Virus record (IMG/VR): IMGVR_UViG_3300046804_004006
Coordinates: 8,597-72,596 of that record
DNA: 64,000 nt
Direction: 5' to 3' (one strand)
Source: a virus
Shown here: piece by piece, positions 1 through 64,000 of the stretch
Position numbering within the stretch: the first letter of the stretch is position 1
How the letters are laid out: each line of letters opens with the position of its first letter
Translations under genes and position numbers: made by a program
Notes under the pieces: model-generated
Told to the model about the DNA's origin: nothing
Seen by the model: the letters and a program-made list of their open reading frames with translations, nothing else
The model's database searches: none

Positions 1-156
1 CTTTTGCTGAGAACTATCTTGGTATTGATTATGAAGACTATGTTGAAATGTTGAGTGAAATTGAACTTCCCGATGATGAGTTTGTCCTTGAAAATGGTCT
101 AAGTTTTTAATTATTATGGGAATGTGTTTGCCCTAAAGTTACACATTTGCCGTGGT

Positions 157-204
157 TCAACTACTCTTAATAAAAGCAGTGGGGCATTTATTAAGAGTAG
201 TTGA
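157..204. repeat. 18-bp perfect inverted repeat upstream of the tRNA
   Basis: TCAACTACTCTTAATAAA (157-174) / TTTATTAAGAGTAGTTGA (187-204), 12-nt loop. Confidence 0.9.
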
Positions 205-229
205 TTTAGATTCACAACCTCATGGCATT

Positions 230-300
230 GGGGAATTAGTTTAGTGGTAAAACAGGTGCTTTGCAAGCATCAATCACCAGTTCGACTCTGGTATTCTCCA
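230..300 (+). tRNA. tRNA-Ala(UGC)
   Basis: Cloverleaf: acceptor GGGGAAT/ATTCTCC with the G3:U70 Ala identity pair, D-arm GTTT-AGTGGTA-AAAC, anticodon arm GGTGC-TTTGCAA-GCATC, T-arm ACCAG-TTCGACT-CTGGT, discriminator A. No encoded CCA. Confidence 0.93.
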
Positions 301-342
301 TTGGGAATTAACCTTCCCAAACATTCACTTGAATTCTTTATT

Positions 343-528
343 ATGTCCACCAAACTGATTGCTCTTGCTGCTGAACTCGTTGACACCAACCCTGCTGCTG
401 CTCAACTGATTTCTAGTCTGGATAAAGCAGAGTCTTCTGTTGAGATTGTGGAAGCACTGGATGCTTATGATGCTGCAGTTGCTGTTGTGAATAGTGCTCA
501 ACCGACTCTGGAACCTGTTGATTTTTGA
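343..528 (+). CDS. small hypothetical protein (MSTKLIALAAE..., 61 aa)
   Basis: The track ORF 244..528 overlaps the tRNA, so ATG at 343 is the plausible start. Confidence 0.7.
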   Translation: MSTKLIALAAELVDTNPAAAQLISSLDKAESSVEIVEALDAYDAAVAVVNSAQPTLEPVDF

Positions 529-553
529 TTTTTAGTTCTTTATTTGATATATG

Positions 554-624
554 GTGTGCCACTTCTTTTAGTGGCACACTATTTTTGCGTAGGTGCTATG
601 GACCTGCTATGATTAACGGAGTTC
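554..624 (+). promoter_or_regulatory. early promoter cassette 1 (palindrome + TGnTATGAT, class C)
   Basis: GTGTGCCACT-N6-AGTGGCACAC at 554-579; TATGAT at 608 followed by TAACGGAGTTCA. Confidence 0.8.
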
Positions 625-634
625 ACAAGGAAAA

Positions 635-784
635 ATGACACTAACTTCCCTAACTTTTGAGGAGATTGATGCTCTCCTCTCTTTGATTGAATTTCACGAC
701 GATTGGGAGTTTGTGAGTGAGCGTGTTGGTACTGATCTCAATGCTATGTATGAGAAACTTAGTGAAATGAGAGATGAAGTTTGA
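635..784 (+). CDS. small acidic hypothetical protein (49 aa)
   Basis: AAGGA RBS, then MTLTSLTFEEIDALLSLIEFHDDW...; below the ORF track cutoff. Confidence 0.65.
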   Translation: MTLTSLTFEEIDALLSLIEFHDDWEFVSERVGTDLNAMYEKLSEMRDEV

Positions 785-826
785 TTGATTATATCCTGAA
801 GGTTTTTTAATTTTTAATTTCTTACT

Positions 827-2059
827 ATGCAGTTTTATCCCTACCAGCAACGTGCGATTGATGCAATCAAGCAGCACAGTAAAGGTTGTTGCTATATTCC
901 CACTGGTGGTGGTAAATCGGTTGTGATGATGCAGGATGCAAAGGACCGCATCCTTTCTGCACAACAACCTATGACTGTAGTTGTAGTCTCTCCGCGTATT
1001 CTTCTCACCAATCAACTCTGTGCAGAGTTTGAGGAATACCTGAAAGACTTTGATATTCAATATACCGAAGTTCACAGTGGAGAAACTCATAACTTCTCTA
1101 CGACCAAACCCTATGCGATTCAACAACGCAATCAGGAAGTAATCGCATCGGGTTCTCATCACTTTATCTTCACCACTTACAATTCTATTCATCGCATCAA
1201 CGAATCTCAAATTGAGGTGAATGTTGTATATTTTGATGAGGCGCACCATTGTGTGAAGAAGTCGAACTTTGTGGGTATTGCTCACACTTCGCAGAACGCA
1301 GATAACGCTTATTTCTTCACTGCAACTCCCAAAATTGATAACTCTCAACAGTCGATGAATAATACTGTTGTGTATGGACAGAAGATTATTTCTGTCCCTG
1401 CCACAGAACTGATTGCTGCTGGTAGTATCATTCCTCCTCAAGTGATCTCTTATGAGGCAGAGTCTATCCGCACAAAGGAGAACGCACACTTTGTCGATGC
1501 AGAGAATATCCTTGGTATTCTCAATGATATTGAGGATGATGTAACCCCCAAAGTTCTTGTTGCTTCTCCTAGCACCAAAGTCATTTGGAATATGTTTGCG
1601 GAGAGTGATTTGCTCAATGAACTCGAAGCAATGGGATTTGCTGTGTTTCATATCACTGCAAAACACGGTGCTTATGTAAACAAAAAGAAAGTCTCCCGTG
1701 AGAAGTTCTTTGAGTTGATGAATGAATATGGAAATGACCCTGACCAAAAGATGATCGTGTTTCATTACTCTATTCTCAGTGAGGGTATCAATGTTCACGG
1801 TTTGACGCATTGTATTATGCTTCGCAATCTGCCGTGGATTGAAATGTGCCAAACGATTGGTCGAGTTGTGCGTATGCACCGCGATGACCGTAAAGCAATT
1901 CAGGAAGGTAAGATTGCAGCGGGTAATTACCAGTTCTACAAGAAGTCCTTTGGCAAGATTGTTGTTCCTGTGAGCAACAACTATGGTGATAAGATTGCCA
2001 ATCAACTCCAGAATGTTGTTAATGCTGTCTTCGTGAAAGGGGAACTCTCTGCTACATAA
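827..2059 (+). CDS. superfamily 2 DEAD/DEAH-box helicase (ResIII-like)
   Basis: Q motif YPYQ, Walker A PTGGGKS, DEAHH, motif III TAT, motif VI QTIGRVVR. Confidence 0.9.
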   Translation: MQFYPYQQRAIDAIKQHSKGCCYIPTGGGKSVVMMQDAKDRILSAQQPMTVVVVSPRILLTNQLCAEFEEYLKDFDIQYTEVHSGETHNFSTTKPYAIQQRNQEVIASGSHHFIFTTYNSIHRINESQIEVNVVYFDEAHHCVKKSNFVGIAHTSQNADNAYFFTATPKIDNSQQSMNNTVVYGQKIISVPATELIAAGSIIPPQVISYEAESIRTKENAHFVDAENILGILNDIEDDVTPKVLVASPSTKVIWNMFAESDLLNELEAMGFAVFHITAKHGAYVNKKKVSREKFFELMNEYGNDPDQKMIVFHYSILSEGINVHGLTHCIMLRNLPWIEMCQTIGRVVRMHRDDRKAIQEGKIAAGNYQFYKKSFGKIVVPVSNNYGDKIANQLQNVVNAVFVKGELSAT

Positions 2060-2087
2060 TTTACAAATCACTTGAGACTACTGTGAG

Positions 2088-2172
2088 ACTGTGCCACTTG
2101 TAGCGGTGGCACAGTAAAGTCCCGCAGACCCCCCAGATGCCCTATAATACAGAGACACAAGCAAAGGAGACT
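2088..2172 (+). promoter_or_regulatory. early promoter cassette 2 (class A)
   Basis: ACTGTGCCAC-N8-GTGGCACAGT; TATAAT at 2143; leader ACAGAGACACAAGCAAAGGAGACT before ATG 2173. Confidence 0.85.
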
Positions 2173-2376
2173 ATGCAAACCACTCTCATTCCTAATTTTA
2201 CTTATGATGAGGAAAGTGATCTTCTTGCTGCTGCATTTCATTCTGTTGCTTATATGAAGCAACTTGCTGATGATAGTGTTGATAATAAAGATTATTGGAT
2301 GCAACGTGCAGAAAGTCTTGAAAAGGTTGCAGTTAAACTGAACGAAGAAGTTCGCAATTTCTATTACAACAAATGA
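2173..2376 (+). CDS. hypothetical protein
   Basis: AAGGAG RBS before ATG 2173; the track start at 2137 lies inside the promoter. Confidence 0.7.
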   Translation: MQTTLIPNFTYDEESDLLAAAFHSVAYMKQLADDSVDNKDYWMQRAESLEKVAVKLNEEVRNFYYNK

Positions 2377-2576
2377 CTACCATTTCATTTACATCAGGGC
2401 AGATTCTAGATATTATCTCTGCTCTTGAAGAAAAAGAAGATGCACTCTACGATGCAGATAATAAACACCTTGCTGCCTACTATATGAATATGGGGGCACA
2501 GTTCCAACGTGTTTATGATAGGTTGCAGGATGTAGTGCCTGAGAAACGTGTTGCTAACCTTGTTCTTGCTGCTTGA
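2373..2576 (+). CDS. hypothetical protein
   Basis: ORF with ATGA overlap to the upstream gene. Confidence 0.7.
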   Translation: MTTISFTSGQILDIISALEEKEDALYDADNKHLAAYYMNMGAQFQRVYDRLQDVVPEKRVANLVLAA

Positions 2577-2578
2577 TT

Positions 2579-2842
2579 ATGACTACTTCCAATCTTTCTA
2601 AAATCAAACCCAAACTCCGCACTCAAGGTGTTGTTTCTGGAAATTTTGGTAAAGCAAAAGTAAAGGCAGGTTCACCTCTGCGTGAGATTGGTGTAACCAA
2701 TGCTAAGGTAGTTAAAGTCAACACGCAAGATGAGTATTTGGGTCGTCTTTATACTGCATTTGATGCAACTGATGATGAGAAACTGAAAAAGTTCATTTAT
2801 CAACAAATTCGCAACATTCATATTCAACGGGGGACTTGGTGA
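2579..2842 (+). CDS. hypothetical basic protein
   Basis: TGATTATG junction; MTTSNLSKIKPKLRT... Confidence 0.7.
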   Translation: MTTSNLSKIKPKLRTQGVVSGNFGKAKVKAGSPLREIGVTNAKVVKVNTQDEYLGRLYTAFDATDDEKLKKFIYQQIRNIHIQRGTW

Positions 2843-3009
2843 TGACTGGAATACAAATCGAATGTGAAATCCAAAAATCAGTTAAGCAACATCTGCTTGA
2901 TTGTATGCAACGACCAGAGTATATTAACTATCCTCACTACGACCTCATAGCAGATTACACCGCAAAGATTAAAAAGATAGATGAGTTCCTAGAGGAGTTT
3001 GATAGGTGA
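2842..3009 (+). CDS. small hypothetical protein (55 aa)
   Basis: TGATG overlap; open frame MTGIQIECEIQK... ending just before the next palindrome. Confidence 0.6.
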   Translation: MTGIQIECEIQKSVKQHLLDCMQRPEYINYPHYDLIADYTAKIKKIDEFLEEFDR

Positions 3010-3092
3010 TGTGCCACTTGTTCTAGTGGCACAGTAAAAGAGCACGGGGGCACTGGATGCCCTATAATACCAAAACACAAGCAAAGGAAACC
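3010..3092 (+). promoter_or_regulatory. early promoter cassette 3 (class A)
   Basis: TGTGCCACTTGTTCTAGTGGCACA; GATGCCCTATAATAC; ACACAAGCAAAGGA. Confidence 0.85.
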
Positions 3093-3104
3093 AACTGATT
3101 GATT

Positions 3105-3362
3105 ATGACACTCACTCAAGACCAATACGATCAACTGCTCGCAAAATACTGTGAATCGCTTGTTGATGGTATGGACATGGATAGTTTGATTGAATTTGCG
3201 ATGGATCAGATTGAGATTAACATTCGACGCAATTGTTCTCTGGATGAAGAACTGATTGAAGAAATAGGTCGTTATTATGATGAGAGTGATGTTGCTTCGA
3301 TGATTGAAGATGTCGGTGCAAATCCTGCTGACTTTGGTATTAAAAACTGGTTGGATGATTGA
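3105..3362 (+). CDS. small acidic hypothetical protein
   Basis: MTLTQDQYDQLLAKYCESLVDGMD...; resembles 7069..7254. Confidence 0.7.
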   Translation: MTLTQDQYDQLLAKYCESLVDGMDMDSLIEFAMDQIEINIRRNCSLDEELIEEIGRYYDESDVASMIEDVGANPADFGIKNWLDD

Positions 3363-3364
3363 TT

Positions 3365-3544
3365 ATGACTTATAGGGAACTTCTTTCTAAACTTCAATCT
3401 TTCACAGATAATCAACTGGATAATGAAATCCTTGTGTATAACTATGAGGATAATGTATTCTTTGATGATGGAACAGAACTTCGCATTAGTGTGAATGAAG
3501 TTCCTGGTTTTATTTCTAAAGACATTCCTTATCTGGTAGTTTGA
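3365..3544 (+). CDS. hypothetical protein
   Basis: MTYRELLSKLQSFTDNQLDNEI...; TGATTATG junction. Confidence 0.7.
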   Translation: MTYRELLSKLQSFTDNQLDNEILVYNYEDNVFFDDGTELRISVNEVPGFISKDIPYLVV

Positions 3545-3546
3545 TT

Positions 3547-3810
3547 ATGTCTATCACCTCAATCGAAAGTATTTCCTTCGACGGAACATATGTAACAGTC
3601 ACTGCTGTTGTAGAAGATGTAGTCCTCACCTATACTGGAAGTTATTATGACCCACCAGAATATGGACCTGCATTGTGTAGTTCCACCTTTGAGTTGGAAG
3701 AGGATGAAACACTGCCAACTGATGATGTTGAACTATTGAAATACATTCGGTCTCGTGATTTAGATTGGGAAGTGATGGAGAGTGATTATGATTACGATGA
3801 TTATGCTTGA
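3547..3810 (+). CDS. acidic hypothetical protein (DPPEYGPALC motif)
   Basis: ORF track; the motif resembles cyanomyovirus early hypotheticals. Confidence 0.7.
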   Translation: MSITSIESISFDGTYVTVTAVVEDVVLTYTGSYYDPPEYGPALCSSTFELEEDETLPTDDVELLKYIRSRDLDWEVMESDYDYDDYA

Positions 3811-3822
3811 TTCTTGATGCCC

Positions 3823-3908
3823 TTGTGCCACTTGTTCTTGTGACACAATAAACTCCCGCAGGGGCAGCAGATGCCCTATAATACAGAGACACAAGCAAAG
3901 GAGACTAA
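3823..3908 (+). promoter_or_regulatory. early promoter cassette 4 (class A)
   Basis: TTGTGCCAC-N8-GTGACACAA; TATAAT at 3877; leader identical to cassette 2. Confidence 0.85.
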
Positions 3909-4139
3909 ATGACTGAAGCATCCCTAGTTCCTAATAGTTTTGCCCGACAGTGGATTGAAGACCATTTTGTTTGTGCTGGTGGTCAATCTGCTGCTGGTGC
4001 AAATATGGTGCAACTTGCAGAAGATGGTGTAATCTCTTGGGAAGATATTGCACGGGCATTTATCTATGATGCAGATGAAACTGCAAAGTATAATGCTTTT
4101 GTGCGTGTAGCAGAATGGCAACAATATACTCCTGTGTGA
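3909..4139 (+). CDS. hypothetical protein
   Basis: AAGGAG RBS; ORF track. Confidence 0.7.
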   Translation: MTEASLVPNSFARQWIEDHFVCAGGQSAAGANMVQLAEDGVISWEDIARAFIYDADETAKYNAFVRVAEWQQYTPV

Positions 4140-4282
4140 ATGGCAAAAACACTTACATTCAAGAAACCAAATAAAATGCGATTGATTCTCTTTTGTTTCA
4201 TTGTTGCTTTTATTTGTTCTCCAGGTGTGAGGAATCTTACAGCAAACACACTTTATACTGTCGCAGACATTATTTCTACTAA

Positions 4283-4468
4283 ATGAAAACTATGCTTGAT
4301 AAAGTCCTGATGGTTGAAGAACTGCTCAACGAGAAGCAACTTAATGCTCTTCGTGATATGCTTTTTGTGTATAAAGATTTGCAAAAAGAAGTTCATAACT
4401 ATCCTCCAGAGGATACTCTATTCACTCAATCTCAACGTGAAGTTTTCGACATTTTTGACATCAAATGA
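4283..4468 (+). CDS. hypothetical protein
   Basis: ORF track, co-oriented with neighbours. Confidence 0.65.
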   Translation: MKTMLDKVLMVEELLNEKQLNALRDMLFVYKDLQKEVHNYPPEDTLFTQSQREVFDIFDIK

Positions 4469-4665
4469 CTTTTATTGAAGGACTCATTGCATCTGGTTAT
4501 GTTTATGATGATGAAGATTATGATGGTTGTTATGTGAAACAAGATTCGGAAGGTTTCATACACTGCTATCAGGAAAATGTGGATGATGAAACTGATACTC
4601 TCTGGAATTATGTGAAGATGACTGATGATTTTGATGTAATCACAGAAAAGACCTTTATTCCTTAG
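4465..4665 (+). CDS. small acidic hypothetical protein
   Basis: ORF track, ATGA overlap. Confidence 0.65.
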   Translation: MTFIEGLIASGYVYDDEDYDGCYVKQDSEGFIHCYQENVDDETDTLWNYVKMTDDFDVITEKTFIP

Positions 4666-4670
4666 TGCGA

Positions 4671-4778
4671 TGTGCCACTTGTTCTAGTGGCACACTAAAT
4701 GAGCACAGACCCCAAAATGTGGTATTCTTAAAGGGTGGAGGGAGTAAGTCCCACCCAAGTCCCATTCTTTATTCTTTC
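4671..4778 (+). promoter_or_regulatory. early promoter cassette 5 (class B)
   Basis: TGTGCCACTTGTTCTAGTGGCACA; TGGTATTCT extended -10 (4723); G-rich leader GGGTGGAGGGAG...GTCCCATT. Confidence 0.8.
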
Positions 4779-5453
4779 ATGGACCGTCAGCAAGTTATTG
4801 CTAAAATCCAGTCTATTCTCAAACTGCAGAATGGAACTGACTTTGAGGGTGAGGCATCTGCTGCTGCACAGATGATTGATAAACTGTGCAAACAGTATGG
4901 AATCACCGTCGATGAGGCAACAGAAACTCAAGTTTATGATGAAGAGTTTTCTTCATTCAAGAGAGTTAATGCTGCACTCTCTCTGCTGCTTAATGCTGTC
5001 GCAAACTTCTATGATGCTAAAGCATACCTGAAGAATGGTGATACTAAATCACTTCAAGTCATTGGTAGTGAAGCACAACAAATTCAAGTGCGACTCTATT
5101 ATGATTACCTGGTGCAGGTGATGGAGAAAGAAGCAGAAGTTGCACATAAAGCAGAGAAAGTTCTTGCTGAAACTCTGGGCACTTCTGTTTCCCGTTCCTT
5201 CAAGTTGAACTTCCGCAAGGCATTTGCAGAAAAAGTTGCAGACCGTCTGCGTGAAATGAAAAAGGAAGAGAACCGAGTTCATGATGATGCAGAGGCAGTT
5301 GATAAGAAACTCTCCACGATGCGATTTGGACGTGCAAAACGTATGAATGGTGCAAGTGGTGCTGGTGCTTATTCTGGTGCAAACGTCGGTGCTGGTGTAT
5401 CTCTAAACCGTCAAGCATCGGGTTCTGTGACTAAACAACTCTGCGGGGTGTGA
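4779..5453 (+). CDS. DUF2786-like domain protein
   Basis: N-terminus MDRQQVIAKIQSILKL...EGEASAAAQMIDKLCKQYGI fits the DUF2786 pattern; Gly-rich C-terminus. Start corrected from 4665. Confidence 0.75.
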   Translation: MDRQQVIAKIQSILKLQNGTDFEGEASAAAQMIDKLCKQYGITVDEATETQVYDEEFSSFKRVNAALSLLLNAVANFYDAKAYLKNGDTKSLQVIGSEAQQIQVRLYYDYLVQVMEKEAEVAHKAEKVLAETLGTSVSRSFKLNFRKAFAEKVADRLREMKKEENRVHDDAEAVDKKLSTMRFGRAKRMNGASGAGAYSGANVGAGVSLNRQASGSVTKQLCGV

Positions 5454-5473
5454 GTTAATCTCACCCCTTTTTT
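5445..5473 (+). terminator. Rho-independent terminator
   Basis: GGGG(TG)TGAG-TTAAT-CTCACCCC followed by a T run. Confidence 0.7.
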
Positions 5474-5498
5474 ACTTTATTCTTTTCTCCCTACGATT

Positions 5499-5828
5499 AT
5501 GACTACTAATTTCTCTGTTGATGACTGCAAAGTTTTGTGGGTGGTAGGGGCACTCGAACGTCTTGCAACTCTGGGTGTGTTGAATAGTGATGTTCCACTC
5601 ACTCTTACACAAGATGCAATCGACGATTACATTTCGATTGATAATGACCGTCAGTATTTGTTTGAGAGTGATTTTGAGATTGCACAAATCTTTCGGGCAG
5701 TTGCAAATGTGAGTAATGAACGTGATGTTGATGAAGATGATATGTGTAGTGTGATTGAACTTCTGCTTCACTATAAGAATGACCGTGAAGAACTTGTGAA
5801 ATATGCACTCTCACAATCATTTGTGTGA
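5499..5828 (+). CDS. hypothetical protein
   Basis: ORF track. Confidence 0.7.
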   Translation: MTTNFSVDDCKVLWVVGALERLATLGVLNSDVPLTLTQDAIDDYISIDNDRQYLFESDFEIAQIFRAVANVSNERDVDEDDMCSVIELLLHYKNDREELVKYALSQSFV

Positions 5829-6031
5829 TGTGTTAGAATCATCCTATTATGGAGAATCAAAATGTTTGATGTTCAACTCACACAAGAGGAAATAAACACT
5901 ATTCTTCAAGGACTTTTTATTCTTGAAGACCAAGAATGGTTCAGGGGTCATAGTAAAACAGAACCCTTGATTGAGAAGTTTAATCAATTTCTCCCTGACA
6001 ATAATCAAGAAACTCTTTGACACTAAAGATT

Positions 6032-6352
6032 ATGAATCGTCAAGTCATCAACTATCCCGAAACTCAAGAAGAATGGGATAATCTCCCTCAAGATTTTTTT
6101 GATTATCTTAATGTTTTGGATGAGGCAAAAAGTATCAAAGCAGAACATACAAATAATCCAGTAGACCCACTCTATCCTACTTACGATTATGAGTGGGAAC
6201 TTGATGGTAAACTCTCATTGGAGACTATTCTTTATTATTGGAATCAAGTCGATAAAGAACTTCCTTCTAATGATGAAATCCTTGATGGAATCAACGAAGG
6301 ATATGCAGAGGCAGCATATGATGATTATGTAAGTTCTGCATATTCTTACTAA
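6032..6352 (+). CDS. acidic hypothetical protein
   Basis: ORF track; ATG at 6032 preferred. Confidence 0.65.
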   Translation: MNRQVINYPETQEEWDNLPQDFFDYLNVLDEAKSIKAEHTNNPVDPLYPTYDYEWELDGKLSLETILYYWNQVDKELPSNDEILDGINEGYAEAAYDDYVSSAYSY

Positions 6353-6361
6353 CAGACATCA

Positions 6362-6461
6362 TCTCAAGGTGAGTCTCTTATACTGTGTACCACTTGTTCT
6401 TGTGGCACACTAAAAGAGCACAGCGCCCAAAGGGTGCTATATTAAGAGGGTGGTGAGGGAG
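6362..6461 (+). promoter_or_regulatory. early promoter cassette 6 (class B)
   Basis: TCTCAAGGTGAGTC (6362-6375), GTGTACCAC-N8-GTGGCACAC (6385-6410), TGCTATATT, GGGTGGTGAGGGAG. Confidence 0.8.
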
Positions 6462-6553
6462 GTCCGTCAGTTTCGCACTGTCGGGTCTCTGGTCTGGAAT
6501 GTTCTTTATAGAAATCCAGACACTCACTACTTACCTTCCTTATTCTCTACAAA

Positions 6554-6895
6554 ATGGAACTGACTAATTCTTTCCCCCCTGTCGATGCTCTTGTTGAGTT
6601 TAGCAACAAGAAACTCAAAGAGTTCGATTATGTCCAATTTGGTCAAAATGGGATTAAAACTGCCGCAACTTTTGCTGCTATTGTTGTTGGTGTTGTTTCC
6701 TATGTGTGGACTGCACTGCAACTGTGGTGGGAAGATAATGGTGAAGCAACGCAAGTCAATTTTATTCGCTTTGTTGTGAATGTAATTGATTTTATCGGCG
6801 CGATTGTAACTGAAACTCCCAAAGTTTATCGTTGGGTACAACTGAATAGCAATCGCCTGATTGATTCTCTGTTCTTTCAAGTCGCCTTTAACTGA
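6554..6895 (+). CDS. predicted membrane protein
   Basis: Hydrophobic segment AATFAAIVVGVVSYVWTALQLWW. Confidence 0.7.
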   Translation: MELTNSFPPVDALVEFSNKKLKEFDYVQFGQNGIKTAATFAAIVVGVVSYVWTALQLWWEDNGEATQVNFIRFVVNVIDFIGAIVTETPKVYRWVQLNSNRLIDSLFFQVAFN

Positions 6896-6897
6896 TT

Positions 6898-7059
6898 ATG
6901 CTCTACAACATTAGAGTTGAGTTTAAGGATGGCACTGTTGATAAGTTTCAACGCAGAAGCAACATCAAACCTATTAACAGTGTAAAACTCAATGATAAGA
7001 TTGCTAATGAGATTTTTCCGCGAGAGTGGAAAGAAATCTCCTCTCAACCTGTTTATTGA
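6898..7059 (+). CDS. small hypothetical protein (53 aa)
   Basis: TGATTATG junction, MLYNIRVEFKDGTVDKFQRR... Confidence 0.6.
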   Translation: MLYNIRVEFKDGTVDKFQRRSNIKPINSVKLNDKIANEIFPREWKEISSQPVY

Positions 7060-7068
7060 TTATCGTAA

Positions 7069-7254
7069 ATGAGCACTAAAATGAACCGCGACCAACTGAC
7101 TGAAGCATACGTTGATCGTATTCTTGATAATATGAGCACCAAAGATTTGATGCGAATTGTTGGTGATCAAATGGAAGAAAACCTCAGTTCTTATAGTGAT
7201 GAAGAACTGATTAGTGAAATTACTGAATACTACCCTGAATTGCTTGGGGAGTGA
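7069..7254 (+). CDS. small acidic hypothetical protein
   Basis: MNRDQLTEAYVDRILDNMSTKDL...YSDEELISEITEYYPELL. Confidence 0.7.
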   Translation: MSTKMNRDQLTEAYVDRILDNMSTKDLMRIVGDQMEENLSSYSDEELISEITEYYPELLGE

Positions 7255-7261
7255 GAACTAA

Positions 7262-7333
7262 TGTGCCACTAATTCTTGTGGCACAATACACTCCCCAAAC
7301 GTCCACTGTCCCTGCTATGATGAACGGAGTTCA
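7262..7333 (+). promoter_or_regulatory. early promoter cassette 7 (class C)
   Basis: TGTGCCAC-N8-GTGGCACA; TGCTATGATGAACGGAGTTCA. Confidence 0.8.
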
Positions 7334-7343
7334 TCAATCAACG

Positions 7344-7547
7344 ATGCTTTTTCTCACTTATCCCGATCACGGTTGTGTTTATACTCTTTCGCAAGAGGAT
7401 GGTGATGAACTCTATTATGCTCCCATTTATTCCAATGGGAATGTAAATCTTGAGGAGTTTGCTCCTGTAGATTTGGATTCTATTGATATGGATGAGATGG
7501 AAATCTTTGATATTCGAAATCGCCTTGTGAAACTGAGTCAAGTCTAA
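7344..7547 (+). CDS. hypothetical protein
   Basis: ATG 7344 downstream of the promoter; the track start at 7251 spans the promoter. Confidence 0.65.
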   Translation: MLFLTYPDHGCVYTLSQEDGDELYYAPIYSNGNVNLEEFAPVDLDSIDMDEMEIFDIRNRLVKLSQV

Positions 7548-7591
7548 ATCCTCAGTTTCATTCTTTCACTCACTTTACTTTCTTTTTGATC

Positions 7592-8008
7592 ATGTCTGTT
7601 ACTTTCACTGTGAACTACAAAGAAATCTACGGCACCGAGACTGTTGATAAAATTGATGAACTTCTTGAGAATAATTATGCTCTGGAAGACATCCTTGAGT
7701 TTATTGATCAAAATTCAGAAGAAGACTTCCGCGACTATTATGAAGAGTATGTGACTGCTGGTGAAGATTATTCTTACGCAGCAGTCGATGCTTTTGTTGA
7801 AGAGTTTGGACTTGATTGTGTTTCCTCCTTCACCGATTCTTACCAAGGTGAGTATTCGAGTGAAGCAGAGTTTGCGGAACAGTTCTGCGATGACATGGGT
7901 TATGAAATCCCTGACTTTGTTGAAGTTGATTGGCAAGCAACTTTCGATCGCCAACTTCATTATGACTATTCCTATGTGAATGGTTATGTCTTCAACAAAA
8001 ACTTCTGA
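7592..8008 (+). CDS. ArdA-like antirestriction (DNA-mimic) protein
   Basis: Very acidic; the C-terminal YQGEYSSEAEFAEQF..EIPDFVEVDWQATFDRQL.YDY..NGYVF pattern resembles ArdA. Confidence 0.7.
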   Translation: MSVTFTVNYKEIYGTETVDKIDELLENNYALEDILEFIDQNSEEDFRDYYEEYVTAGEDYSYAAVDAFVEEFGLDCVSSFTDSYQGEYSSEAEFAEQFCDDMGYEIPDFVEVDWQATFDRQLHYDYSYVNGYVFNKNF

Positions 8009-8154
8009 TCTCAAGGTGAGTCGCTGATGCTGTGTGCCACTTGTACTGGTGGCACACTAAACGGGCACTGGCACTTTTTTATGGTAGATTAAGAGGGTGG
8101 AGGGAGCGGGTCTCACCGTCCCGCCCCGAGTCCCATTGTTTATTCTTTTTAGAA
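8009..8154 (+). promoter_or_regulatory. early promoter cassette 8 (class B)
   Basis: TCTCAAGGTGAGTC (8009-8022), GTGTGCCAC-N8-GTGGCACAC (8032-8057), TGGTAGATT, GGGTGGAGGGAG...GTCCCATT. Confidence 0.8.
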
Positions 8155-8733
8155 ATGACTTCTTTCACTGTTGAAAAGCAAGGTCAAGAGATTAACTTTG
8201 AGAGTAAGTTTGATAATCTGCAAGATGCAAAGGAATATATTGTAAATAAACTGAACTATAATGATTTCGCAATGAATCTGGTTGAGAAGAAGAAAGTGAG
8301 TGAAAAGCAAATTGCTTGGATGCACTATCTTGCAACTCAAGGTGTCATTGATTCTCAAACTCCTGTTGAGGATGGTGAGTATATGAATGTGGTCAAGAAA
8401 ATGTATGATGCAGGTAAGAATCGCAAGACTAAGTTTCAAGTGCGACTGCCTGGTATTACTCTTTCCACTGTAAATCGAGGTGCAAATATCGGTTGTGTTT
8501 ATGTCTATGAAAACAACCAATATGTTGCTAAGATTACTCAAAATGGTGAGTTGATTGGTAATGTCAGTGAGGATGTAAAGAATCTTCTGGAGGATGCAAA
8601 TGAGAATCTTTTGCAACTGGCGAAGATTTATGGTCACGAATCTGGATCTTGCTCTATTTGTGGTCGCACACTGAACGATCCTCTCTCTGTGCAAATGGGA
8701 ATTGGTCCTATTTGTGCAAAACTGTTCAACTGA
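8155..8733 (+). CDS. DUF6011-like zinc-ribbon domain protein
   Basis: C-terminal CSICGRTLNDPLSVQMGIGPICA; start corrected from 8032. Confidence 0.75.
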   Translation: MTSFTVEKQGQEINFESKFDNLQDAKEYIVNKLNYNDFAMNLVEKKKVSEKQIAWMHYLATQGVIDSQTPVEDGEYMNVVKKMYDAGKNRKTKFQVRLPGITLSTVNRGANIGCVYVYENNQYVAKITQNGELIGNVSEDVKNLLEDANENLLQLAKIYGHESGSCSICGRTLNDPLSVQMGIGPICAKLFN

Positions 8734-8754
8734 GTTCTTTATTCTTTTTTTCCA

Positions 8755-9009
8755 ATGTTTGACCAACTTACATTTGTCCCGCATCTAAATGGTATTCCTG
8801 GTGCGATTGGTGCAAGGTATAAGTTTTCCAATGATTGGGAGATTTCAGTAGTTTCTGGACCTGCTGGTTGTGGATTATATGGAAATGTTGATGATGAGAC
8901 ATATGAAGTTGCAATCTTCCGACCGAATGGACATATGACTGAAGATGTAAGTGGATGGAATACAAAACAAGAAGTATCTGCGATGATGTGGATACTGTCT
9001 CAACTCTAG
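8755..9009 (+). CDS. hypothetical protein
   Basis: KFSNDWEISVV...GLYG...TYEVAI motif seen in small phage proteins. Confidence 0.7.
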   Translation: MFDQLTFVPHLNGIPGAIGARYKFSNDWEISVVSGPAGCGLYGNVDDETYEVAIFRPNGHMTEDVSGWNTKQEVSAMMWILSQL

Positions 9010-9041
9010 TTTTTTAATCACTTCACACCACACTCTCAAAA

Positions 9042-9224
9042 ATGACTAAAACTGAAACAATCAAATTTCTCATCAATCAAATTGAAGGTGATTTGGAAGA
9101 CCTGTCTTGGCAGATTCGAGAGGAGACAAATTATGAAGATAATTCTGTTGATGATTTGAGTGAAGAGTATGATGAGAAGAAAGAACATCTAGAGAATCTC
9201 AAAAGCATTCTTTCCCAACTCTGA
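9042..9224 (+). CDS. small acidic coiled-coil protein
   Basis: ORF track. Confidence 0.65.
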   Translation: MTKTETIKFLINQIEGDLEDLSWQIREETNYEDNSVDDLSEEYDEKKEHLENLKSILSQL

Positions 9225-9251
9225 CCTAAATTAACAAAGGGGAAAAAACCA

Positions 9252-9482
9252 ATGTCTAAAACACAACGCAAAGGTAATGATTCTGATTATTACCCATACC
9301 GCCGACCAAAGACATTTAATGAAATCAAGCAACTTGAAACTTTACTTCACGATAATGAGGTAGAACTTCGAAATAGGGATAAATCAAAGATTCATAATCT
9401 TCCCACTGTTTATGATGACATTGTAAAGAGTGGATATTATGAGGATTATGATTGGAAACATCATTGGGATAAAGAATCATAG
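9252..9482 (+). CDS. hypothetical protein
   Basis: YRRPKTFNE...LPTVYDD motif. Confidence 0.65.
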   Translation: MSKTQRKGNDSDYYPYRRPKTFNEIKQLETLLHDNEVELRNRDKSKIHNLPTVYDDIVKSGYYEDYDWKHHWDKES

Positions 9483-9606
9483 TCTCAAGGTGAGTCCAGC
9501 ATAGCGATAAGGGATGCTGATAGGTAGAAGAACCCAAAGTGTATCAGGGCGAACTACGGGGCACCCTGCCCCCATGCTATGATGAACGGAGTTCAAGGAT
9601 GAGGAA
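9483..9606 (+). promoter_or_regulatory. early promoter cassette 9 (class C, no palindrome)
   Basis: TCTCAAGGTGAGTC at 9483; TGCTATGATGAACGGAGTTCA at 9575-9595; GAGG RBS. Confidence 0.7.
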
Positions 9607-9783
9607 ATGACCACTGCTCAACGGATGGAACGTCAATTCTTTATTCAAATGATTGCTCTTGTGAATGAGATTCAATCTGACAAAACTATTCTTCACTCGC
9701 AATCTGGTTCTTATCGCAAATCTGCTTGGTGCAAAGTAATTAAAACTCCCAAGCAAGATCAATCTGCACTTGCTTCTGTTTGA
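9607..9783 (+). CDS. small hypothetical protein (58 aa)
   Basis: GAGGAA RBS, MTTAQRMERQFFIQM... Confidence 0.6.
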   Translation: MTTAQRMERQFFIQMIALVNEIQSDKTILHSQSGSYRKSAWCKVIKTPKQDQSALASV

Positions 9784-9802
9784 TTTTCTCTACACTCAAT
9801 CA

Positions 9803-9988
9803 ATGATGAAACTTACTAAAGCACAAAAAGAGATTCTACTGACTCTTGAGAATGGTGATGAAGTGAATAACTGGTCGCAACGTATGCGAGCACTTCAACC
9901 ATTGATTGATGCTGGTATTGTTTACATTAAGGTGACGAATGATAAGAATGGTATTACCGAGGATGTAAGAATCGCACTGGTCGATTAG
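9803..9988 (+). CDS. hypothetical protein (possible small winged-helix)
   Basis: MKLTKAQKEILLTL...ALQPLIDAGIV pattern. Confidence 0.55.
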   Translation: MMKLTKAQKEILLTLENGDEVNNWSQRMRALQPLIDAGIVYIKVTNDKNGITEDVRIALVD

Positions 9989-10009
9989 TTCTTTTTTTCT
10001 CAAAACAAA

Positions 10010-11026
10010 ATGACATTCACTGAAGTTCTAGAATCTCTTCCGCAGTTTATTGATGAAATGCAACCTGATCTTGAGATGATTTATGATTTCATCACAGAAC
10101 AACTCTGCACTGAAGATTTAACTGATGCAGAATGGAGTCAAATTCTTAATCTTTACACTTCTTACTGATGAACGATTCTACACTTGATCTTTTTACAGAT
10201 CATGAAGATGCAGAAGATGCAACAATCGAAGAACTTGCTGCTGCATTAGAAATCACTGTTGATTATTTTCTCGCGGAGTTTGTTTGATGATTAAGTACAC
10301 CTTCGACATTATCACTCATCAACCAGTTTATGTTGTTTGTAATGTAAATCACCAACCACAAGTCATTACAACTAACATCTGCACTGCAATTCACAAACTT
10401 CAACAAGTAAAATGATTTTTCAAGTTACTGAAATTGAATTCGATTTCACTGATGATCTTGATGAAGAAGCATTAGATCAAGAAACACAAGATGAGATTTA
10501 TGATGAGGTTATTGGTCAAATCTGGGAAGCAGATGATGAAGATGATTTAATTGAAGAGATTACTTGTGCTACAGGTTGGTGCATTAAATCCATTGATTAT
10601 CGACACGTTCTAAAATGACACAATATACATACACTGTTATTGGTGGAGTTAATGAGTATGAATGTGATGTTAAGTCATTACAACTGTTTGATCGAAAATC
10701 ACAAGCAGAACAGTATGCAGAGGATATAAAGGAAAAGTGGGATTATGAATATGTTTCTATCACTGTAAAGGAGATTCAATGAAGAAGAAAAAGAAAGAAA
10801 AACATCAATTACTATCTAAAGCACAAGATGGTAATGAACTTCTTATTATTCTCAATGCACTGAAATGAAACAAGAAGCACAACTGATTGATGCTCTCTAT
10901 GAGGAACTTTATGCAAACAACTATTCACTCATCGAAAAGGTGATTGAAGAGTATGTGTTGAACTTAAATCCTATTGAAATGAATACTCTTGAAGATTTGA
11001 TTGTCAATAACTTTGGTATTGATTGA
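10010..11026 (+). CDS. run of about 7 tightly coupled short ORFs (includes 10010..10168 and 10412..10618)
   Basis: Consecutive TGATG/ATGA-type overlaps; mostly acidic peptides of about 30-70 aa. Individual boundaries were not all resolved. Confidence 0.55.
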
Positions 11027-11089
11027 TTAAAGATATAATGATATTGTTATATTAAAAATGTATTAAAAAAGATATATGAGTGTTTTATC

Positions 11090-11133
11090 TTTTCCACAAT
11101 AACTGTGGAAAAAGTATAATAAACTGTGGAAAA
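11090..11133. promoter_or_regulatory. three cyanobacterial-type DnaA boxes
   Basis: TTTTCCACA 11090-11098 (+); TGTGGAAAA 11104-11112 and 11125-11133 (-); next to an AT-rich tract at about 11027-11085. Confidence 0.6.
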
Positions 11134-11161
11134 CTTATGAATCTTAAGTCTTTTAAGTGTC

Positions 11162-11286
11162 TATAAATGTGCTCAGGTCTTGTGATCTTATAAATGCTCA
11201 TAAATGCTCATAAATGCTCATAAATGCTTATAAATGCTCATAAATGCTTATAAATGCTTATAAATGCCTCAGAGTCTTGTGATCTT
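11162..11286. repeat. 10-bp tandem repeat (TAAATGCT[C/T]A)x7 with flanking direct repeats
   Basis: Units at 11191-11260; TATAAATG..CTCAG(A)GTCTTGTGATCTT flanks both sides. Confidence 0.95.
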
Positions 11287-11293
11287 GGCCCGC

Positions 11294-11322
11294 AGTCTAT
11301 CAGCACTTGGAGATTTTGTCAA
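11294..11322 (-). promoter_or_regulatory. sigma70-type promoter, leftward
   Basis: Minus strand TTGACA-17nt-TAGACT. Confidence 0.65.
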
Positions 11323-11549
11323 GCACCCCCAGGACACATAAAAAACCCCCACACCTCACATTATAACAATATCACACTTCCGTTATATCATATAAGTCCA
11401 CATAGCATACTCTCCCTACATATAAAACACTCTCAGACACTTCTATATGCCCCTACAAGGCACTTATAGACACTCTTAGGTCTTACACCCTATAATTCAG
11501 TTATCAAGGTTCTATCAGAACTCTTTTATTCTATCATAAAATCTCCTAG

Positions 11550-11578
11550 TTGACAAGTGCTCATAATGTTGCTAGAGT
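11550..11578 (+). promoter_or_regulatory. sigma70-type promoter
   Basis: TTGACA-17nt-TAGAGT with extended TG. Confidence 0.6.
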
Positions 11579-11674
11579 AGGTTTGTTGCTGTTAAAGAGA
11601 GATAATATCAACAAGAACTTAAAGACCGTCCGAAGGACAACACGACCGAAGGGAGTGTTTCTATAAGACACTGA

Positions 11675-11703
11675 TTGACAATTACTATAAGACCTGATAG
11701 AAT
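11675..11703 (+). promoter_or_regulatory. sigma70-type promoter upstream of the 70-bp array
   Basis: TTGACA-17nt-TAGAAT with extended TG. Confidence 0.7.
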
Positions 11704-11720
11704 ATAACAATCAGAACACA

Positions 11721-11964
11721 CAAAGTTCATTCGTTATTAGAGAATGAATGTAATAGAATCTCTTATTGAGAATCAAAGATAATATCACTGAGAAATTCAT
11801 TCGTGATTAGATAATGTTCGTATAGAATTTCATATAAAGCACCTATTCTCAATAAGAACTCAAAGTTCATTCGTGATTAGATAATGTTCGTATAGAAGAT
11901 AAACAATACATATTCTCTAAGTATTGATATAAAAGTTCATTCGTGATTAGATAATGTTCGTATA
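11721..11964. repeat. 70-bp-period direct repeat array with non-identical spacers
   Basis: TTCATTCGTGATTAGATAATGTTCGTATA identical at 11796, 11866 and 11936; degenerate copy at 11726. Confidence 0.95.
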
Positions 11965-12177
11965 AGACTTTGCAGAGTATCGAAAAGTCATCAAATCCTA
12001 ATGAAAAGTATTCGTGTATTCTGCACATGCGTATAAATATTCACCAAGTCTTGTGTATTAAGTTCACAGGAACTTAGTGAATTCTTATCAGTTTCGTGAG
12101 TCGTATAAGAGTGGGGTTGACGGGGGATATAAGTTCTGCTACACTTACAACAGTCGTTCAGTTCTTCTTCACTTCTT

Positions 12178-12345
12178 ATGTCTAGTTCGTATCTCCTAGC
12201 ACAAAAGAATAAGTATCGTATCACGTTAGAACTTGACGTTCTCGGTGATTTCGATCCTCATCAGATTGATTGGAAGAAACTCTTTGACCTTGAGCATAAT
12301 GAATCGGTCAAGAGTTATGTAGAAGATCTCTCAGTGCCTTGGTAA
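12178..12345 (+). CDS. small hypothetical protein (55 aa)
   Basis: MSSSYLLAQKNKYRITLELDVLGDFDPHQIDWKKLFDL...; upstream TTGACG-17-TACACT (12117-12145). Confidence 0.7.
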   Translation: MSSSYLLAQKNKYRITLELDVLGDFDPHQIDWKKLFDLEHNESVKSYVEDLSVPW

Positions 12346-12770
12346 TTCTTATACATCAGTGAGTTTATTATCTCTTCGTGTAGATGTTCGTGTGATATAA
12401 TTATACTTTGCGTTGTTCTTTATACATTCTTCGTGTCAGTTGTTGATATAAACTCAACAATGTGCTGGCAGTTACTATAAAGAACTACGTGGAGATATAA
12501 TTATATCGTGCTGATTGTTCGTTGTGAGTATAAAGAACTGTGCTGATGTATTAGAATACACTAAGAATTGGTGGTAGTTAATATAAAGAATGACGAATAA
12601 TAATACTTATTCGTTGTCAGTTCTTTATTCGTTATAGCAGCGATTTTATGTTGTTTGTTATTGTTTATATCGGGCGTTGCGGTTATAAAAACGCTCCACT
12701 ACCCTAATCTATAACAACTCCGTACACCGACCTCGATTTATCTCTCATTCAAAAAATTCCGGAGAAAAAA

Positions 12771-12881
12771 ATGTTTACAAAATGGATTCATAAAAACGGC
12801 AAATCAAGACCAGATAAACGCTGTAAAAATTGTAAGACCCAAGCAAAGGCAAATGGTGCGCGTAAGAGAAAGAAGAAGTAA
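12771..12881 (+). CDS. small basic peptide (36 aa, CxxC)
   Basis: GGAG RBS, MFTKWIHKNGKSRPDKRCKNCKTQAKANGARKRKKK. Confidence 0.5.
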   Translation: MFTKWIHKNGKSRPDKRCKNCKTQAKANGARKRKKK

Positions 12882-13011
12882 ACCTTATTGGAACTTCTGG
12901 AAGGTTGTCTTAGTGGGATGGATAATTCGCTATCCTGGAAAAATGTTTAAAATTATCGGAGTCCCTCTTGGAATTCTTATAGCAATGATATATAAATCGG
13001 TGACGAAATAA
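12853..13011 (+). CDS. small membrane protein (52 aa)
   Basis: MVRVRERRSKPYWNFWKVVLVGWIIRYPGKMFKIIGVPLGILIAMIY... Confidence 0.55.
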   Translation: MVRVRERRSKPYWNFWKVVLVGWIIRYPGKMFKIIGVPLGILIAMIYKSVTK

Positions 13012-13032
13012 AAAATTTCCCGGAAAAATTTT

Positions 13033-13233
13033 ATGAAAAACATCGAAAAATTATATCACATATATGCAAAGGATCGGTGCATATATCACAATCTTCCAGA
13101 AAACAAATTCTATGAAACCTGGGATATGTTGCACAAAATGGTTGAGCTATTAGGTTCGAATATTTCAACAAAAGATTTACAATATGAGGAAGTATTTGTC
13201 AATAAACTTATATCACTAAACTCATCATATTGA
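13033..13233 (+). CDS. hypothetical protein
   Basis: ORF track. Confidence 0.7.
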   Translation: MKNIEKLYHIYAKDRCIYHNLPENKFYETWDMLHKMVELLGSNISTKDLQYEEVFVNKLISLNSSY

Positions 13234-13281
13234 CAAATACTAAATAGGACGATAAAATTGATCTGAAGGTTGATTTAACTT

Positions 13282-14049
13282 ATGGCAAAAGGATTTACTG
13301 TAAAAGCAGCAGCACCCAAACCCAAAGAAGGGGAATGGGATTATGATGCGATTAAAGAACGAATGAAAGGTAAGAGTATTGTCTTCTGTTTACCTGGAAG
13401 AGGATGTTCTTTTATTTTTCTAAAGGCATTTGTACAACTTTGTTTTGATCTTGTACAAAATGGAATGAGTATTCAAATTAGTCAAGATTACTCATCAATG
13501 GTTAACTTTGCACGTTGTAAGTGTTTAGGTGCAAATGTTCTTCGTGGACCAAAGCAAGTTCCTTGGGATGGAAAACTTCAATATGATTATCAACTTTGGA
13601 TTGACTCGGATATTGTCTTTGATTCTAACAAATTCTGGCAACTCTGTGATCTTTCTTTGAGTGAAGATGGTACTGAGCGTGAGATTACTGCTGGATGGTA
13701 TGCAACAGAAGATGGTCACACAACCTCTGTCGCACATTGGTTAGAAGAAGATGATTTCCGCAAAAATGGTGGAGTTATGAATCACGAAACTGTGGAATCA
13801 ATCAGCAAGCGTCGTAAGCCATTCACTGTAGATTACACAGGTTTTGGGTGGGTTATGATTAAGAATGGTGTTTTTGAAAATCTTGAATATCCCTGGTTTG
13901 CTCCAAAGATGCAAGTCTTTGAGTCTGGTAATGTTCAAGATATGTGTGGAGAGGATGTATCATTCTGTCTTGATGCAAAAGAAGCAGGATTTGAGATCTG
14001 GTGTGATCCTCGAATTCGTGTAGGACATGAGAAAACTCGTATTATTTGA
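13282..14049 (+). CDS. GT-A fold (family 2-like) glycosyltransferase
   Basis: WIDSDI DxD motif, TGFGWVMIK, GEDVSFC, VGHEK; upstream TTGACA-17-TAAAAT at 13230-13258. Confidence 0.8.
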   Translation: MAKGFTVKAAAPKPKEGEWDYDAIKERMKGKSIVFCLPGRGCSFIFLKAFVQLCFDLVQNGMSIQISQDYSSMVNFARCKCLGANVLRGPKQVPWDGKLQYDYQLWIDSDIVFDSNKFWQLCDLSLSEDGTEREITAGWYATEDGHTTSVAHWLEEDDFRKNGGVMNHETVESISKRRKPFTVDYTGFGWVMIKNGVFENLEYPWFAPKMQVFESGNVQDMCGEDVSFCLDAKEAGFEIWCDPRIRVGHEKTRII

Positions 14050-14061
14050 TGGAGGTAATGT

Positions 14062-14202
14062 ATGGCAAAGGGTGGATCTAGTAAGGTAATTTTTGAACCT
14101 GGAGCTCCAAAGAAGACTCGTCAGGGTCGTTCTCCTCGCACTTTACTCAGTGCAACTTCTCGTAATGGACGTAAAAAAAAGTATAGGGGACAAGGTAAAT
14201 AA
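14062..14202 (+). CDS. small basic protein ending YRGQGK (46 aa)
   Basis: GGAGG RBS; MAKGGSSKVIFEPGAPKKTRQGRS...KKKYRGQGK, a type I recall upstream of gp25 in T4-like marine phages. Confidence 0.75.
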   Translation: MAKGGSSKVIFEPGAPKKTRQGRSPRTLLSATSRNGRKKKYRGQGK

Positions 14203-14210
14203 ATTTTTTT

Positions 14211-14244
14211 AGAGTGCTTAAATAAAAATAAGCACTCTTTTTTT
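14211..14244 (+). terminator. Rho-independent terminator
   Basis: AGAGTGCTTA-N8-TAAGCACTCT followed by a T run. Confidence 0.7.
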
Positions 14245-14715
14245 ATGTTTTCAGAAAAAGAACTTTACATTCTCAATTGGATCAAGAAAGTTTCAGAATT
14301 AAGACCCGAACTAAATGGATTTGCAATTTGTCCATTTGCAGCAAAGTCTAAATTTAAAATTGTAGAATGTTCAGTAGAAGAAATATATCCTATTGAAGGG
14401 TATGAGGTAATTATTTTTATCGTTGAAGACTATCTAGACCTAAATTCCATTAACTTTTGGGTTGATCATCACAATTCAATGCATAAGAATTGGAAATTTT
14501 TTGAAGATTGTGGTTTATATGATACTTATATTAATGGGGTTCAGACCAATAATGGAAAATATAACTTGATTTTGGGACAACCAACTGATAAACTGCGTAA
14601 ATTTCGCGAAAAATTAGCAAAAACTGATTATTATAAGATGTGGGATGAAGAATATTTGAAGGAAATTCTCGAAGATGACTATGATATAATTAGAAGTGGG
14701 ATAGCAACCCCGTAA
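14245..14715 (+). CDS. hypothetical protein (ICPFA motif)
   Basis: ORF track. Confidence 0.75.
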   Translation: MFSEKELYILNWIKKVSELRPELNGFAICPFAAKSKFKIVECSVEEIYPIEGYEVIIFIVEDYLDLNSINFWVDHHNSMHKNWKFFEDCGLYDTYINGVQTNNGKYNLILGQPTDKLRKFREKLAKTDYYKMWDEEYLKEILEDDYDIIRSGIATP

Positions 14716-14748
14716 AAAGTTCTGATTTAACAGATCAGGAGCTAAAAA

Positions 14749-15006
14749 ATGACCAAACAAGTTGATAAAGACAAAAATTTTATGAGAAGTGAATGGGGAA
14801 CTCAATATTTGTCTTCGGAGTACGGTTGGGAAGCAAAAATTGACAATCAAAAAATGCTTCGTGAGATTGCAAATGACGATTTAACGCCCAAAAAGCATGA
14901 TTTTTTCCATCAAAATGAAATTCATGCTCAAATTCGCAATGATAATGACTATGATGACTGGGAATATGGCACAGAACCACTTTATGAATCAAAAAATCCC
15001 GAATAA
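14749..15006 (+). CDS. hypothetical protein
   Basis: AGGAG RBS; ORF track. Confidence 0.75.
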   Translation: MTKQVDKDKNFMRSEWGTQYLSSEYGWEAKIDNQKMLREIANDDLTPKKHDFFHQNEIHAQIRNDNDYDDWEYGTEPLYESKNPE

Positions 15007-15029
15007 ATAAGATAGAATTATCATATTCA

Positions 15030-15431
15030 ATGCCTCTAGAGAGAGTAAGTCAGGGATTTAAAGACATTAGTATGACATTTCAGGCGAATCCCCTGAATAA
15101 CGATCTTATTGCGTTAAAAAATGAAAGTGCTATTGCACGTTCAATACGTAATATTGTTTTTACTCTCCCTGGAGAAAAATTTTTCAATGAAAATTTTGGA
15201 TCTAAGATTTCTAGAACTATTTTTGAAAATGTAGATAATATCTCAGCATCAATTATAGTCGATGAAATACGTCAATCAATTATAAACTATGAGACTAGAG
15301 TTCAATTGATTGATGTCCAAGCATATCCAGACTATGATAATGGTAGTTTTGATGTGGTACTTATATACAATATAATAGGTGCAGATGTTCCTGCACAACA
15401 GTTACAATTTGTTTTGCAACCAACTAGGTAA
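15030..15431 (+). CDS. gp25: baseplate wedge subunit gp25
   Basis: AIARSIRNIVFTLPGEKFFNENFGS...INYETRV; late-promoter ATAAATA at 15003. Confidence 0.92.
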   Translation: MPLERVSQGFKDISMTFQANPLNNDLIALKNESAIARSIRNIVFTLPGEKFFNENFGSKISRTIFENVDNISASIIVDEIRQSIINYETRVQLIDVQAYPDYDNGSFDVVLIYNIIGADVPAQQLQFVLQPTR

Positions 15432-15432
15432 A

Positions 15433-17358
15433 ATGCCGTTAGTCAATTTTTCTAACCTAGATTTCGATCAGGTTAAAACAACAATTAGGGATTACTTAAA
15501 ATCTAATTCTAACTTTACTGACTATGATTTTGAGGGATCTAATCTCTCTACAATTATTGATGTTTTGGCATATAATACCTATATTACTTCATATAATGCA
15601 AATATGGTTGCAAATGAAGTTTTCATTGATAGTGCGACCTTGAGAGAGAACGTAGTTGCACTTGCAAGAAATATAGGATACATACCTCGTTCAAGAAAAG
15701 CAGCAAGAGCAACAATTAGTTTTTTCATAGACACGACAAACATAACACCAATTCCAACATCAATTACTTTAAAAAAAGGTTCTGTGGCTTCAACAACAGG
15801 ATCTTTTGGAAATCAATCTTTTGTATTTTCAATTCTCAATGACATAACGGTCCCTGTCATTGATGGTATTGCATCATTTAATGATATTGAAATTTATCAA
15901 GGTGTTTTACTGACAAGTAATTTTACTGTTGATTCGAGACAACCAAATCAAAGATACATTCTTCCAAATAGCGGAATTGATACTGATTTAATTTCTGTAG
16001 TTGTAAAATCTAGTCAACAAGCAACCCAACAAGTAAAATATAGTAAACAAGATAGTTTATTTGATATTAATAGAGAATCTAAAGTTTATTTTTTACAAGA
16101 AATTGAAGATGAAAGATATGAACTGATTTTTGGCGATGGAATTTTTGGAAAAAAACTTGATCAAGATAATTATATTACCGCAAATTACATTGTTTCAAAT
16201 GGCGATAGTGCAAATGGAATAAGTCAATTTACTTTTTCCGGCACATTATCATACACAAGAAATTCAATAGAATATACAGTAACCTCTGGAATTTCTCTTT
16301 TAACAACAGGATTGACTTCCTCGGGAGGAGAAAATATTGAGTCTGTGGAGTCTATTAAAAAATATGCTCCAAGGATATACTCTTCTCAAAACAGAGCAGT
16401 AACGGCAAATGATTATGAAACTTTAATCCCAGAAAAAATTTACCCAGAAACAGAGTCCATATCTGTTTTTGGGGGAGAAGAATTGATTCCGCCACAATAT
16501 GGAAAAGTATTCATAAGTATTAAACCAAGATCTGGTGACTTTTTACCAAATCTTATAAAAGAAAATATTAAAAGAGACTTAAAAAAATATGCAGTTGCTG
16601 GAATAGTTCCGGAAATTTTAGACTTAAAATATTTGTATATAGAGTCTGATTCAAAAGTTTATTATAATACTAATCTTGCTCCGAGTTCTTCTTACGTTTC
16701 TAGTATCGTTCAAAGTAACGCAAATAAGTATGCAGAATCTACAGAATTAAATAAATACGGTGCTAGATTTAAATATAGTAAATTTTTGAAGATAATTGAT
16801 GATAGTCACGAATCAGTTACTTCAAATATAACAACTCTTCAAATGAGAAGAGATTTGAGAGTGGTATTAAATAGTTTTGCGGAATATCAAATAGGATTTG
16901 GTAATGAATTTTATATTAAATCTATGAGTGGATATAATATAAGATCCTCTTCTTTTAGAGTTGCGGATATTCAACAAGATGTTTATCTTTCTGATATACC
17001 AAATTCAGATAGACTTACTGGATCTTTGTTTCTTTTTACTGTTCCTACAGTAAATTCATCTTCACCAACAATTCTAAGAAGAAATGTTGGAAATATTAAT
17101 TATAAAAATGGAATAATAACATTAAATCCAATTAACATCTTATCTGGAAAAATAAAAGATGGACAAACAATTATAGAAATTTCTGCAGTTCCTAAATCAA
17201 ATGATGTAATAGGATTACAAGATCTTTATTTGCAACTAGATATAAGTAAGAGTAATTTTGAAATGGTCATAGATGAAATTTCATCTGGTTTAGATCCTTC
17301 GGCATCAAATTACATAGTAACATCCAGCTACAGTAACGGGAATTTAGTAAGATCATAA
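15433..17358 (+). CDS. gp6: baseplate wedge subunit gp6
   Basis: LDFDQVK...FTDYDFEGS...FIDSATLRENVVALARNIGY, QNRAVTANDYE. Start corrected to 15433. Confidence 0.93.
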   Translation: MPLVNFSNLDFDQVKTTIRDYLKSNSNFTDYDFEGSNLSTIIDVLAYNTYITSYNANMVANEVFIDSATLRENVVALARNIGYIPRSRKAARATISFFIDTTNITPIPTSITLKKGSVASTTGSFGNQSFVFSILNDITVPVIDGIASFNDIEIYQGVLLTSNFTVDSRQPNQRYILPNSGIDTDLISVVVKSSQQATQQVKYSKQDSLFDINRESKVYFLQEIEDERYELIFGDGIFGKKLDQDNYITANYIVSNGDSANGISQFTFSGTLSYTRNSIEYTVTSGISLLTTGLTSSGGENIESVESIKKYAPRIYSSQNRAVTANDYETLIPEKIYPETESISVFGGEELIPPQYGKVFISIKPRSGDFLPNLIKENIKRDLKKYAVAGIVPEILDLKYLYIESDSKVYYNTNLAPSSSYVSSIVQSNANKYAESTELNKYGARFKYSKFLKIIDDSHESVTSNITTLQMRRDLRVVLNSFAEYQIGFGNEFYIKSMSGYNIRSSSFRVADIQQDVYLSDIPNSDRLTGSLFLFTVPTVNSSSPTILRRNVGNINYKNGIITLNPINILSGKIKDGQTIIEISAVPKSNDVIGLQDLYLQLDISKSNFEMVIDEISSGLDPSASNYIVTSSYSNGNLVRS

Positions 17359-17359
17359 A

Positions 17360-20300
17360 ATGACAGACAAAAGAGTTCAATTTAATACTATTGTTCAGAA
17401 TCAACTCCCTGCATATGTTAGAGAGGAGTTTCCTTTAATTTCTGAATTTTTAAAGCAGTATTATCTTTCACAAGAATTTCAAGGTGCTCCAACTGATTTA
17501 ATTCAAAATATTGATCAATATATTCGATTAAATGAGACCACAAATCTTGTAGATTCTGTCATTTTAAAATCAAACATATCTTTTGTTGATACTACAATTG
17601 AAGTAGATTTAGGATTTTCTCCTACAGGAACAAATGGGTTTCCGGATTCTTATGGATTAATTAAAATTGATGATGAAATTATTTTATATACCTCAAAAAC
17701 TTCCACTGCAAATTCTGCTTCATTTAATGGATGTATAAGAGGATTTAGTGGCATTTCTTCTTTGAACGATCAAACTGCCACTGGAGAATTGGTATTTTCT
17801 ACCAGTTCTGCGGAAGAGCACATTGGAACAGAATATAATTCGGATGGATCAATAAAACAAAAGGGATCAACGATATTAAACTTAAGTAACTTATTCTTAA
17901 AACAATTTTTACTTAAGACAAAGTATCAACTTCTTCCGGGTTTAGAAGACAGAGAATTATTTTCTGACTTAAATGAAGATCTTTTTATAAAACAGTCTAA
18001 AGATTTTTATGGAAGTAAAGGCACTGACGAGTCTTTTAAAATTCTCTTCAAGTCTCTTTATGACGAAGAAGTAAAAATTATTAAACCTAAAGATTTTCTT
18101 CTTACTCCATCAAATGCACAATACACTATCACAAATGATTTAGTTGTTGAAAGTATTTCAGGAGATCCTCTAGAACTTAAAAACTCAACACTATATCAAA
18201 ATTCATATCTTGATAATTTTACAAAATCATATGCACCTATCACATCAGTAGAAAAAATATCTTCTAGAGATGGAAAAACTTTTTATAAACTTAGTGTAGA
18301 TGCTGGTTATAATAGGGATATTGTAGTTGATGGAGCAACTTATGGAAACTTTTTAGTTCACCCAAAAACTAAAGTAATAGGAGAAGTATCTCCAAATTCA
18401 ACAATTCTTGATGTAGACTCAACGGTAGGATTTCCAACTTCTGGGCAACTTTTTGCTAGTTATAATGACGGAACAGCGGGAGTTATTTCATATACATCCA
18501 AATCATTAACTCAATTTTATGGTTGTTCAAATATTGTAAAATCTATTAATAATGCAGAGAATGTTGGATTAAACACTTATGCATCAAATAGTGATGGAAG
18601 TATTAAAGTCAGGATCAATTCTGTTATTAGTGGTTTAGATGTGAGAAGTGATACTCGTTATCTATCTCCCAAAGAATCTATACAGATAAAAACATTAGGA
18701 GTTTCTGCAAAAGACTTTATATCAAAAAACTGGTATTATAATATTTCATCCAGATACGAAGTTCAAGGTAGTCCAGTTTTAATAGATACCTCCGATAAAA
18801 CATACAGATTAACCCTGAAAACTCCCCACTATCTTAAGATTGGAGATTCTATATCAATTGTAGATAGTAATAATGCATCGAAGTCCTCTACTGTAGTTGA
18901 TATTAACTCAGAGTATTCAATAACCATTAGAGATCAAGGTGAACTATCTTTATCAACAAACTACACTATTAAAAGAAATATTCTAAAACCAATTTCAAAT
19001 ACATTTTCAAATTTATCTTCATATACATCAAATGTTCAAAATGTATATAAGGATTCTGGAAAAACTTTATTAGCATCTAATTCAATTCCATCATATTATC
19101 GCCAACCATTAAATGTAATTGATAGATCTATTACTTTTTCCGGAACTTTTATTGGAGATGAATTTGTAATATCAAATAAAGATCACGGTTTTTATACTGG
19201 AGATGTAGTATATTATACTCCACAAAAGGTTACTACAACATCATTTAGTGATGATGGAATTGAAATTCAACAAACATCTATACAGTCTTCTTTGTTTGAT
19301 GAAGGACTTTATTTCATCAAACGAGTTAACGAAACCGCAGTTAAATTTGCAAAAAGTAAATTTGACATTTACTATTCTGAATTATATAAGGATGACTCAT
19401 CTAAATCTAAGTATGTCAAATTAACTGAATCTAAAAGTGTTTCTGATAACAAAATAGAAATTTATAAATTTAATTCAAAAACAGTATTACCACAAAAAAT
19501 ACTTAGGGAAATACAAGATCCAATAAGTGATGGAAAAACCTATCCAACCTCCCCAGGATTTAATGGTATACTTGTCAATGGAGTGGAAATTTTAAACTAC
19601 AAATCAAGCGATGTAATTTATCATGGAAAAATAAACTCCATTGATATTTTATCGCCGGGATTGGATTACGATGTCATCAATCCACCGGAATTAAAAATTA
19701 GCGATAGAATTGGAACAGGAGCTACTGGATATGTTTCTGTTAATGGTTCATTAAGAGAAATACAGATTATAGATCCTGGATTTGACTATGTTGATGTCCC
19801 AACAGTTAAGATTACTGGTGGTAATGGATCAGGAGCTTTAGCTTCTGTAAATATGAAGTTAATAGATTATTATGCAAGTTTTAATTCAGATTCCGCATCA
19901 AATCAAATTGGAATAGGTGTGACGGTTTCAACTATAGGATTTAGCACTTATCATAAATTTAGAGATGGAGAAACTGTAATATATGATCCAAAATATCAAC
20001 AATCTGTAGGTGGTATAACCACAAACTCAACTTATTTTGTTTCAGTAAAAGATTCTAATACAGTAAAACTTCATAAAACATTTGATGATGCAGTTTCTGG
20101 AATCAACACTATTACTCTAACTTCTTATGGATCTGGAATACATTACCTTAAATCGTATAATAAAAAGTCAGTAGTTGGTTCCATCAACGTAGTTTCTGGT
20201 GGTTCTAATTATCAAAATAAAAAAAGAACAACAGATATTACCGGAATAAGTACATCTTTAAATCAAGTTACTATCACCAACCATGATTATCAATCCGGAG

Positions 20301-23300
20301 AAATCGTAAAGTATGCAACAGAGGGTGCTTCTATTGGTGGTTTAATTAGCGGATCAGAATATTATTTAACCAAAATAGATGATAATAATTTTAAATTATC
20401 AAATATTGGCATAGGAGTTACTGAAAAAGACTTTTTCTATAGAACAAATCAATATATAGATTTTACTAGTGTAGGTGTTGGAACTCATACCTTTAATTAC
20501 CCTAATATTTCTGTAACTTTATCTGGAAAAATTGGCATTTCTTCTATTGGATCTGAGACTTTTGAGGCACAAATTCAACCAGTATTTAGAGGAGAAATTA
20601 CTTCAGTACATTTAAAGAATTCTGGAGTTGGTTATGGATCTTCAGATATTATCAATATTGTTAAAGAACCTGAAGTTTCTTTAGTATCCGGACAAGATGC
20701 CCAATTACTTCCAGTAATTAGTAATGGAAGAATTTCTGAGGTTTTGGTCCTAAGCACTGGTAGAAATTATAACTCTGTCCCCATCTTAACTATAGTTGGT
20801 GATGGTGTTGGTGCAGTTGTAACTCCTATTATTGAAAATAATAGTTTAAAGTCAGTTAAAGTAATAGAACCTGGTCAAGGATATTCTTCAAAAAACACTT
20901 CAATATTAGTTTCTTTTCCAGGCAGCGGATGTTCATTTAAATCAAATATTCAAACTTGGAGAGTTAATCTATTTGAACGAAATTTTAATACTTTTACTTC
21001 TGATGATGGATTTATTGAAAGTAGTATTAATGACGAATATGAACTCCAGTACTGCAATATCTATGCTCCAAGAAAATTAAGAGAGAGTTTATTTTCCGTA
21101 GATTCTTTAGGAAAAACTTTATATGGAACAAAGGATCTGAGTAAAAATAATGCGGGAGTAGAAGAGTTTAATGCAATAAAACAAAAACATTCTCCAATTA
21201 TAGGTTGGGCATATGACGGACATCCAATTTATGGTCCATATGGATATTCTAAAAAATTCGGCGGGGTGATCACCCAAATGAAGTCCGGATACAAGATGAA
21301 TTCTTCAAGAGTATCTGGACCACCAACTTCAATTTATCCTTTAGGGTTTTTTGTAGAAGATTATACTTACTTTAAAACTAACGATGAAACGGTTCTCGAT
21401 GAAAACAACGGAAGATTTTGTATAACACCAGAGTATCCAAAAGGAACATATGCATACTTTGCAACCATCAACAATTTATCTTCAGATTCTTCTGGACCAT
21501 TTTATCAATACAGAAGACCTGTTTTCCCATATTTAATAGGAAATAATTTTAAGTCAATTCCAAATAAATTTAACTACGACAAAAATTCAAATCAAGATAG
21601 TTATGATTTAAATAAAACTTCTTGGATTAGAAATACAGATCCATATAATTTAAGAAATGGCAACGTTAATTATGAATACCTTTCTTTACCAAATAATTTA
21701 AATCAAACTTTAGAAGTTAAGTCAGTTTCACCCGGATCTGTTGAAAGTATCAAAATATCTTCGGGAGGTTTAAACTATAAAGTAAATGATGAAATTATCT
21801 TTGATAATTCAAATACTAATGGATTTGGTGCTTCAGCAAAAATTTCTAAAATATTTGGAAAGTCTGTCAATAATATTAGTGTTGCCACAAGTTCCGTTAC
21901 TGGAGTGGAAATTTATCCAGAAAATAAAATCGGATCTTATACAATTTTTTCACAAAATCCTCATAATTTTAAAAATGGAGATCTGGTTCAAGTATCTGGG
22001 TTGAGTACGAGCACATTTAAAATCAACAATTCATACCCAGCAGGAATATCCACAAATACTCTCACTCTAGTTGGATTAGGATCAACTTCAATAGGAATTA
22101 AAACTACTGGAGTTACTGGAATTGTAACATATATCAATGTATTAGGAAACTTAAATTACCCCAACATCAGAGAAAATGATATTCTTACAATAAATTCCGA
22201 AAAAATTAAAGTTTTAAATGTAGATGCAAAACTTTCTAGAATCAGAATTATTAGAGAAATTGAAAGCACAGTAGGGTCCGCACACACTGTTGGATCTAAA
22301 ATATATGAGAATCCAAGAAAGTTAATAGTTAATACTGAATTTTCTACCACATACAATTATAAGTTAAATAAAGAAATTTATTTTAATCCAATAGAATCGG
22401 TTGGACTAGGAACAACTTCTGGAGTTGGAATAGGAACTACAATCTTCTTTTCAAATCCAGGAATTGGATTGACTGAAATCTTTATTCCAACAAAAACAAT
22501 ATATTTACCAGGGCATAACTTAAATACTGGAGATCAACTAACATATTCAACAAATGACGGAAAAGGTCTATCAGTCTTAATAGATTCCTCTTCAGGAGTA
22601 AGCACGTTAACAGATCAACAAATTCTTTATGTTGCTAAAGTGTCTGATGACTTAATTGGAATTTCTACTGTTAGAGTTGGACTTGGAACCACAGGTACTT
22701 TTGTTGGAATAGCAAGTACGCAAAGAAATTCTACTACATTATTCTTCTCCGGTATTGGAACTGGAATTTATCATAGTTTTAAAACAAATTATGATAAATT
22801 ATCAGGAAAAATTACAAAAAATATTGTTACTGTTTCTACAGCACAAACACATGGTTTACAAAACGGAGACACTGTTTATATTGATGTAAATCCATCAATT
22901 TCTACTACGGTAACTCTAAAGTATAATGATTATCATAGAAAAGTTTTAATAAACGCCAAAACTTTTATTTCAAGTGGAGTTAACACTTCAACAAGTTTGA
23001 TAACAATTGATAATCATGGATTTGAAACTGGAGATAAAGTTATTCACACTTCCCCATCTCCAGCGCAGGGTTTAGAAAACAATAAAATTTATTACGTAGT
23101 AAAATTTGATGATAATTCATTTAAACTATCAAATACTTATTATAACTCATTAAGTTCAAATCCTTCAATTGTAGGAATAGCAAGTACTTCGAATGGAGAA
23201 ATTTCTTTAATCAATCCACCTTTAAATGCATATAAAAATTCTTCTATAATATTTGATTTATCAGATTCTTCTTTATCATACATTAAACAATCTACAAATT

Positions 23301-26300
23301 ACCCAGCTTTTGATTTGAATTTTTATCTAGATGAAAACTTTACTCAACTTTACGATAAAAATCCAGAAAGCTCCACATTTGAGGTTCAAAAATCCAGCGG
23401 CGTTGTTGGAGTTTCTACTGATGCAAAAGTAACTTTATTTGTCAATGAATATACTCCAAAAAATTTATTTTATAAATTAGACCCATTATTTGATAGTGAT
23501 ATTCCCATAGAAAAGCAAGAAATCAATGTAGATTCTTCGGTTTTATCAAATAATAAAATTAATGTTGAAAAGAGTGTTTATAGCGGAAAGTATACAATTT
23601 CTGCGGGATCAACTATATTTACATATTCACTAAATAAACTTCCGGAAAATAATTCTTATGTATCTACATCTTCATCTATTACATATCAAACCGATTCACT
23701 AAGCGTAACGGGAGCAATATCTGAAGTTGAAATTACAAACAAAGGAAGAAATTATTATTCTCTCCCTGGAATTTCTTCTATTGTTTCAACTAGCGGTAGT
23801 GGTTCTATTCTGGAACCATTTAGCAACTCAATAGGAAAAATTAAAAATACTACAATCAAAAACATTGGATTTGATTTTTCTTCAGATTATACAGTTAAAC
23901 CAAGTTCTTCTTTACCACAATTATTAAAAATTGATCCACTAGCCTCATTTTCTTCTATTGGAATTAGTTCTTTTGGTAGAGGATATACTTCTGCACCAAA
24001 TATATTAGTTTTTGATGGGAAAACTAACCAAATTATTACTGATGTAGACTTAAGATATAATCTAGGAGATTCTCAAGTAACAATTTTTAAAAATACATAT
24101 GGTATAAACAATGTTACTCCAAGATTTATTCCAGTACAAAATTCAAATGGAGTTGGTATAAATTCAATTTCATTTAATTCAACAACTAAGGATGTTACGG
24201 TTAGATTGTCCGTTGGGTTTAGCACTATAAACTCATTCCCATTTGAAGTAAATGATAAAGTTTTAATCGAAAATATCAGTGTTGGTGTAGATTCTACTGC
24301 AAAAGGATATAATTCAGAAAATTACGATTATGCGTTGTTTACTATTACATCAGTAGATCAAAATATAGGTGGAATAGGATCCATAACTTATAATCTTTCT
24401 GAATTCCTTAGTGATGGAGAGTATCCTGGTACATATGATTCTATAAATTCTGTTGGAAGAGTAATACCCGAAAAATATTTTCCAACTTTTAGTCCAATCT
24501 TGCAAATTGGAGATTATATTGAAGGGGAAACAGTAGAATCAAATTCATCTTTAGGTATAGTTGAAAAATGGGATAAAAAATCCCAAATATTAAAAGTATT
24601 ATCCAATCAAGATTTCAATAATGATGCAATTGTAAAGGGTCTATCATCAAATACTCAGGGTATTGCTTCATCAATAACTTCTTTTGAATCATACTTAACT
24701 TTAAATTCATTATCTAAAGTAGAAAGGGGATGGGAAACAAACTCTGGATTTTTGAATGAAAATTTACAAAAAATTCAAGACAGTTTTTACTATCAAAATT
24801 TTTCATACTCATTAAAATCTAAAGTTGATTTTGATTCCTGGAAGGATGCGGTTGGCACTTTAAATCATACATTAGGATTTAAAAAATTCTCCGATTATCA
24901 GTTAGAATCTTCTTTAGGGCAGCAAGAGCAAAATTCAATGCTGGTTGAATCAAACCTATCTTCGTTTGAAATTATAACTGACATTGTGGAATATGTAGAT
25001 TTAAACTGCGTTTACGATTTTGATTTGGTTACGGAAAATTCTATCGAATTAAATTCAAAAATAATTTCCGATGAAATAGTTTTTAATTCCAGAATATTGA
25101 CCGATTACATGGAGTCTGTGGGAAATAGAGTTCTTTCTATAGACGATATAAGTGGATTATTTAATAGCAATCCACGTTCCACACAATACTCAGAGGTCCA
25201 TAGATTTTTATTATCAGATGCAAGATCTCAAAAATATATAACTTTCGTAAGTGATAAAAGGTATACTGAGCAATCACAAACATCAATTATTACTCTTTTA
25301 CACGATAATTATATTTCTTTTATGAATCAGTATGGAAGAGTTGAAACTTACTATGACCAAGGTTTTTTTGACTTTACTATTGAGGGTAGTGAAGGTGTTC
25401 TTTTATTCTATCCAACAAACTATCAAGTCAACAACTATAATGTTACAACTCTTTCATGGAATTTAAAGGACAATTTAATAGGAGTTGGATCTTCGTCCTT
25501 TGGAGACACCGTTCTAATAAACACAAGTAGCGTAAGTGTTTCTTCAGGATCAACAACTATAGTTGGTATTAATAGTTCTTTTAGTTCTGTTAAAGTTTTA
25601 GTAGAAATTTCAGGAAATAATGGAGAGTATGAGTTTAATGAGATAAGTGTAATACATGACGGAACAAATACACATATGATTGATTATGGTCAATTATCGA
25701 ATTTAAATTACACTCCATTTGAAAGTTCTGGATTAGGGACCTTTAATTCATATCTTTCAGGATCTCAAATAAAAATTGATTTTACTCCAAATGTAGGAAC
25801 AGCAACTACCATAAACACGATACAAGTTGCAATTGCAAATACATCATCGACTGGTATTGGTACTTTTGATATGAAACACGCCAAACTGTCATCACAGTCG
25901 GTTTCAATCGCATCTTCATCATCTCCTACAGCAAATTCAGTTGCCAACCTATCAAATGACTATGATGCAACTTATTTTGTTCTTCAAGTTACTGATACAA
26001 CTAATAATAGACTTCAACTCTCCGAAATTATGTTAATAAACAATGACTCAGAAATTTATTTAACTGAGTTTGGAAATATTGAAACAAATTCTGGATTAGG
26101 AACTTTTGGTGCTTTTAGAAGTGGAACTGATACTGTTCTATCATTTACACCAATACAAAATATTGATACACAAGTAAAAACTTTTTATACTTCTTTACGA
26201 CATCAAGATGATTCTAAGGATGTTGTTGATTTAATCAATGCAACAATAGAAACAAATTTTGGAACTTATTTTGGGGCAGAGACTGACATCAAACGCCAAT

Positions 26301-29300
26301 TTGACTTAAAACATAAAAATGTTCCTATTTTTGAAAGAAGTTTTAATGGAGATGATACTTCAATTGTGAGTATTGACAGCAATACTATTACAATTCCAAA
26401 TCATTTTTATGTAACGGGAGAAAAAGTTAATTATTATCATGCAGGATCCGGAACAACTCAGGCTATTGGAATTGCAACAACAACCTTTGTCTCAGTTGGA
26501 TCCACAGACAAACTTGCATCAGAAGTTTATGTCGTCAAAATTAATGATGATAAAATTAAACTTGCTTCAAGTTCAGAAAATGCTTTGAAATTTGTCCCAC
26601 AAACTATAGATATAACGAGTGTTGGTATTGGAACTTCACATCGTTTTGTATCGACAAACCAAAATGCAAAGGTCTTACTATCAATTGATAATGTTATTCA
26701 GTCTCCCGTTGTTTCTACTGCAGTTACTACAACATTATCAAAAAATATATTTACAACTGATGATACAATATACTTCAGCGGAATCACTTCATTTTTTGGA
26801 GGTGACCTGATTAAAATTGGCGACGAAATTATGAGAATTGATGGGATTGGTATTGGAAGCACTAATGCAATATCAGTAACTAGACCTTGGTTGGGAACAG
26901 TAGTTTCAGGATATTCTACTGGAGATCTTGTTACGAAGGTAATCGGAGATTATAATATTATTGATAACATTTTAAATTTTGTAACTGCCCCATATGGAAA
27001 TACTCCGTTTGGAACAATTACAAATGCTCCAGATGAAAGAGATTGGAGTGGAATATCAACCGGATCTAGTTTTCACGGGAGAGTATTTTTAAGATCCGGA
27101 GAACAAGATACTTCAAACGAGACATATCATAAAAATTATATTTTTGATGACATTTCTTCTAAATTTAATGGGTCGGAGAGAAATTTCAGATTAAAATCGA
27201 ATTTATCCGATGTGACCGACATATCTTCAGAAAACGCGGTAATCTTAATAAATAACGTTTTTCAAGGTCCAGAATTATCCAATGATTATACATTATCAGA
27301 GGTTGCTGGAATAACTACTATTTCATTTACTGGCACAGCAACATCTATTTCTTCGGATGTAAACACTTCAAATTTACCTTCAGGTGGAATAATTGTTTCT
27401 GTTGGTTCAAGCGGAGGATTTGGATATCAACCATTGGTATCCGCAGGTGGAACATCTGTAGTGTCAATATCAGGAACAATTCAATCTGTCAGTATCGGAA
27501 ATAGTGGTTCCGGATATAGATCAAAATCAAAGTATGAAATTACAACTAAAACTTCTCAAGCAGTTGGTGTTGGTTCAACAATAGTTTATTTGGAAAATGA
27601 CAATAGTATATTTAATATATTAAGTCTTTTAAATTCTGGTTCAAATTGCAAGATTGGCGTTGGAACTTTTATAGATTTAACTACAATTGTATCTGCAGGA
27701 TCCACATTTATTTGTATTGGGGTTGGAAGTACAAGTAACTACATTATTCCAGCAGAAACTTCTACGGCTATTGAAATAGAAAATCCCCAAATTGGAATAG
27801 TGAATGTTGAAGTTGTTACCAGCTCTTCTGGAATTGCAACTTATACTCATGTTGGATTTGCTACAATAAGAAATGGTAATGTATCTTCTCCGGTTTTTAT
27901 AACAAAAGTATCTTCGGGATATACTAACACAAATCCACCAAACGTTGTTTTTGATGATCCACAATCCTATTCGGATATTCCATTGATTTACAGTTCCAAT
28001 TATGCTTCTGGCGGTGGATCAAATGCAACTATAGACATTGTTGTTGGACAAGGTTCTAGTGTTATAGATTTTGAAGTTAAAAATACCGGATATGGTTATG
28101 GAATTGGAAATGTTTTAACGATTCCTGTTGGAGGATTAGTTGGAATTCCTACAACTTCCGGATTTAAAGAATTTGAAGTCACAATTCAAAATGTTTTCTC
28201 TGATAAATTTAGTGGATGGTCTATTGGATCTTTACAAGTTTTTGATAGTATTGATAGATATTTTGATGGAAGGAGAGTTTCTTTCCCACTTTCTTTATCA
28301 GGAAACATAACTACCATAAATTCTTCTAAAGGATCAAAAATATCTCTCCAGGACACAATTTTAATCTTCTTAAATGATATTTTACAAGTTCCGGGTGAAG
28401 GATATACTTTTAATGGTGGCAGTGCAATAACATTTACAGAAGCACCAAAAGAAGGAGATCAGTCAAAAATTATTTTCTATAAAGGAAGTGGTGATGGCAT
28501 CGATGTTATTTCCCGAGAAATTATAGAAACAGTTAAAATTGGAGATGATTTAAGAATTACTTATGATTCATCTCAGGGACAGTCACCTACTTTATCCGAA
28601 GACTTTAGAACAGTATATGATATCAAATCCACAGATTCAGTCAAAACAAATCCTTATTTTGGACCAGGTAACACTAACAATACTAACTTACTAAGACCAG
28701 TTGTTTGGTGCCGTCAAACTGAAGATAAGATTATTAATGAAAAAGTAGTTGGTAAGGATAGGGAAATTTATACCCCAAATATAAATCCATTTGCATACAT
28801 CATTAAAAATGTAGGTATTGGTTCAACCGCAATTTATGTTGATAATTTGAAACCTTTCTTTAATGCTCAAAATGAAAATGACACTTCATTATCTTTCCAA
28901 AACAGTATAAAATTTATATCACAAGATACTATTTCTGGGGCAATTGGCACTGCAGTCGTATCCACTGCAGGAACAATTTCTTCAATTGTTATTAGTGATG
29001 GTGGTGTAGGATATTCAACTTCACCTACAATAAGCATTGGAAGCACTAATGGAATTGGAATTGGAACCACATCAACAGCCCTTGGAACAGTTTCAATTAG
29101 TATTGGTGGAACAGTAACTGGTGTAGCAATAACTAATCCAGGATTTGGATATACAACTTCTAGTCCGCCATCGGTTTTAATATCCTCACCTACACTAATT
29201 TCAGAAACAAATTCAGTTTCTTCTTATTCAGGAGACTCTGGAATAGTTGTTGGATTTGGAACAACAACTATTAGTACACAAACTCAACTAATATTTGATC

Positions 29301-29779
29301 TTTATATCCCACAAAATTCATATTTAAGGGATATTAAATATGTCGGTACAGCAGTGACTATTAGTTCTTTATCAAATAATGATTATTTTATTGTATATGA
29401 CTCAAACGTTGGATCTTCTTCTACAACTTTAACTTCTCTTGATGTTTCTAACAACACTATTGGTATAGGAACTCAATTTGTAGATAATGTATATGAGGTA
29501 AATTCATCACAAATAGTATCTACCAATGTCAGTGGAGTGGGAGTTACTTATGTCAGGAGAGTTTTTGTAAAAATTTCAGAGAATTTTGCTTATGGTTCAG
29601 GAATTTCTACTTCAAATTATTTTGGATCTTATAGTTGGGGAAAAATTAATTTAAAATCTAGAACAGGAATAAATTCACACTCTTCCTATACTTTAAATGG
29701 TGTGTCAGGAATTTCAACTTCAACTATTGTTCAGAGATCTAATCCACTAAAATCAAAAAATTATGATATTTCAAATTGA
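17360..29779 (+). CDS. gp7: giant baseplate wedge initiator (gp7-like) structural protein, 4139 aa
   Basis: Lies between gp6 and gp8; N-terminal QLPAYVREEFPLISEFLKQYY and FYGSKGTDESFKILFKSLY; IQDSFYYQNFSYSLKS; internal YHYH-like domain; GxGY repeats. Confidence 0.8.
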   Translation: MTDKRVQFNTIVQNQLPAYVREEFPLISEFLKQYYLSQEFQGAPTDLIQNIDQYIRLNETTNLVDSVILKSNISFVDTTIEVDLGFSPTGTNGFPDSYGLIKIDDEIILYTSKTSTANSASFNGCIRGFSGISSLNDQTATGELVFSTSSAEEHIGTEYNSDGSIKQKGSTILNLSNLFLKQFLLKTKYQLLPGLEDRELFSDLNEDLFIKQSKDFYGSKGTDESFKILFKSLYDEEVKIIKPKDFLLTPSNAQYTITNDLVVESISGDPLELKNSTLYQNSYLDNFTKSYAPITSVEKISSRDGKTFYKLSVDAGYNRDIVVDGATYGNFLVHPKTKVIGEVSPNSTILDVDSTVGFPTSGQLFASYNDGTAGVISYTSKSLTQFYGCSNIVKSINNAENVGLNTYASNSDGSIKVRINSVISGLDVRSDTRYLSPKESIQIKTLGVSAKDFISKNWYYNISSRYEVQGSPVLIDTSDKTYRLTLKTPHYLKIGDSISIVDSNNASKSSTVVDINSEYSITIRDQGELSLSTNYTIKRNILKPISNTFSNLSSYTSNVQNVYKDSGKTLLASNSIPSYYRQPLNVIDRSITFSGTFIGDEFVISNKDHGFYTGDVVYYTPQKVTTTSFSDDGIEIQQTSIQSSLFDEGLYFIKRVNETAVKFAKSKFDIYYSELYKDDSSKSKYVKLTESKSVSDNKIEIYKFNSKTVLPQKILREIQDPISDGKTYPTSPGFNGILVNGVEILNYKSSDVIYHGKINSIDILSPGLDYDVINPPELKISDRIGTGATGYVSVNGSLREIQIIDPGFDYVDVPTVKITGGNGSGALASVNMKLIDYYASFNSDSASNQIGIGVTVSTIGFSTYHKFRDGETVIYDPKYQQSVGGITTNSTYFVSVKDSNTVKLHKTFDDAVSGINTITLTSYGSGIHYLKSYNKKSVVGSINVVSGGSNYQNKKRTTDITGISTSLNQVTITNHDYQSGEIVKYATEGASIGGLISGSEYYLTKIDDNNFKLSNIGIGVTEKDFFYRTNQYIDFTSVGVGTHTFNYPNISVTLSGKIGISSIGSETFEAQIQPVFRGEITSVHLKNSGVGYGSSDIINIVKEPEVSLVSGQDAQLLPVISNGRISEVLVLSTGRNYNSVPILTIVGDGVGAVVTPIIENNSLKSVKVIEPGQGYSSKNTSILVSFPGSGCSFKSNIQTWRVNLFERNFNTFTSDDGFIESSINDEYELQYCNIYAPRKLRESLFSVDSLGKTLYGTKDLSKNNAGVEEFNAIKQKHSPIIGWAYDGHPIYGPYGYSKKFGGVITQMKSGYKMNSSRVSGPPTSIYPLGFFVEDYTYFKTNDETVLDENNGRFCITPEYPKGTYAYFATINNLSSDSSGPFYQYRRPVFPYLIGNNFKSIPNKFNYDKNSNQDSYDLNKTSWIRNTDPYNLRNGNVNYEYLSLPNNLNQTLEVKSVSPGSVESIKISSGGLNYKVNDEIIFDNSNTNGFGASAKISKIFGKSVNNISVATSSVTGVEIYPENKIGSYTIFSQNPHNFKNGDLVQVSGLSTSTFKINNSYPAGISTNTLTLVGLGSTSIGIKTTGVTGIVTYINVLGNLNYPNIRENDILTINSEKIKVLNVDAKLSRIRIIREIESTVGSAHTVGSKIYENPRKLIVNTEFSTTYNYKLNKEIYFNPIESVGLGTTSGVGIGTTIFFSNPGIGLTEIFIPTKTIYLPGHNLNTGDQLTYSTNDGKGLSVLIDSSSGVSTLTDQQILYVAKVSDDLIGISTVRVGLGTTGTFVGIASTQRNSTTLFFSGIGTGIYHSFKTNYDKLSGKITKNIVTVSTAQTHGLQNGDTVYIDVNPSISTTVTLKYNDYHRKVLINAKTFISSGVNTSTSLITIDNHGFETGDKVIHTSPSPAQGLENNKIYYVVKFDDNSFKLSNTYYNSLSSNPSIVGIASTSNGEISLINPPLNAYKNSSIIFDLSDSSLSYIKQSTNYPAFDLNFYLDENFTQLYDKNPESSTFEVQKSSGVVGVSTDAKVTLFVNEYTPKNLFYKLDPLFDSDIPIEKQEINVDSSVLSNNKINVEKSVYSGKYTISAGSTIFTYSLNKLPENNSYVSTSSSITYQTDSLSVTGAISEVEITNKGRNYYSLPGISSIVSTSGSGSILEPFSNSIGKIKNTTIKNIGFDFSSDYTVKPSSSLPQLLKIDPLASFSSIGISSFGRGYTSAPNILVFDGKTNQIITDVDLRYNLGDSQVTIFKNTYGINNVTPRFIPVQNSNGVGINSISFNSTTKDVTVRLSVGFSTINSFPFEVNDKVLIENISVGVDSTAKGYNSENYDYALFTITSVDQNIGGIGSITYNLSEFLSDGEYPGTYDSINSVGRVIPEKYFPTFSPILQIGDYIEGETVESNSSLGIVEKWDKKSQILKVLSNQDFNNDAIVKGLSSNTQGIASSITSFESYLTLNSLSKVERGWETNSGFLNENLQKIQDSFYYQNFSYSLKSKVDFDSWKDAVGTLNHTLGFKKFSDYQLESSLGQQEQNSMLVESNLSSFEIITDIVEYVDLNCVYDFDLVTENSIELNSKIISDEIVFNSRILTDYMESVGNRVLSIDDISGLFNSNPRSTQYSEVHRFLLSDARSQKYITFVSDKRYTEQSQTSIITLLHDNYISFMNQYGRVETYYDQGFFDFTIEGSEGVLLFYPTNYQVNNYNVTTLSWNLKDNLIGVGSSSFGDTVLINTSSVSVSSGSTTIVGINSSFSSVKVLVEISGNNGEYEFNEISVIHDGTNTHMIDYGQLSNLNYTPFESSGLGTFNSYLSGSQIKIDFTPNVGTATTINTIQVAIANTSSTGIGTFDMKHAKLSSQSVSIASSSSPTANSVANLSNDYDATYFVLQVTDTTNNRLQLSEIMLINNDSEIYLTEFGNIETNSGLGTFGAFRSGTDTVLSFTPIQNIDTQVKTFYTSLRHQDDSKDVVDLINATIETNFGTYFGAETDIKRQFDLKHKNVPIFERSFNGDDTSIVSIDSNTITIPNHFYVTGEKVNYYHAGSGTTQAIGIATTTFVSVGSTDKLASEVYVVKINDDKIKLASSSENALKFVPQTIDITSVGIGTSHRFVSTNQNAKVLLSIDNVIQSPVVSTAVTTTLSKNIFTTDDTIYFSGITSFFGGDLIKIGDEIMRIDGIGIGSTNAISVTRPWLGTVVSGYSTGDLVTKVIGDYNIIDNILNFVTAPYGNTPFGTITNAPDERDWSGISTGSSFHGRVFLRSGEQDTSNETYHKNYIFDDISSKFNGSERNFRLKSNLSDVTDISSENAVILINNVFQGPELSNDYTLSEVAGITTISFTGTATSISSDVNTSNLPSGGIIVSVGSSGGFGYQPLVSAGGTSVVSISGTIQSVSIGNSGSGYRSKSKYEITTKTSQAVGVGSTIVYLENDNSIFNILSLLNSGSNCKIGVGTFIDLTTIVSAGSTFICIGVGSTSNYIIPAETSTAIEIENPQIGIVNVEVVTSSSGIATYTHVGFATIRNGNVSSPVFITKVSSGYTNTNPPNVVFDDPQSYSDIPLIYSSNYASGGGSNATIDIVVGQGSSVIDFEVKNTGYGYGIGNVLTIPVGGLVGIPTTSGFKEFEVTIQNVFSDKFSGWSIGSLQVFDSIDRYFDGRRVSFPLSLSGNITTINSSKGSKISLQDTILIFLNDILQVPGEGYTFNGGSAITFTEAPKEGDQSKIIFYKGSGDGIDVISREIIETVKIGDDLRITYDSSQGQSPTLSEDFRTVYDIKSTDSVKTNPYFGPGNTNNTNLLRPVVWCRQTEDKIINEKVVGKDREIYTPNINPFAYIIKNVGIGSTAIYVDNLKPFFNAQNENDTSLSFQNSIKFISQDTISGAIGTAVVSTAGTISSIVISDGGVGYSTSPTISIGSTNGIGIGTTSTALGTVSISIGGTVTGVAITNPGFGYTTSSPPSVLISSPTLISETNSVSSYSGDSGIVVGFGTTTISTQTQLIFDLYIPQNSYLRDIKYVGTAVTISSLSNNDYFIVYDSNVGSSSTTLTSLDVSNNTIGIGTQFVDNVYEVNSSQIVSTNVSGVGVTYVRRVFVKISENFAYGSGISTSNYFGSYSWGKINLKSRTGINSHSSYTLNGVSGISTSTIVQRSNPLKSKNYDISN

Positions 29780-29806
29780 TGATAAATAGATAAAAAACTC
29801 TTAAAA

Positions 29807-31357
29807 ATGTCCGCAATTATAACTGATCAAATTAGAATATTAAATGCTAAAAATTTTGTTGCTGGCGTAGCTTCAAATTCTTACTATTCTTTTATTGGTT
29901 TGCCTAATTCTTCAGATTATCAATCAGATTGGGACAGCAATCCTCCCTCACCAAAAGATAATTTCAATGAAGAAAATCAATATTGGGATAATATGATAGC
30001 ATTGAAAAAAATTAATGCTAGTGATGTAAGGCAAGTTGTTACCAAAAAGGTTTGGTCATCTGGCACAACATATGATATGTATAGACACGACTATAGTTCT
30101 TCAAATATAACAAAAGTTACTGGTAGAACAAGTTTATATTCTTCATCATATTATGTTGTAAATAGTGATTACAAGGTTTATATATGTTTACAAAACGGAA
30201 CTGATCCAGATAATCCAAACGGAAAACCTTCTTTAGACGAACCAACTTTTACCGATTTAGAACCAAGATCAGCCGGTAGTAGTGGTGATGGGTATATCTG
30301 GAAATACCTATACACTATAAAACCAAGCGAAGTTATAAAATTTGAAACCTCTGATTATATCCCAGTTCCACCAAACTGGGAGTCTGGTGTAGAAAATGCT
30401 GCCGTTAGAGATAATGCGGTAGATGGATCAATTAAAATTGTAACTATAAAAAATAGAGGAGTTGGTGTTGGGACTGCAAATACTCAATATACCAGAGTTC
30501 CAATAAAAGGTGATGGTGTAGGAGCAGAGTGTACAATAGTAATTAATGGTGATAGCAAAGTAGAGAGTATTACTGTTTCGTCTCAAGGATCGGGATATAC
30601 TTACGGAAATGTGGATCTTAAAGCAGGTGGAGTTCCAACCGGATCTACAACACCATTATTTGATATTATTATTTCACCAAAAGGAGGTCATGGATATGAT
30701 ATCTATAGGGAACTGGGAGCATACAATGTTCTTTTATATTCTCGTATAGAAAATGACAATGAGAATCCTGATTTTATTACTGGAAACCAAATAGCGAGAA
30801 TAGGCATTGTAGAAAATCCCAAATCTTCATCAAACCCAACTTCAAATTTAACAACAGATAAAGCAAGTGCGGTATATGCTCTCAAATTGATTGGAATTGG
30901 ATATAGTTCGTCTACATTCATAGCAGACTCCACAATTACACAAACAATTTCAACTGGAACGACTGCTGTCGGTAGAGTTATAAATTATAATCAAACGACA
31001 GGAGTATTAAAATACTGGCAGGATAGGAGTATGTCGGGATTTAATACTGATGGAACCTCCCAAACAATCCCAAATTATGGATTTGAGTTGAATGAGTTTA
31101 CGGGTTCGCCATTAACGGGAGGAAGTTTAACAATAGTTCCTTCCAGTGGATCGAATTTGACAATAGACTCCGGTTTTACTGGCATATCTACTGTAATAAA
31201 TAGTAGAACCTACTATCTTGGTCAAAGTTTTATTGGTGGCGTATCTGTTCCTGAAGTTAAAAAATATTCAGGAAACATTATCTATGTTGATAATAGACCA
31301 GCAATAACCAGGTCATCCAACCAAAAAGAAGATATTAAAGTCATTTTGCAGTTCTAA
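29807..31357 (+). CDS. gp8: baseplate wedge subunit gp8
   Basis: MSAIITDQIRILNAKNF, YKVYICLQN, DGYIWKYLYTI, SGNIIYVDNR..QKEDIKVILQF. Confidence 0.92.
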   Translation: MSAIITDQIRILNAKNFVAGVASNSYYSFIGLPNSSDYQSDWDSNPPSPKDNFNEENQYWDNMIALKKINASDVRQVVTKKVWSSGTTYDMYRHDYSSSNITKVTGRTSLYSSSYYVVNSDYKVYICLQNGTDPDNPNGKPSLDEPTFTDLEPRSAGSSGDGYIWKYLYTIKPSEVIKFETSDYIPVPPNWESGVENAAVRDNAVDGSIKIVTIKNRGVGVGTANTQYTRVPIKGDGVGAECTIVINGDSKVESITVSSQGSGYTYGNVDLKAGGVPTGSTTPLFDIIISPKGGHGYDIYRELGAYNVLLYSRIENDNENPDFITGNQIARIGIVENPKSSSNPTSNLTTDKASAVYALKLIGIGYSSSTFIADSTITQTISTGTTAVGRVINYNQTTGVLKYWQDRSMSGFNTDGTSQTIPNYGFELNEFTGSPLTGGSLTIVPSSGSNLTIDSGFTGISTVINSRTYYLGQSFIGGVSVPEVKKYSGNIIYVDNRPAITRSSNQKEDIKVILQF

Positions 31358-31363
31358 GGAATT

Positions 31364-34300
31364 ATGTCACAGCAAACGAATCTTAACGTAGCTCCATATT
31401 TTGATGACTTTGATCCAAACAATGATTATTATAGAGTATTATTCAAACCTGGTTACCCAGTACAGGCAAGAGAATTAACAACTTTACAATCAATATTACA
31501 AAATCAAATTGAAAAGTTTGGGCAACATTTTTTCAAAGAAGGTGCTAGGGTTATACCTGGAAATATTGGATATAATAGACTATACTATGCAGTCCAATTA
31601 AATAACACTTATCTTGGTGTTCCAGTTTCTGCTTATGCAGATCAATTGGTAGGTTCTAAAATTCTTGGTCAGACTTCTGGCGTAAGTGCTTATGTGGATA
31701 AAGTATTACTGCCACAAGATTCTGAAAATGGAAATTTAACCTTATATGTAAATTATATTAATTCCAGCATACAAAATAATAATACTCAACAATTTTCAGA
31801 TGGGGAAACTTTAGTATGTGATAGAGTCATTGCATCTGGTCTTTTAGGTAACACAACAATAGAAGCAAATAGTCCATTTGCCAGCACACTATCAACAAAT
31901 GCAACTGCAACTGGATCTTGTTTTTCGATTACCAATGGAGTTTATTTTGTTCGCGGGAACTTTGTTAATGTAGAAACGGAGACTTTAATATTAGATCAAT
32001 ATACAAATTCCCCAAATTATAGAGTGGGTTTATTTATATCGGAAGAGATTATAAATTCAAATATAGATGAATCTTTAAATGATAATTCTCAAGGATATAA
32101 TAATTATGCCTCCCCAGGTGCAGATAGATTAAAAATTTCAGTAGGTTTATTTAAAAAATCTCTAAATGACTTTGATGACACTAATTTTATAGAATTGGCA
32201 ACAATTCAAGATGGTGTATTAAAATCTACAAATAATTTTACATCATCTCAAAATTCCATATTTAATACAGAATTAAATAATGCTCTAGCTAGAAGAACAT
32301 ATGATGAATCGGGAGATTATTGTGTAAGACCCTATGAAGTTACTATATTAGAGTCATTAAATGATAACCTTGGAAATAGAGGTGTATTTGATAAAGGTCA
32401 GATAACCTACGGAGGTATGACACCTACTGATAATTTATCAGTGTATAAAATTTCTCCAGGAAAATCTTTTGTTCGTGGATATGAAATTGAAACATTAAAT
32501 TCAACTTTTATTGATGTAGAAAAACCAAGAACAACAAAAACTCTAGAAAGTCAATCAATAAACTATAATACCGGACCAACTTTAAAATTAAATAGAGTAT
32601 ATGGTACTCCAGAAGTTGGATTTGGGAATACTTACGTATTGAGTTTAAGAGATAGTAGAGTTGGAGTTTCTTCTACTTCACCTGCAGGAAATGAAATTGG
32701 CGTAGCTAGAGTTTATGACTTTAGGTTAGAATCTGGATCATACAATTCATCGAATTCTAACATAAATCAATGGAATATAAGCTTATTTGATGTTCAGACT
32801 ATTACAAATATCACATTGAATGTCTCATCAACATTTTCTGTTCCTACTTTTGTAAAGGGCAATAATAGCGGAGCAACTGGATTCTTAAAAGATTCCGTGA
32901 CTGTTGGAACAGCTTTGACTTTATATGAGGTAAAAGGTTCTTTTATACCAAATGAGTCACTTTCATTTAATGGGGTTAATGATGGAAGAATAGCAATTGC
33001 AGTTACATCATATGGTATTTCTGATATAAAATCTGTTAGAGGAGTCGTTGGTTCAGGTTCTACATTTACAGCAGACGTAATTCAAACGCCTTCATTTTTA
33101 GTAGGTATTGCAACAATAACCCCATTTTCTGGAGTAAGCACTGTAAGAAGTTCAAATACTGCATTTCCAGGCAATATAGTTAAAATTGGGGATATTGTTA
33201 GATATTCAAATCTCAGTGCTTCTGCAGATCCAACTTTAGCAACAGTTGTAAGCGTTGGATCATCCACAGTGCAAATTGTTGGAGTTACAACTGTTACGGG
33301 AGTGGCAAGCGGAACAATTTCAACAACTTCTGTAACGTCTGTAACTGACTTGCAAATTTTATCAACTAGTTTAGAATCATCCAGCGATAACACTCTATAT
33401 ACAAAACTTCCTAAAAATAACATTTCTTCTGTTGACTTAACAGGGGCATCTTTGACCATAAGAAAAGTATATAATGTTGAAATATCTGCAAATAAAATAA
33501 ACACAATATCTGCAGGTCAAAATGAAATCTTTTTACCATTTGATGAAGAAAGATATTCTTTAATAAGATCTGATGGAGCAACAGAACCACTTTCCTCAGA
33601 CAAGATGGTATTCACTGAAGGTGGGACTCAATTAAAAATTTACAACTTAGGTAGTAATTCTTCAGCAAAACTAATAACCACATTAAGAAAGTCAAATCCA
33701 ACGTCAAAAATTAAAGTAAAGAATAGAGTTAATTCAATCATAGTATCTAATTCAAAGTATAGTGGATCTGGAATAGGATCTACTACGTTGGGTAATGGAT
33801 TAACTTCAGGTAGTTATCCCTTTGGAACTAGAGTTGAAGATGATATTATTTCTTTAAATACCCCCGATATAATTGAAATTCATGGAATTTTCGAATCAGT
33901 AGATAATTCAGACCCATCCGCACCTAAGATATCTCTCACATCTATTCGAAGTTCTTCAACAACTACTGCAGAATTATTGATCGGGGAATTGTTGATTGGA
34001 CAAACAAGTGGATCCATTGCAATTTGTGTAGAAAAAATAAATGACTCTGATATTTCATTTATTTACAAAAATAATAATAGATTTAAAGAAGGAGAAACTG
34101 TTGTTTTTCAAGAATCAAATGTATCCGCAATAATTTCTACCCTAAGTTCACCAAGTTTTGAAATCTCTTCTAATTATAAATTCGATAATGGACAAAATTC
34201 AACTTTTTATGGATACGGTTCTATAGTTAGAAAACCATTTTCATATGAACCTACGAAAAAAATAAAAGTTTATTTTTCAAATGCATACTATGATGCAACT

Positions 34301-37300
34301 GATAATGGAGATGTAACGACTATAGCATCTTATAATCAATTTAATTATTCAAAAGAAATTCAAAGTGTTGATGGAATTTCAAACTCCGATATTATTGATA
34401 TAAGACCAAGAGTTTCTTCCTATTCAGTAACAGAAAATTCCAGATCACCTTTAGAGTTTTATGGAAGATTATTTAATGGCGCTGGAAATTCTGCATCCAA
34501 TATTCTTTCATCCGAAGAATCTATTTTAACGACATTTTCTTATTATCTTGGCAGAATTGATAGAATATTTCTTTCCAAGAATGGAACTTTCCAAGTTAAA
34601 TATGGAACTCCTGCAGAAAATCCAAGAAAACCTATTCCCGTTGATGATGCTTTAGAAATAGCAACAATTTCTTTACCGCCATATCTATATAATGTTTCTC
34701 AGGCATCTATTCAATTCTTGGATCATAAGAGATATCAAATGACTGATATCAAACAAATTGAGAATAGACTTAAAAATCTTGAGTATTACACGGCTCTTTC
34801 AATATTAGAGTCAAATACAGTTAATTTATTTGTCCCAGATTCTGACGGATTTAATAGATTTAAGAGTGGTTTTTTTGTAGATAATTTTTCAACATTTAAG
34901 TCTCAAGACGAAACCATAGAAATTAATAATAGTATAGATGTAAAAAATAAAGAGTTAAGACCAAAACATTATACGGAATCTATTGATTTAATTTTTGGTC
35001 CAATAGTAGGTGCGAATCAAAGTGCTGACTTAGCGTTCTCTCCAATTGAAGGAATAAATGTTAGAAAATCCTCTGATATTGTTACTCTTGAATATGGTGA
35101 AGTTGAATGGATAAAACAAACTTCATCCACAAGATCTGAAAGTATTACTCCATTTTTAATTCCTTTCTGGCAAGGAACTATTGAAATGACACCCTCCTCA
35201 GATACTTGGGTTGATACTGCTACATTTGATTCAAAAATAACACAATTTGGAGAAAGTTGCACAGAGACTTTTTCAAAAATATCTAAAACAAAAAATATAA
35301 ATGAGCAGAGTGGTTTTGCATCAATTTTATGGAACTCTTGGGGAACAAACTGGGTTGGTGTTGATATTTCTGAAGATTCAAATGAAAAAATTAATTCAGT
35401 AAAAGTTAATAATCAATTTGGAAGATTGTTGACAAAATCCAATACATCAACTACTGTTTTGCAAGATAATAAAAAGGAAGCAAGACAAACCCCATTAGAC
35501 TCTAAAAAATATTTTAGATCTATTTTAAGCGATCAATTTGATACTACTTCGATTGGAGATAGAATTATAAGTAGAGACTTGATCTCATATATAAGATCAA
35601 GAAATATTCAATTTATTTCTAAAAAATTAAAGCCATCAACTCAATTATATGCATTTTTTGATGGAGTAAATGTAACAAGATACTGTATACCAAAACTTCT
35701 TGAAATTAGTATGATTTCTGGAACTTTTGAGGTTGGTGAAGATGTAATAGGAACTTCTTTAGATACTGGTCTTGGTCCAAATTTAAATAAATTCTCCCCA
35801 AAAATAACCTTTAGAGTTGCACAATCAAATCATAAAGAAGGTGAGTATGATAATCCAACTACAACATATTCAAATAACCCATATACCAATCAAATTTTAC
35901 CAGAGTCGTACTCTTCAACATCAACAATACTGAATATTGATACTTTCTCTCTGGCAAATCAAACTCAAGGTCAATATGGTGGATGGATAGAAAGTGGAAT
36001 GTCTCTTGTAGGCAAAACTAGTGGTGCAAGAGCTACTATTACAAATGTAAGGTTAATTACAGACTTGTCGTCTACTCTAATAGGAAATTTCTTTATTCCC
36101 GACCCAAATAATATAAATCATCCTAGATTTGAGGCAGGACCAAAAACCTTTACTCTTACCAACGATGAGCAAAATAACCAAAATGCATCATCAACAGTTG
36201 CGGAAGAATCTTTCATAGCATCTGGTATTTTAGAAATAACACAAGACAATGTAATTTCTGTGAGAAATACTAGAGTTGAAAATAAACAAGTATTTGAAAG
36301 TTCTAATACTAGCAGAACACTTGGAACGGAAACTGTTTTTGGTAAGCAAGGAAATAGTTTCAATACAAATGCTATTGTTGGTTGGTATGATCCCCTTGCA
36401 CAGTCTTTCTTAGTTGAAGATGAAACTGGCATATTCTTGACAAAATGTGAAGTATTTTTCAGTTCTAAAGATGATATGGATATTCCAGTTTCTCTTCAAT
36501 TGAGAACTATGAAAAACGGGACTCCATCCCAAAAAGTTTTACCTCTTTCAGAAATAGTATTAAACCCAACAGACGTTAATACTTCAAATGATGGATCCGT
36601 TGCAACAACATTTGAATTTAAAGCACCGGTTTATCTTGAAGGTGGACAAGAGTATGCAATTTGTTTATCATCAAATTCAACAAAATATAGTGTATATGTA
36701 TCTCGTGTTGGAGAAATTGATCTCTTAACACAAACTCTTATTTCAAATCAACCATATCTTGGATTTTTATTTAAATCTCAAAATACTTCCTCTTGGGAAG
36801 CAAGTCAATGGGAAGATCTTAAATTTACTCTTTATAGAGCTGAATTTATAAATTCCGGATCTGTTGAATTATATAATCCAAAATTAAATGAAGGAAATGG
36901 ACAAACTCCAATTCTCTCTCCAAATCCTTTAATTTTAAATTCAAGAAAAATCAGGATTGGAATCGGATCCACTTTACAGGATTCTGGGTTGTTAATAGGC
37001 AATACTATTTTGCAGAAAGGAACAAATGCTTCTGGTAATTTGACGGGATTTGCTGGTATAGCAACAGGAACACTGTCAATCAGTAACTCTGGAATTGGAT
37101 ATACTCCTTCCTCCGGAGGACTGACTTTTAACAATGTGAATCTTAGCACTATTACCGGAAAAGGAAAGGGTGCAATTGCAAATATAACTATTAGTAATGG
37201 CGTTGCTGTTGCTGCAACTGTTGTTAGTGGTGGATATGGTTATCAAGTCGGAGATGTTCTCGGAATAACATCAATTGGAGCAAGTCCAGCTGGTCGTGAT

Positions 37301-38833
37301 TCAAAATTCTCACTAGTTTCTATAGCAAGCACAAACTTATTAATCTTAGATAATGTTCAAGGAGAATTTGTTGTTGGATCAGCAAAAACAATCCAGTATG
37401 TAAATAGTTCTGGAATAACAACTACCCTTAATAATTCCACAGGTGGTAATGTTCAAATATCAACTATTGATGTTGATAGTGATGGTCTTCATATTCAAGT
37501 TAACCACCAAAATCACGGAATGTATTTTTCAGATAATTTGGTAAAAATTTCTGGAGTTTTGCCGGATATTATTCCAACAAAGTTAAATGTAGAATATGAT
37601 GCATCATCAACTAGTCCGATTTCTGTCGTCGATGCATCATCATTCACTACATTTGAAAATGTTGGTGTCGGAACAACAAATGCAGGATTCTTACTAATTG
37701 GAGATGAGATTATAAAGTATACTTCCGTATCCGGTAATCTTATTGGCGGAGATATTGAAAGAGGTTCAAATCCAATTACATATCCAACAGGAACTCCTGT
37801 TTATAAATATGAACTTGGTGGAATAAATCTTTCAAGAATAAATAAAACTCACGATTTAAATGATGTAACAATTGATAATCCAATTACATTTGATTCTTAT
37901 TATATTAAACTTGATACCTCTGAAAAGTTTGATGTAGACAATGACGATAGAAGTGACGATACCGGTTACCCAAAACTTTATATCAATAAAACAAAATCTT
38001 CTGGTGGATATAATGTAAGATCTTCTCAAAATATTCCCTTTGAGATAATAACACCTATGGTTCAAAATCTTACTGTTCGTGGCACAACTATCAGTGCTGA
38101 AGTTAGAACAGTAACTGGTAGAAGCATCAGTGGCAATGAGGTTCCTTATCAAGATAGTGGATTTGAATCAGTTGTTTTAAATCAATCAAATTATTTGGAT
38201 TCTCCAAGAATAATTTGTTCAGATGTAAATGAAGTTGAGCAACTTTCATCTATTCCAGAAAATAAGTCTATGAACTTACGTTTGTTTATGAGCACTACAG
38301 ATACTAGAGTATCTCCAGTGGTTGACGCTCAGAGGATTAGTACTATTTTAACATCAAATAGAGTCAATAGTGTGATCACTAATTATGCCACTGATAATAG
38401 AGTAAATGGGATTGAAACAGATCCCACATCTTGCCAATACATATCTAAAGAAATTGTTTTAGAAAACTCCGCTTCATCCATAAAAATTGTATTGAACGCT
38501 TATATTAATGATAAATCTGATATTAGAGCATTTTATGCGACTAATAATTCTCAAGGATTTGATCCGATATTTATTCCTTTCCCAGGATATTCGAATTTAA
38601 ATTCAAATAAACAAATCATTTCCCTAGAAAATAGTAATGGTCAATCTGATATTCTCATTTCGAAATCTAATAGTTATGATTTTGATAGTAGTTCCTTAGA
38701 CTTTAAAGAATACACTTTCACTGCTGATAACTTGTCTGCGTTTAGATCATATAGAATTAAATTGCTACTAACATCAACTAGTCAGGTGTATGTTCCAAGA
38801 ATAAAAGATTTGAGAGTAATTGCTTTAGCATGA
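31364..38833 (+). CDS. VrlC-like (DUF4815) virion structural protein, 2489 aa
   Basis: NLNVAPYFDDF...VLFKPGYPVQARELTTLQSILQNQ, PGADRLK, DPLAQSF, PRIKDLRVIALA. Confidence 0.85.
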   Translation: MSQQTNLNVAPYFDDFDPNNDYYRVLFKPGYPVQARELTTLQSILQNQIEKFGQHFFKEGARVIPGNIGYNRLYYAVQLNNTYLGVPVSAYADQLVGSKILGQTSGVSAYVDKVLLPQDSENGNLTLYVNYINSSIQNNNTQQFSDGETLVCDRVIASGLLGNTTIEANSPFASTLSTNATATGSCFSITNGVYFVRGNFVNVETETLILDQYTNSPNYRVGLFISEEIINSNIDESLNDNSQGYNNYASPGADRLKISVGLFKKSLNDFDDTNFIELATIQDGVLKSTNNFTSSQNSIFNTELNNALARRTYDESGDYCVRPYEVTILESLNDNLGNRGVFDKGQITYGGMTPTDNLSVYKISPGKSFVRGYEIETLNSTFIDVEKPRTTKTLESQSINYNTGPTLKLNRVYGTPEVGFGNTYVLSLRDSRVGVSSTSPAGNEIGVARVYDFRLESGSYNSSNSNINQWNISLFDVQTITNITLNVSSTFSVPTFVKGNNSGATGFLKDSVTVGTALTLYEVKGSFIPNESLSFNGVNDGRIAIAVTSYGISDIKSVRGVVGSGSTFTADVIQTPSFLVGIATITPFSGVSTVRSSNTAFPGNIVKIGDIVRYSNLSASADPTLATVVSVGSSTVQIVGVTTVTGVASGTISTTSVTSVTDLQILSTSLESSSDNTLYTKLPKNNISSVDLTGASLTIRKVYNVEISANKINTISAGQNEIFLPFDEERYSLIRSDGATEPLSSDKMVFTEGGTQLKIYNLGSNSSAKLITTLRKSNPTSKIKVKNRVNSIIVSNSKYSGSGIGSTTLGNGLTSGSYPFGTRVEDDIISLNTPDIIEIHGIFESVDNSDPSAPKISLTSIRSSSTTTAELLIGELLIGQTSGSIAICVEKINDSDISFIYKNNNRFKEGETVVFQESNVSAIISTLSSPSFEISSNYKFDNGQNSTFYGYGSIVRKPFSYEPTKKIKVYFSNAYYDATDNGDVTTIASYNQFNYSKEIQSVDGISNSDIIDIRPRVSSYSVTENSRSPLEFYGRLFNGAGNSASNILSSEESILTTFSYYLGRIDRIFLSKNGTFQVKYGTPAENPRKPIPVDDALEIATISLPPYLYNVSQASIQFLDHKRYQMTDIKQIENRLKNLEYYTALSILESNTVNLFVPDSDGFNRFKSGFFVDNFSTFKSQDETIEINNSIDVKNKELRPKHYTESIDLIFGPIVGANQSADLAFSPIEGINVRKSSDIVTLEYGEVEWIKQTSSTRSESITPFLIPFWQGTIEMTPSSDTWVDTATFDSKITQFGESCTETFSKISKTKNINEQSGFASILWNSWGTNWVGVDISEDSNEKINSVKVNNQFGRLLTKSNTSTTVLQDNKKEARQTPLDSKKYFRSILSDQFDTTSIGDRIISRDLISYIRSRNIQFISKKLKPSTQLYAFFDGVNVTRYCIPKLLEISMISGTFEVGEDVIGTSLDTGLGPNLNKFSPKITFRVAQSNHKEGEYDNPTTTYSNNPYTNQILPESYSSTSTILNIDTFSLANQTQGQYGGWIESGMSLVGKTSGARATITNVRLITDLSSTLIGNFFIPDPNNINHPRFEAGPKTFTLTNDEQNNQNASSTVAEESFIASGILEITQDNVISVRNTRVENKQVFESSNTSRTLGTETVFGKQGNSFNTNAIVGWYDPLAQSFLVEDETGIFLTKCEVFFSSKDDMDIPVSLQLRTMKNGTPSQKVLPLSEIVLNPTDVNTSNDGSVATTFEFKAPVYLEGGQEYAICLSSNSTKYSVYVSRVGEIDLLTQTLISNQPYLGFLFKSQNTSSWEASQWEDLKFTLYRAEFINSGSVELYNPKLNEGNGQTPILSPNPLILNSRKIRIGIGSTLQDSGLLIGNTILQKGTNASGNLTGFAGIATGTLSISNSGIGYTPSSGGLTFNNVNLSTITGKGKGAIANITISNGVAVAATVVSGGYGYQVGDVLGITSIGASPAGRDSKFSLVSIASTNLLILDNVQGEFVVGSAKTIQYVNSSGITTTLNNSTGGNVQISTIDVDSDGLHIQVNHQNHGMYFSDNLVKISGVLPDIIPTKLNVEYDASSTSPISVVDASSFTTFENVGVGTTNAGFLLIGDEIIKYTSVSGNLIGGDIERGSNPITYPTGTPVYKYELGGINLSRINKTHDLNDVTIDNPITFDSYYIKLDTSEKFDVDNDDRSDDTGYPKLYINKTKSSGGYNVRSSQNIPFEIITPMVQNLTVRGTTISAEVRTVTGRSISGNEVPYQDSGFESVVLNQSNYLDSPRIICSDVNEVEQLSSIPENKSMNLRLFMSTTDTRVSPVVDAQRISTILTSNRVNSVITNYATDNRVNGIETDPTSCQYISKEIVLENSASSIKIVLNAYINDKSDIRAFYATNNSQGFDPIFIPFPGYSNLNSNKQIISLENSNGQSDILISKSNSYDFDSSSLDFKEYTFTADNLSAFRSYRIKLLLTSTSQVYVPRIKDLRVIALA

Positions 38834-38834
38834 T

Positions 38835-39062
38835 ATGAATTATTCGAAAATAGACGGTCACAGTGACTTATTGAGAGATTCAAATACAAATTCAATTATA
38901 AACACAAATTTATCCGAATACGAACAATATATTGCTAGACGTGAGGCAAAGGAACAAAAGAATCTTAAGATACAGTCAATAGAGGATGAAGTTGCTAATA
39001 TTAAAAATGATATTGATGAAATTAAATTTTTATTAAAGGAGTTATTAAATGGATCCAAATGA
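38835..39062 (+). CDS. conserved small coiled-coil protein
   Basis: KIDGHSDLLRDSNTNSIIN..., C-terminal heptads. Confidence 0.75.
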   Translation: MNYSKIDGHSDLLRDSNTNSIINTNLSEYEQYIARREAKEQKNLKIQSIEDEVANIKNDIDEIKFLLKELLNGSK

Positions 39063-39228
39063 AATTACATTAGAAAATCTAAGTAAAAGTTTTGAATATT
39101 TTAAGTTTGCATCAGAAATTGACAATATCGATGATATTGAAAATCTAAAAAATATTGCAAAATCTTATTTCAAATTATATTTGAAACAACAAGAAGTTTT
39201 GTTGAACTTAGATAGCACTCTAAAATAA
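39049..39228 (+). CDS. small protein, possibly NblA-like (59 aa)
   Basis: AAGGAG RBS; MDPNEITLENLSKSFEYFKFASEIDNIDDIENLKNIAKSYFKLYLKQQEVLLNLDSTLK. Confidence 0.65.
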   Translation: MDPNEITLENLSKSFEYFKFASEIDNIDDIENLKNIAKSYFKLYLKQQEVLLNLDSTLK

Positions 39229-39260
39229 TTTCATAAATATCTTTAGGTAAAAGTAGATAA

Positions 39261-40115
39261 ATGGCGCAACCTACTACTAGGCAAGAACTAATAAATTACT
39301 GCAAACGAAAACTGGGTGCGCCAGTTTTGGAAATTAATGTTGCAGATGAACAAATTGAAGATTTAGTTGATGATGCCATCCAATTTTTTCAGGAAAGGCA
39401 TTTTGATGGAGTATATCCGACTTTTTATAAGTACAAGGTTACCCAAGATGATATAGATAGAGGAAGAGCTGGATACGCAAGCAATGCTAAAAGTGCGGTT
39501 GGTATAGCATCCACTAGTGCAACTACAAATATAGTTGGAACTGCAACAACATTTACTTTTTATGAAAATAGCAATTATTTGCAAATTCCACCAAACGTAA
39601 TCGGCGTTAATAAAATATTCACTTTTGATAGTTCAAATACTATCACCCACAATATGTTCAGTGTTAAGTACCAGTTATTTTTGAATGACATTTACTATTG
39701 GGGAACTACTGAACTTTTAAGTTATGCAATGGTTAAAACTTACTTAGAAGATTTAGATTTCTTATTAAATACACAAAAACAAATAAGATTTAATAAAAGA
39801 CAAGATAGATTATATTTGGACATTGATTGGAGTTCTGTTACTGATAACTACTATTTTATTGTTGATTGTTATGCGACATTAGATCCAAATGATTATTCTA
39901 GGGTTTGGAATGATTCTTTCTTAAAGCCATATTTAACATCTTTAATTAAAAAGCAATGGGGACAAAATATGATGAAATTTACAGGTGTTAAACTTCCCGG
40001 TGGAGTTGAACTTAACGGGAGGCAAATGTATGATGATGCCCAAAGAGAAATAGACATTTTAATGGAAAAAATGTCTAGTACTTATGAGCTTCCTCCATTA
40101 GATATGATTGGATAA
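39261..40115 (+). CDS. gp13: neck protein gp13
   Basis: RQELINYCKRKLGAPVLEINVADEQ...LPGGVELNG; ATAAATA at 39233. Confidence 0.93.
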   Translation: MAQPTTRQELINYCKRKLGAPVLEINVADEQIEDLVDDAIQFFQERHFDGVYPTFYKYKVTQDDIDRGRAGYASNAKSAVGIASTSATTNIVGTATTFTFYENSNYLQIPPNVIGVNKIFTFDSSNTITHNMFSVKYQLFLNDIYYWGTTELLSYAMVKTYLEDLDFLLNTQKQIRFNKRQDRLYLDIDWSSVTDNYYFIVDCYATLDPNDYSRVWNDSFLKPYLTSLIKKQWGQNMMKFTGVKLPGGVELNGRQMYDDAQREIDILMEKMSSTYELPPLDMIG

Positions 40116-40118
40116 TAT

Positions 40119-41525
40119 ATGCTTAATCCCTTTTTCCTTCAAGGTTCTAAAACAGAGCAAGGTCTTATTCAAGACTTAATCAATGAGCAACTAAGAATGT
40201 ATGGTGTTGAGGTTTATTATTTGCCAAGAAAATATGTTACAGAAAAAACTGTGATTAGAGAATTAATTGAATCCAGTTTTGAAAGTGCGTATCCAATAGA
40301 AGCATATGTTAATACCTATGAAGGATATGGAGATAATCCAACAATTTTATCAAAATTTGGAATTCAAGCATTAAATGAAATAACCTTAACAATATCAAGA
40401 GAAAGATTTAAAAATTATATTTCTCCTTTAATTAAAGATAAATCAAATATAAAGTTATCAACAAGACCAAAAGAGGGAGATCTAGTTTATTTTCCTTTAG
40501 GCGACAGGTTATTTGAAATAAAATATGTTGAACATGAAAAACCTTTTTATCAGTTACAAGGATTATATACATATGAATTGAGATGCGAACTCTTTAGATA
40601 TGAAGACGAAGTAATAGAAACAGGCATCGAAGAGATTGATGATAATATCAATGGTACAGGTGAAGAGGAGACAAAACCTGTTGGGGTAGTTCAAAAACTT
40701 ATCATGGTTGGCACCGCAGTAACAGCGACTGCTACCGTATCTATAGTTAATGGTGGAATTAGATCTATAACAGTCACTAACCGAGGAGGTGGATATACAA
40801 GCACTCCAACTGTTGGTATTTCTTCAGCACCAAGTGGAGGTAAAACAGCAACAGCGATTGCAAAAATGATAGGTGGTATTGTTGTATGTAATGATAACAC
40901 AAATCCATCCGCACAGTCAGTTCAAAGTGTAGAAATAACTAACGCTGGATATGGATATACAACAACACCCGGAATAAGATTTATTGGCGGAGGAGGAAGT
41001 GGAGCTACAGGAATAGCATCAATAGGAAATGGTATAGTTGGAATTATAACAGTTACTAATTCTGGTTCTGGGTATGTTAATTCACCTATAATTACATTTA
41101 CTGGAATATCGACAGTTTCTGCTGCGGCTACTGCTATTGTTTCTGCAGCGGGAACAATAGCAGCAATTCACATAACAAACTCTGGACTTGGATATACACA
41201 ATCACCTACAATTACTATAGGAAATCCATCAATAAATTCATCCGGAACTTTCATATTTAATGAAACAGTGACAGGATCTCAAAGTGGAACTACAGGAAGA
41301 GTTAGATCTTGGAATTCAACAACTAATGTTTTGGAAGTATCAAATGTTGATGGTCAATTTGTTGCGGGAGAAAATATTATTGGGACTGCTTCAAGTGCAT
41401 CACATTATCTAAGATCTATCGACACGTTAATAGTTAAAGATGGATTTACTGCAAATGATGATATAGAAGAAGAAGCAGATGAAATCGTAGACTTTAGTGA
41501 GAAAAATCCTTTTGGGATGCCATAA
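40119..41525 (+). CDS. gp14: neck protein gp14 with inserted repeat domains
   Basis: EQLRMYGVEVYYLPR, RPKEGDLVYFP, VEHEKPFYQL, DFSEKNPFG. Confidence 0.92.
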   Translation: MLNPFFLQGSKTEQGLIQDLINEQLRMYGVEVYYLPRKYVTEKTVIRELIESSFESAYPIEAYVNTYEGYGDNPTILSKFGIQALNEITLTISRERFKNYISPLIKDKSNIKLSTRPKEGDLVYFPLGDRLFEIKYVEHEKPFYQLQGLYTYELRCELFRYEDEVIETGIEEIDDNINGTGEEETKPVGVVQKLIMVGTAVTATATVSIVNGGIRSITVTNRGGGYTSTPTVGISSAPSGGKTATAIAKMIGGIVVCNDNTNPSAQSVQSVEITNAGYGYTTTPGIRFIGGGGSGATGIASIGNGIVGIITVTNSGSGYVNSPIITFTGISTVSAAATAIVSAAGTIAAIHITNSGLGYTQSPTITIGNPSINSSGTFIFNETVTGSQSGTTGRVRSWNSTTNVLEVSNVDGQFVAGENIIGTASSASHYLRSIDTLIVKDGFTANDDIEEEADEIVDFSEKNPFGMP

Positions 41526-41573
41526 ACCATAAATAAAAGTTATTATGATTAATTAATAGGAATTATAAAAAGT

Positions 41574-42575
41574 ATGTTTGAGTATTTTTATCACCAAATT
41601 TTAAGAAGAACCGTAATTGCCTTTGGTTCTTTATTTAATGATATTAGTATTAAACATACTAATAATAATGGAGTTGTAGTTAGTTCAATTAAAATTCCTC
41701 TTGCGTATGGACCAACACAAAAATTTCTTGCAAGATTAGAACAATCTCCAGATTTAAACAAACCAGTTCAAATTACATTACCAAGAATGTCATTTGAATT
41801 TACTGGGTTAACTTATGATTCAGCGAGAAAATCAACAACAACACAAACCTTTACCGCAAAATCTGCTACTGACGGAACAGAAACAAAAAAAATATATCTA
41901 CCAGTTCCATATAATATGCAATTTGAACTTAGTATTATGTCTAAATTAAATGATGATGCTTTGCAAATTGTTGAGCAAATTTTACCTTATTTTCAACCGG
42001 CATATACAATGTCGGTTGAATTAGTCGATGGTATTAATGAAAAAAGAGATGTTCCAGTCGTTCTTGAAAATATCACAATGCAAGACGATTATGAAGGAAA
42101 CTTTACAACAAGAAGAGTATTAATTTATACACTAAGATTTACTGTTAAAACATATCTTTTTGGTCCGATTTCTTCTGCAACAAAAGATATTATCAAAAAA
42201 ACCACAGTCAGTTACATTACTGGAGATACCACATCTTCTCCAACAAGAGAAGTTGTTTACTCTTCAGAACCAAGAGCAACCAAAAATTATACTGGAACTG
42301 TTGTAACAAATATTTCCAAAGATGTAACAACTGAAGACATATTAATCACTGTAGATAATGCAAGTTCAATTTCAACAAATACATATCTCGATATAGAAGG
42401 TGAAGAAGTTTTTGTAAGGTTAAAAACTGGAAATATTCTCACCGTAGATAGGGGTAGAGATGGAACTAATATTACATCACACTTAGCAGGTGCTCAAGTC
42501 AAGTCCATTACTACCTCAGATAACTTATTAATCGAGGATGGCGATGATTTTGGTTTTGGTGGATCTAATTCTTGA
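41574..42575 (+). CDS. gp15: tail sheath stabilizer/terminator gp15
   Basis: FYHQILRRTVIAFGSLFN, IPLAYGPTQKFLARL, LPRMSFE, QILPYFQP. Confidence 0.93.
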   Translation: MFEYFYHQILRRTVIAFGSLFNDISIKHTNNNGVVVSSIKIPLAYGPTQKFLARLEQSPDLNKPVQITLPRMSFEFTGLTYDSARKSTTTQTFTAKSATDGTETKKIYLPVPYNMQFELSIMSKLNDDALQIVEQILPYFQPAYTMSVELVDGINEKRDVPVVLENITMQDDYEGNFTTRRVLIYTLRFTVKTYLFGPISSATKDIIKKTTVSYITGDTTSSPTREVVYSSEPRATKNYTGTVVTNISKDVTTEDILITVDNASSISTNTYLDIEGEEVFVRLKTGNILTVDRGRDGTNITSHLAGAQVKSITTSDNLLIEDGDDFGFGGSNS

Positions 42576-42581
42576 TAAGTT

Positions 42582-43013
42582 ATGAAAATGACAAAAAAGT
42601 TTGACAAATTAAATGACACTTTTAATGTAAGTGGAGAAATAGTTTCTACTGAAGTGGAATCTTCGATTGAAAAAGTAGAAAAAATATCGTCAGGCGTGGA
42701 TGATATTAAAAAGGACTATGAGTATACTAGGGGAAATTTATATTCAATAATTGAAAAAGGACAAGAAGCTATTAATGGAATTTTAGAGTTGGCGCAGGAA
42801 AGTGAAATGCCTCGCGCATATGAAGTTGCCGGTCAACTTATTAAAAATGTTGCGGATGCGACTGATAAATTAATGGATCTCCAAAAGAAACTTAAAGACG
42901 TTGAAGAAGAAAAACAAAAGGGGCCAACAACAGTTAATAATGCATTATTTGTAGGATCAACTGCAGAATTAGCAAAATTGTTAAAACAACAAACTCAAAA
43001 TGAAGACATTTAA
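42582..43013 (+). CDS. gp16: terminase small subunit gp16
   Basis: DYEYTRGNL...PRAYEVAGQLIK...NNALFVGSTAEL. Confidence 0.92.
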   Translation: MKMTKKFDKLNDTFNVSGEIVSTEVESSIEKVEKISSGVDDIKKDYEYTRGNLYSIIEKGQEAINGILELAQESEMPRAYEVAGQLIKNVADATDKLMDLQKKLKDVEEEKQKGPTTVNNALFVGSTAELAKLLKQQTQNEDI

Positions 43014-43155
43014 ACAGTTTCAAGAAGACTGGAGTAATAAATACAAGAAGAGTATTGATTGCTCGAATCCAAAAGGATTTTCTCAGCGTGCTCATTGTGC
43101 CGCAAGAAGAAAGAGAGCAAAAGGTGAAGAGACTAAATCAAAACCAATTGAGTAA
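43000..43155 (+). CDS. small basic protein with CTS-like N-terminus (51 aa)
   Basis: MKTFKQFQEDWSNKYKKSIDCSNPKGFSQRAHCAARRKRAKGEETKSKPIE; overlaps the gp16 stop and the next start. Confidence 0.75.
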   Translation: MKTFKQFQEDWSNKYKKSIDCSNPKGFSQRAHCAARRKRAKGEETKSKPIE

Positions 43156-45053
43156 TGCCCCAAATCAAGTCACATAAAACAGTCGAACAAATTGCAAAGA
43201 AACATCGTCTTGATGTTTCTTTCATACAAAAGCAACTTGATATGGGTGAACCCATCGAACATGAACATACAAAAGATCATGAACTTGCAATGGATATTGC
43301 ACTTCAACATCTTGATGAAATTCCAGACTATTATACTCGTTTGAAAAAAATGGAAGCAGATGCCAAAAAGCATCATAAAAAATTTAAAGATGTAAAAGAA
43401 GAAACTAAATCTGGAGATGAAGGTCTTCACGATTGGTTTAATAAATCAAAGTCAAGTGACGGTAAGAAAGGATGGGTTCAACTTGGAGGAAAGTGGGCAG
43501 GAAAACCTTGTGCTCGTCAACAAGGTCAAACTTCCACCCCTAAGTGCGGAAGTTCTAAGATGAGTAAAACACTTTCTAAAGACGAAGAAGAAAAAGCAAG
43601 ACGTAGAAAAAATATTCAAGACCCAAATCAACCAGAAAAAACTGGCGGAGCAAAACCAACTAACGTAAGAACTGAAGAGATGAATCTACAAGAAGTTAAA
43701 GACAAACCAGGTAAAAGTAGTGGCAAAAAAGATGCTTGTTACCATAAGGTAAAGTCTCGTTATAGTGTTTGGCCTAGTGCGTATGCATCTGGAGCACTAG
43801 TCAAGTGCCGTAAGGTTGGTGCAGATAACTGGGGAACCAAGTCCGAAGCAATGGAAGAACAAAGATATTGCCCATTATGCGATAAAAGAGAAACTAGATC
43901 CGAATGTTCTTACGGGGGAAAGGCGTGGGATAAAGTTTCTGTAAAAGATCATGAGTATTCAATGGCTAGGTCTGAAATTGAATCTATTATAAATGCAGCA
44001 GAAAGACTTAAATCAAAAGTTGCAAAAGGTGAGGGCAGTCTCGAAGCATGGGTCCAGTCCAAAATAACTAAAGCTGCGGATTATATTGATACTGCAGCAG
44101 ATTATGTTGCTAGTGGAGAAATGGAAGAATCGGTTGGTTATAAAATAAATCCAGAATCTCATTCGTCGCAAAAATTATCATCAGCGGCAAAAAAAATTGA
44201 TAGGATGACAACAACACAACAAGCACAATTGCCACCAAAAGCAAAGCAAATAGTCGGCACAACTTTACCTAAATTTGAAGAAACCCTAGTTGATAAAATT
44301 ACAAGTGAAATTGTAATCGAAAAATGCTGGCCTGGTTATAAAAAGAATGGTATGAAAATAATGTTTAGGAAAAGTTATCCAAATTGCGTAAAAGTAGAGG
44401 ATGTAACTATTGAGGATGCAGATGGAAATACTTTCGCGGAAATAGTTGATATAATTAATCCTGAACTTATCAGGGGATTTAAGTCTCAAGTAGATGAGGC
44501 GACTAGGATGCAAGCACAAACCGGAAATGTAATTTCAGCGACTCTTTCATGGAGAGGAAAATATTACTCACTTAAATTGTTTTTCCCTCAAGTCAAACTT
44601 CCCACTCGCAAAGAAATTAACGATGAGATTCAAAAAGTTTATCCGAATTGTAATTTAGTGTATCATTCTGTATCTGAACTTCAACCAGGACAACCTCTTA
44701 TTCAGGCGTTTGGTCCACAAGGTGGAAGTTTTGCAAGTCCGGGACCTAGTAAAAAATATATAAAACCTTATGGCGAACAAGTGGAATTTGGGGAGGATTG
44801 GCAATCAGTCAATCGTAAAGATAAAACTGATGGGTTAAGTCAAAAAGCGGTAAATGCATATCGTAGAGAAAATCCAGGATCAAAACTTCAAACCGCAGTA
44901 ACTGAGAAGAATCCAAGTGGAAAAAGAGCACAACGTCGTAAGTCATTTTGTAGTCGTATGTCTGGAATGAAGAAAAGATTAACTTCGGCAGAAACTGCAA
45001 GAGATCCAGATTCAAGAATCAATAAAGCACTTCGTCGTTGGAATTGTAATTAA
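43155..45053 (+). CDS. multi-module basic protein, probable internal head protein
   Basis: Concatenated short modules (IEHEHT..IALQHLDEIPDYY; YSVWPSAYASGALVKC; AWVQSKITKAADY; KCWPGY..PNCVK; RRKSFCSRM..ALRRWNC). Confidence 0.75.
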   Translation: MPQIKSHKTVEQIAKKHRLDVSFIQKQLDMGEPIEHEHTKDHELAMDIALQHLDEIPDYYTRLKKMEADAKKHHKKFKDVKEETKSGDEGLHDWFNKSKSSDGKKGWVQLGGKWAGKPCARQQGQTSTPKCGSSKMSKTLSKDEEEKARRRKNIQDPNQPEKTGGAKPTNVRTEEMNLQEVKDKPGKSSGKKDACYHKVKSRYSVWPSAYASGALVKCRKVGADNWGTKSEAMEEQRYCPLCDKRETRSECSYGGKAWDKVSVKDHEYSMARSEIESIINAAERLKSKVAKGEGSLEAWVQSKITKAADYIDTAADYVASGEMEESVGYKINPESHSSQKLSSAAKKIDRMTTTQQAQLPPKAKQIVGTTLPKFEETLVDKITSEIVIEKCWPGYKKNGMKIMFRKSYPNCVKVEDVTIEDADGNTFAEIVDIINPELIRGFKSQVDEATRMQAQTGNVISATLSWRGKYYSLKLFFPQVKLPTRKEINDEIQKVYPNCNLVYHSVSELQPGQPLIQAFGPQGGSFASPGPSKKYIKPYGEQVEFGEDWQSVNRKDKTDGLSQKAVNAYRRENPGSKLQTAVTEKNPSGKRAQRRKSFCSRMSGMKKRLTSAETARDPDSRINKALRRWNCN

Positions 45054-45069
45054 TAGGTAGGTTTTTGTT

Positions 45070-46716
45070 ATGTCAAATGATGTATATCTTGGTAACCCGT
45101 TACTAAAAAAAGCAAATACTCCAATCGAATTTACCCAAGAACAAATTCTTGAGTTTGTTAAGTGTAAAGACGATCCTGTTTATTTTGCTAAAAATTACGT
45201 AAAAATTGTTACTCTTGATCATGGTCTACAAACTTTTACTCCATATCATTTTCAAGAAAAGTTAATTAATAACTTCCATAAGCATAGATTTAATATTTGC
45301 AAGATGCCACGACAGACTGGCAAATCAACTACTGTTGTGTCATTTTTGCTTCATTATGCAGTTTTTAATGATAATGTAAATATTGGTATCCTTGCAAACA
45401 AGGCAGCTACAGCAAGAGAACTTTTGGATAGACTTCAAACTGCATATGAGAATCTACCAAAATGGATGCAACAGGGGATTATCTCCTGGAACAAAGGTTC
45501 TCTTGAATTAGAAAATGGATCTAAAATCTTGGCAGCATCAACATCCGCATCTGCTGTCCGAGGAATGTCATTCAACATTCTATTTTTGGATGAATTTGCG
45601 TTCGTTCCAAATCATATTGCAGATTCTTTTTTTGCATCCGTTTATCCAACTATTACTTCAGGTAAACAGACTAAGGTAATTATAGTTTCTACTCCACATG
45701 GTATGAATCACTTTTACCGAATGTGGCACGATGCTGAAAAAGGTAAGAATGAATATGTGTTCACGGATGTTCATTGGAGTGAAGTTCCCGGACGAGATGA
45801 AGAGTGGAAAAAACAAACGATTGCAAATACCTCTGAGCAGCAATTCAAGGTTGAGTTTGAGTGTGAATTCTTAGGATCAGTAGATACTTTAATCGCCCCA
45901 TCAAAACTCAGATCTCTCGCGTATGATCACCCCAAGACTCGCAGCGCGGGTTTAGATGTTTATGAGGATCCTATTCAAAACCATGATTATCTTATTACTG
46001 TAGACGTTGCTAGAGGTGTTGGAAATGATTATTCTGCATTTACTGTTGTTGATATTACTGAATTTCCGCATAAAGTAGTTGCAAAATATAGAAATAATGA
46101 AATTAAACCAATGCTATTTCCGAGCATTGTTCACGAAGCTGCAACTGCATATAATAATTCTTACATTTTATGTGAGGTGAATGATGTAGGAGATCAGGTA
46201 GCAAGTATTCTTCAATATGATTTAGAATATAATAATCTTCTTATGTGTTCTATGAGAGGAAGAGCCGGTCAAATTGTTGGGCAAGGATTTTCGGGTAAGA
46301 AGACTCAATTGGGGGTTAAGATGTCCAAAACGGTTAAAAAAGTTGGATGTCTTAATTTAAAGACTATGGTAGAGGAAAATAAACTTTTCCTAAACGACTA
46401 TGATATTATAAGTGAACTTACAACTTTTATTCAAAAACATAATTCATTTGAAGCTGAAGAGGGTTGTAATGATGATCTTGCTATGTGTTTGGTAATTTAT
46501 GCCTGGTTAGTAGCACAGGACTATTTTAAAGAACTTACTGATCAAGATGTTAGAAAAAGATTATATGAAGAACAAAAAAATCAAATAGAGCAAGATATGT
46601 CTCCATTTGGTTTTATTTCGGACGGTTTAGATAGTAGTAGTTTTGTTGACGTTGATGGCGATAGATGGTTTGTTGATGAATATGGAGATATGGCTTATAT
46701 GTGGGAGTATAATTGA
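45070..46716 (+). CDS. gp17: terminase large subunit gp17
   Basis: YLGNPLLKK, Walker A PRQTGKST, LFLDEFAF, IVSTPHG, DVARG, DDLAM. Confidence 0.97.
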   Translation: MSNDVYLGNPLLKKANTPIEFTQEQILEFVKCKDDPVYFAKNYVKIVTLDHGLQTFTPYHFQEKLINNFHKHRFNICKMPRQTGKSTTVVSFLLHYAVFNDNVNIGILANKAATARELLDRLQTAYENLPKWMQQGIISWNKGSLELENGSKILAASTSASAVRGMSFNILFLDEFAFVPNHIADSFFASVYPTITSGKQTKVIIVSTPHGMNHFYRMWHDAEKGKNEYVFTDVHWSEVPGRDEEWKKQTIANTSEQQFKVEFECEFLGSVDTLIAPSKLRSLAYDHPKTRSAGLDVYEDPIQNHDYLITVDVARGVGNDYSAFTVVDITEFPHKVVAKYRNNEIKPMLFPSIVHEAATAYNNSYILCEVNDVGDQVASILQYDLEYNNLLMCSMRGRAGQIVGQGFSGKKTQLGVKMSKTVKKVGCLNLKTMVEENKLFLNDYDIISELTTFIQKHNSFEAEEGCNDDLAMCLVIYAWLVAQDYFKELTDQDVRKRLYEEQKNQIEQDMSPFGFISDGLDSSSFVDVDGDRWFVDEYGDMAYMWEYN

Positions 46717-46946
46717 TGGATCTAGACAAACAAATAAAATTGAGTCATTTGTTACTTGTGGATAGAAAATGTAGAGTATGTGGGGAAATGAAAAATCTTA
46801 TAGATGGGTTTTACAGAACACGCAAAGATAGAGGTCCAGTTGCATCATCATATTCATATGAATGTAAAGACTGTACAGTAAAACGCATTGTCACTAATAG
46901 AATAAAAAGTAGTGTTTTTGATAAATGGGAATATCCTGACTGGTAA
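46716..46946 (+). CDS. small Cys4 zinc-binding protein
   Basis: CRVCGEMK...FYR...ECKDC, ends WEYPDW. Confidence 0.7.
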   Translation: MDLDKQIKLSHLLLVDRKCRVCGEMKNLIDGFYRTRKDRGPVASSYSYECKDCTVKRIVTNRIKSSVFDKWEYPDW

Positions 46947-47029
46947 TTTGTTCACGTCACATTTCCCCCGCGAAAAGTAACTTTTTAATAAATATTTTTT
47001 AGATAAACTGAGACTTCACGGAGAAAAAC

Positions 47030-49234
47030 ATGGCGACTCCTCAATTATCTCCAGGCGTACTCGTCAGAGAGGTTGATTTAACAGTAGGAAGAGCTGATAA
47101 TGTCTTAGATAATATCGGTGCGATTGCAGGACCCTTCCCAATCGGACCAGTTGACTTTCCAATTGATATTACTACAGAACAAGATTTAATCAACGTATTT
47201 GGCAAACCACTTTCAACAGACTCCCAGTATGAATACTGGATGAGTGCATCATCTTTCCTTTCATATGGTGGTGTTCTTAAAGTCGTAAGAACTGGTGGGT
47301 CATCTCTCAATAATGCCAATGCTGGTGTTGGTGCTGCATATACAACATCTTTAGATATTGATAATTATGATGATTATATCAATAATCACTCAGACGGTAA
47401 CAATTTTACGTTTGCTGCTAAGAATCCAGGATCTTGGGCAAATAACTTAAAGGTATGCGTGATTGATGATCTGGGAGATCAAATTATTGGTATCACAACA
47501 ACAAACCCAGGTGCTCTTGGAGCAGCAATTGGTTATGGAGTAACAACAACACTTACATCAACAGTTCTTGCTGGATCCGGATCTACTTCTCTATTTACTG
47601 GTTATCTAAAAGGAATTATCACCGGTGTTACTACTGATGCAACAAATAGCAACAGTAATATCACAGTAAGAATTACATCAAGAGTATCTTCCGGCGGAAC
47701 GGAGACTAGAATTAATTACGCGGAGGGATCATCTACAGCAGCGTTTGCAGCAGCACAAACAATTAACTTTATCAACTCTTCAGGTATTTCTACTGGAAGT
47801 GCGACAGTTGCTTCAGTCTCTGATTGGTATAATCAACAAACTTTAGGATTAACTAACACGACTATTTACTGGAAGTCAATTGCACCAAAACCCGTTTCAA
47901 ATAGATATTCTCTTGATAGAAACGGCAAAAATGACGCAATTCACGTAGTTGTAGTTGATGACTTAGGAACCATTACTGGCAATCAAGGAACAATTCTTGA
48001 GAAGCATTTAAGTCTATCGAAAGCACTTGATTCAGTTTCTGCAGTAAATTCTCCGCAAAAGATCTGGTACGAACAATATCTTGCAGATTTCTCATCGCAA
48101 GTTTATGCGGGAGGGAATCCATCAAGCGCGGCAGATTCTTATTGGGGAACTGCACCAAGAGCTACTGGATTTACTACTTATTCCGGTGTTGCATCGGCAT
48201 CATTTACTCCAATCACAACTGCAAATGGACTATGGGGAGCGAATGCACAGGATGTAACTTTTAGTGCAATTGGAAACGTAACTTATGCACTAGGTGGAGG
48301 TGTTGACTATTCTGCTTCAGGTGGAATGAAAGCTGCTCTTGGAGACCTTATTACTTCATATGAAAAGTTCTCAAATAAAGATGAAGTTCAAGTTGATTAT
48401 TTAATCATGGGCCCTGGAATGGATTCTCAAGCAGATTCTCAAGCAAAAGCAAGTTATTTGATTTCTCTTGCACAACAAAGACAAGATTGTGTTGCAACCG
48501 TTGGGCCACATAAATCTGATTTAGTTGGATTGACGAATACAACTACGCAGACAACCAATTTAATTAAATACTTTAGTTCACTTCCATCTTCATCATATGC
48601 AGTTTTTGATAGTGGATACAAGTATACTTATGATAGATTTAACAATAAGTTTGTTTATATTCCTTGCAATGCTGATGTTGCAGGTTTAATGACAAGAACA
48701 AATATTGTTGCATATCCTTGGTTCTCTCCTGCTGGGCAGCAAAGAGGTATTATTAATAACGCAATTAAACTTGCTTATAATCCAAGTAAAGCTCAGAGAG
48801 ATCAACTTTATCCCCAAAGAATTAATGCAATTGTAACTCAACCTGGTGTTGGTACTCTTCTTTTTGGAGATAAAACTGCACTTGGATATGCTTCTGCTTT
48901 TGACAGAATCAATGTTCGTCGCCTTTTCCTTACTATTGAACAAGCATTACAAAGAGCTGCTCAAGCACAACTCTTTGAATTAAACGATGAGTTAACGAGA
49001 GCAAACTTTAAGAACATTGTTGAACCATATCTCCGAGACGTTCAGGCAAAGAGAGGTCTTTATGGATTTCTCGTTGTTTGTGATACAACAAACAATACTC
49101 CAGACGTTATTGATAACAATGAATTTAGAGCGGACATTTACCTGAAGCCCGCCAAATCTATTAATTATGTCACTCTTACCTTTGTTGCGACACGCACTGG
49201 AGTAAGTTTTGAAGAAGTTGCAGGTACTGTTTGA
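47030..49234 (+). CDS. gp18: tail sheath protein gp18
   Basis: SPGVLVREVDLT, PWFSPAG, FDRINVRRLF, KPAKSINYVTLTFVATRTG. Confidence 0.97.
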   Translation: MATPQLSPGVLVREVDLTVGRADNVLDNIGAIAGPFPIGPVDFPIDITTEQDLINVFGKPLSTDSQYEYWMSASSFLSYGGVLKVVRTGGSSLNNANAGVGAAYTTSLDIDNYDDYINNHSDGNNFTFAAKNPGSWANNLKVCVIDDLGDQIIGITTTNPGALGAAIGYGVTTTLTSTVLAGSGSTSLFTGYLKGIITGVTTDATNSNSNITVRITSRVSSGGTETRINYAEGSSTAAFAAAQTINFINSSGISTGSATVASVSDWYNQQTLGLTNTTIYWKSIAPKPVSNRYSLDRNGKNDAIHVVVVDDLGTITGNQGTILEKHLSLSKALDSVSAVNSPQKIWYEQYLADFSSQVYAGGNPSSAADSYWGTAPRATGFTTYSGVASASFTPITTANGLWGANAQDVTFSAIGNVTYALGGGVDYSASGGMKAALGDLITSYEKFSNKDEVQVDYLIMGPGMDSQADSQAKASYLISLAQQRQDCVATVGPHKSDLVGLTNTTTQTTNLIKYFSSLPSSSYAVFDSGYKYTYDRFNNKFVYIPCNADVAGLMTRTNIVAYPWFSPAGQQRGIINNAIKLAYNPSKAQRDQLYPQRINAIVTQPGVGTLLFGDKTALGYASAFDRINVRRLFLTIEQALQRAAQAQLFELNDELTRANFKNIVEPYLRDVQAKRGLYGFLVVCDTTNNTPDVIDNNEFRADIYLKPAKSINYVTLTFVATRTGVSFEEVAGTV

Positions 49235-49270
49235 TTTTAGTCAATAAATAACCCAAGGAGGTAATCAATC

Positions 49271-49855
49271 GTGGCAAGACTCAAAACAATCTCCCAATTT
49301 AAGAGTGCTTTAAGTGGTGGTGGCGCTCGTCCCAATTTGTTCGAAGTTGAACTAACCACTTTCCCAACTGGAATTTCTTGGGATGCAGATAAATTCAAGT
49401 ATCTTTGCAAAGCAGCTGCTCTTCCCGCATCAAATATTGCAGCAATTGACGTTCCTTTTAGAGGAAGAATTTTTAAAGTTGCTGGCGATAGAACAATTGA
49501 TACTTGGACTGTTACCATCATCAATGATGAAGACTTTAAACTAAGAAGAGCATTTGAAGCCTGGACCGAACTTATTGCTAAATTAGACAATAATTTAGGT
49601 GCTACCCAACCAGCAGCTTACATGAGTAATGCTACTGTCTATCAACTAGGAAGAGGTTCTCAAATAAACAGCACTACTAATGCTGGTTCGGATAGTTCTA
49701 TCTTAGCTGCATACAAGTTTGTTGATATTTTCCCAACCTCCGTCTCCAATATTGATCTTTCATATGATAGTGGTGATACTATTGAAGAATTCACCGTAGA
49801 ATTCCAAGTTCAATCTTACGAAATTATTGGTGGAACCACTGCAGCGCGAACTTAA
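49271..49855 (+). CDS. gp19: tail tube protein gp19
   Basis: GGGARPNLFEV, VPFRGR..VAGDRT, IEEFTVEFQ; GTG start after GGAGG. Confidence 0.95.
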   Translation: MARLKTISQFKSALSGGGARPNLFEVELTTFPTGISWDADKFKYLCKAAALPASNIAAIDVPFRGRIFKVAGDRTIDTWTVTIINDEDFKLRRAFEAWTELIAKLDNNLGATQPAAYMSNATVYQLGRGSQINSTTNAGSDSSILAAYKFVDIFPTSVSNIDLSYDSGDTIEEFTVEFQVQSYEIIGGTTAART

Positions 49856-49889
49856 TAAATAGTGCAAAGGTAAGGGTAAAAAATAAATC

Positions 49890-51569
49890 ATGGCAAGATT
49901 GTTTGGTTTTTCAATTGAAGATACAGAACCACTGTCTCCAAGTACGGTCAGTCCAGTTCCTCCCAATAATGAGGACTCGACTGACCACTACTTAAGTAGT
50001 GGTTTTTTTGGTTCTTACGTTGATATTGAAGGTGTATATAGGACTGAGTTTGATTTAATTAAACGATATCGAGAAATGGCACTTCACCCAGAATGCGATA
50101 GTGCGATTGAAGATATCGTAAATGAAGCAATTGTATCAGACACAAATGATTCTCCAGTAGAAATTGAATTATCAAATTTAAATGCTAGTGATGGTATTAA
50201 GAAAAAAATCAGACAAGAATTTAGACATATTCTTTCACTTTTAGATTTCGACAAAAAATCTCACGAAATTTATAGAAATTGGTACGTTGATGGAAGAATT
50301 TATTATCACAAAATAATTGATTTTAAAAATCCACAGGAAGGAATTCAAGAACTGCGTTACATAGATCCCATGAAGATGAGATATGTAAGACAGCAGAAAA
50401 AAACTGATAAAGATAAGTATAGACTTGCCAATATTAATGCAGATAATCCAATGGATTTTGAATTTCCTCAAATTGAGGAATACTTTATTTACAATCCAAA
50501 AATGACTTATCCAGCAAGTAATCCATCATCTCTTGGTGGAACTGCTGGTATCAAAATGACCAAAGATTCCATTACTTACTGCACATCAGGTCTTGTAGAT
50601 AGAAACAAGGGATCAACTCTTTCATATCTTCATAAAGCAATTAAATCACTCAATCAACTAAGAATGATTGAGGATAGTCTTGTAATCTATAGATTGTCTC
50701 GTGCTCCGGAGCGTAGAATTTTCTACATTGATGTGGGCAATCTACCAAAAGTAAAGGCAGAACAATATCTTCGCGATGTTATGATGCGTTATCGCAATAA
50801 ACTTGTTTACGATGCATCAACGGGAGAGATTCGTGATGATAAGAAATTTATGGCAATGCTTGAGGACTTTTGGCTTCCAAGGAGAGAGGGTGGTAGAGGA
50901 ACTGAAATTTCTACTCTTCCTGGGGGTCAAAATCTTGGAGAAATTACCGATATTGAATACTTCAAAAAGAAACTTTATCGTTCATTGAACGTTCCTCCTT
51001 CAAGAATGGATGGAGAGGGTGGATTTAATCTTGGACGCTCATCGGAAATTCTGCGTGATGAAGTTAAATTCAGCAAGTTTGTTGCTCGTTTAAGAAAAAG
51101 ATTTTCTTATATGTTCCACGATATGCTGAAAACTCAGTTAATTCTCAAAAATATTATTACTCCAGAAGATTGGGAAATTATGCAAGAGCATATTCAATAT
51201 GACTTCTTGTATGATAATCATTTTGCAGAGCTCAAGGATGCAGAACTTTTGAATGAAAGATTAAATATGGTTCAAATTGCAGAACCATATGTTGGAAAAT
51301 ATTTTTCCCAAGACTATCTGAGAAGAAAAATTCTACGTCAAACCGATGAAGAAATTATTGAACAAGATAAAATTATGAAGAAAGAAATTGAAGATGGAAT
51401 TATTCCTGATCCTAACGCGCCAGTTGATCCAATGACAGGTATGCCTTTGGATCAAACCTCACAAATGGATCTTGGTCAACCAGTAATGGAACCAAATATT
51501 GATGCTCAAGGTGCAGCAACAGAGGCAAGTGGGAAAATAGCAGAAATGCCCAAGGGCGGTGAAATATAA
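49890..51569 (+). CDS. gp20: portal protein gp20
   Basis: YLHKAIKSLNQLRMIEDSLVIYRLSRAPERRIFYIDVGNLP, EDFWLPRREGGRGTEI. Confidence 0.98.
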   Translation: MARLFGFSIEDTEPLSPSTVSPVPPNNEDSTDHYLSSGFFGSYVDIEGVYRTEFDLIKRYREMALHPECDSAIEDIVNEAIVSDTNDSPVEIELSNLNASDGIKKKIRQEFRHILSLLDFDKKSHEIYRNWYVDGRIYYHKIIDFKNPQEGIQELRYIDPMKMRYVRQQKKTDKDKYRLANINADNPMDFEFPQIEEYFIYNPKMTYPASNPSSLGGTAGIKMTKDSITYCTSGLVDRNKGSTLSYLHKAIKSLNQLRMIEDSLVIYRLSRAPERRIFYIDVGNLPKVKAEQYLRDVMMRYRNKLVYDASTGEIRDDKKFMAMLEDFWLPRREGGRGTEISTLPGGQNLGEITDIEYFKKKLYRSLNVPPSRMDGEGGFNLGRSSEILRDEVKFSKFVARLRKRFSYMFHDMLKTQLILKNIITPEDWEIMQEHIQYDFLYDNHFAELKDAELLNERLNMVQIAEPYVGKYFSQDYLRRKILRQTDEEIIEQDKIMKKEIEDGIIPDPNAPVDPMTGMPLDQTSQMDLGQPVMEPNIDAQGAATEASGKIAEMPKGGEI

Positions 51570-51596
51570 ATAAAGAAAATTACTTAGGTATTAACA

Positions 51597-51758
51597 ATGG
51601 ATGATCTTTTAGATATGATTGCATCTGATGAGTCTCCCGCACAGATTAGTGATAAGATTAAAGAACTTTTATTCACAAAGTCTGCTGAAAAAATTGACGA
51701 ATTTCGCCCAGCAGTTGCAATGAATATGTTTGGTCAAGAGGAACAAGAAGAGGAATGA
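51597..51758 (+). CDS. small acidic prohead-core-like protein (53 aa)
   Basis: MDDLLDMIASDESPAQISDKIKELLF...; sits after gp20 like T4 gp67; TATAAATA at 51565. Confidence 0.7.
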   Translation: MDDLLDMIASDESPAQISDKIKELLFTKSAEKIDEFRPAVAMNMFGQEEQEEE

Positions 51759-51759
51759 T

Positions 51760-52080
51760 ATGAAATCTTTCAAGCAATTTATCTCAGAATCAGTTAATAT
51801 TGCTGGCGATTTCACAGGAAATCTTTATATTGGTGCTCAATCAGAACAACCACAGCAAGTCGGTGAAGGATATGTTGCCGACGTAATGTGGCAAGGAAGT
51901 TTATATCGTTTAGAGTTAGTAACTAAAACTGGAGTTCCTTCTCCAAGAGAACTAGGTGAGCAACTACAATCTGATTATCCGGGTGCTGTTGTTCATCAAA
52001 TTTATCCAGTGATGGAAAAAAACTTTAATATCAAAAACGTACAAAGATACCACCCATCAAAGTTAGAATGGATTGATTGA
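51760..52080 (+). CDS. hypothetical protein with CTS-like N-terminus
   Basis: Starts MKSFKQFISE; start corrected from 51730. Confidence 0.75.
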   Translation: MKSFKQFISESVNIAGDFTGNLYIGAQSEQPQQVGEGYVADVMWQGSLYRLELVTKTGVPSPRELGEQLQSDYPGAVVHQIYPVMEKNFNIKNVQRYHPSKLEWID

Positions 52081-52083
52081 TAA

Positions 52084-53400
52084 ATGGCTCAGTGGAATAA
52101 GAATAATCAAGATTATCTAAACCAAGAGCGTACACTATTTGAAGTGTACATGCAGGCAGATAGATATGGTGAAATCTTTGATCCAGTCGGTCAAGGTTTT
52201 AATGGTGACTTATTTGGAAGAGTCAAAGTATCAAATCCATATACACTTTTTGACTCTACTCATAGATATTCTCAGGACGGAGATTTTGATGATGTAGTTC
52301 TTGGTGCAGGTTCTACAGTAGGAATCATAACCGAACAAAGCACCGCAACATTAGGAATAGGAACCACTGCAGGATGTTCTATTATTCGTGAAAGTAAAAG
52401 AGTATTTTCATATCAACCAGGCAAGTCGTTACAAGTTCTTCAGACATTTGTATTTAATCCTGCAAAGGAAAATCTGGTTCAGAGAGCAGGATATGCATCA
52501 TCCGAAAATGGTTTGATGATAGAACTTAATGGTTCGCAACTTAATATTATTAAGAGAACTGCAATATCTGGTGTTGGAACAACAATTTCAGTTCCACAAT
52601 CAGAATGGAATCGTGATACTTTAGATGGTTCTGGTCCGAATGAATCTAATCCAAGTGGTATCGCTTTAGATATGACTAAGGCACAACTTATGTTTAGTGA
52701 ATATGAGTGGTTAGGTGTGGGATGTGCAAGAATTGGATTTGTAAATGCAAATGGAAAGTTTCACACTGCACACGTTTTTAATCACGCAAACACTCTTGAT
52801 AGTGTTTATATGACAACTGCATCTCTTCCAGTTCGTTATGAGATTCTAAACACAGGAATCACAACATCTGCATCTACAATGAAACAGATTTGTGTATCTA
52901 TTCAGAATAATGGTGGATATGATAAACTTCAAGCAAGAGATATTGCAAGAAGAACTACATTAAGGACTGGCATTGGTGTCACTACTTTTGTTCCTCTTAT
53001 AAGTATTCGTCTTGCACCAGGAAGAGAAGATGCAATTGTTCTTCCTAGAGGAGTTAAGTCAGTTTTTGATTCTACTGCGGGTGCAATTTATGAACTTGCG
53101 CTAATTAAAAATGCAACTCTATCAAATGTAGGGGCATTAGTTTGGTCATCAACATCATCACAAAATGTTCAGTATAATACTGATGCAACTACATTAACTG
53201 GTGGGACAATAATTTTTAATGAAATGAGTTCTACTTCAAACAAAGTTGCTGGACAATTAGATATTGAAGCATTGTATAACTGGGACTTACAATTAGGAAG
53301 AACTCAAAGTAAAGTCAGTGATATTATGACTGTTGCAGTAAGATCAATATCTGGAACCTTTGATGCTACTGCTTCTATTGATTTTTTTGATCTAACTTGA
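52084..53400 (+). CDS. probable virion structural protein (beta-rich)
   Basis: DLFGRVKVSNPYTLFDS, YQPGKS, EYEWLGVG, MTTASLPVRYE; located in the head operon. Confidence 0.7.
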   Translation: MAQWNKNNQDYLNQERTLFEVYMQADRYGEIFDPVGQGFNGDLFGRVKVSNPYTLFDSTHRYSQDGDFDDVVLGAGSTVGIITEQSTATLGIGTTAGCSIIRESKRVFSYQPGKSLQVLQTFVFNPAKENLVQRAGYASSENGLMIELNGSQLNIIKRTAISGVGTTISVPQSEWNRDTLDGSGPNESNPSGIALDMTKAQLMFSEYEWLGVGCARIGFVNANGKFHTAHVFNHANTLDSVYMTTASLPVRYEILNTGITTSASTMKQICVSIQNNGGYDKLQARDIARRTTLRTGIGVTTFVPLISIRLAPGREDAIVLPRGVKSVFDSTAGAIYELALIKNATLSNVGALVWSSTSSQNVQYNTDATTLTGGTIIFNEMSSTSNKVAGQLDIEALYNWDLQLGRTQSKVSDIMTVAVRSISGTFDATASIDFFDLT

Positions 53401-53437
53401 TTAAATAATAAATAACTAAAAGTGTACTATAAAAATA

Positions 53438-53989
53438 ATGGCTCATAGACCAGTTGGGGCAGGATCCTCATTTACCTTTAGTGCAGGAACTGCAACCACA
53501 TCATCTTCATTTTCAGTTCAGTCGAGTGTTTTGAGAGTAGTTTCTGTTAGTGGCGGTGCTCATATAGCAGTTGGTGCAACTCCTTCAGCAACTAATACGG
53601 ATTATTATGTTCCTTCTGGAGGAGAAGCGACTCTTGCATTAACCAAAGCATCTAATCGTGTTGTTGGCGTTACAACAGGAACCACAACAACAGTCATAGT
53701 TCCGGAGGGAACCCAAGTTCCTTTTGGTGTTGGTGATTATGTTACATTAACTGCAACGGGTCAATCATATTATGATTTTACTCATCAAAGAGTTTTGTCA
53801 GTTGATACCACTGCAAATGTAAATGGATATTATCAGACAAGAATGACTGTTAACTATAATTCAAGTGGTATTGTAACTGCATTTTCTTCTGCAGATGCAA
53901 CTATTATCAATTCCAATAAAGTTTCTGCATACGGTGCTGGTTCAGGAACTCTCTATTACCAACAAGTTCAAATCTCAGGAGTCGCCTAA
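53438..53989 (+). CDS. virion structural protein
   Basis: Ser/Thr/Val-rich, directly upstream of gp21; ATAAATA at 53408. Confidence 0.7.
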   Translation: MAHRPVGAGSSFTFSAGTATTSSSFSVQSSVLRVVSVSGGAHIAVGATPSATNTDYYVPSGGEATLALTKASNRVVGVTTGTTTTVIVPEGTQVPFGVGDYVTLTATGQSYYDFTHQRVLSVDTTANVNGYYQTRMTVNYNSSGIVTAFSSADATIINSNKVSAYGAGSGTLYYQQVQISGVA

Positions 53990-53990
53990 A

Positions 53991-54641
53991 ATGAAACTCA
54001 TCACCGAAGAAATTGAATCAGTAGAAGTTATTACCGAAAATGTAAACGGCAAAAAAACTCTTTACATTCAAGGACCTTTCCTTCAAACTGAACAACCTAA
54101 TCGCAATAACAGAATATATCGTATGCCTGTTATGGAAAGAGAGGTTAAGCGTTATACTGAACAATATGTGAATAAAGGGCGTGCTCTTGGTGAGTTAGGA
54201 CATCCCGATGGTCCAACAGTAAATCTTGATCGAGTTTCTCATAAAATCGTATCTCTTACTCAAGAGGGAAATAATTTTATTGGTAAAGCACAGATTCTTT
54301 CCACACCAATGGGTAAGATTGCAGAGTCACTTCTTAAAGAAGGAGTAACTCTTGGAGTTTCTTCTCGTGGTATTGGATCCGTAAGACCAACTAAAGAAGG
54401 ATATAATGAAGTTGGTGAAGATTTTATGCTTGCGACCGCTGCTGATATTGTAGCGGATCCTTCTGCACCTGATGCTTTTGTTCAGGGAATTATGGAAGGT
54501 AAGGAATGGGTGTGGGATGGTGGAATGTTAAGAGAAAAGGTTGCAGAAAACACACAAAGAAGAATAAATACTCTAGTTAATGAGGGTATTCTTGAGGAAT
54601 ATAAGTTATCGCTATTTAATGAGTTTTTAAACTCATTGTAA
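53991..54641 (+). CDS. gp21: prohead protease gp21
   Basis: MKLITEE, ALGELGHP, GVSSRGIGS, DIVADPSAPDAFV. Start corrected. Confidence 0.96.
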   Translation: MKLITEEIESVEVITENVNGKKTLYIQGPFLQTEQPNRNNRIYRMPVMEREVKRYTEQYVNKGRALGELGHPDGPTVNLDRVSHKIVSLTQEGNNFIGKAQILSTPMGKIAESLLKEGVTLGVSSRGIGSVRPTKEGYNEVGEDFMLATAADIVADPSAPDAFVQGIMEGKEWVWDGGMLREKVAENTQRRINTLVNEGILEEYKLSLFNEFLNSL

Positions 54642-54697
54642 TTTATTAAATTATAAATAAATATAGTTTATAACTAAAGGTTAAACGGAGAGTTCAA

Positions 54698-55855
54698 ATG
54701 TCTCGTGGAGATTTACAAGAAATGGAAGTAGGCACTAAGCAATCCAGAACCGCTGTCAATGCTAATGCTAAAGCAGCGGATGCAATGCCACATCTTTCTG
54801 GTGCAACACCAGGACAAACTGGAGGATGGGAAGATCTTGGTGGGCCAGACCCTTCTAACTATCGTTCTACTGATGATTCAGCAAAATTAAAAACACCCGG
54901 AGGAACCCTTAAGCAAGTTAAGGATGTTGTCACCAAAGGTGCCAAACCCGCTGAAGCAATGAAAGGCGTAAAGGAAGAAGAAGAACTCGAAGATGAAGAC
55001 CTCATCGAAGAAGAAATTGAAGAAGAAATCGTAGAATCCAAAGAAGAAGAGGAAGAAGAAGAGGAAGAGGGCGGTAAGAAAAAAGGTAAAAAAGAAGAGG
55101 AAGAAGAGGAAGAAGAGGAGATGGAAGAAGAGTTTGACATCGAAGAAGATGTCAATGCTCTTCTAGAAGGCGAGGAACTTTCCGAAGAGTTCCAAGAAAA
55201 AGCACGCACCATCTTTGAAGCCGCTCTTCGTTCTAAAGTCTCTCAAATTCAAGAGGCAATCGAAGAGCAGTATGCTGTTGCACTTGCAGAAGAAGTAGAA
55301 GAAATTAAATCTGAACTTTCTGAGCGTGTAGACGCATATCTTGAGTATGTTGCTGATGAGTGGATGCAAGAAAATACACTCGTCATTGAACAAGGTCTTA
55401 AGACTGAAATGACCGAATCATTCCTTCAGGGAATGAAGGGTCTTTTTGAAGATCATTATGTAACAATCCCTGAAGATAAATATGATGTGCTTGAAAGCAT
55501 GGTAGAAAAACTTGATGAAATGGAGACAAAACTCAACGAGCAAATCGAGAAAAATGTTTCCCTAAACAAGCGTCTCGCAGAGTCGGTTGCTGATGGAATC
55601 TTTGAACAAGTCACTGAAGGTCTTGCAGACACTCAGAAAGACAAGCTCGCTTCACTTGCCGAAAGTGTTGAGTTTGAAAGTGAAGAAGAATATCGTGAAA
55701 AAATGGAGACCTTAAGGGAAGCATATTTCCCATCAAGAGCAGTTTCTCCAAATGCAAGAACTGAAAATCTGTCTGAGGGTGTAGATAGTTCTCCAGAGTT
55801 CGTCTCTGGTTCAATGTCTAGATATCTGAAGACTCTTTCAGCATTCAGCAAATAA
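54698..55855 (+). CDS. gp22: prohead core scaffold gp22
   Basis: ELSEEFQEKARTIFEAA, YLEYVADEW; TATAAATA at 54652. Confidence 0.95.
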   Translation: MSRGDLQEMEVGTKQSRTAVNANAKAADAMPHLSGATPGQTGGWEDLGGPDPSNYRSTDDSAKLKTPGGTLKQVKDVVTKGAKPAEAMKGVKEEEELEDEDLIEEEIEEEIVESKEEEEEEEEEGGKKKGKKEEEEEEEEEMEEEFDIEEDVNALLEGEELSEEFQEKARTIFEAALRSKVSQIQEAIEEQYAVALAEEVEEIKSELSERVDAYLEYVADEWMQENTLVIEQGLKTEMTESFLQGMKGLFEDHYVTIPEDKYDVLESMVEKLDEMETKLNEQIEKNVSLNKRLAESVADGIFEQVTEGLADTQKDKLASLAESVEFESEEEYREKMETLREAYFPSRAVSPNARTENLSEGVDSSPEFVSGSMSRYLKTLSAFSK

Positions 55856-55913
55856 TTGAATTTAATATAATTCAAACCAAAACAAGAACACTTTAGTAAA
55901 AGGTAAAACGCAA

Positions 55914-57335
55914 ATGTTCCATTCCGAGCATCTGCAGGAAAAGTGGGCACCTCTCCTCAATTATGAGGGTGGAATCAAAGATTCACATCGTAGAGCTGTA
56001 ACCGCTGTCCTGCTCGAAAACCAAGAAAAATTCCTTCGTGAGCAATCTGCTTTCGAACAATCAGGATCATTCCTCACAGAGGCAGTTCCAACAAATAGTG
56101 CTAACGCCGATGGCGCTAGTGGTGGTTTTAGTGGTAGCGCCGCTGCTGGTGGTCCTACTGCAGGTTTCGATCCAGTACTGATCTCATTGATCCGTCGTTC
56201 GATGCCTAACCTGATCGCTTATGACGTTGCAGGCGTTCAGCCAATGAGTGGCCCCACTGGACTCATCTTTGCAATGCGCTCACGCTATACTGATCAGTCT
56301 GGCACTGAAACTTTCTACAATGAAGTAGATTCTGCATTCTCTGGTCAGAATAAAGGACTCACTAATGTTGGTTTTGGTAGCACAAACTCTGGTATTGGTA
56401 CTTCTGCACAGGCAGGAACCAATCCAGGAGCACTAAATCCATCAACAAATACAACTCAAACTGCATACAACGTTGGTCAAGGTATGTTGACCGGCGATGC
56501 AGAAAATCTTAGTGGTGACGGCAATGATGCCTTTAACCAGATGGCATTCTCGATCGAGAAAGTCACTGTTACCGCAAGATCACGCGCCCTGAAAGCTGAG
56601 TATTCACTTGAGCTTGCTCAAGACCTTAAGGCAATTCACGGTCTGAATGCAGAAGCTGAGTTGGCAAACATTCTGTCAACTGAGATTCTTGCCGAAATCA
56701 ACCGCGAAGTTATCAGAACCATCTATAAGACTGCAGAAACAGGTGCTGTTCAAAACACGGCAACTGCTGGCATCTTTGACCTCGACGTTGACTCCAACGG
56801 TCGTTGGTCGGTTGAGAAGTTCAAGGGTCTTCTGTTCCAGATTGAGCGTGATGCTAATGCTATCGCTCAGAGAACTCGTCGTGGAAAGGGCAACATCATC
56901 ATGTGCTCTGCTGACGTTGCTTCAGCACTGACCATGGCTGGTGTTCTTGATTACACCCCTGCACTCAACGCAAACCTAAACGTTGATGATACTGGCAACA
57001 CCTTTGCTGGTACTCTAATGGGCAAGTTCCGCGTATACATTGACCCATATGCTGCTAACCTGACTGCAGGCAATGCTACTCCAGGCAACCAGTACTATGT
57101 TGTTGGTTATAAGGGTTCTTCACCTTATGACGCCGGACTCTTCTATTGTCCTTATGTTCCTCTCCAAATGGTTCGTGCCGTTGGTGAGAACAGCTTCCAG
57201 CCTAAGATCGGATTTAAGACCCGTTACGGAATGGTTGCAAACCCATTCGCTGAGGGTACTACCCAGGGTCTTGGTGGTCTTAACGTTAACTCTAACCGTT
57301 ATTACAGAAGAGTTTCTGTTAAGAACCTTATGTGA
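55914..57335 (+). CDS. gp23: major capsid protein gp23
   Basis: GVQPMSGPTGLIFAMR, SRALKAEYSLELAQDLKAIHGL, FQPKIGFKTRYG. Confidence 0.98.
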   Translation: MFHSEHLQEKWAPLLNYEGGIKDSHRRAVTAVLLENQEKFLREQSAFEQSGSFLTEAVPTNSANADGASGGFSGSAAAGGPTAGFDPVLISLIRRSMPNLIAYDVAGVQPMSGPTGLIFAMRSRYTDQSGTETFYNEVDSAFSGQNKGLTNVGFGSTNSGIGTSAQAGTNPGALNPSTNTTQTAYNVGQGMLTGDAENLSGDGNDAFNQMAFSIEKVTVTARSRALKAEYSLELAQDLKAIHGLNAEAELANILSTEILAEINREVIRTIYKTAETGAVQNTATAGIFDLDVDSNGRWSVEKFKGLLFQIERDANAIAQRTRRGKGNIIMCSADVASALTMAGVLDYTPALNANLNVDDTGNTFAGTLMGKFRVYIDPYAANLTAGNATPGNQYYVVGYKGSSPYDAGLFYCPYVPLQMVRAVGENSFQPKIGFKTRYGMVANPFAEGTTQGLGGLNVNSNRYYRRVSVKNLM

Positions 57336-57356
57336 TCTATTTCACATAAATTACCC

Positions 57357-57384
57357 AGAGGATCCTTCGGGATCCTCTTTTTTT
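57357..57384 (+). terminator. Rho-independent terminator with C(UUCG)G tetraloop
   Basis: AGAGGATCC-TTCG-GGATCCTCT-TTTTTT after gp23. Confidence 0.92.
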
Positions 57385-57405
57385 ATCTAAATATTTAAAA
57401 AAATC

Positions 57406-57957
57406 ATGGTAGCGGGACAACCAGACAATAGAAACTTTTTATCTCCAACAGGATTTAAATTTACATTAAGAAGAGTGCCTAAAGTCGCATTTTTTTGCAA
57501 CTCAGCAAATATTCCAGAACTCACTTTAGGTACTACAACTCAACCATCATATCTAAAAGATATTGATATTCCCGGAGACAAAATTGTTTTTGGAGATCTT
57601 AACTTAAGATTTTTAGTTGACGAAAATCTTGAGAATTATATGGAAATACAAAACTGGATTCGTGGTCTAGGATATCCAGAAAGTTTACAACAAATATATG
57701 ATTTCCAAAACACAGGATTTATTACCCCCAAAATTGAATCGCAAAAACAACTTGGTTTATACTCAGACGGAACTCTCCAAGTATTGACAAGTTCATCTCT
57801 TCCAAATTTTCAAATTATATTTAAAGACTTATTTCCATATTCTCTTGGAACTTTAAATTTTGATGCTACCGATACAGATATTCAATACTTTACAGCGGAC
57901 GTAACTTTCAAGTATACTATTTACAATATAGTTGACCTTTCTGGAAATCCTTTATGA
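57406..57957 (+). CDS. gp3: tail tube terminator / tail completion gp3
   Basis: NFLSPTGFKF, ANIP, FLVDENLENY.EI..W, FPYSL. Confidence 0.9.
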   Translation: MVAGQPDNRNFLSPTGFKFTLRRVPKVAFFCNSANIPELTLGTTTQPSYLKDIDIPGDKIVFGDLNLRFLVDENLENYMEIQNWIRGLGYPESLQQIYDFQNTGFITPKIESQKQLGLYSDGTLQVLTSSSLPNFQIIFKDLFPYSLGTLNFDATDTDIQYFTADVTFKYTIYNIVDLSGNPL

Positions 57958-58391
57958 GTTTTGATCTTGATACCATACAAAAAATGTGGGAGCAAGATTC
58001 TAAGATTGACATTGATAATCTACATACAGAATCTTTAAATATCCCAGTTCTTCATTCAAAGTATTTTGAACTTTATAATACTATTTTTCTCTTAAGAAAA
58101 AAAGCAGAGCAGCAGAAAAGAAACATTCGACATGAAAGATACGAATATTACTCAGGAAAAGCAGATCCAGAAACATATATCGATAACCCATTCCCCAAAA
58201 AGATTCGAGATAAAGATACAATGCAAAAGTATCTTGATGCTGACGAAAAACTTTCAACTGTTTGCTTAAAGATAGATTACTACGATACGATGCTCGTTTA
58301 TATCGAAAGCATCTTAAAGATGATTCAAAATAGAACCTATCAAATTAAAAACTCTATTGAGTTTATTCGTTTTCAGTCTGGGTTAGGGTAA
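57954..58391 (+). CDS. uvsY: recombination mediator UvsY
   Basis: IPVLHSKY, YYSGKA, YLDADE, RTYQIKNSIEFIRF. Confidence 0.92.
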   Translation: MSFDLDTIQKMWEQDSKIDIDNLHTESLNIPVLHSKYFELYNTIFLLRKKAEQQKRNIRHERYEYYSGKADPETYIDNPFPKKIRDKDTMQKYLDADEKLSTVCLKIDYYDTMLVYIESILKMIQNRTYQIKNSIEFIRFQSGLG

Positions 58392-58418
58392 ATAAATACT
58401 CATAGCAATCATCATGCT

Positions 58419-59885
58419 ATGAGTGAAGTACTTATTGAAAAGAAAAATGAAGTTTTTCTGAAACTTCATTGTGAACCACATATTCTCTACGAACTACAAC
58501 CATATTTTACCTTTGAGGTTGAGTCTGCAAAATTTATGTCCCAGTACAGAAGTAGACACTGGGATGGAAAAATTAGGCTGCTAAGCACTCATACGGGAGA
58601 AATTTACGCGGGGTTGTTGGATAAGATCGTTGATAAACTTTCTTTGCATAATTATCAATATCAGTTTAAAGAAAATAGATTTTATGGGCAACCTTTTGAG
58701 GTAAATGAAACTATCTCATATGAAGGTGTCAAGGACTATATGGCATCTATATGCTCTCATTCTCCACGTCAATATCAAATTGAGGGAGTATATGATGCTC
58801 TAAGACACAACCGAAAACTGCTGATATCACCAACTGCCTCAGGCAAATCTCTGATGATTTATTCAATCGTGAGATATTATGTAGATAAAAGACAAAAAAT
58901 TCTTTTAGTTGTTCCGACGACATCTCTAGTAGAGCAGATGTATAAGGATTTTCAGGATTATGGTTGGGATGCTGACTCATATTGTCACCGCATTTATTCA
59001 GGTAGAGAGAAAACAAATGAACATCCTGTTACGATTACAACCTGGCAATCTGTATATAAATTAGAACGCTCATTCTTCGAAGACTATAACGTAATTATAG
59101 GGGATGAGGCACATTTATTTAAAAGTAAGTCTCTAATTGAAATAATGACTAAACTCCATCACGCAAAATATCGTTTTGGATTTACAGGAACTCTTGATGG
59201 CACACAAACTCATAAATGGGTTCTAGAGGGGTTATTTGGTCCATCATATAAAGTTACTAAAACTGATGAATTGATGCGACAGGGACATCTTTCGCAGTTA
59301 GATATTCGTTGCATAGTTCTTAAACATTCTCCGCAAAAATTTGAATCCTATGAAGATGAAATCCAATATTTAATTTCCCACGAACAGAGGAATAAGTTTA
59401 TTACTAATCTTTCTCTAGATATGAAAGGAAATACTTTGGTATTGTTTTCTAGAGTTGAATCGCACGGAGCAATACTCTACGACAAGATAAATAATAACAA
59501 ACGAGATGATCGTAAAGTATTTTTTATTCATGGTGGAGTTGATACTGAAGAAAGAGAATTAGTTAGAGAAATTACAGAAAGGGAAAATAATGCAATTATT
59601 GTTGCTTCATATGGAACCTTTTCTACAGGAATTAACATTAAAAATCTACATAATGTAATTTTTGCATCACCTAGTAAATCAAGAATTAGAAATCTACAGT
59701 CAATTGGAAGAGTTTTAAGAAAAGGAAAAAATAAAACAAAAGCAGTTCTTTATGATATTGCTGATGATTGCACTTATAACTCTCGAAAAAATTATACTCT
59801 AAACCATCTTATAGAAAGAATTAAAATCTATAATGAAGAGAACTTTAATTATGAAATAATCACTATACAACTTAAGAAAAAATGA
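58419..59885 (+). CDS. uvsW: RNA-DNA/DNA helicase UvsW
   Basis: WDGKIRL, SPTASGKS, GDEAH, GFTGT, LQSIGRVLR. Confidence 0.95.
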   Translation: MSEVLIEKKNEVFLKLHCEPHILYELQPYFTFEVESAKFMSQYRSRHWDGKIRLLSTHTGEIYAGLLDKIVDKLSLHNYQYQFKENRFYGQPFEVNETISYEGVKDYMASICSHSPRQYQIEGVYDALRHNRKLLISPTASGKSLMIYSIVRYYVDKRQKILLVVPTTSLVEQMYKDFQDYGWDADSYCHRIYSGREKTNEHPVTITTWQSVYKLERSFFEDYNVIIGDEAHLFKSKSLIEIMTKLHHAKYRFGFTGTLDGTQTHKWVLEGLFGPSYKVTKTDELMRQGHLSQLDIRCIVLKHSPQKFESYEDEIQYLISHEQRNKFITNLSLDMKGNTLVLFSRVESHGAILYDKINNNKRDDRKVFFIHGGVDTEERELVREITERENNAIIVASYGTFSTGINIKNLHNVIFASPSKSRIRNLQSIGRVLRKGKNKTKAVLYDIADDCTYNSRKNYTLNHLIERIKIYNEENFNYEIITIQLKKK

Positions 59886-60277
59886 TAGAAGATGATTTTT
59901 ATGCAACTCTTAAATTAAAAACCGGTGAAGAAATCTTTGCAAAGGTAGCAGCTTCTGAGGAAGATGATAGAACAATATTAATTATAACTAACCCTATCAT
60001 TGTAAATGAAATTAAGAGTAGACAAGGAATTGTTGGATATAAAATAGAACCCTGGTTAAAAACTACAACTGACGATATGTTTATTATTAATTTGAATGAT
60101 GTTCTTACTATGTCCGAGTCTTCTGATATAGAAATGATTATGATGTATCAAAATTATGTTAGACAATCAAATAAAGATGATACATCAAATCATTCTAAAA
60201 TTAATCGTAGAATGGGATATATTGCCAATGTTAATGATGCTAAAGAGATCTTAGAGAAACTTTTTAAAAATAGCTAA
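59882..60277 (+). CDS. conserved hypothetical protein (Sm-like fold candidate)
   Basis: LKLKTGEEIFAKV...PW; located between uvsW and gp55. Confidence 0.75.
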   Translation: MIEDDFYATLKLKTGEEIFAKVAASEEDDRTILIITNPIIVNEIKSRQGIVGYKIEPWLKTTTDDMFIINLNDVLTMSESSDIEMIMMYQNYVRQSNKDDTSNHSKINRRMGYIANVNDAKEILEKLFKNS

Positions 60278-60306
60278 AGCTAATCTTTTGAACCTCCACA
60301 AAGGTT

Positions 60307-60357
60307 ATTATACGGAGATTGAGGCACCTTGTCAACTATTTGATTGGATGTTATAAT
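60307..60357. promoter_or_regulatory. divergent sigma70 promoters with overlapping -35 boxes
   Basis: Plus: TTGTCA(60329)-17-TATAAT(60352). Minus: TTGACA(60335-60330)-17-TATAAT(60312-60307). Confidence 0.75.
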
Positions 60358-60382
60358 TCCTACATAATAATGATAAAAACTT

Positions 60383-60877
60383 ATGATAACCACAGCAGTC
60401 ATGACCAAAAGAAAGAGGTCAGAGCATTATGTTAATAACAAGGAGTTTCTTGCGGCTCTAATTAAGTATCGTGAAGATAAGGAAATTGCAGAAATTCAAG
60501 GGAAACCAAAACCTCCCATTCCTCGCTACATTGGAGAGTGTTTCCTGAAGATTGCTAATCATTTATCATTCAAACCAAATTTTGTCAATTACATGTTCAA
60601 AGAGGACATGATTTCTGATGGTATTGAGAACTGCGTTCAATACATTCATAACTTTAATCCAGAGAAGTCACAAAATCCTTTTGCTTATTTTACTCAGATT
60701 ATTCACTATGCTTTCCTTCGCCGCATTCAAAGAGAAAAGCGTCAGTTAGAAATCAAGAACAAAATCCTTGAGCGTTCTGGATTTTCTGAAGTCTTTGATG
60801 ACAACTCACTTGACGGATCCAATTATAGTGACTATAATTCTATTAAAGATGCAGTGCATTCCAAACTTCGGTATTGA
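60383..60877 (+). CDS. gp55: late-transcription sigma factor gp55
   Basis: HYVNNKEF, YIGECFLKIA, NPFAYFTQI..AFLRRIQREK. Confidence 0.96.
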   Translation: MITTAVMTKRKRSEHYVNNKEFLAALIKYREDKEIAEIQGKPKPPIPRYIGECFLKIANHLSFKPNFVNYMFKEDMISDGIENCVQYIHNFNPEKSQNPFAYFTQIIHYAFLRRIQREKRQLEIKNKILERSGFSEVFDDNSLDGSNYSDYNSIKDAVHSKLRY

Positions 60878-61918
60878 ATGAAAGTCGCTATTATAACAGA
60901 CCAGCATTTCGGGTGTCGTAAAAATTCCAAACTCTTTCACGATTATTTTCTGAAATTTTACAATGATGTATTTTTCCCTACACTCGAAGAGCAAGGGATT
61001 ACTACTGTTGTAGACATGGGAGATACTTTTGATAGTCGTAAGGGTATTGATTTTTCAGCACTTTCTTGGGCTAAAAATAATTATTATGACCGTCTCCAAG
61101 AGATGGGAGTAAAGGTTCATACAATTGTGGGAAATCATACTGCTTATTATAAAAATACCAATAATGTAAATGCAGTAGATTTACTTTTACGTGAGTATGA
61201 TAATGTAACTGTATATTCTGAACCAACTGAAGTGATGTTGGGTCAACTACCCATACTCTTCATACCTTGGATTAATCAAGAAAATGAAGAACGCACTCTT
61301 AAACTTATTCAAAAGACAACTTGCCAGTGTGCGATGGGTCATCTTGAACTCCAAGGATTTCGAGTTAATCGACAAATCATCATGGAGCATGGTTTAGAAA
61401 GCAAGTTATTTGAGAAGTTTAAGCGTGTCTACTCGGGGCACTATCACACTCGATCGACTAACGGAACAGTCTTTTATCTGGGGAATCCATATGAGATTTA
61501 CTGGACTGATGTAGGTGATAATCGTGGGTTTACTATTTTTGACACTGAGACATTAGAGCACACTTCGATTGATAATCCTTATAAGATGTTTCATAACATT
61601 TATTATGAGGATACAAATTATCAAACTTTTGATGCGCGAGAGTATGAAAACAAAATTGTAAAGGTAGTCGTTCGCAAAAAATCAGATATCAAAAAATTTG
61701 AAAAATTTATCGATAAACTTTATAATTCTAATATTGCAGAATTAAAAGTTATTGAAAATTTTGATATTCAAGAACCAGAAAATTTTGAAGCATTTGAATC
61801 AGAAGATACTGTTTCAATTTTGAATAGATATATTGAGGAGGCAGAAGTTAATCTTGATAAGTCAATAGTTCAAAAACTGTTACAAGAAGTGTATCAAGAG
61901 GCATGTGAGATGATTTAA
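60878..61918 (+). CDS. gp47: recombination nuclease gp47 (Mre11/SbcD-like)
   Basis: DQHFG, GDTFD, GNH, GHLE, SGHYH metallophosphoesterase motifs. Confidence 0.96.
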   Translation: MKVAIITDQHFGCRKNSKLFHDYFLKFYNDVFFPTLEEQGITTVVDMGDTFDSRKGIDFSALSWAKNNYYDRLQEMGVKVHTIVGNHTAYYKNTNNVNAVDLLLREYDNVTVYSEPTEVMLGQLPILFIPWINQENEERTLKLIQKTTCQCAMGHLELQGFRVNRQIIMEHGLESKLFEKFKRVYSGHYHTRSTNGTVFYLGNPYEIYWTDVGDNRGFTIFDTETLEHTSIDNPYKMFHNIYYEDTNYQTFDAREYENKIVKVVVRKKSDIKKFEKFIDKLYNSNIAELKVIENFDIQEPENFEAFESEDTVSILNRYIEEAEVNLDKSIVQKLLQEVYQEACEMI

Positions 61919-62193
61919 TGTTTATTCTAACAATCAATGGTAGGGAAACTGAAGGAGCATATTCCGTAGCTAACGATGAAGGAGATCAAATCCTTTATCT
62001 TTTTGAGGAAGAAGATGATGCTTCAAGATATGCTATGATGTTAGAAGAAGACGGATATCCGGAAATGCATGTGATTGAAATTGAAGATGATGTGATGATA
62101 AAAACGTGCGAACTTCATAATTATCAATACACATTAATAACTCCAGATGATATTGTAATTCCCCCAGACAACGTGACTCATGATTTTATTTAA
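61918..62193 (+). CDS. conserved hypothetical protein
   Basis: EGAY...FEEEDDASRYAMML; located between gp47 and gp46. Confidence 0.8.
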   Translation: MFILTINGRETEGAYSVANDEGDQILYLFEEEDDASRYAMMLEEDGYPEMHVIEIEDDVMIKTCELHNYQYTLITPDDIVIPPDNVTHDFI

Positions 62194-63892
62194 AACTATT
62201 AAATGGAAAAATTTTCTTTCTACGGGCAATCAATATACGGAAGTTGATTTTACCAAAAATAAAACAAATCTAATTATCGGTACAAATGGGGCTGGTAAGA
62301 GTACAGTTCTTGATGCCCTAACTTTTTCATTGTTTGGGAAACCATTTCGCAAAATTAATAAACCACAACTTATTAATTCTGTTAACGATAGGGAGTGTGT
62401 TGTTGAAGTTGAATTTGATATTGGTAATATCTCTTGGAAAGTCGTAAGGGGCATCAAACCAAATATTTTTGAAGTTTATCGTGATGATTTTCTTCTAGAT
62501 CAGTCTGCTGCCGCTTTAGATCAACAGAAATGGTTAGAACAAAATGTTCTTAAGATGAACTATAAGTCTTTTACTCAAATTGTTATTTTGGGTTCAAGCA
62601 CTTTTGTTCCTTTTATGCAACTTCCCGCATCCCATCGTCGTGAGGTGATTGAGGATTTGTTGGATATTAAAATTTTCTCTTCTATGAATCTTGTTATTAA
62701 AGAGAAAATTCGCTCAATCAAAGAAGAAATTAAAACCTTTGAATTAAAAAAAGAGTCTCTTAATGATAAAGTTAAGATGCAGAAAGAGTTTATTGAAGAA
62801 CTCGAAAATCGTGGAAAGGATAATATTAAAAATAAAGAAGAAAAAATACAACAACTTCTTAATGAAGAAAACGATTTAATTAATATAAATTCGTGTAAAA
62901 ATGAGGAGGTTGATCAACTTCAAGAATATATTGAAAAATATATAGGAGCAACTGAAAAACTTCGTAAGCTTGGCAACCTTAAAGGTAAGATCTCCCAAAA
63001 AGTATCTTCTATTACTAAAGAGCATAAATTTTTTACCGAGAATAGGGTTTGCCCTACCTGCACACAGTCTATTGAAGAGACCTTCAGAATAAATAAAATT
63101 AAGGACGCTCAAAATAAAGCAAACGAGTTGCAATCTGGTTATAAAGAACTAGAAGAGGCAATTAAAGAGGAAGAGGAGCGAGAGCGTCAATTCAATGCTC
63201 TATCGAAGGAGATCTTACAACTAACGAATGGCATTTCTCAAAACAATACTAAGATCGCTGGATGTCAAAGACAAATCAGAGATCTTGAACATGAAATTCA
63301 AGTTCTTACCGAGAACCTTGCAAACCGAAATTCTGAACATGAGAAACTAGAATCCTTCAAAGACAATTTAAAAACTACATACGACGAACTCGCTTCTAGA
63401 AAAGATTCAATCAACTATTACGATTTTTCGTATAGTTTGCTTAAAGACGGCGGAGTTAAATCCAAAATCATTAAAAAGTATCTACCGCTGATAAATCAGC
63501 AAGTTAACCGTTATCTTCAAATGATGGATTTCTACATCAACTTTACACTTGATGAGGAGTTTAACGAAACCGTCCAATCACCCATTCATGAAGATTTTTC
63601 TTATGCATCTTTTAGTGAAGGTGAAAAACAAAGAATAGATTTGGCACTTCTTTTTACGTGGAGAGAAGTTGCAAGAATGAAAAATTCTGTTAATACAAAT
63701 CTTATGATACTTGATGAGATTTTTGATAGTTCTTTGGATTCTACAGGGACCGAAGAGTTTCTTAAAATTATCCGTTATGTGATCAAAGATGCTAACATCT
63801 TTGTCATCTCTCACAAGACTGGACTTGAGGACAGATTTGAAAGTGTCATAAAGTTTGAGAAAGTCAAAGGATTTTCCCGTATGGTGGTCTGA
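62180..63892 (+). CDS. gp46: recombination ATPase gp46 (Rad50/SbcC-like)
   Basis: GTNGAGKST, CPTC zinc hook, FSEGEK, ILDEIFD, ISH. Confidence 0.97.
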   Translation: MILFKTIKWKNFLSTGNQYTEVDFTKNKTNLIIGTNGAGKSTVLDALTFSLFGKPFRKINKPQLINSVNDRECVVEVEFDIGNISWKVVRGIKPNIFEVYRDDFLLDQSAAALDQQKWLEQNVLKMNYKSFTQIVILGSSTFVPFMQLPASHRREVIEDLLDIKIFSSMNLVIKEKIRSIKEEIKTFELKKESLNDKVKMQKEFIEELENRGKDNIKNKEEKIQQLLNEENDLININSCKNEEVDQLQEYIEKYIGATEKLRKLGNLKGKISQKVSSITKEHKFFTENRVCPTCTQSIEETFRINKIKDAQNKANELQSGYKELEEAIKEEEERERQFNALSKEILQLTNGISQNNTKIAGCQRQIRDLEHEIQVLTENLANRNSEHEKLESFKDNLKTTYDELASRKDSINYYDFSYSLLKDGGVKSKIIKKYLPLINQQVNRYLQMMDFYINFTLDEEFNETVQSPIHEDFSYASFSEGEKQRIDLALLFTWREVARMKNSVNTNLMILDEIFDSSLDSTGTEEFLKIIRYVIKDANIFVISHKTGLEDRFESVIKFEKVKGFSRMVV

Positions 63893-63906
63893 ACCACTCA
63901 AGAAAA

Positions 63907-64000
63907 ATGCAAGTCCCAAACTGGAAGCATCACTCTAAGAAAGAACAGAAACGAAAACTTAAACCGCAAGCACTTCGGCAAGCAAAAGCACGACTCGCCC
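63907..64000 (+). CDS. small basic protein, truncated by the window end
   Basis: MQVPNWKHHSKKEQKRKLKPQALRQAKARLA... Confidence 0.6.
   Translation, partial: MQVPNWKHHSKKEQKRKLKPQALRQAKARLA

Follow-up and report, generated by a model that had tools for sequence, protein, structure and literature searches.

Repeat arrays of about 70-bp period beside an origin-like module in T4-like cyanophages: a family of candidate protein-binding sites

What is a row of near-identical direct repeats, with the dimensions of a CRISPR array and a promoter pointing into it, doing in a gene-free gap of a phage genome? Few viruses of aquatic primary producers are as abundant as the T4-like cyanophages, and the start of their replication and the control of their early genes are hardly known. 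The locus described here is a concrete candidate for such control, as it combines a module of DnaA boxes and a geneless promoter, at a place resembling that of the T4 origin oriE, with, in one clade, an additional array of strongly selected bipartite sites. Should the repeated sites bind a protein on DNA, no iteron-type element would have been linked to a cyanophage origin before them; should they work in RNA, they would amount to a new kind of phage decoy RNA. An earlier reading, made from the letters of the sequence alone, had wavered between DNA iterons and a transcribed repeat RNA of guide, decoy or antitoxin-mimic type. We conclude that the array belongs to a conserved family of cis elements, of the iteron or repeat-element kind, and is not a new CRISPR-like system.

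The window, by which we mean the whole stretch of 64,000 nucleotides that was analysed (positions 8,597 to 72,596 of the IMG/VR record IMGVR_UViG_3300046804_004006), comes from a 72.6-kb linear record with an estimated completeness of 34%. It is a fragment of an uncultured T4-like cyanomyovirus: its genes, all on the plus strand, include those for a T4-type portal, major capsid protein, sheath, terminase, the gp6 and gp8 baseplate proteins, UvsW and a gp55-like sigma factor, and its capsid protein shares 82-84% identity with the counterparts in marine single-cell viral records and in the Synechococcus phages S-B43 and S-B05. The motif ATAAATA occurs 23 times on the plus strand of the window and twice on the minus strand, mostly right before late genes. 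The array sits in a gene-free gap of about 1.15 kb (11027-12177), between small early-type ORFs and a 55-codon ORF, p55; the array starts at 11723, and the region as a whole precedes baseplate gene 6 (start at 15379) by 3.4-4.3 kb (Table 1).

Table 1. Features of the array locus; positions are those of the window, and L numbers designate related loci
Feature	Position	Strand	Description
Three perfect cyanobacterial DnaA boxes	11090..11133 (11090, 11104, 11125)	one forward, two reverse	Consensus search
10-bp AT-rich tandem repeat	11190-11267		7.8 copies; Tandem Repeats Finder
Leftward sigma-70-type promoter	11294..11322	-	Geneless on its own strand; reads toward the 10-bp repeat and the DnaA boxes
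Sigma-70-type early promoter	11675..11703	+	TTGACA, 17 nt, TG-extended TAGAAT; 11/12 plus TG; points into the array
Unit 1 core, degenerate	11723..11757	+	First half-site kept, second lost; 71% identity; orthologous to the first unit of L037
Unit 2 core	11793..11827	+	Two direct TTCGT half-sites, 17 bp apart
Unit 3 core	11863..11897	+	Sequence reading and repeat finder
Unit 4 core	11933..11967	+	Sequence reading and repeat finder
Three 35-bp linkers ("spacers")	11758-11792, 11828-11862, 11898-11932		Between cores; AT-rich, unconserved
Fifth degenerate unit	12003..12039	+	Overlaps the late-promoter-like TATAAATA at 12032-12039
Degenerate half-sites, closely spaced	12093..12112	+	Immediately upstream of the -35 of the p55 promoter
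p55 promoter	12117..12145	+	TTGACG, 17 nt, TG-extended TACACT
p55, 55-codon gene downstream of the array	12178..12345	+	Matches phrog_12516 (function unknown)
Second gene-free stretch	12346..12770	+	Scattered TTCGT sites (to 12650), all on the plus strand

Units, cores and a family of related loci

Direct reading of the sequence bears out the exact 29-nt core that the sequence-only reading had placed at 11796, 11866 and 11936, and the degenerate copy that it had seen ahead of the first exact core is equally sound. A repeat finder returns a 35-nt unit in four copies (units 1 to 4 in Table 1) with spacings of 70, 70 and 70, the copies being 71, 100, 97 and 91% identical to the reference copy from the first to the last, and Tandem Repeats Finder assigns the array a period of 70 and a score of 220. 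What had been taken for a remnant near 12004-12016 is present but is more than a remnant: it is a fifth degenerate unit in register, with TTCGTG at 12011, 71 bp past the TTCGTG at 11940, and CGTATA 19 nt further on, as in the full units. The three window cores are near-identical, while the linkers, of similar length, are mutually unlike, as in arrays of CRISPR type; a 13-mer found inverted in spacers 1 and 2 is real, but relatives do not keep it. Three exact 29-mers at an exact period, together with the recurrence of the array in 54 related viral loci, exclude chance, and the 70-base repeat array is real.

The family was searched for in a viral contig collection with a pattern of two 11-nt motifs 54-64 nt apart. 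This two-core pattern matched 56 stretches, 54 of which are loci of related phages; L100, whose 66-bp repeat is a different one, and L112, a 17-bp tandem repeat in a fragment of a giant virus, were rejected as members. Together with L027 (which lies on the same contig as L086) and the window, the 54 stretches make up 56 oriented loci, in which the units form chains of two to six at spacings of 69-74 bp, 72 being the commonest. In 52 of the 56 the array is followed downstream by a p55 homologue, which in 49 of those 52 starts 170-390 bp after the start of the last core; a gene for a 255-aa protein and then gp6 come next. The arrays are thus a conserved family at one syntenic place. There are also variant loci (L102, L106, L117 and L132) with dense TTCGT half-sites and two units 74 bp apart, in which p55 is missing.

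The presence of the array is patchy among relatives, and the array is therefore accessory: the cultured phages S-SM2, Bellamy and S-B05 possess p55 and lack the array, and among the 80 closest gp6 relatives fetched, a blastn match to the array was found only in L027 and L037. The exact 29-mer had no match in the viral collection (from which the window's own record is possibly omitted), and blastn searches with positions 11000-13000 and with the array of L084 gave no match among 50,697 phage records.

An alignment of 131 unique units separates each unit into about 32 conserved nucleotides and about 40 that are nearly information-free. The conserved part comprises the 11-mer, a brief A-rich lead before it and, some 17-19 nt after the first TTCGT, a second TTCGTAT, so that every core is made up of two half-sites in direct orientation, TTCGTGATTAG... 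and ...TTCGTAT, at a distance of about 17-19 bp. Eleven of the alignment columns had served to find the units, and their conservation is partly ascertainment; the second half-site lies outside the search motif, and its CGT, within the 16 nt that follow the selecting 11-mer, still carries 1.8 bits. On the 3' side, conservation of the core tapers gradually, with no sharp edge. Across 13 unique arrays of four units at 72-bp spacing, the mean pairwise identity of the core (40 columns) is 0.71, 0.84, 0.88 and 0.88 from the first unit to the fourth, against 0.58, 0.65, 0.58 and 0.62 for the linker (32 columns), in an ungapped comparison to which one close lineage contributes 8 of the 13 arrays. The linkers of different units are unrelated to each other, whether they are compared within arrays (identity 0.341) or between arrays (0.336; 40 unique arrays), and when related phages are compared position by position, their linkers are clearly homologous and have diverged by substitution. 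The core alone is under selection. In L127 two adjacent units are identical across all 71 nt, linker included, which indicates that copy number changes via duplication of whole units. Cores are somewhat more alike within a genome (identity 0.703) than between genomes (0.647), and L113 carries its own core variant in three units, which points to mild concerted evolution or to co-evolution with a partner.

All array copies have the same orientation and occupy one locus per genome. On the plus strand of the window, 16 of the 46 occurrences of TTCGT fall in 11700-12650, that is, in 1.5% of the window, where 0.68 would be expected (the copies in the array are not independent of one another), as against 1 of the 40 reverse complements. 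Up to 1.5 kb upstream of p55, array-bearing loci (n = 47) hold 5-14 TTCGT and 0-2 complements, whereas array-less loci (n = 14) hold 0-3 and 0-4 upstream of p55, respectively. The 11-mer is confined to the array locus in all five records of 72-156 kb, with all 17 matches in arrays and none for a control pattern. Degenerate half-sites run past the last unit as far as the -35 of the p55 promoter, and in relatives TTCGT abuts this -35 or, in L027, overlaps it.

An origin-like neighbourhood

The DnaA boxes about 590 bp before the array were found with the cyanobacterial consensus as given in PMC4674748; the 72.6-kb record has no others, and a reversed control pattern has no match. S-SM2 has two of its three DnaA boxes at the homologous place, and at least one perfect box occurs there in 15 of 39 distinct related loci, with two or more in 14. 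A leftward promoter similar to that of the window lies 137-162 bp before p55 in eight array-less relatives, and can be recognised by eye in S-SM2 and Bellamy. The boxes precede p55 by 210-410 bp in array-less phages versus about 1040-1670 bp in array-bearing ones, and the array clade has therefore added about 1 kb of noncoding DNA to an older module. This neighbouring module is probably a replication origin. The GC skew of S-SM2 gives no origin signal and tracks gene orientation; it is uninformative, as nearly all genes lie on one strand. In our literature search there was no report of DnaA boxes in a cyanophage, the works that contained both terms being, by their titles, about host genomes; for phage Syn9, a review describes a single origin that is predicted only.

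The closest analogy is with oriE of T4, which the annotation of the T4 record places at 79355, 1.7 kb upstream of gene 6 (start at 81081). According to a review, oriE requires an early promoter and contains direct repeats at even spacing, whose role is ill defined; in the T4 sequence, these are six copies at 24-bp spacing inside gene 5, where they coincide with a coding repeat of that gene. Both loci belong to T4-like phages, lie a few kilobases upstream of gene 6 with small early genes adjoining, and have an early sigma-70 promoter and leftward transcription, opposite to that of the late genes; both have evenly spaced direct repeats composed of a conserved and a variable part. By contrast, the T4 repeats are coding and have a period of 24 bp, while those of the array are noncoding with a period of 69-74 bp; the two loci share no sequence similarity, and DnaA boxes are not described for T4 in the source text at hand. 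The array locus matches T4 oriE in position and logic, but not in sequence.

Of the 56 oriented loci, 44 have a strict promoter pattern in the interval from the array to p55, and with such a promoter of its own p55 can be transcribed without need of the array in cis. The p55 protein has no Pfam family; its model (pLDDT 80.6) shows almost no regular secondary structure and has no Foldseek match in the PDB, and the Atlas gave hypothetical viral clusters only. The suspicion, raised by an N-terminal motif, that p55 might be a ribbon-helix-helix binder was dropped in view of a model nearly devoid of secondary structure and of any fold match. As the most conserved residues of p55 are identical in phages without TTCGT sites, p55 is unlikely to bind the core. 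A comparison of five neighbouring genes with the presence of the array yielded no candidate binder by co-occurrence, and no Rep-like initiator family was recognised among the neighbouring genes.

Protein-binding sites, RNA and other readings of the array

Our leading interpretation, which we hold tentatively, is that the array is a cis-acting, iteron-like row of protein-binding sites within an early control region and probable origin. Each unit of 69-74 bp would consist of a selected core of about 32 bp with two direct half-sites and of a linker of about 40 bp that is free to drift, and the two to six cores would load several copies of one sequence-specific protein, of phage or host origin. 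The cores would be placed between the DnaA-box module with its divergent early promoters and the p55 promoter, and, with weaker half-sites reaching up to the -35 of the latter, their occupancy could determine how active this promoter, the origin or both of them are. We infer three elements of this picture: that a protein binds, that the bound form is DNA rather than a transcript, and that the module nearby acts as an origin. The restriction of selection to the core, half-sites at a -35, the lack of RNA structure, and DnaA boxes beside a single locus all favour a DNA-binding array.

Iterons are classically spaced in helical register. The array resembles the iterons of plasmids and phages in that its direct repeats all point the same way and stand in a gene-free stretch, with a single such locus in each genome, and the order of an iteron replicon is echoed by the succession of DnaA boxes, an AT-rich repeat, the repeats themselves, and weaker sites where the promoter of the following small gene lies (for the general picture, see PMC4980987). 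It differs in having a bipartite core of about 32 bp, in the lack of a recognisable initiator gene, and in being dispensable in close relatives; moreover, neither the period of 69-74 bp nor the half-site distance of 17-19 bp is a multiple of the helical repeat, which argues against the iteron reading. Cultured relatives keep the DnaA-box and promoter module without the array, and the array is hence unneeded for the basic function of an origin. The iteron half of the sequence-only proposal accordingly stands with circumstantial support, from the DnaA boxes, the geneless promoter and the oriE-like position. Strong promoters that point into the array in several lineages speak against it, and the strict orientation even of isolated TTCGT sites fits a signal at the RNA level equally well.

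The second reading, to which we give a smaller though still substantial share of belief and which we consider rather unlikely, is that the array forms the body of a putative early noncoding RNA or long leader made from the upstream sigma-70 promoter, in which the 32-nt cores would be modules for an RNA-binding protein or nuclease (a sponge or decoy), or which would be cut into pieces of about 70 nt. The TTGACA-17-TAGAAT promoter that had been noticed ahead of the array is confirmed, 20 bp before the first unit and with a TG extension besides. Taken alone, this promoter is not above chance, since the promoter scan gave 23 promoter-like sites versus 22.0 ± 5.1 in shuffles; its hexamers and TG are kept in L037, L083 and L084, where the spacer between them varies, and L113 has an equivalent 12/12 promoter ahead of its array. 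In these loci, in L108 and in the window, a strong promoter thus leads into the array, and the stretch up to the following promoter is free of ORFs, as expected of a noncoding RNA, but these loci represent only 6 of 37 distinct upstream contexts; in other lineages differing modules adjoin the first core, sometimes exactly at its start. The TTCGT sites share the orientation of transcription (16 versus 1), which would suit an RNA signal, whereas the half-sites at the -35 of a promoter, and two degenerate units of L089 that lie between divergent promoters, would not.

In favour of an RNA, the core has stop codons in all three plus-strand frames, and no open frame is common to all arrays on either strand; a coding repeat on the minus strand was accordingly rejected, no reading frame being shared across arrays. 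The fold tests are less kind to the RNA reading: the plus strand of 11710-12040 folds at -59 kcal/mol as against -55.7 ± 4.2 kcal/mol in shuffles (z = -0.78; 24 of 100 shuffles reach an equally good fold), which agrees with the earlier remark that the repeat has no clear hairpin and leaves the array with no conserved secondary structure. For the minus strand z is -2.1, a value owed to the inverted 13-mer in two linkers, which is unconserved in relatives. A hairpin does follow the last core directly in some lineages, and terminal segments fold better than internal ones (mean -4.28 versus -3.13 kcal/mol, Mann-Whitney p = 0.009, the related sequences not being independent), yet the terminal hairpin is broken in L087, L088 and L128. 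A scan of the window at Rfam gathering thresholds gave a tRNA only, and a permissive scan gave nine matches, all far below threshold; tRNA-like units were rejected, as ARAGORN finds only the tRNA-Ala at 229-301. Among 16 public sequencing runs, no RNA run was listed as containing positions 10500-13500. There is no Rfam family to support an RNA, and no target complementary to the core in the window (0 for 16-mers with up to 2 mismatches).

A more specific form of the RNA reading, which we regard as unlikely, holds that the array encodes an early multi-module decoy RNA: a strong host-type promoter would drive a transcript with two to six copies of an unstructured 32-nt module, and this transcript would sequester an RNA-binding protein or nuclease of the host, such as a defence effector or a turnover enzyme. 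It would be an accessory weapon that one clade of T4-like cyanophages acquired and then enlarged by duplicating units; the accessory and patchy occurrence of the element, which is often seen with anti-defence factors, speaks for the RNA reading as a whole. No repeat sponge RNA for T4-like cyanophages is on record in the freely accessible literature that was searched.

It is less probable again that the array is recombination or selfish repeat DNA, serving as homology patches for modular shuffling or persisting as a neutral minisatellite. Such a role would account for the different upstream modules that join exactly at the first core across lineages, for units dispersed among other modules in L089, L094 and L131, and for a copy number of two to six with a fresh duplication in L127. 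A precedent exists in the PeSL-mediated shuffling of T4-like phages (PMC4122927): like the array, PeSLs are short conserved noncoding motifs of the plastic early region of T4-like genomes, in one orientation and at module junctions. Unlike the array, they are described as a stem-loop plus a sigma-70 promoter that flank ORFs at many places in the genome, while the units here lack both defining elements, stand head to tail with no ORFs between them, and keep to a single locus per genome instead of being scattered over hyperplastic regions. Nor would a neutral satellite hold a 32-bp core while its linkers decay to an identity of 0.34.

The CRISPR-type reading, according to which the array would be a CRISPR-like mini-array or an RNA anti-CRISPR, with repeats that mimic a host repeat and spacers that act as guides or fillers, is close to refuted and in our view highly improbable. 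Dimensions drew attention to it, with a repeat of about 35 nt, spacers of about 35 nt and, in some lineages, a promoter on one side as in CRISPR arrays, mini-arrays and RNA anti-CRISPRs; the slightly greater likeness of cores within genomes (0.703 versus 0.647) fits as well, and a cyanophage with a CRISPR array of its own is described, Nostoc phage N-1 (PMC4916379). Spacer turnover had been named beforehand as the check on a guide-type RNA array, and the spacers prove stable, being positional orthologues that are inherited and diverge by point changes, while growth proceeds by whole-unit duplication; this refutes the guide array. The gradual 3' fade of core conservation and the degeneracy of the end units on both sides likewise count against CRISPR, as does the lack of a hairpin. 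The absence of cas genes that had been remarked on holds for the 27 ORFs of at least 150 aa in the window, among which no Cas family is represented. A search of the 50,697 phage records with the linkers gave no meaningful match (best E-value 0.3, cover at most 14%), and thus no protospacers there. Nor is there a cognate cellular array: in a search of one genome for each of 185,579 species, with a pattern that requires two exact 11-mers, the two-core pattern occurs in six stretches (L141-L146), none of them a related array, namely three microsatellites, two isolated pairs and one true CRISPR of a Bacillota MAG, which has a different repeat and contains part of the motif by chance. The doubts about CRISPR that were voiced from the sequence alone are therefore upheld, and the CRISPR or guide RNA reading is rejected.

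The antitoxin RNA of a type III toxin-antitoxin system is built of tandem repeats of about 34-45 nt that directly adjoin one another, and a terminator and the gene of an endoribonuclease toxin come after it. Tandem direct repeats with a promoter ahead of them and a small gene behind recall this order, but an antitoxin RNA or a phage mimic of one, as had been suggested, is scarcely credible and as a mimic refuted, because the units of 69-74 nt are conserved over only 32 nt and not over the other 40, with no contiguous repeats of about 36 nt, because no terminator lies between the array and p55, and because the downstream gene has 55 codons, a promoter of its own and no Pfam family, and exists without the array in cultured phages.

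Several tiny ORFs that are annotated across the region in cultured phages are doubtful, and, whichever reading holds, the arrays explain why assemblies of these phages break at the array locus. Short-read contigs from four DNA runs break in and around the array, their joints, with sides of 21-43 nt, supporting no conclusion; diverged relatives co-occur in the samples.

DnaA boxes and promoters upstream of the array

Three perfect matches to the cyanobacterial DnaA-box consensus, the only ones across the 72.6-kb record, lie upstream of the array of 70-bp repeat units. A similar arrangement is found in the cultured cyanophage S-SM2 (with two of its three boxes at the homologous place) and is shared by 15 of the 39 related loci compared, each with at least one perfect box there; in the literature searched, we found no earlier report of DnaA boxes in cyanophages. 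In the S-SM2 counterpart (57997-58355, our locus L138), two very small ORFs, annotated as SSM2_086 and SSM2_087, cover the promoter region as well as the DnaA boxes; they are probably not real genes.

Between the boxes and the array, each copy of a 10-bp tandem repeat includes a late-promoter-like ATAAAT. The conserved leftward promoter beyond it has no gene on its own strand and points toward the tandem repeat and then the DnaA boxes; its product could serve as a primer at an origin or be some other noncoding RNA. Farther right, a second promoter is followed by two small hairpins (about 11625-11655) that have the motif CCGAAGG in common. This promoter and hairpin module is kept in L037, L083, L084 and L089, and may represent a small RNA.

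Features around the array (window coordinates)
Feature	Position	Detail
Three DnaA boxes	11090-11133	inverted pair 5 nt apart, third copy 21 bp further
13-bp direct repeat	11177-11189, 11274-11286	one copy each side of the tandem repeat
10-bp tandem repeat	11190-11267	7.8 copies
Leftward promoter	11294-11322	sigma-70 type, - strand
Second rightward promoter	11550-11578	within module 11550-11660
Late-promoter-like site	12032-12039	TATAAAT(A/C)
Three 53-bp direct repeats	12463-12610	TATAAAGAA motif in each
Conserved noncoding block	12630-12720	immediately upstream of next small genes
Giant structural ORF	17360-29779	4139 aa
Giant structural ORF	31364-38833	2489 aa

The array end, p55 and a variant control region

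Directly 3' of the last array unit there is often a late-promoter-like site, as in the window, L027, L093 and L129, and the conserved 55-codon gene p55 downstream may therefore have an early promoter as well as a late one. Four loci (L102, L106, L117 and L132) have a variant control region, near an HNH endonuclease gene, in which 8-10 TTCGT half-sites are tightly packed at spacings that alternate between about 12 and 17 bp; p55 is absent from this region.

Sequences beyond p55

The 53-bp repeats are located in a second gene-free stretch, beyond p55, and L085 and L134 are among the relatives in which motifs similar to theirs are seen again. Conservation of the noncoding block that follows reaches the marine phages S-SM2 and Bellamy. 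Farther downstream, the two giant structural ORFs are counterparts of the S-SM2 genes annotated as gp7 and VrlC-like.
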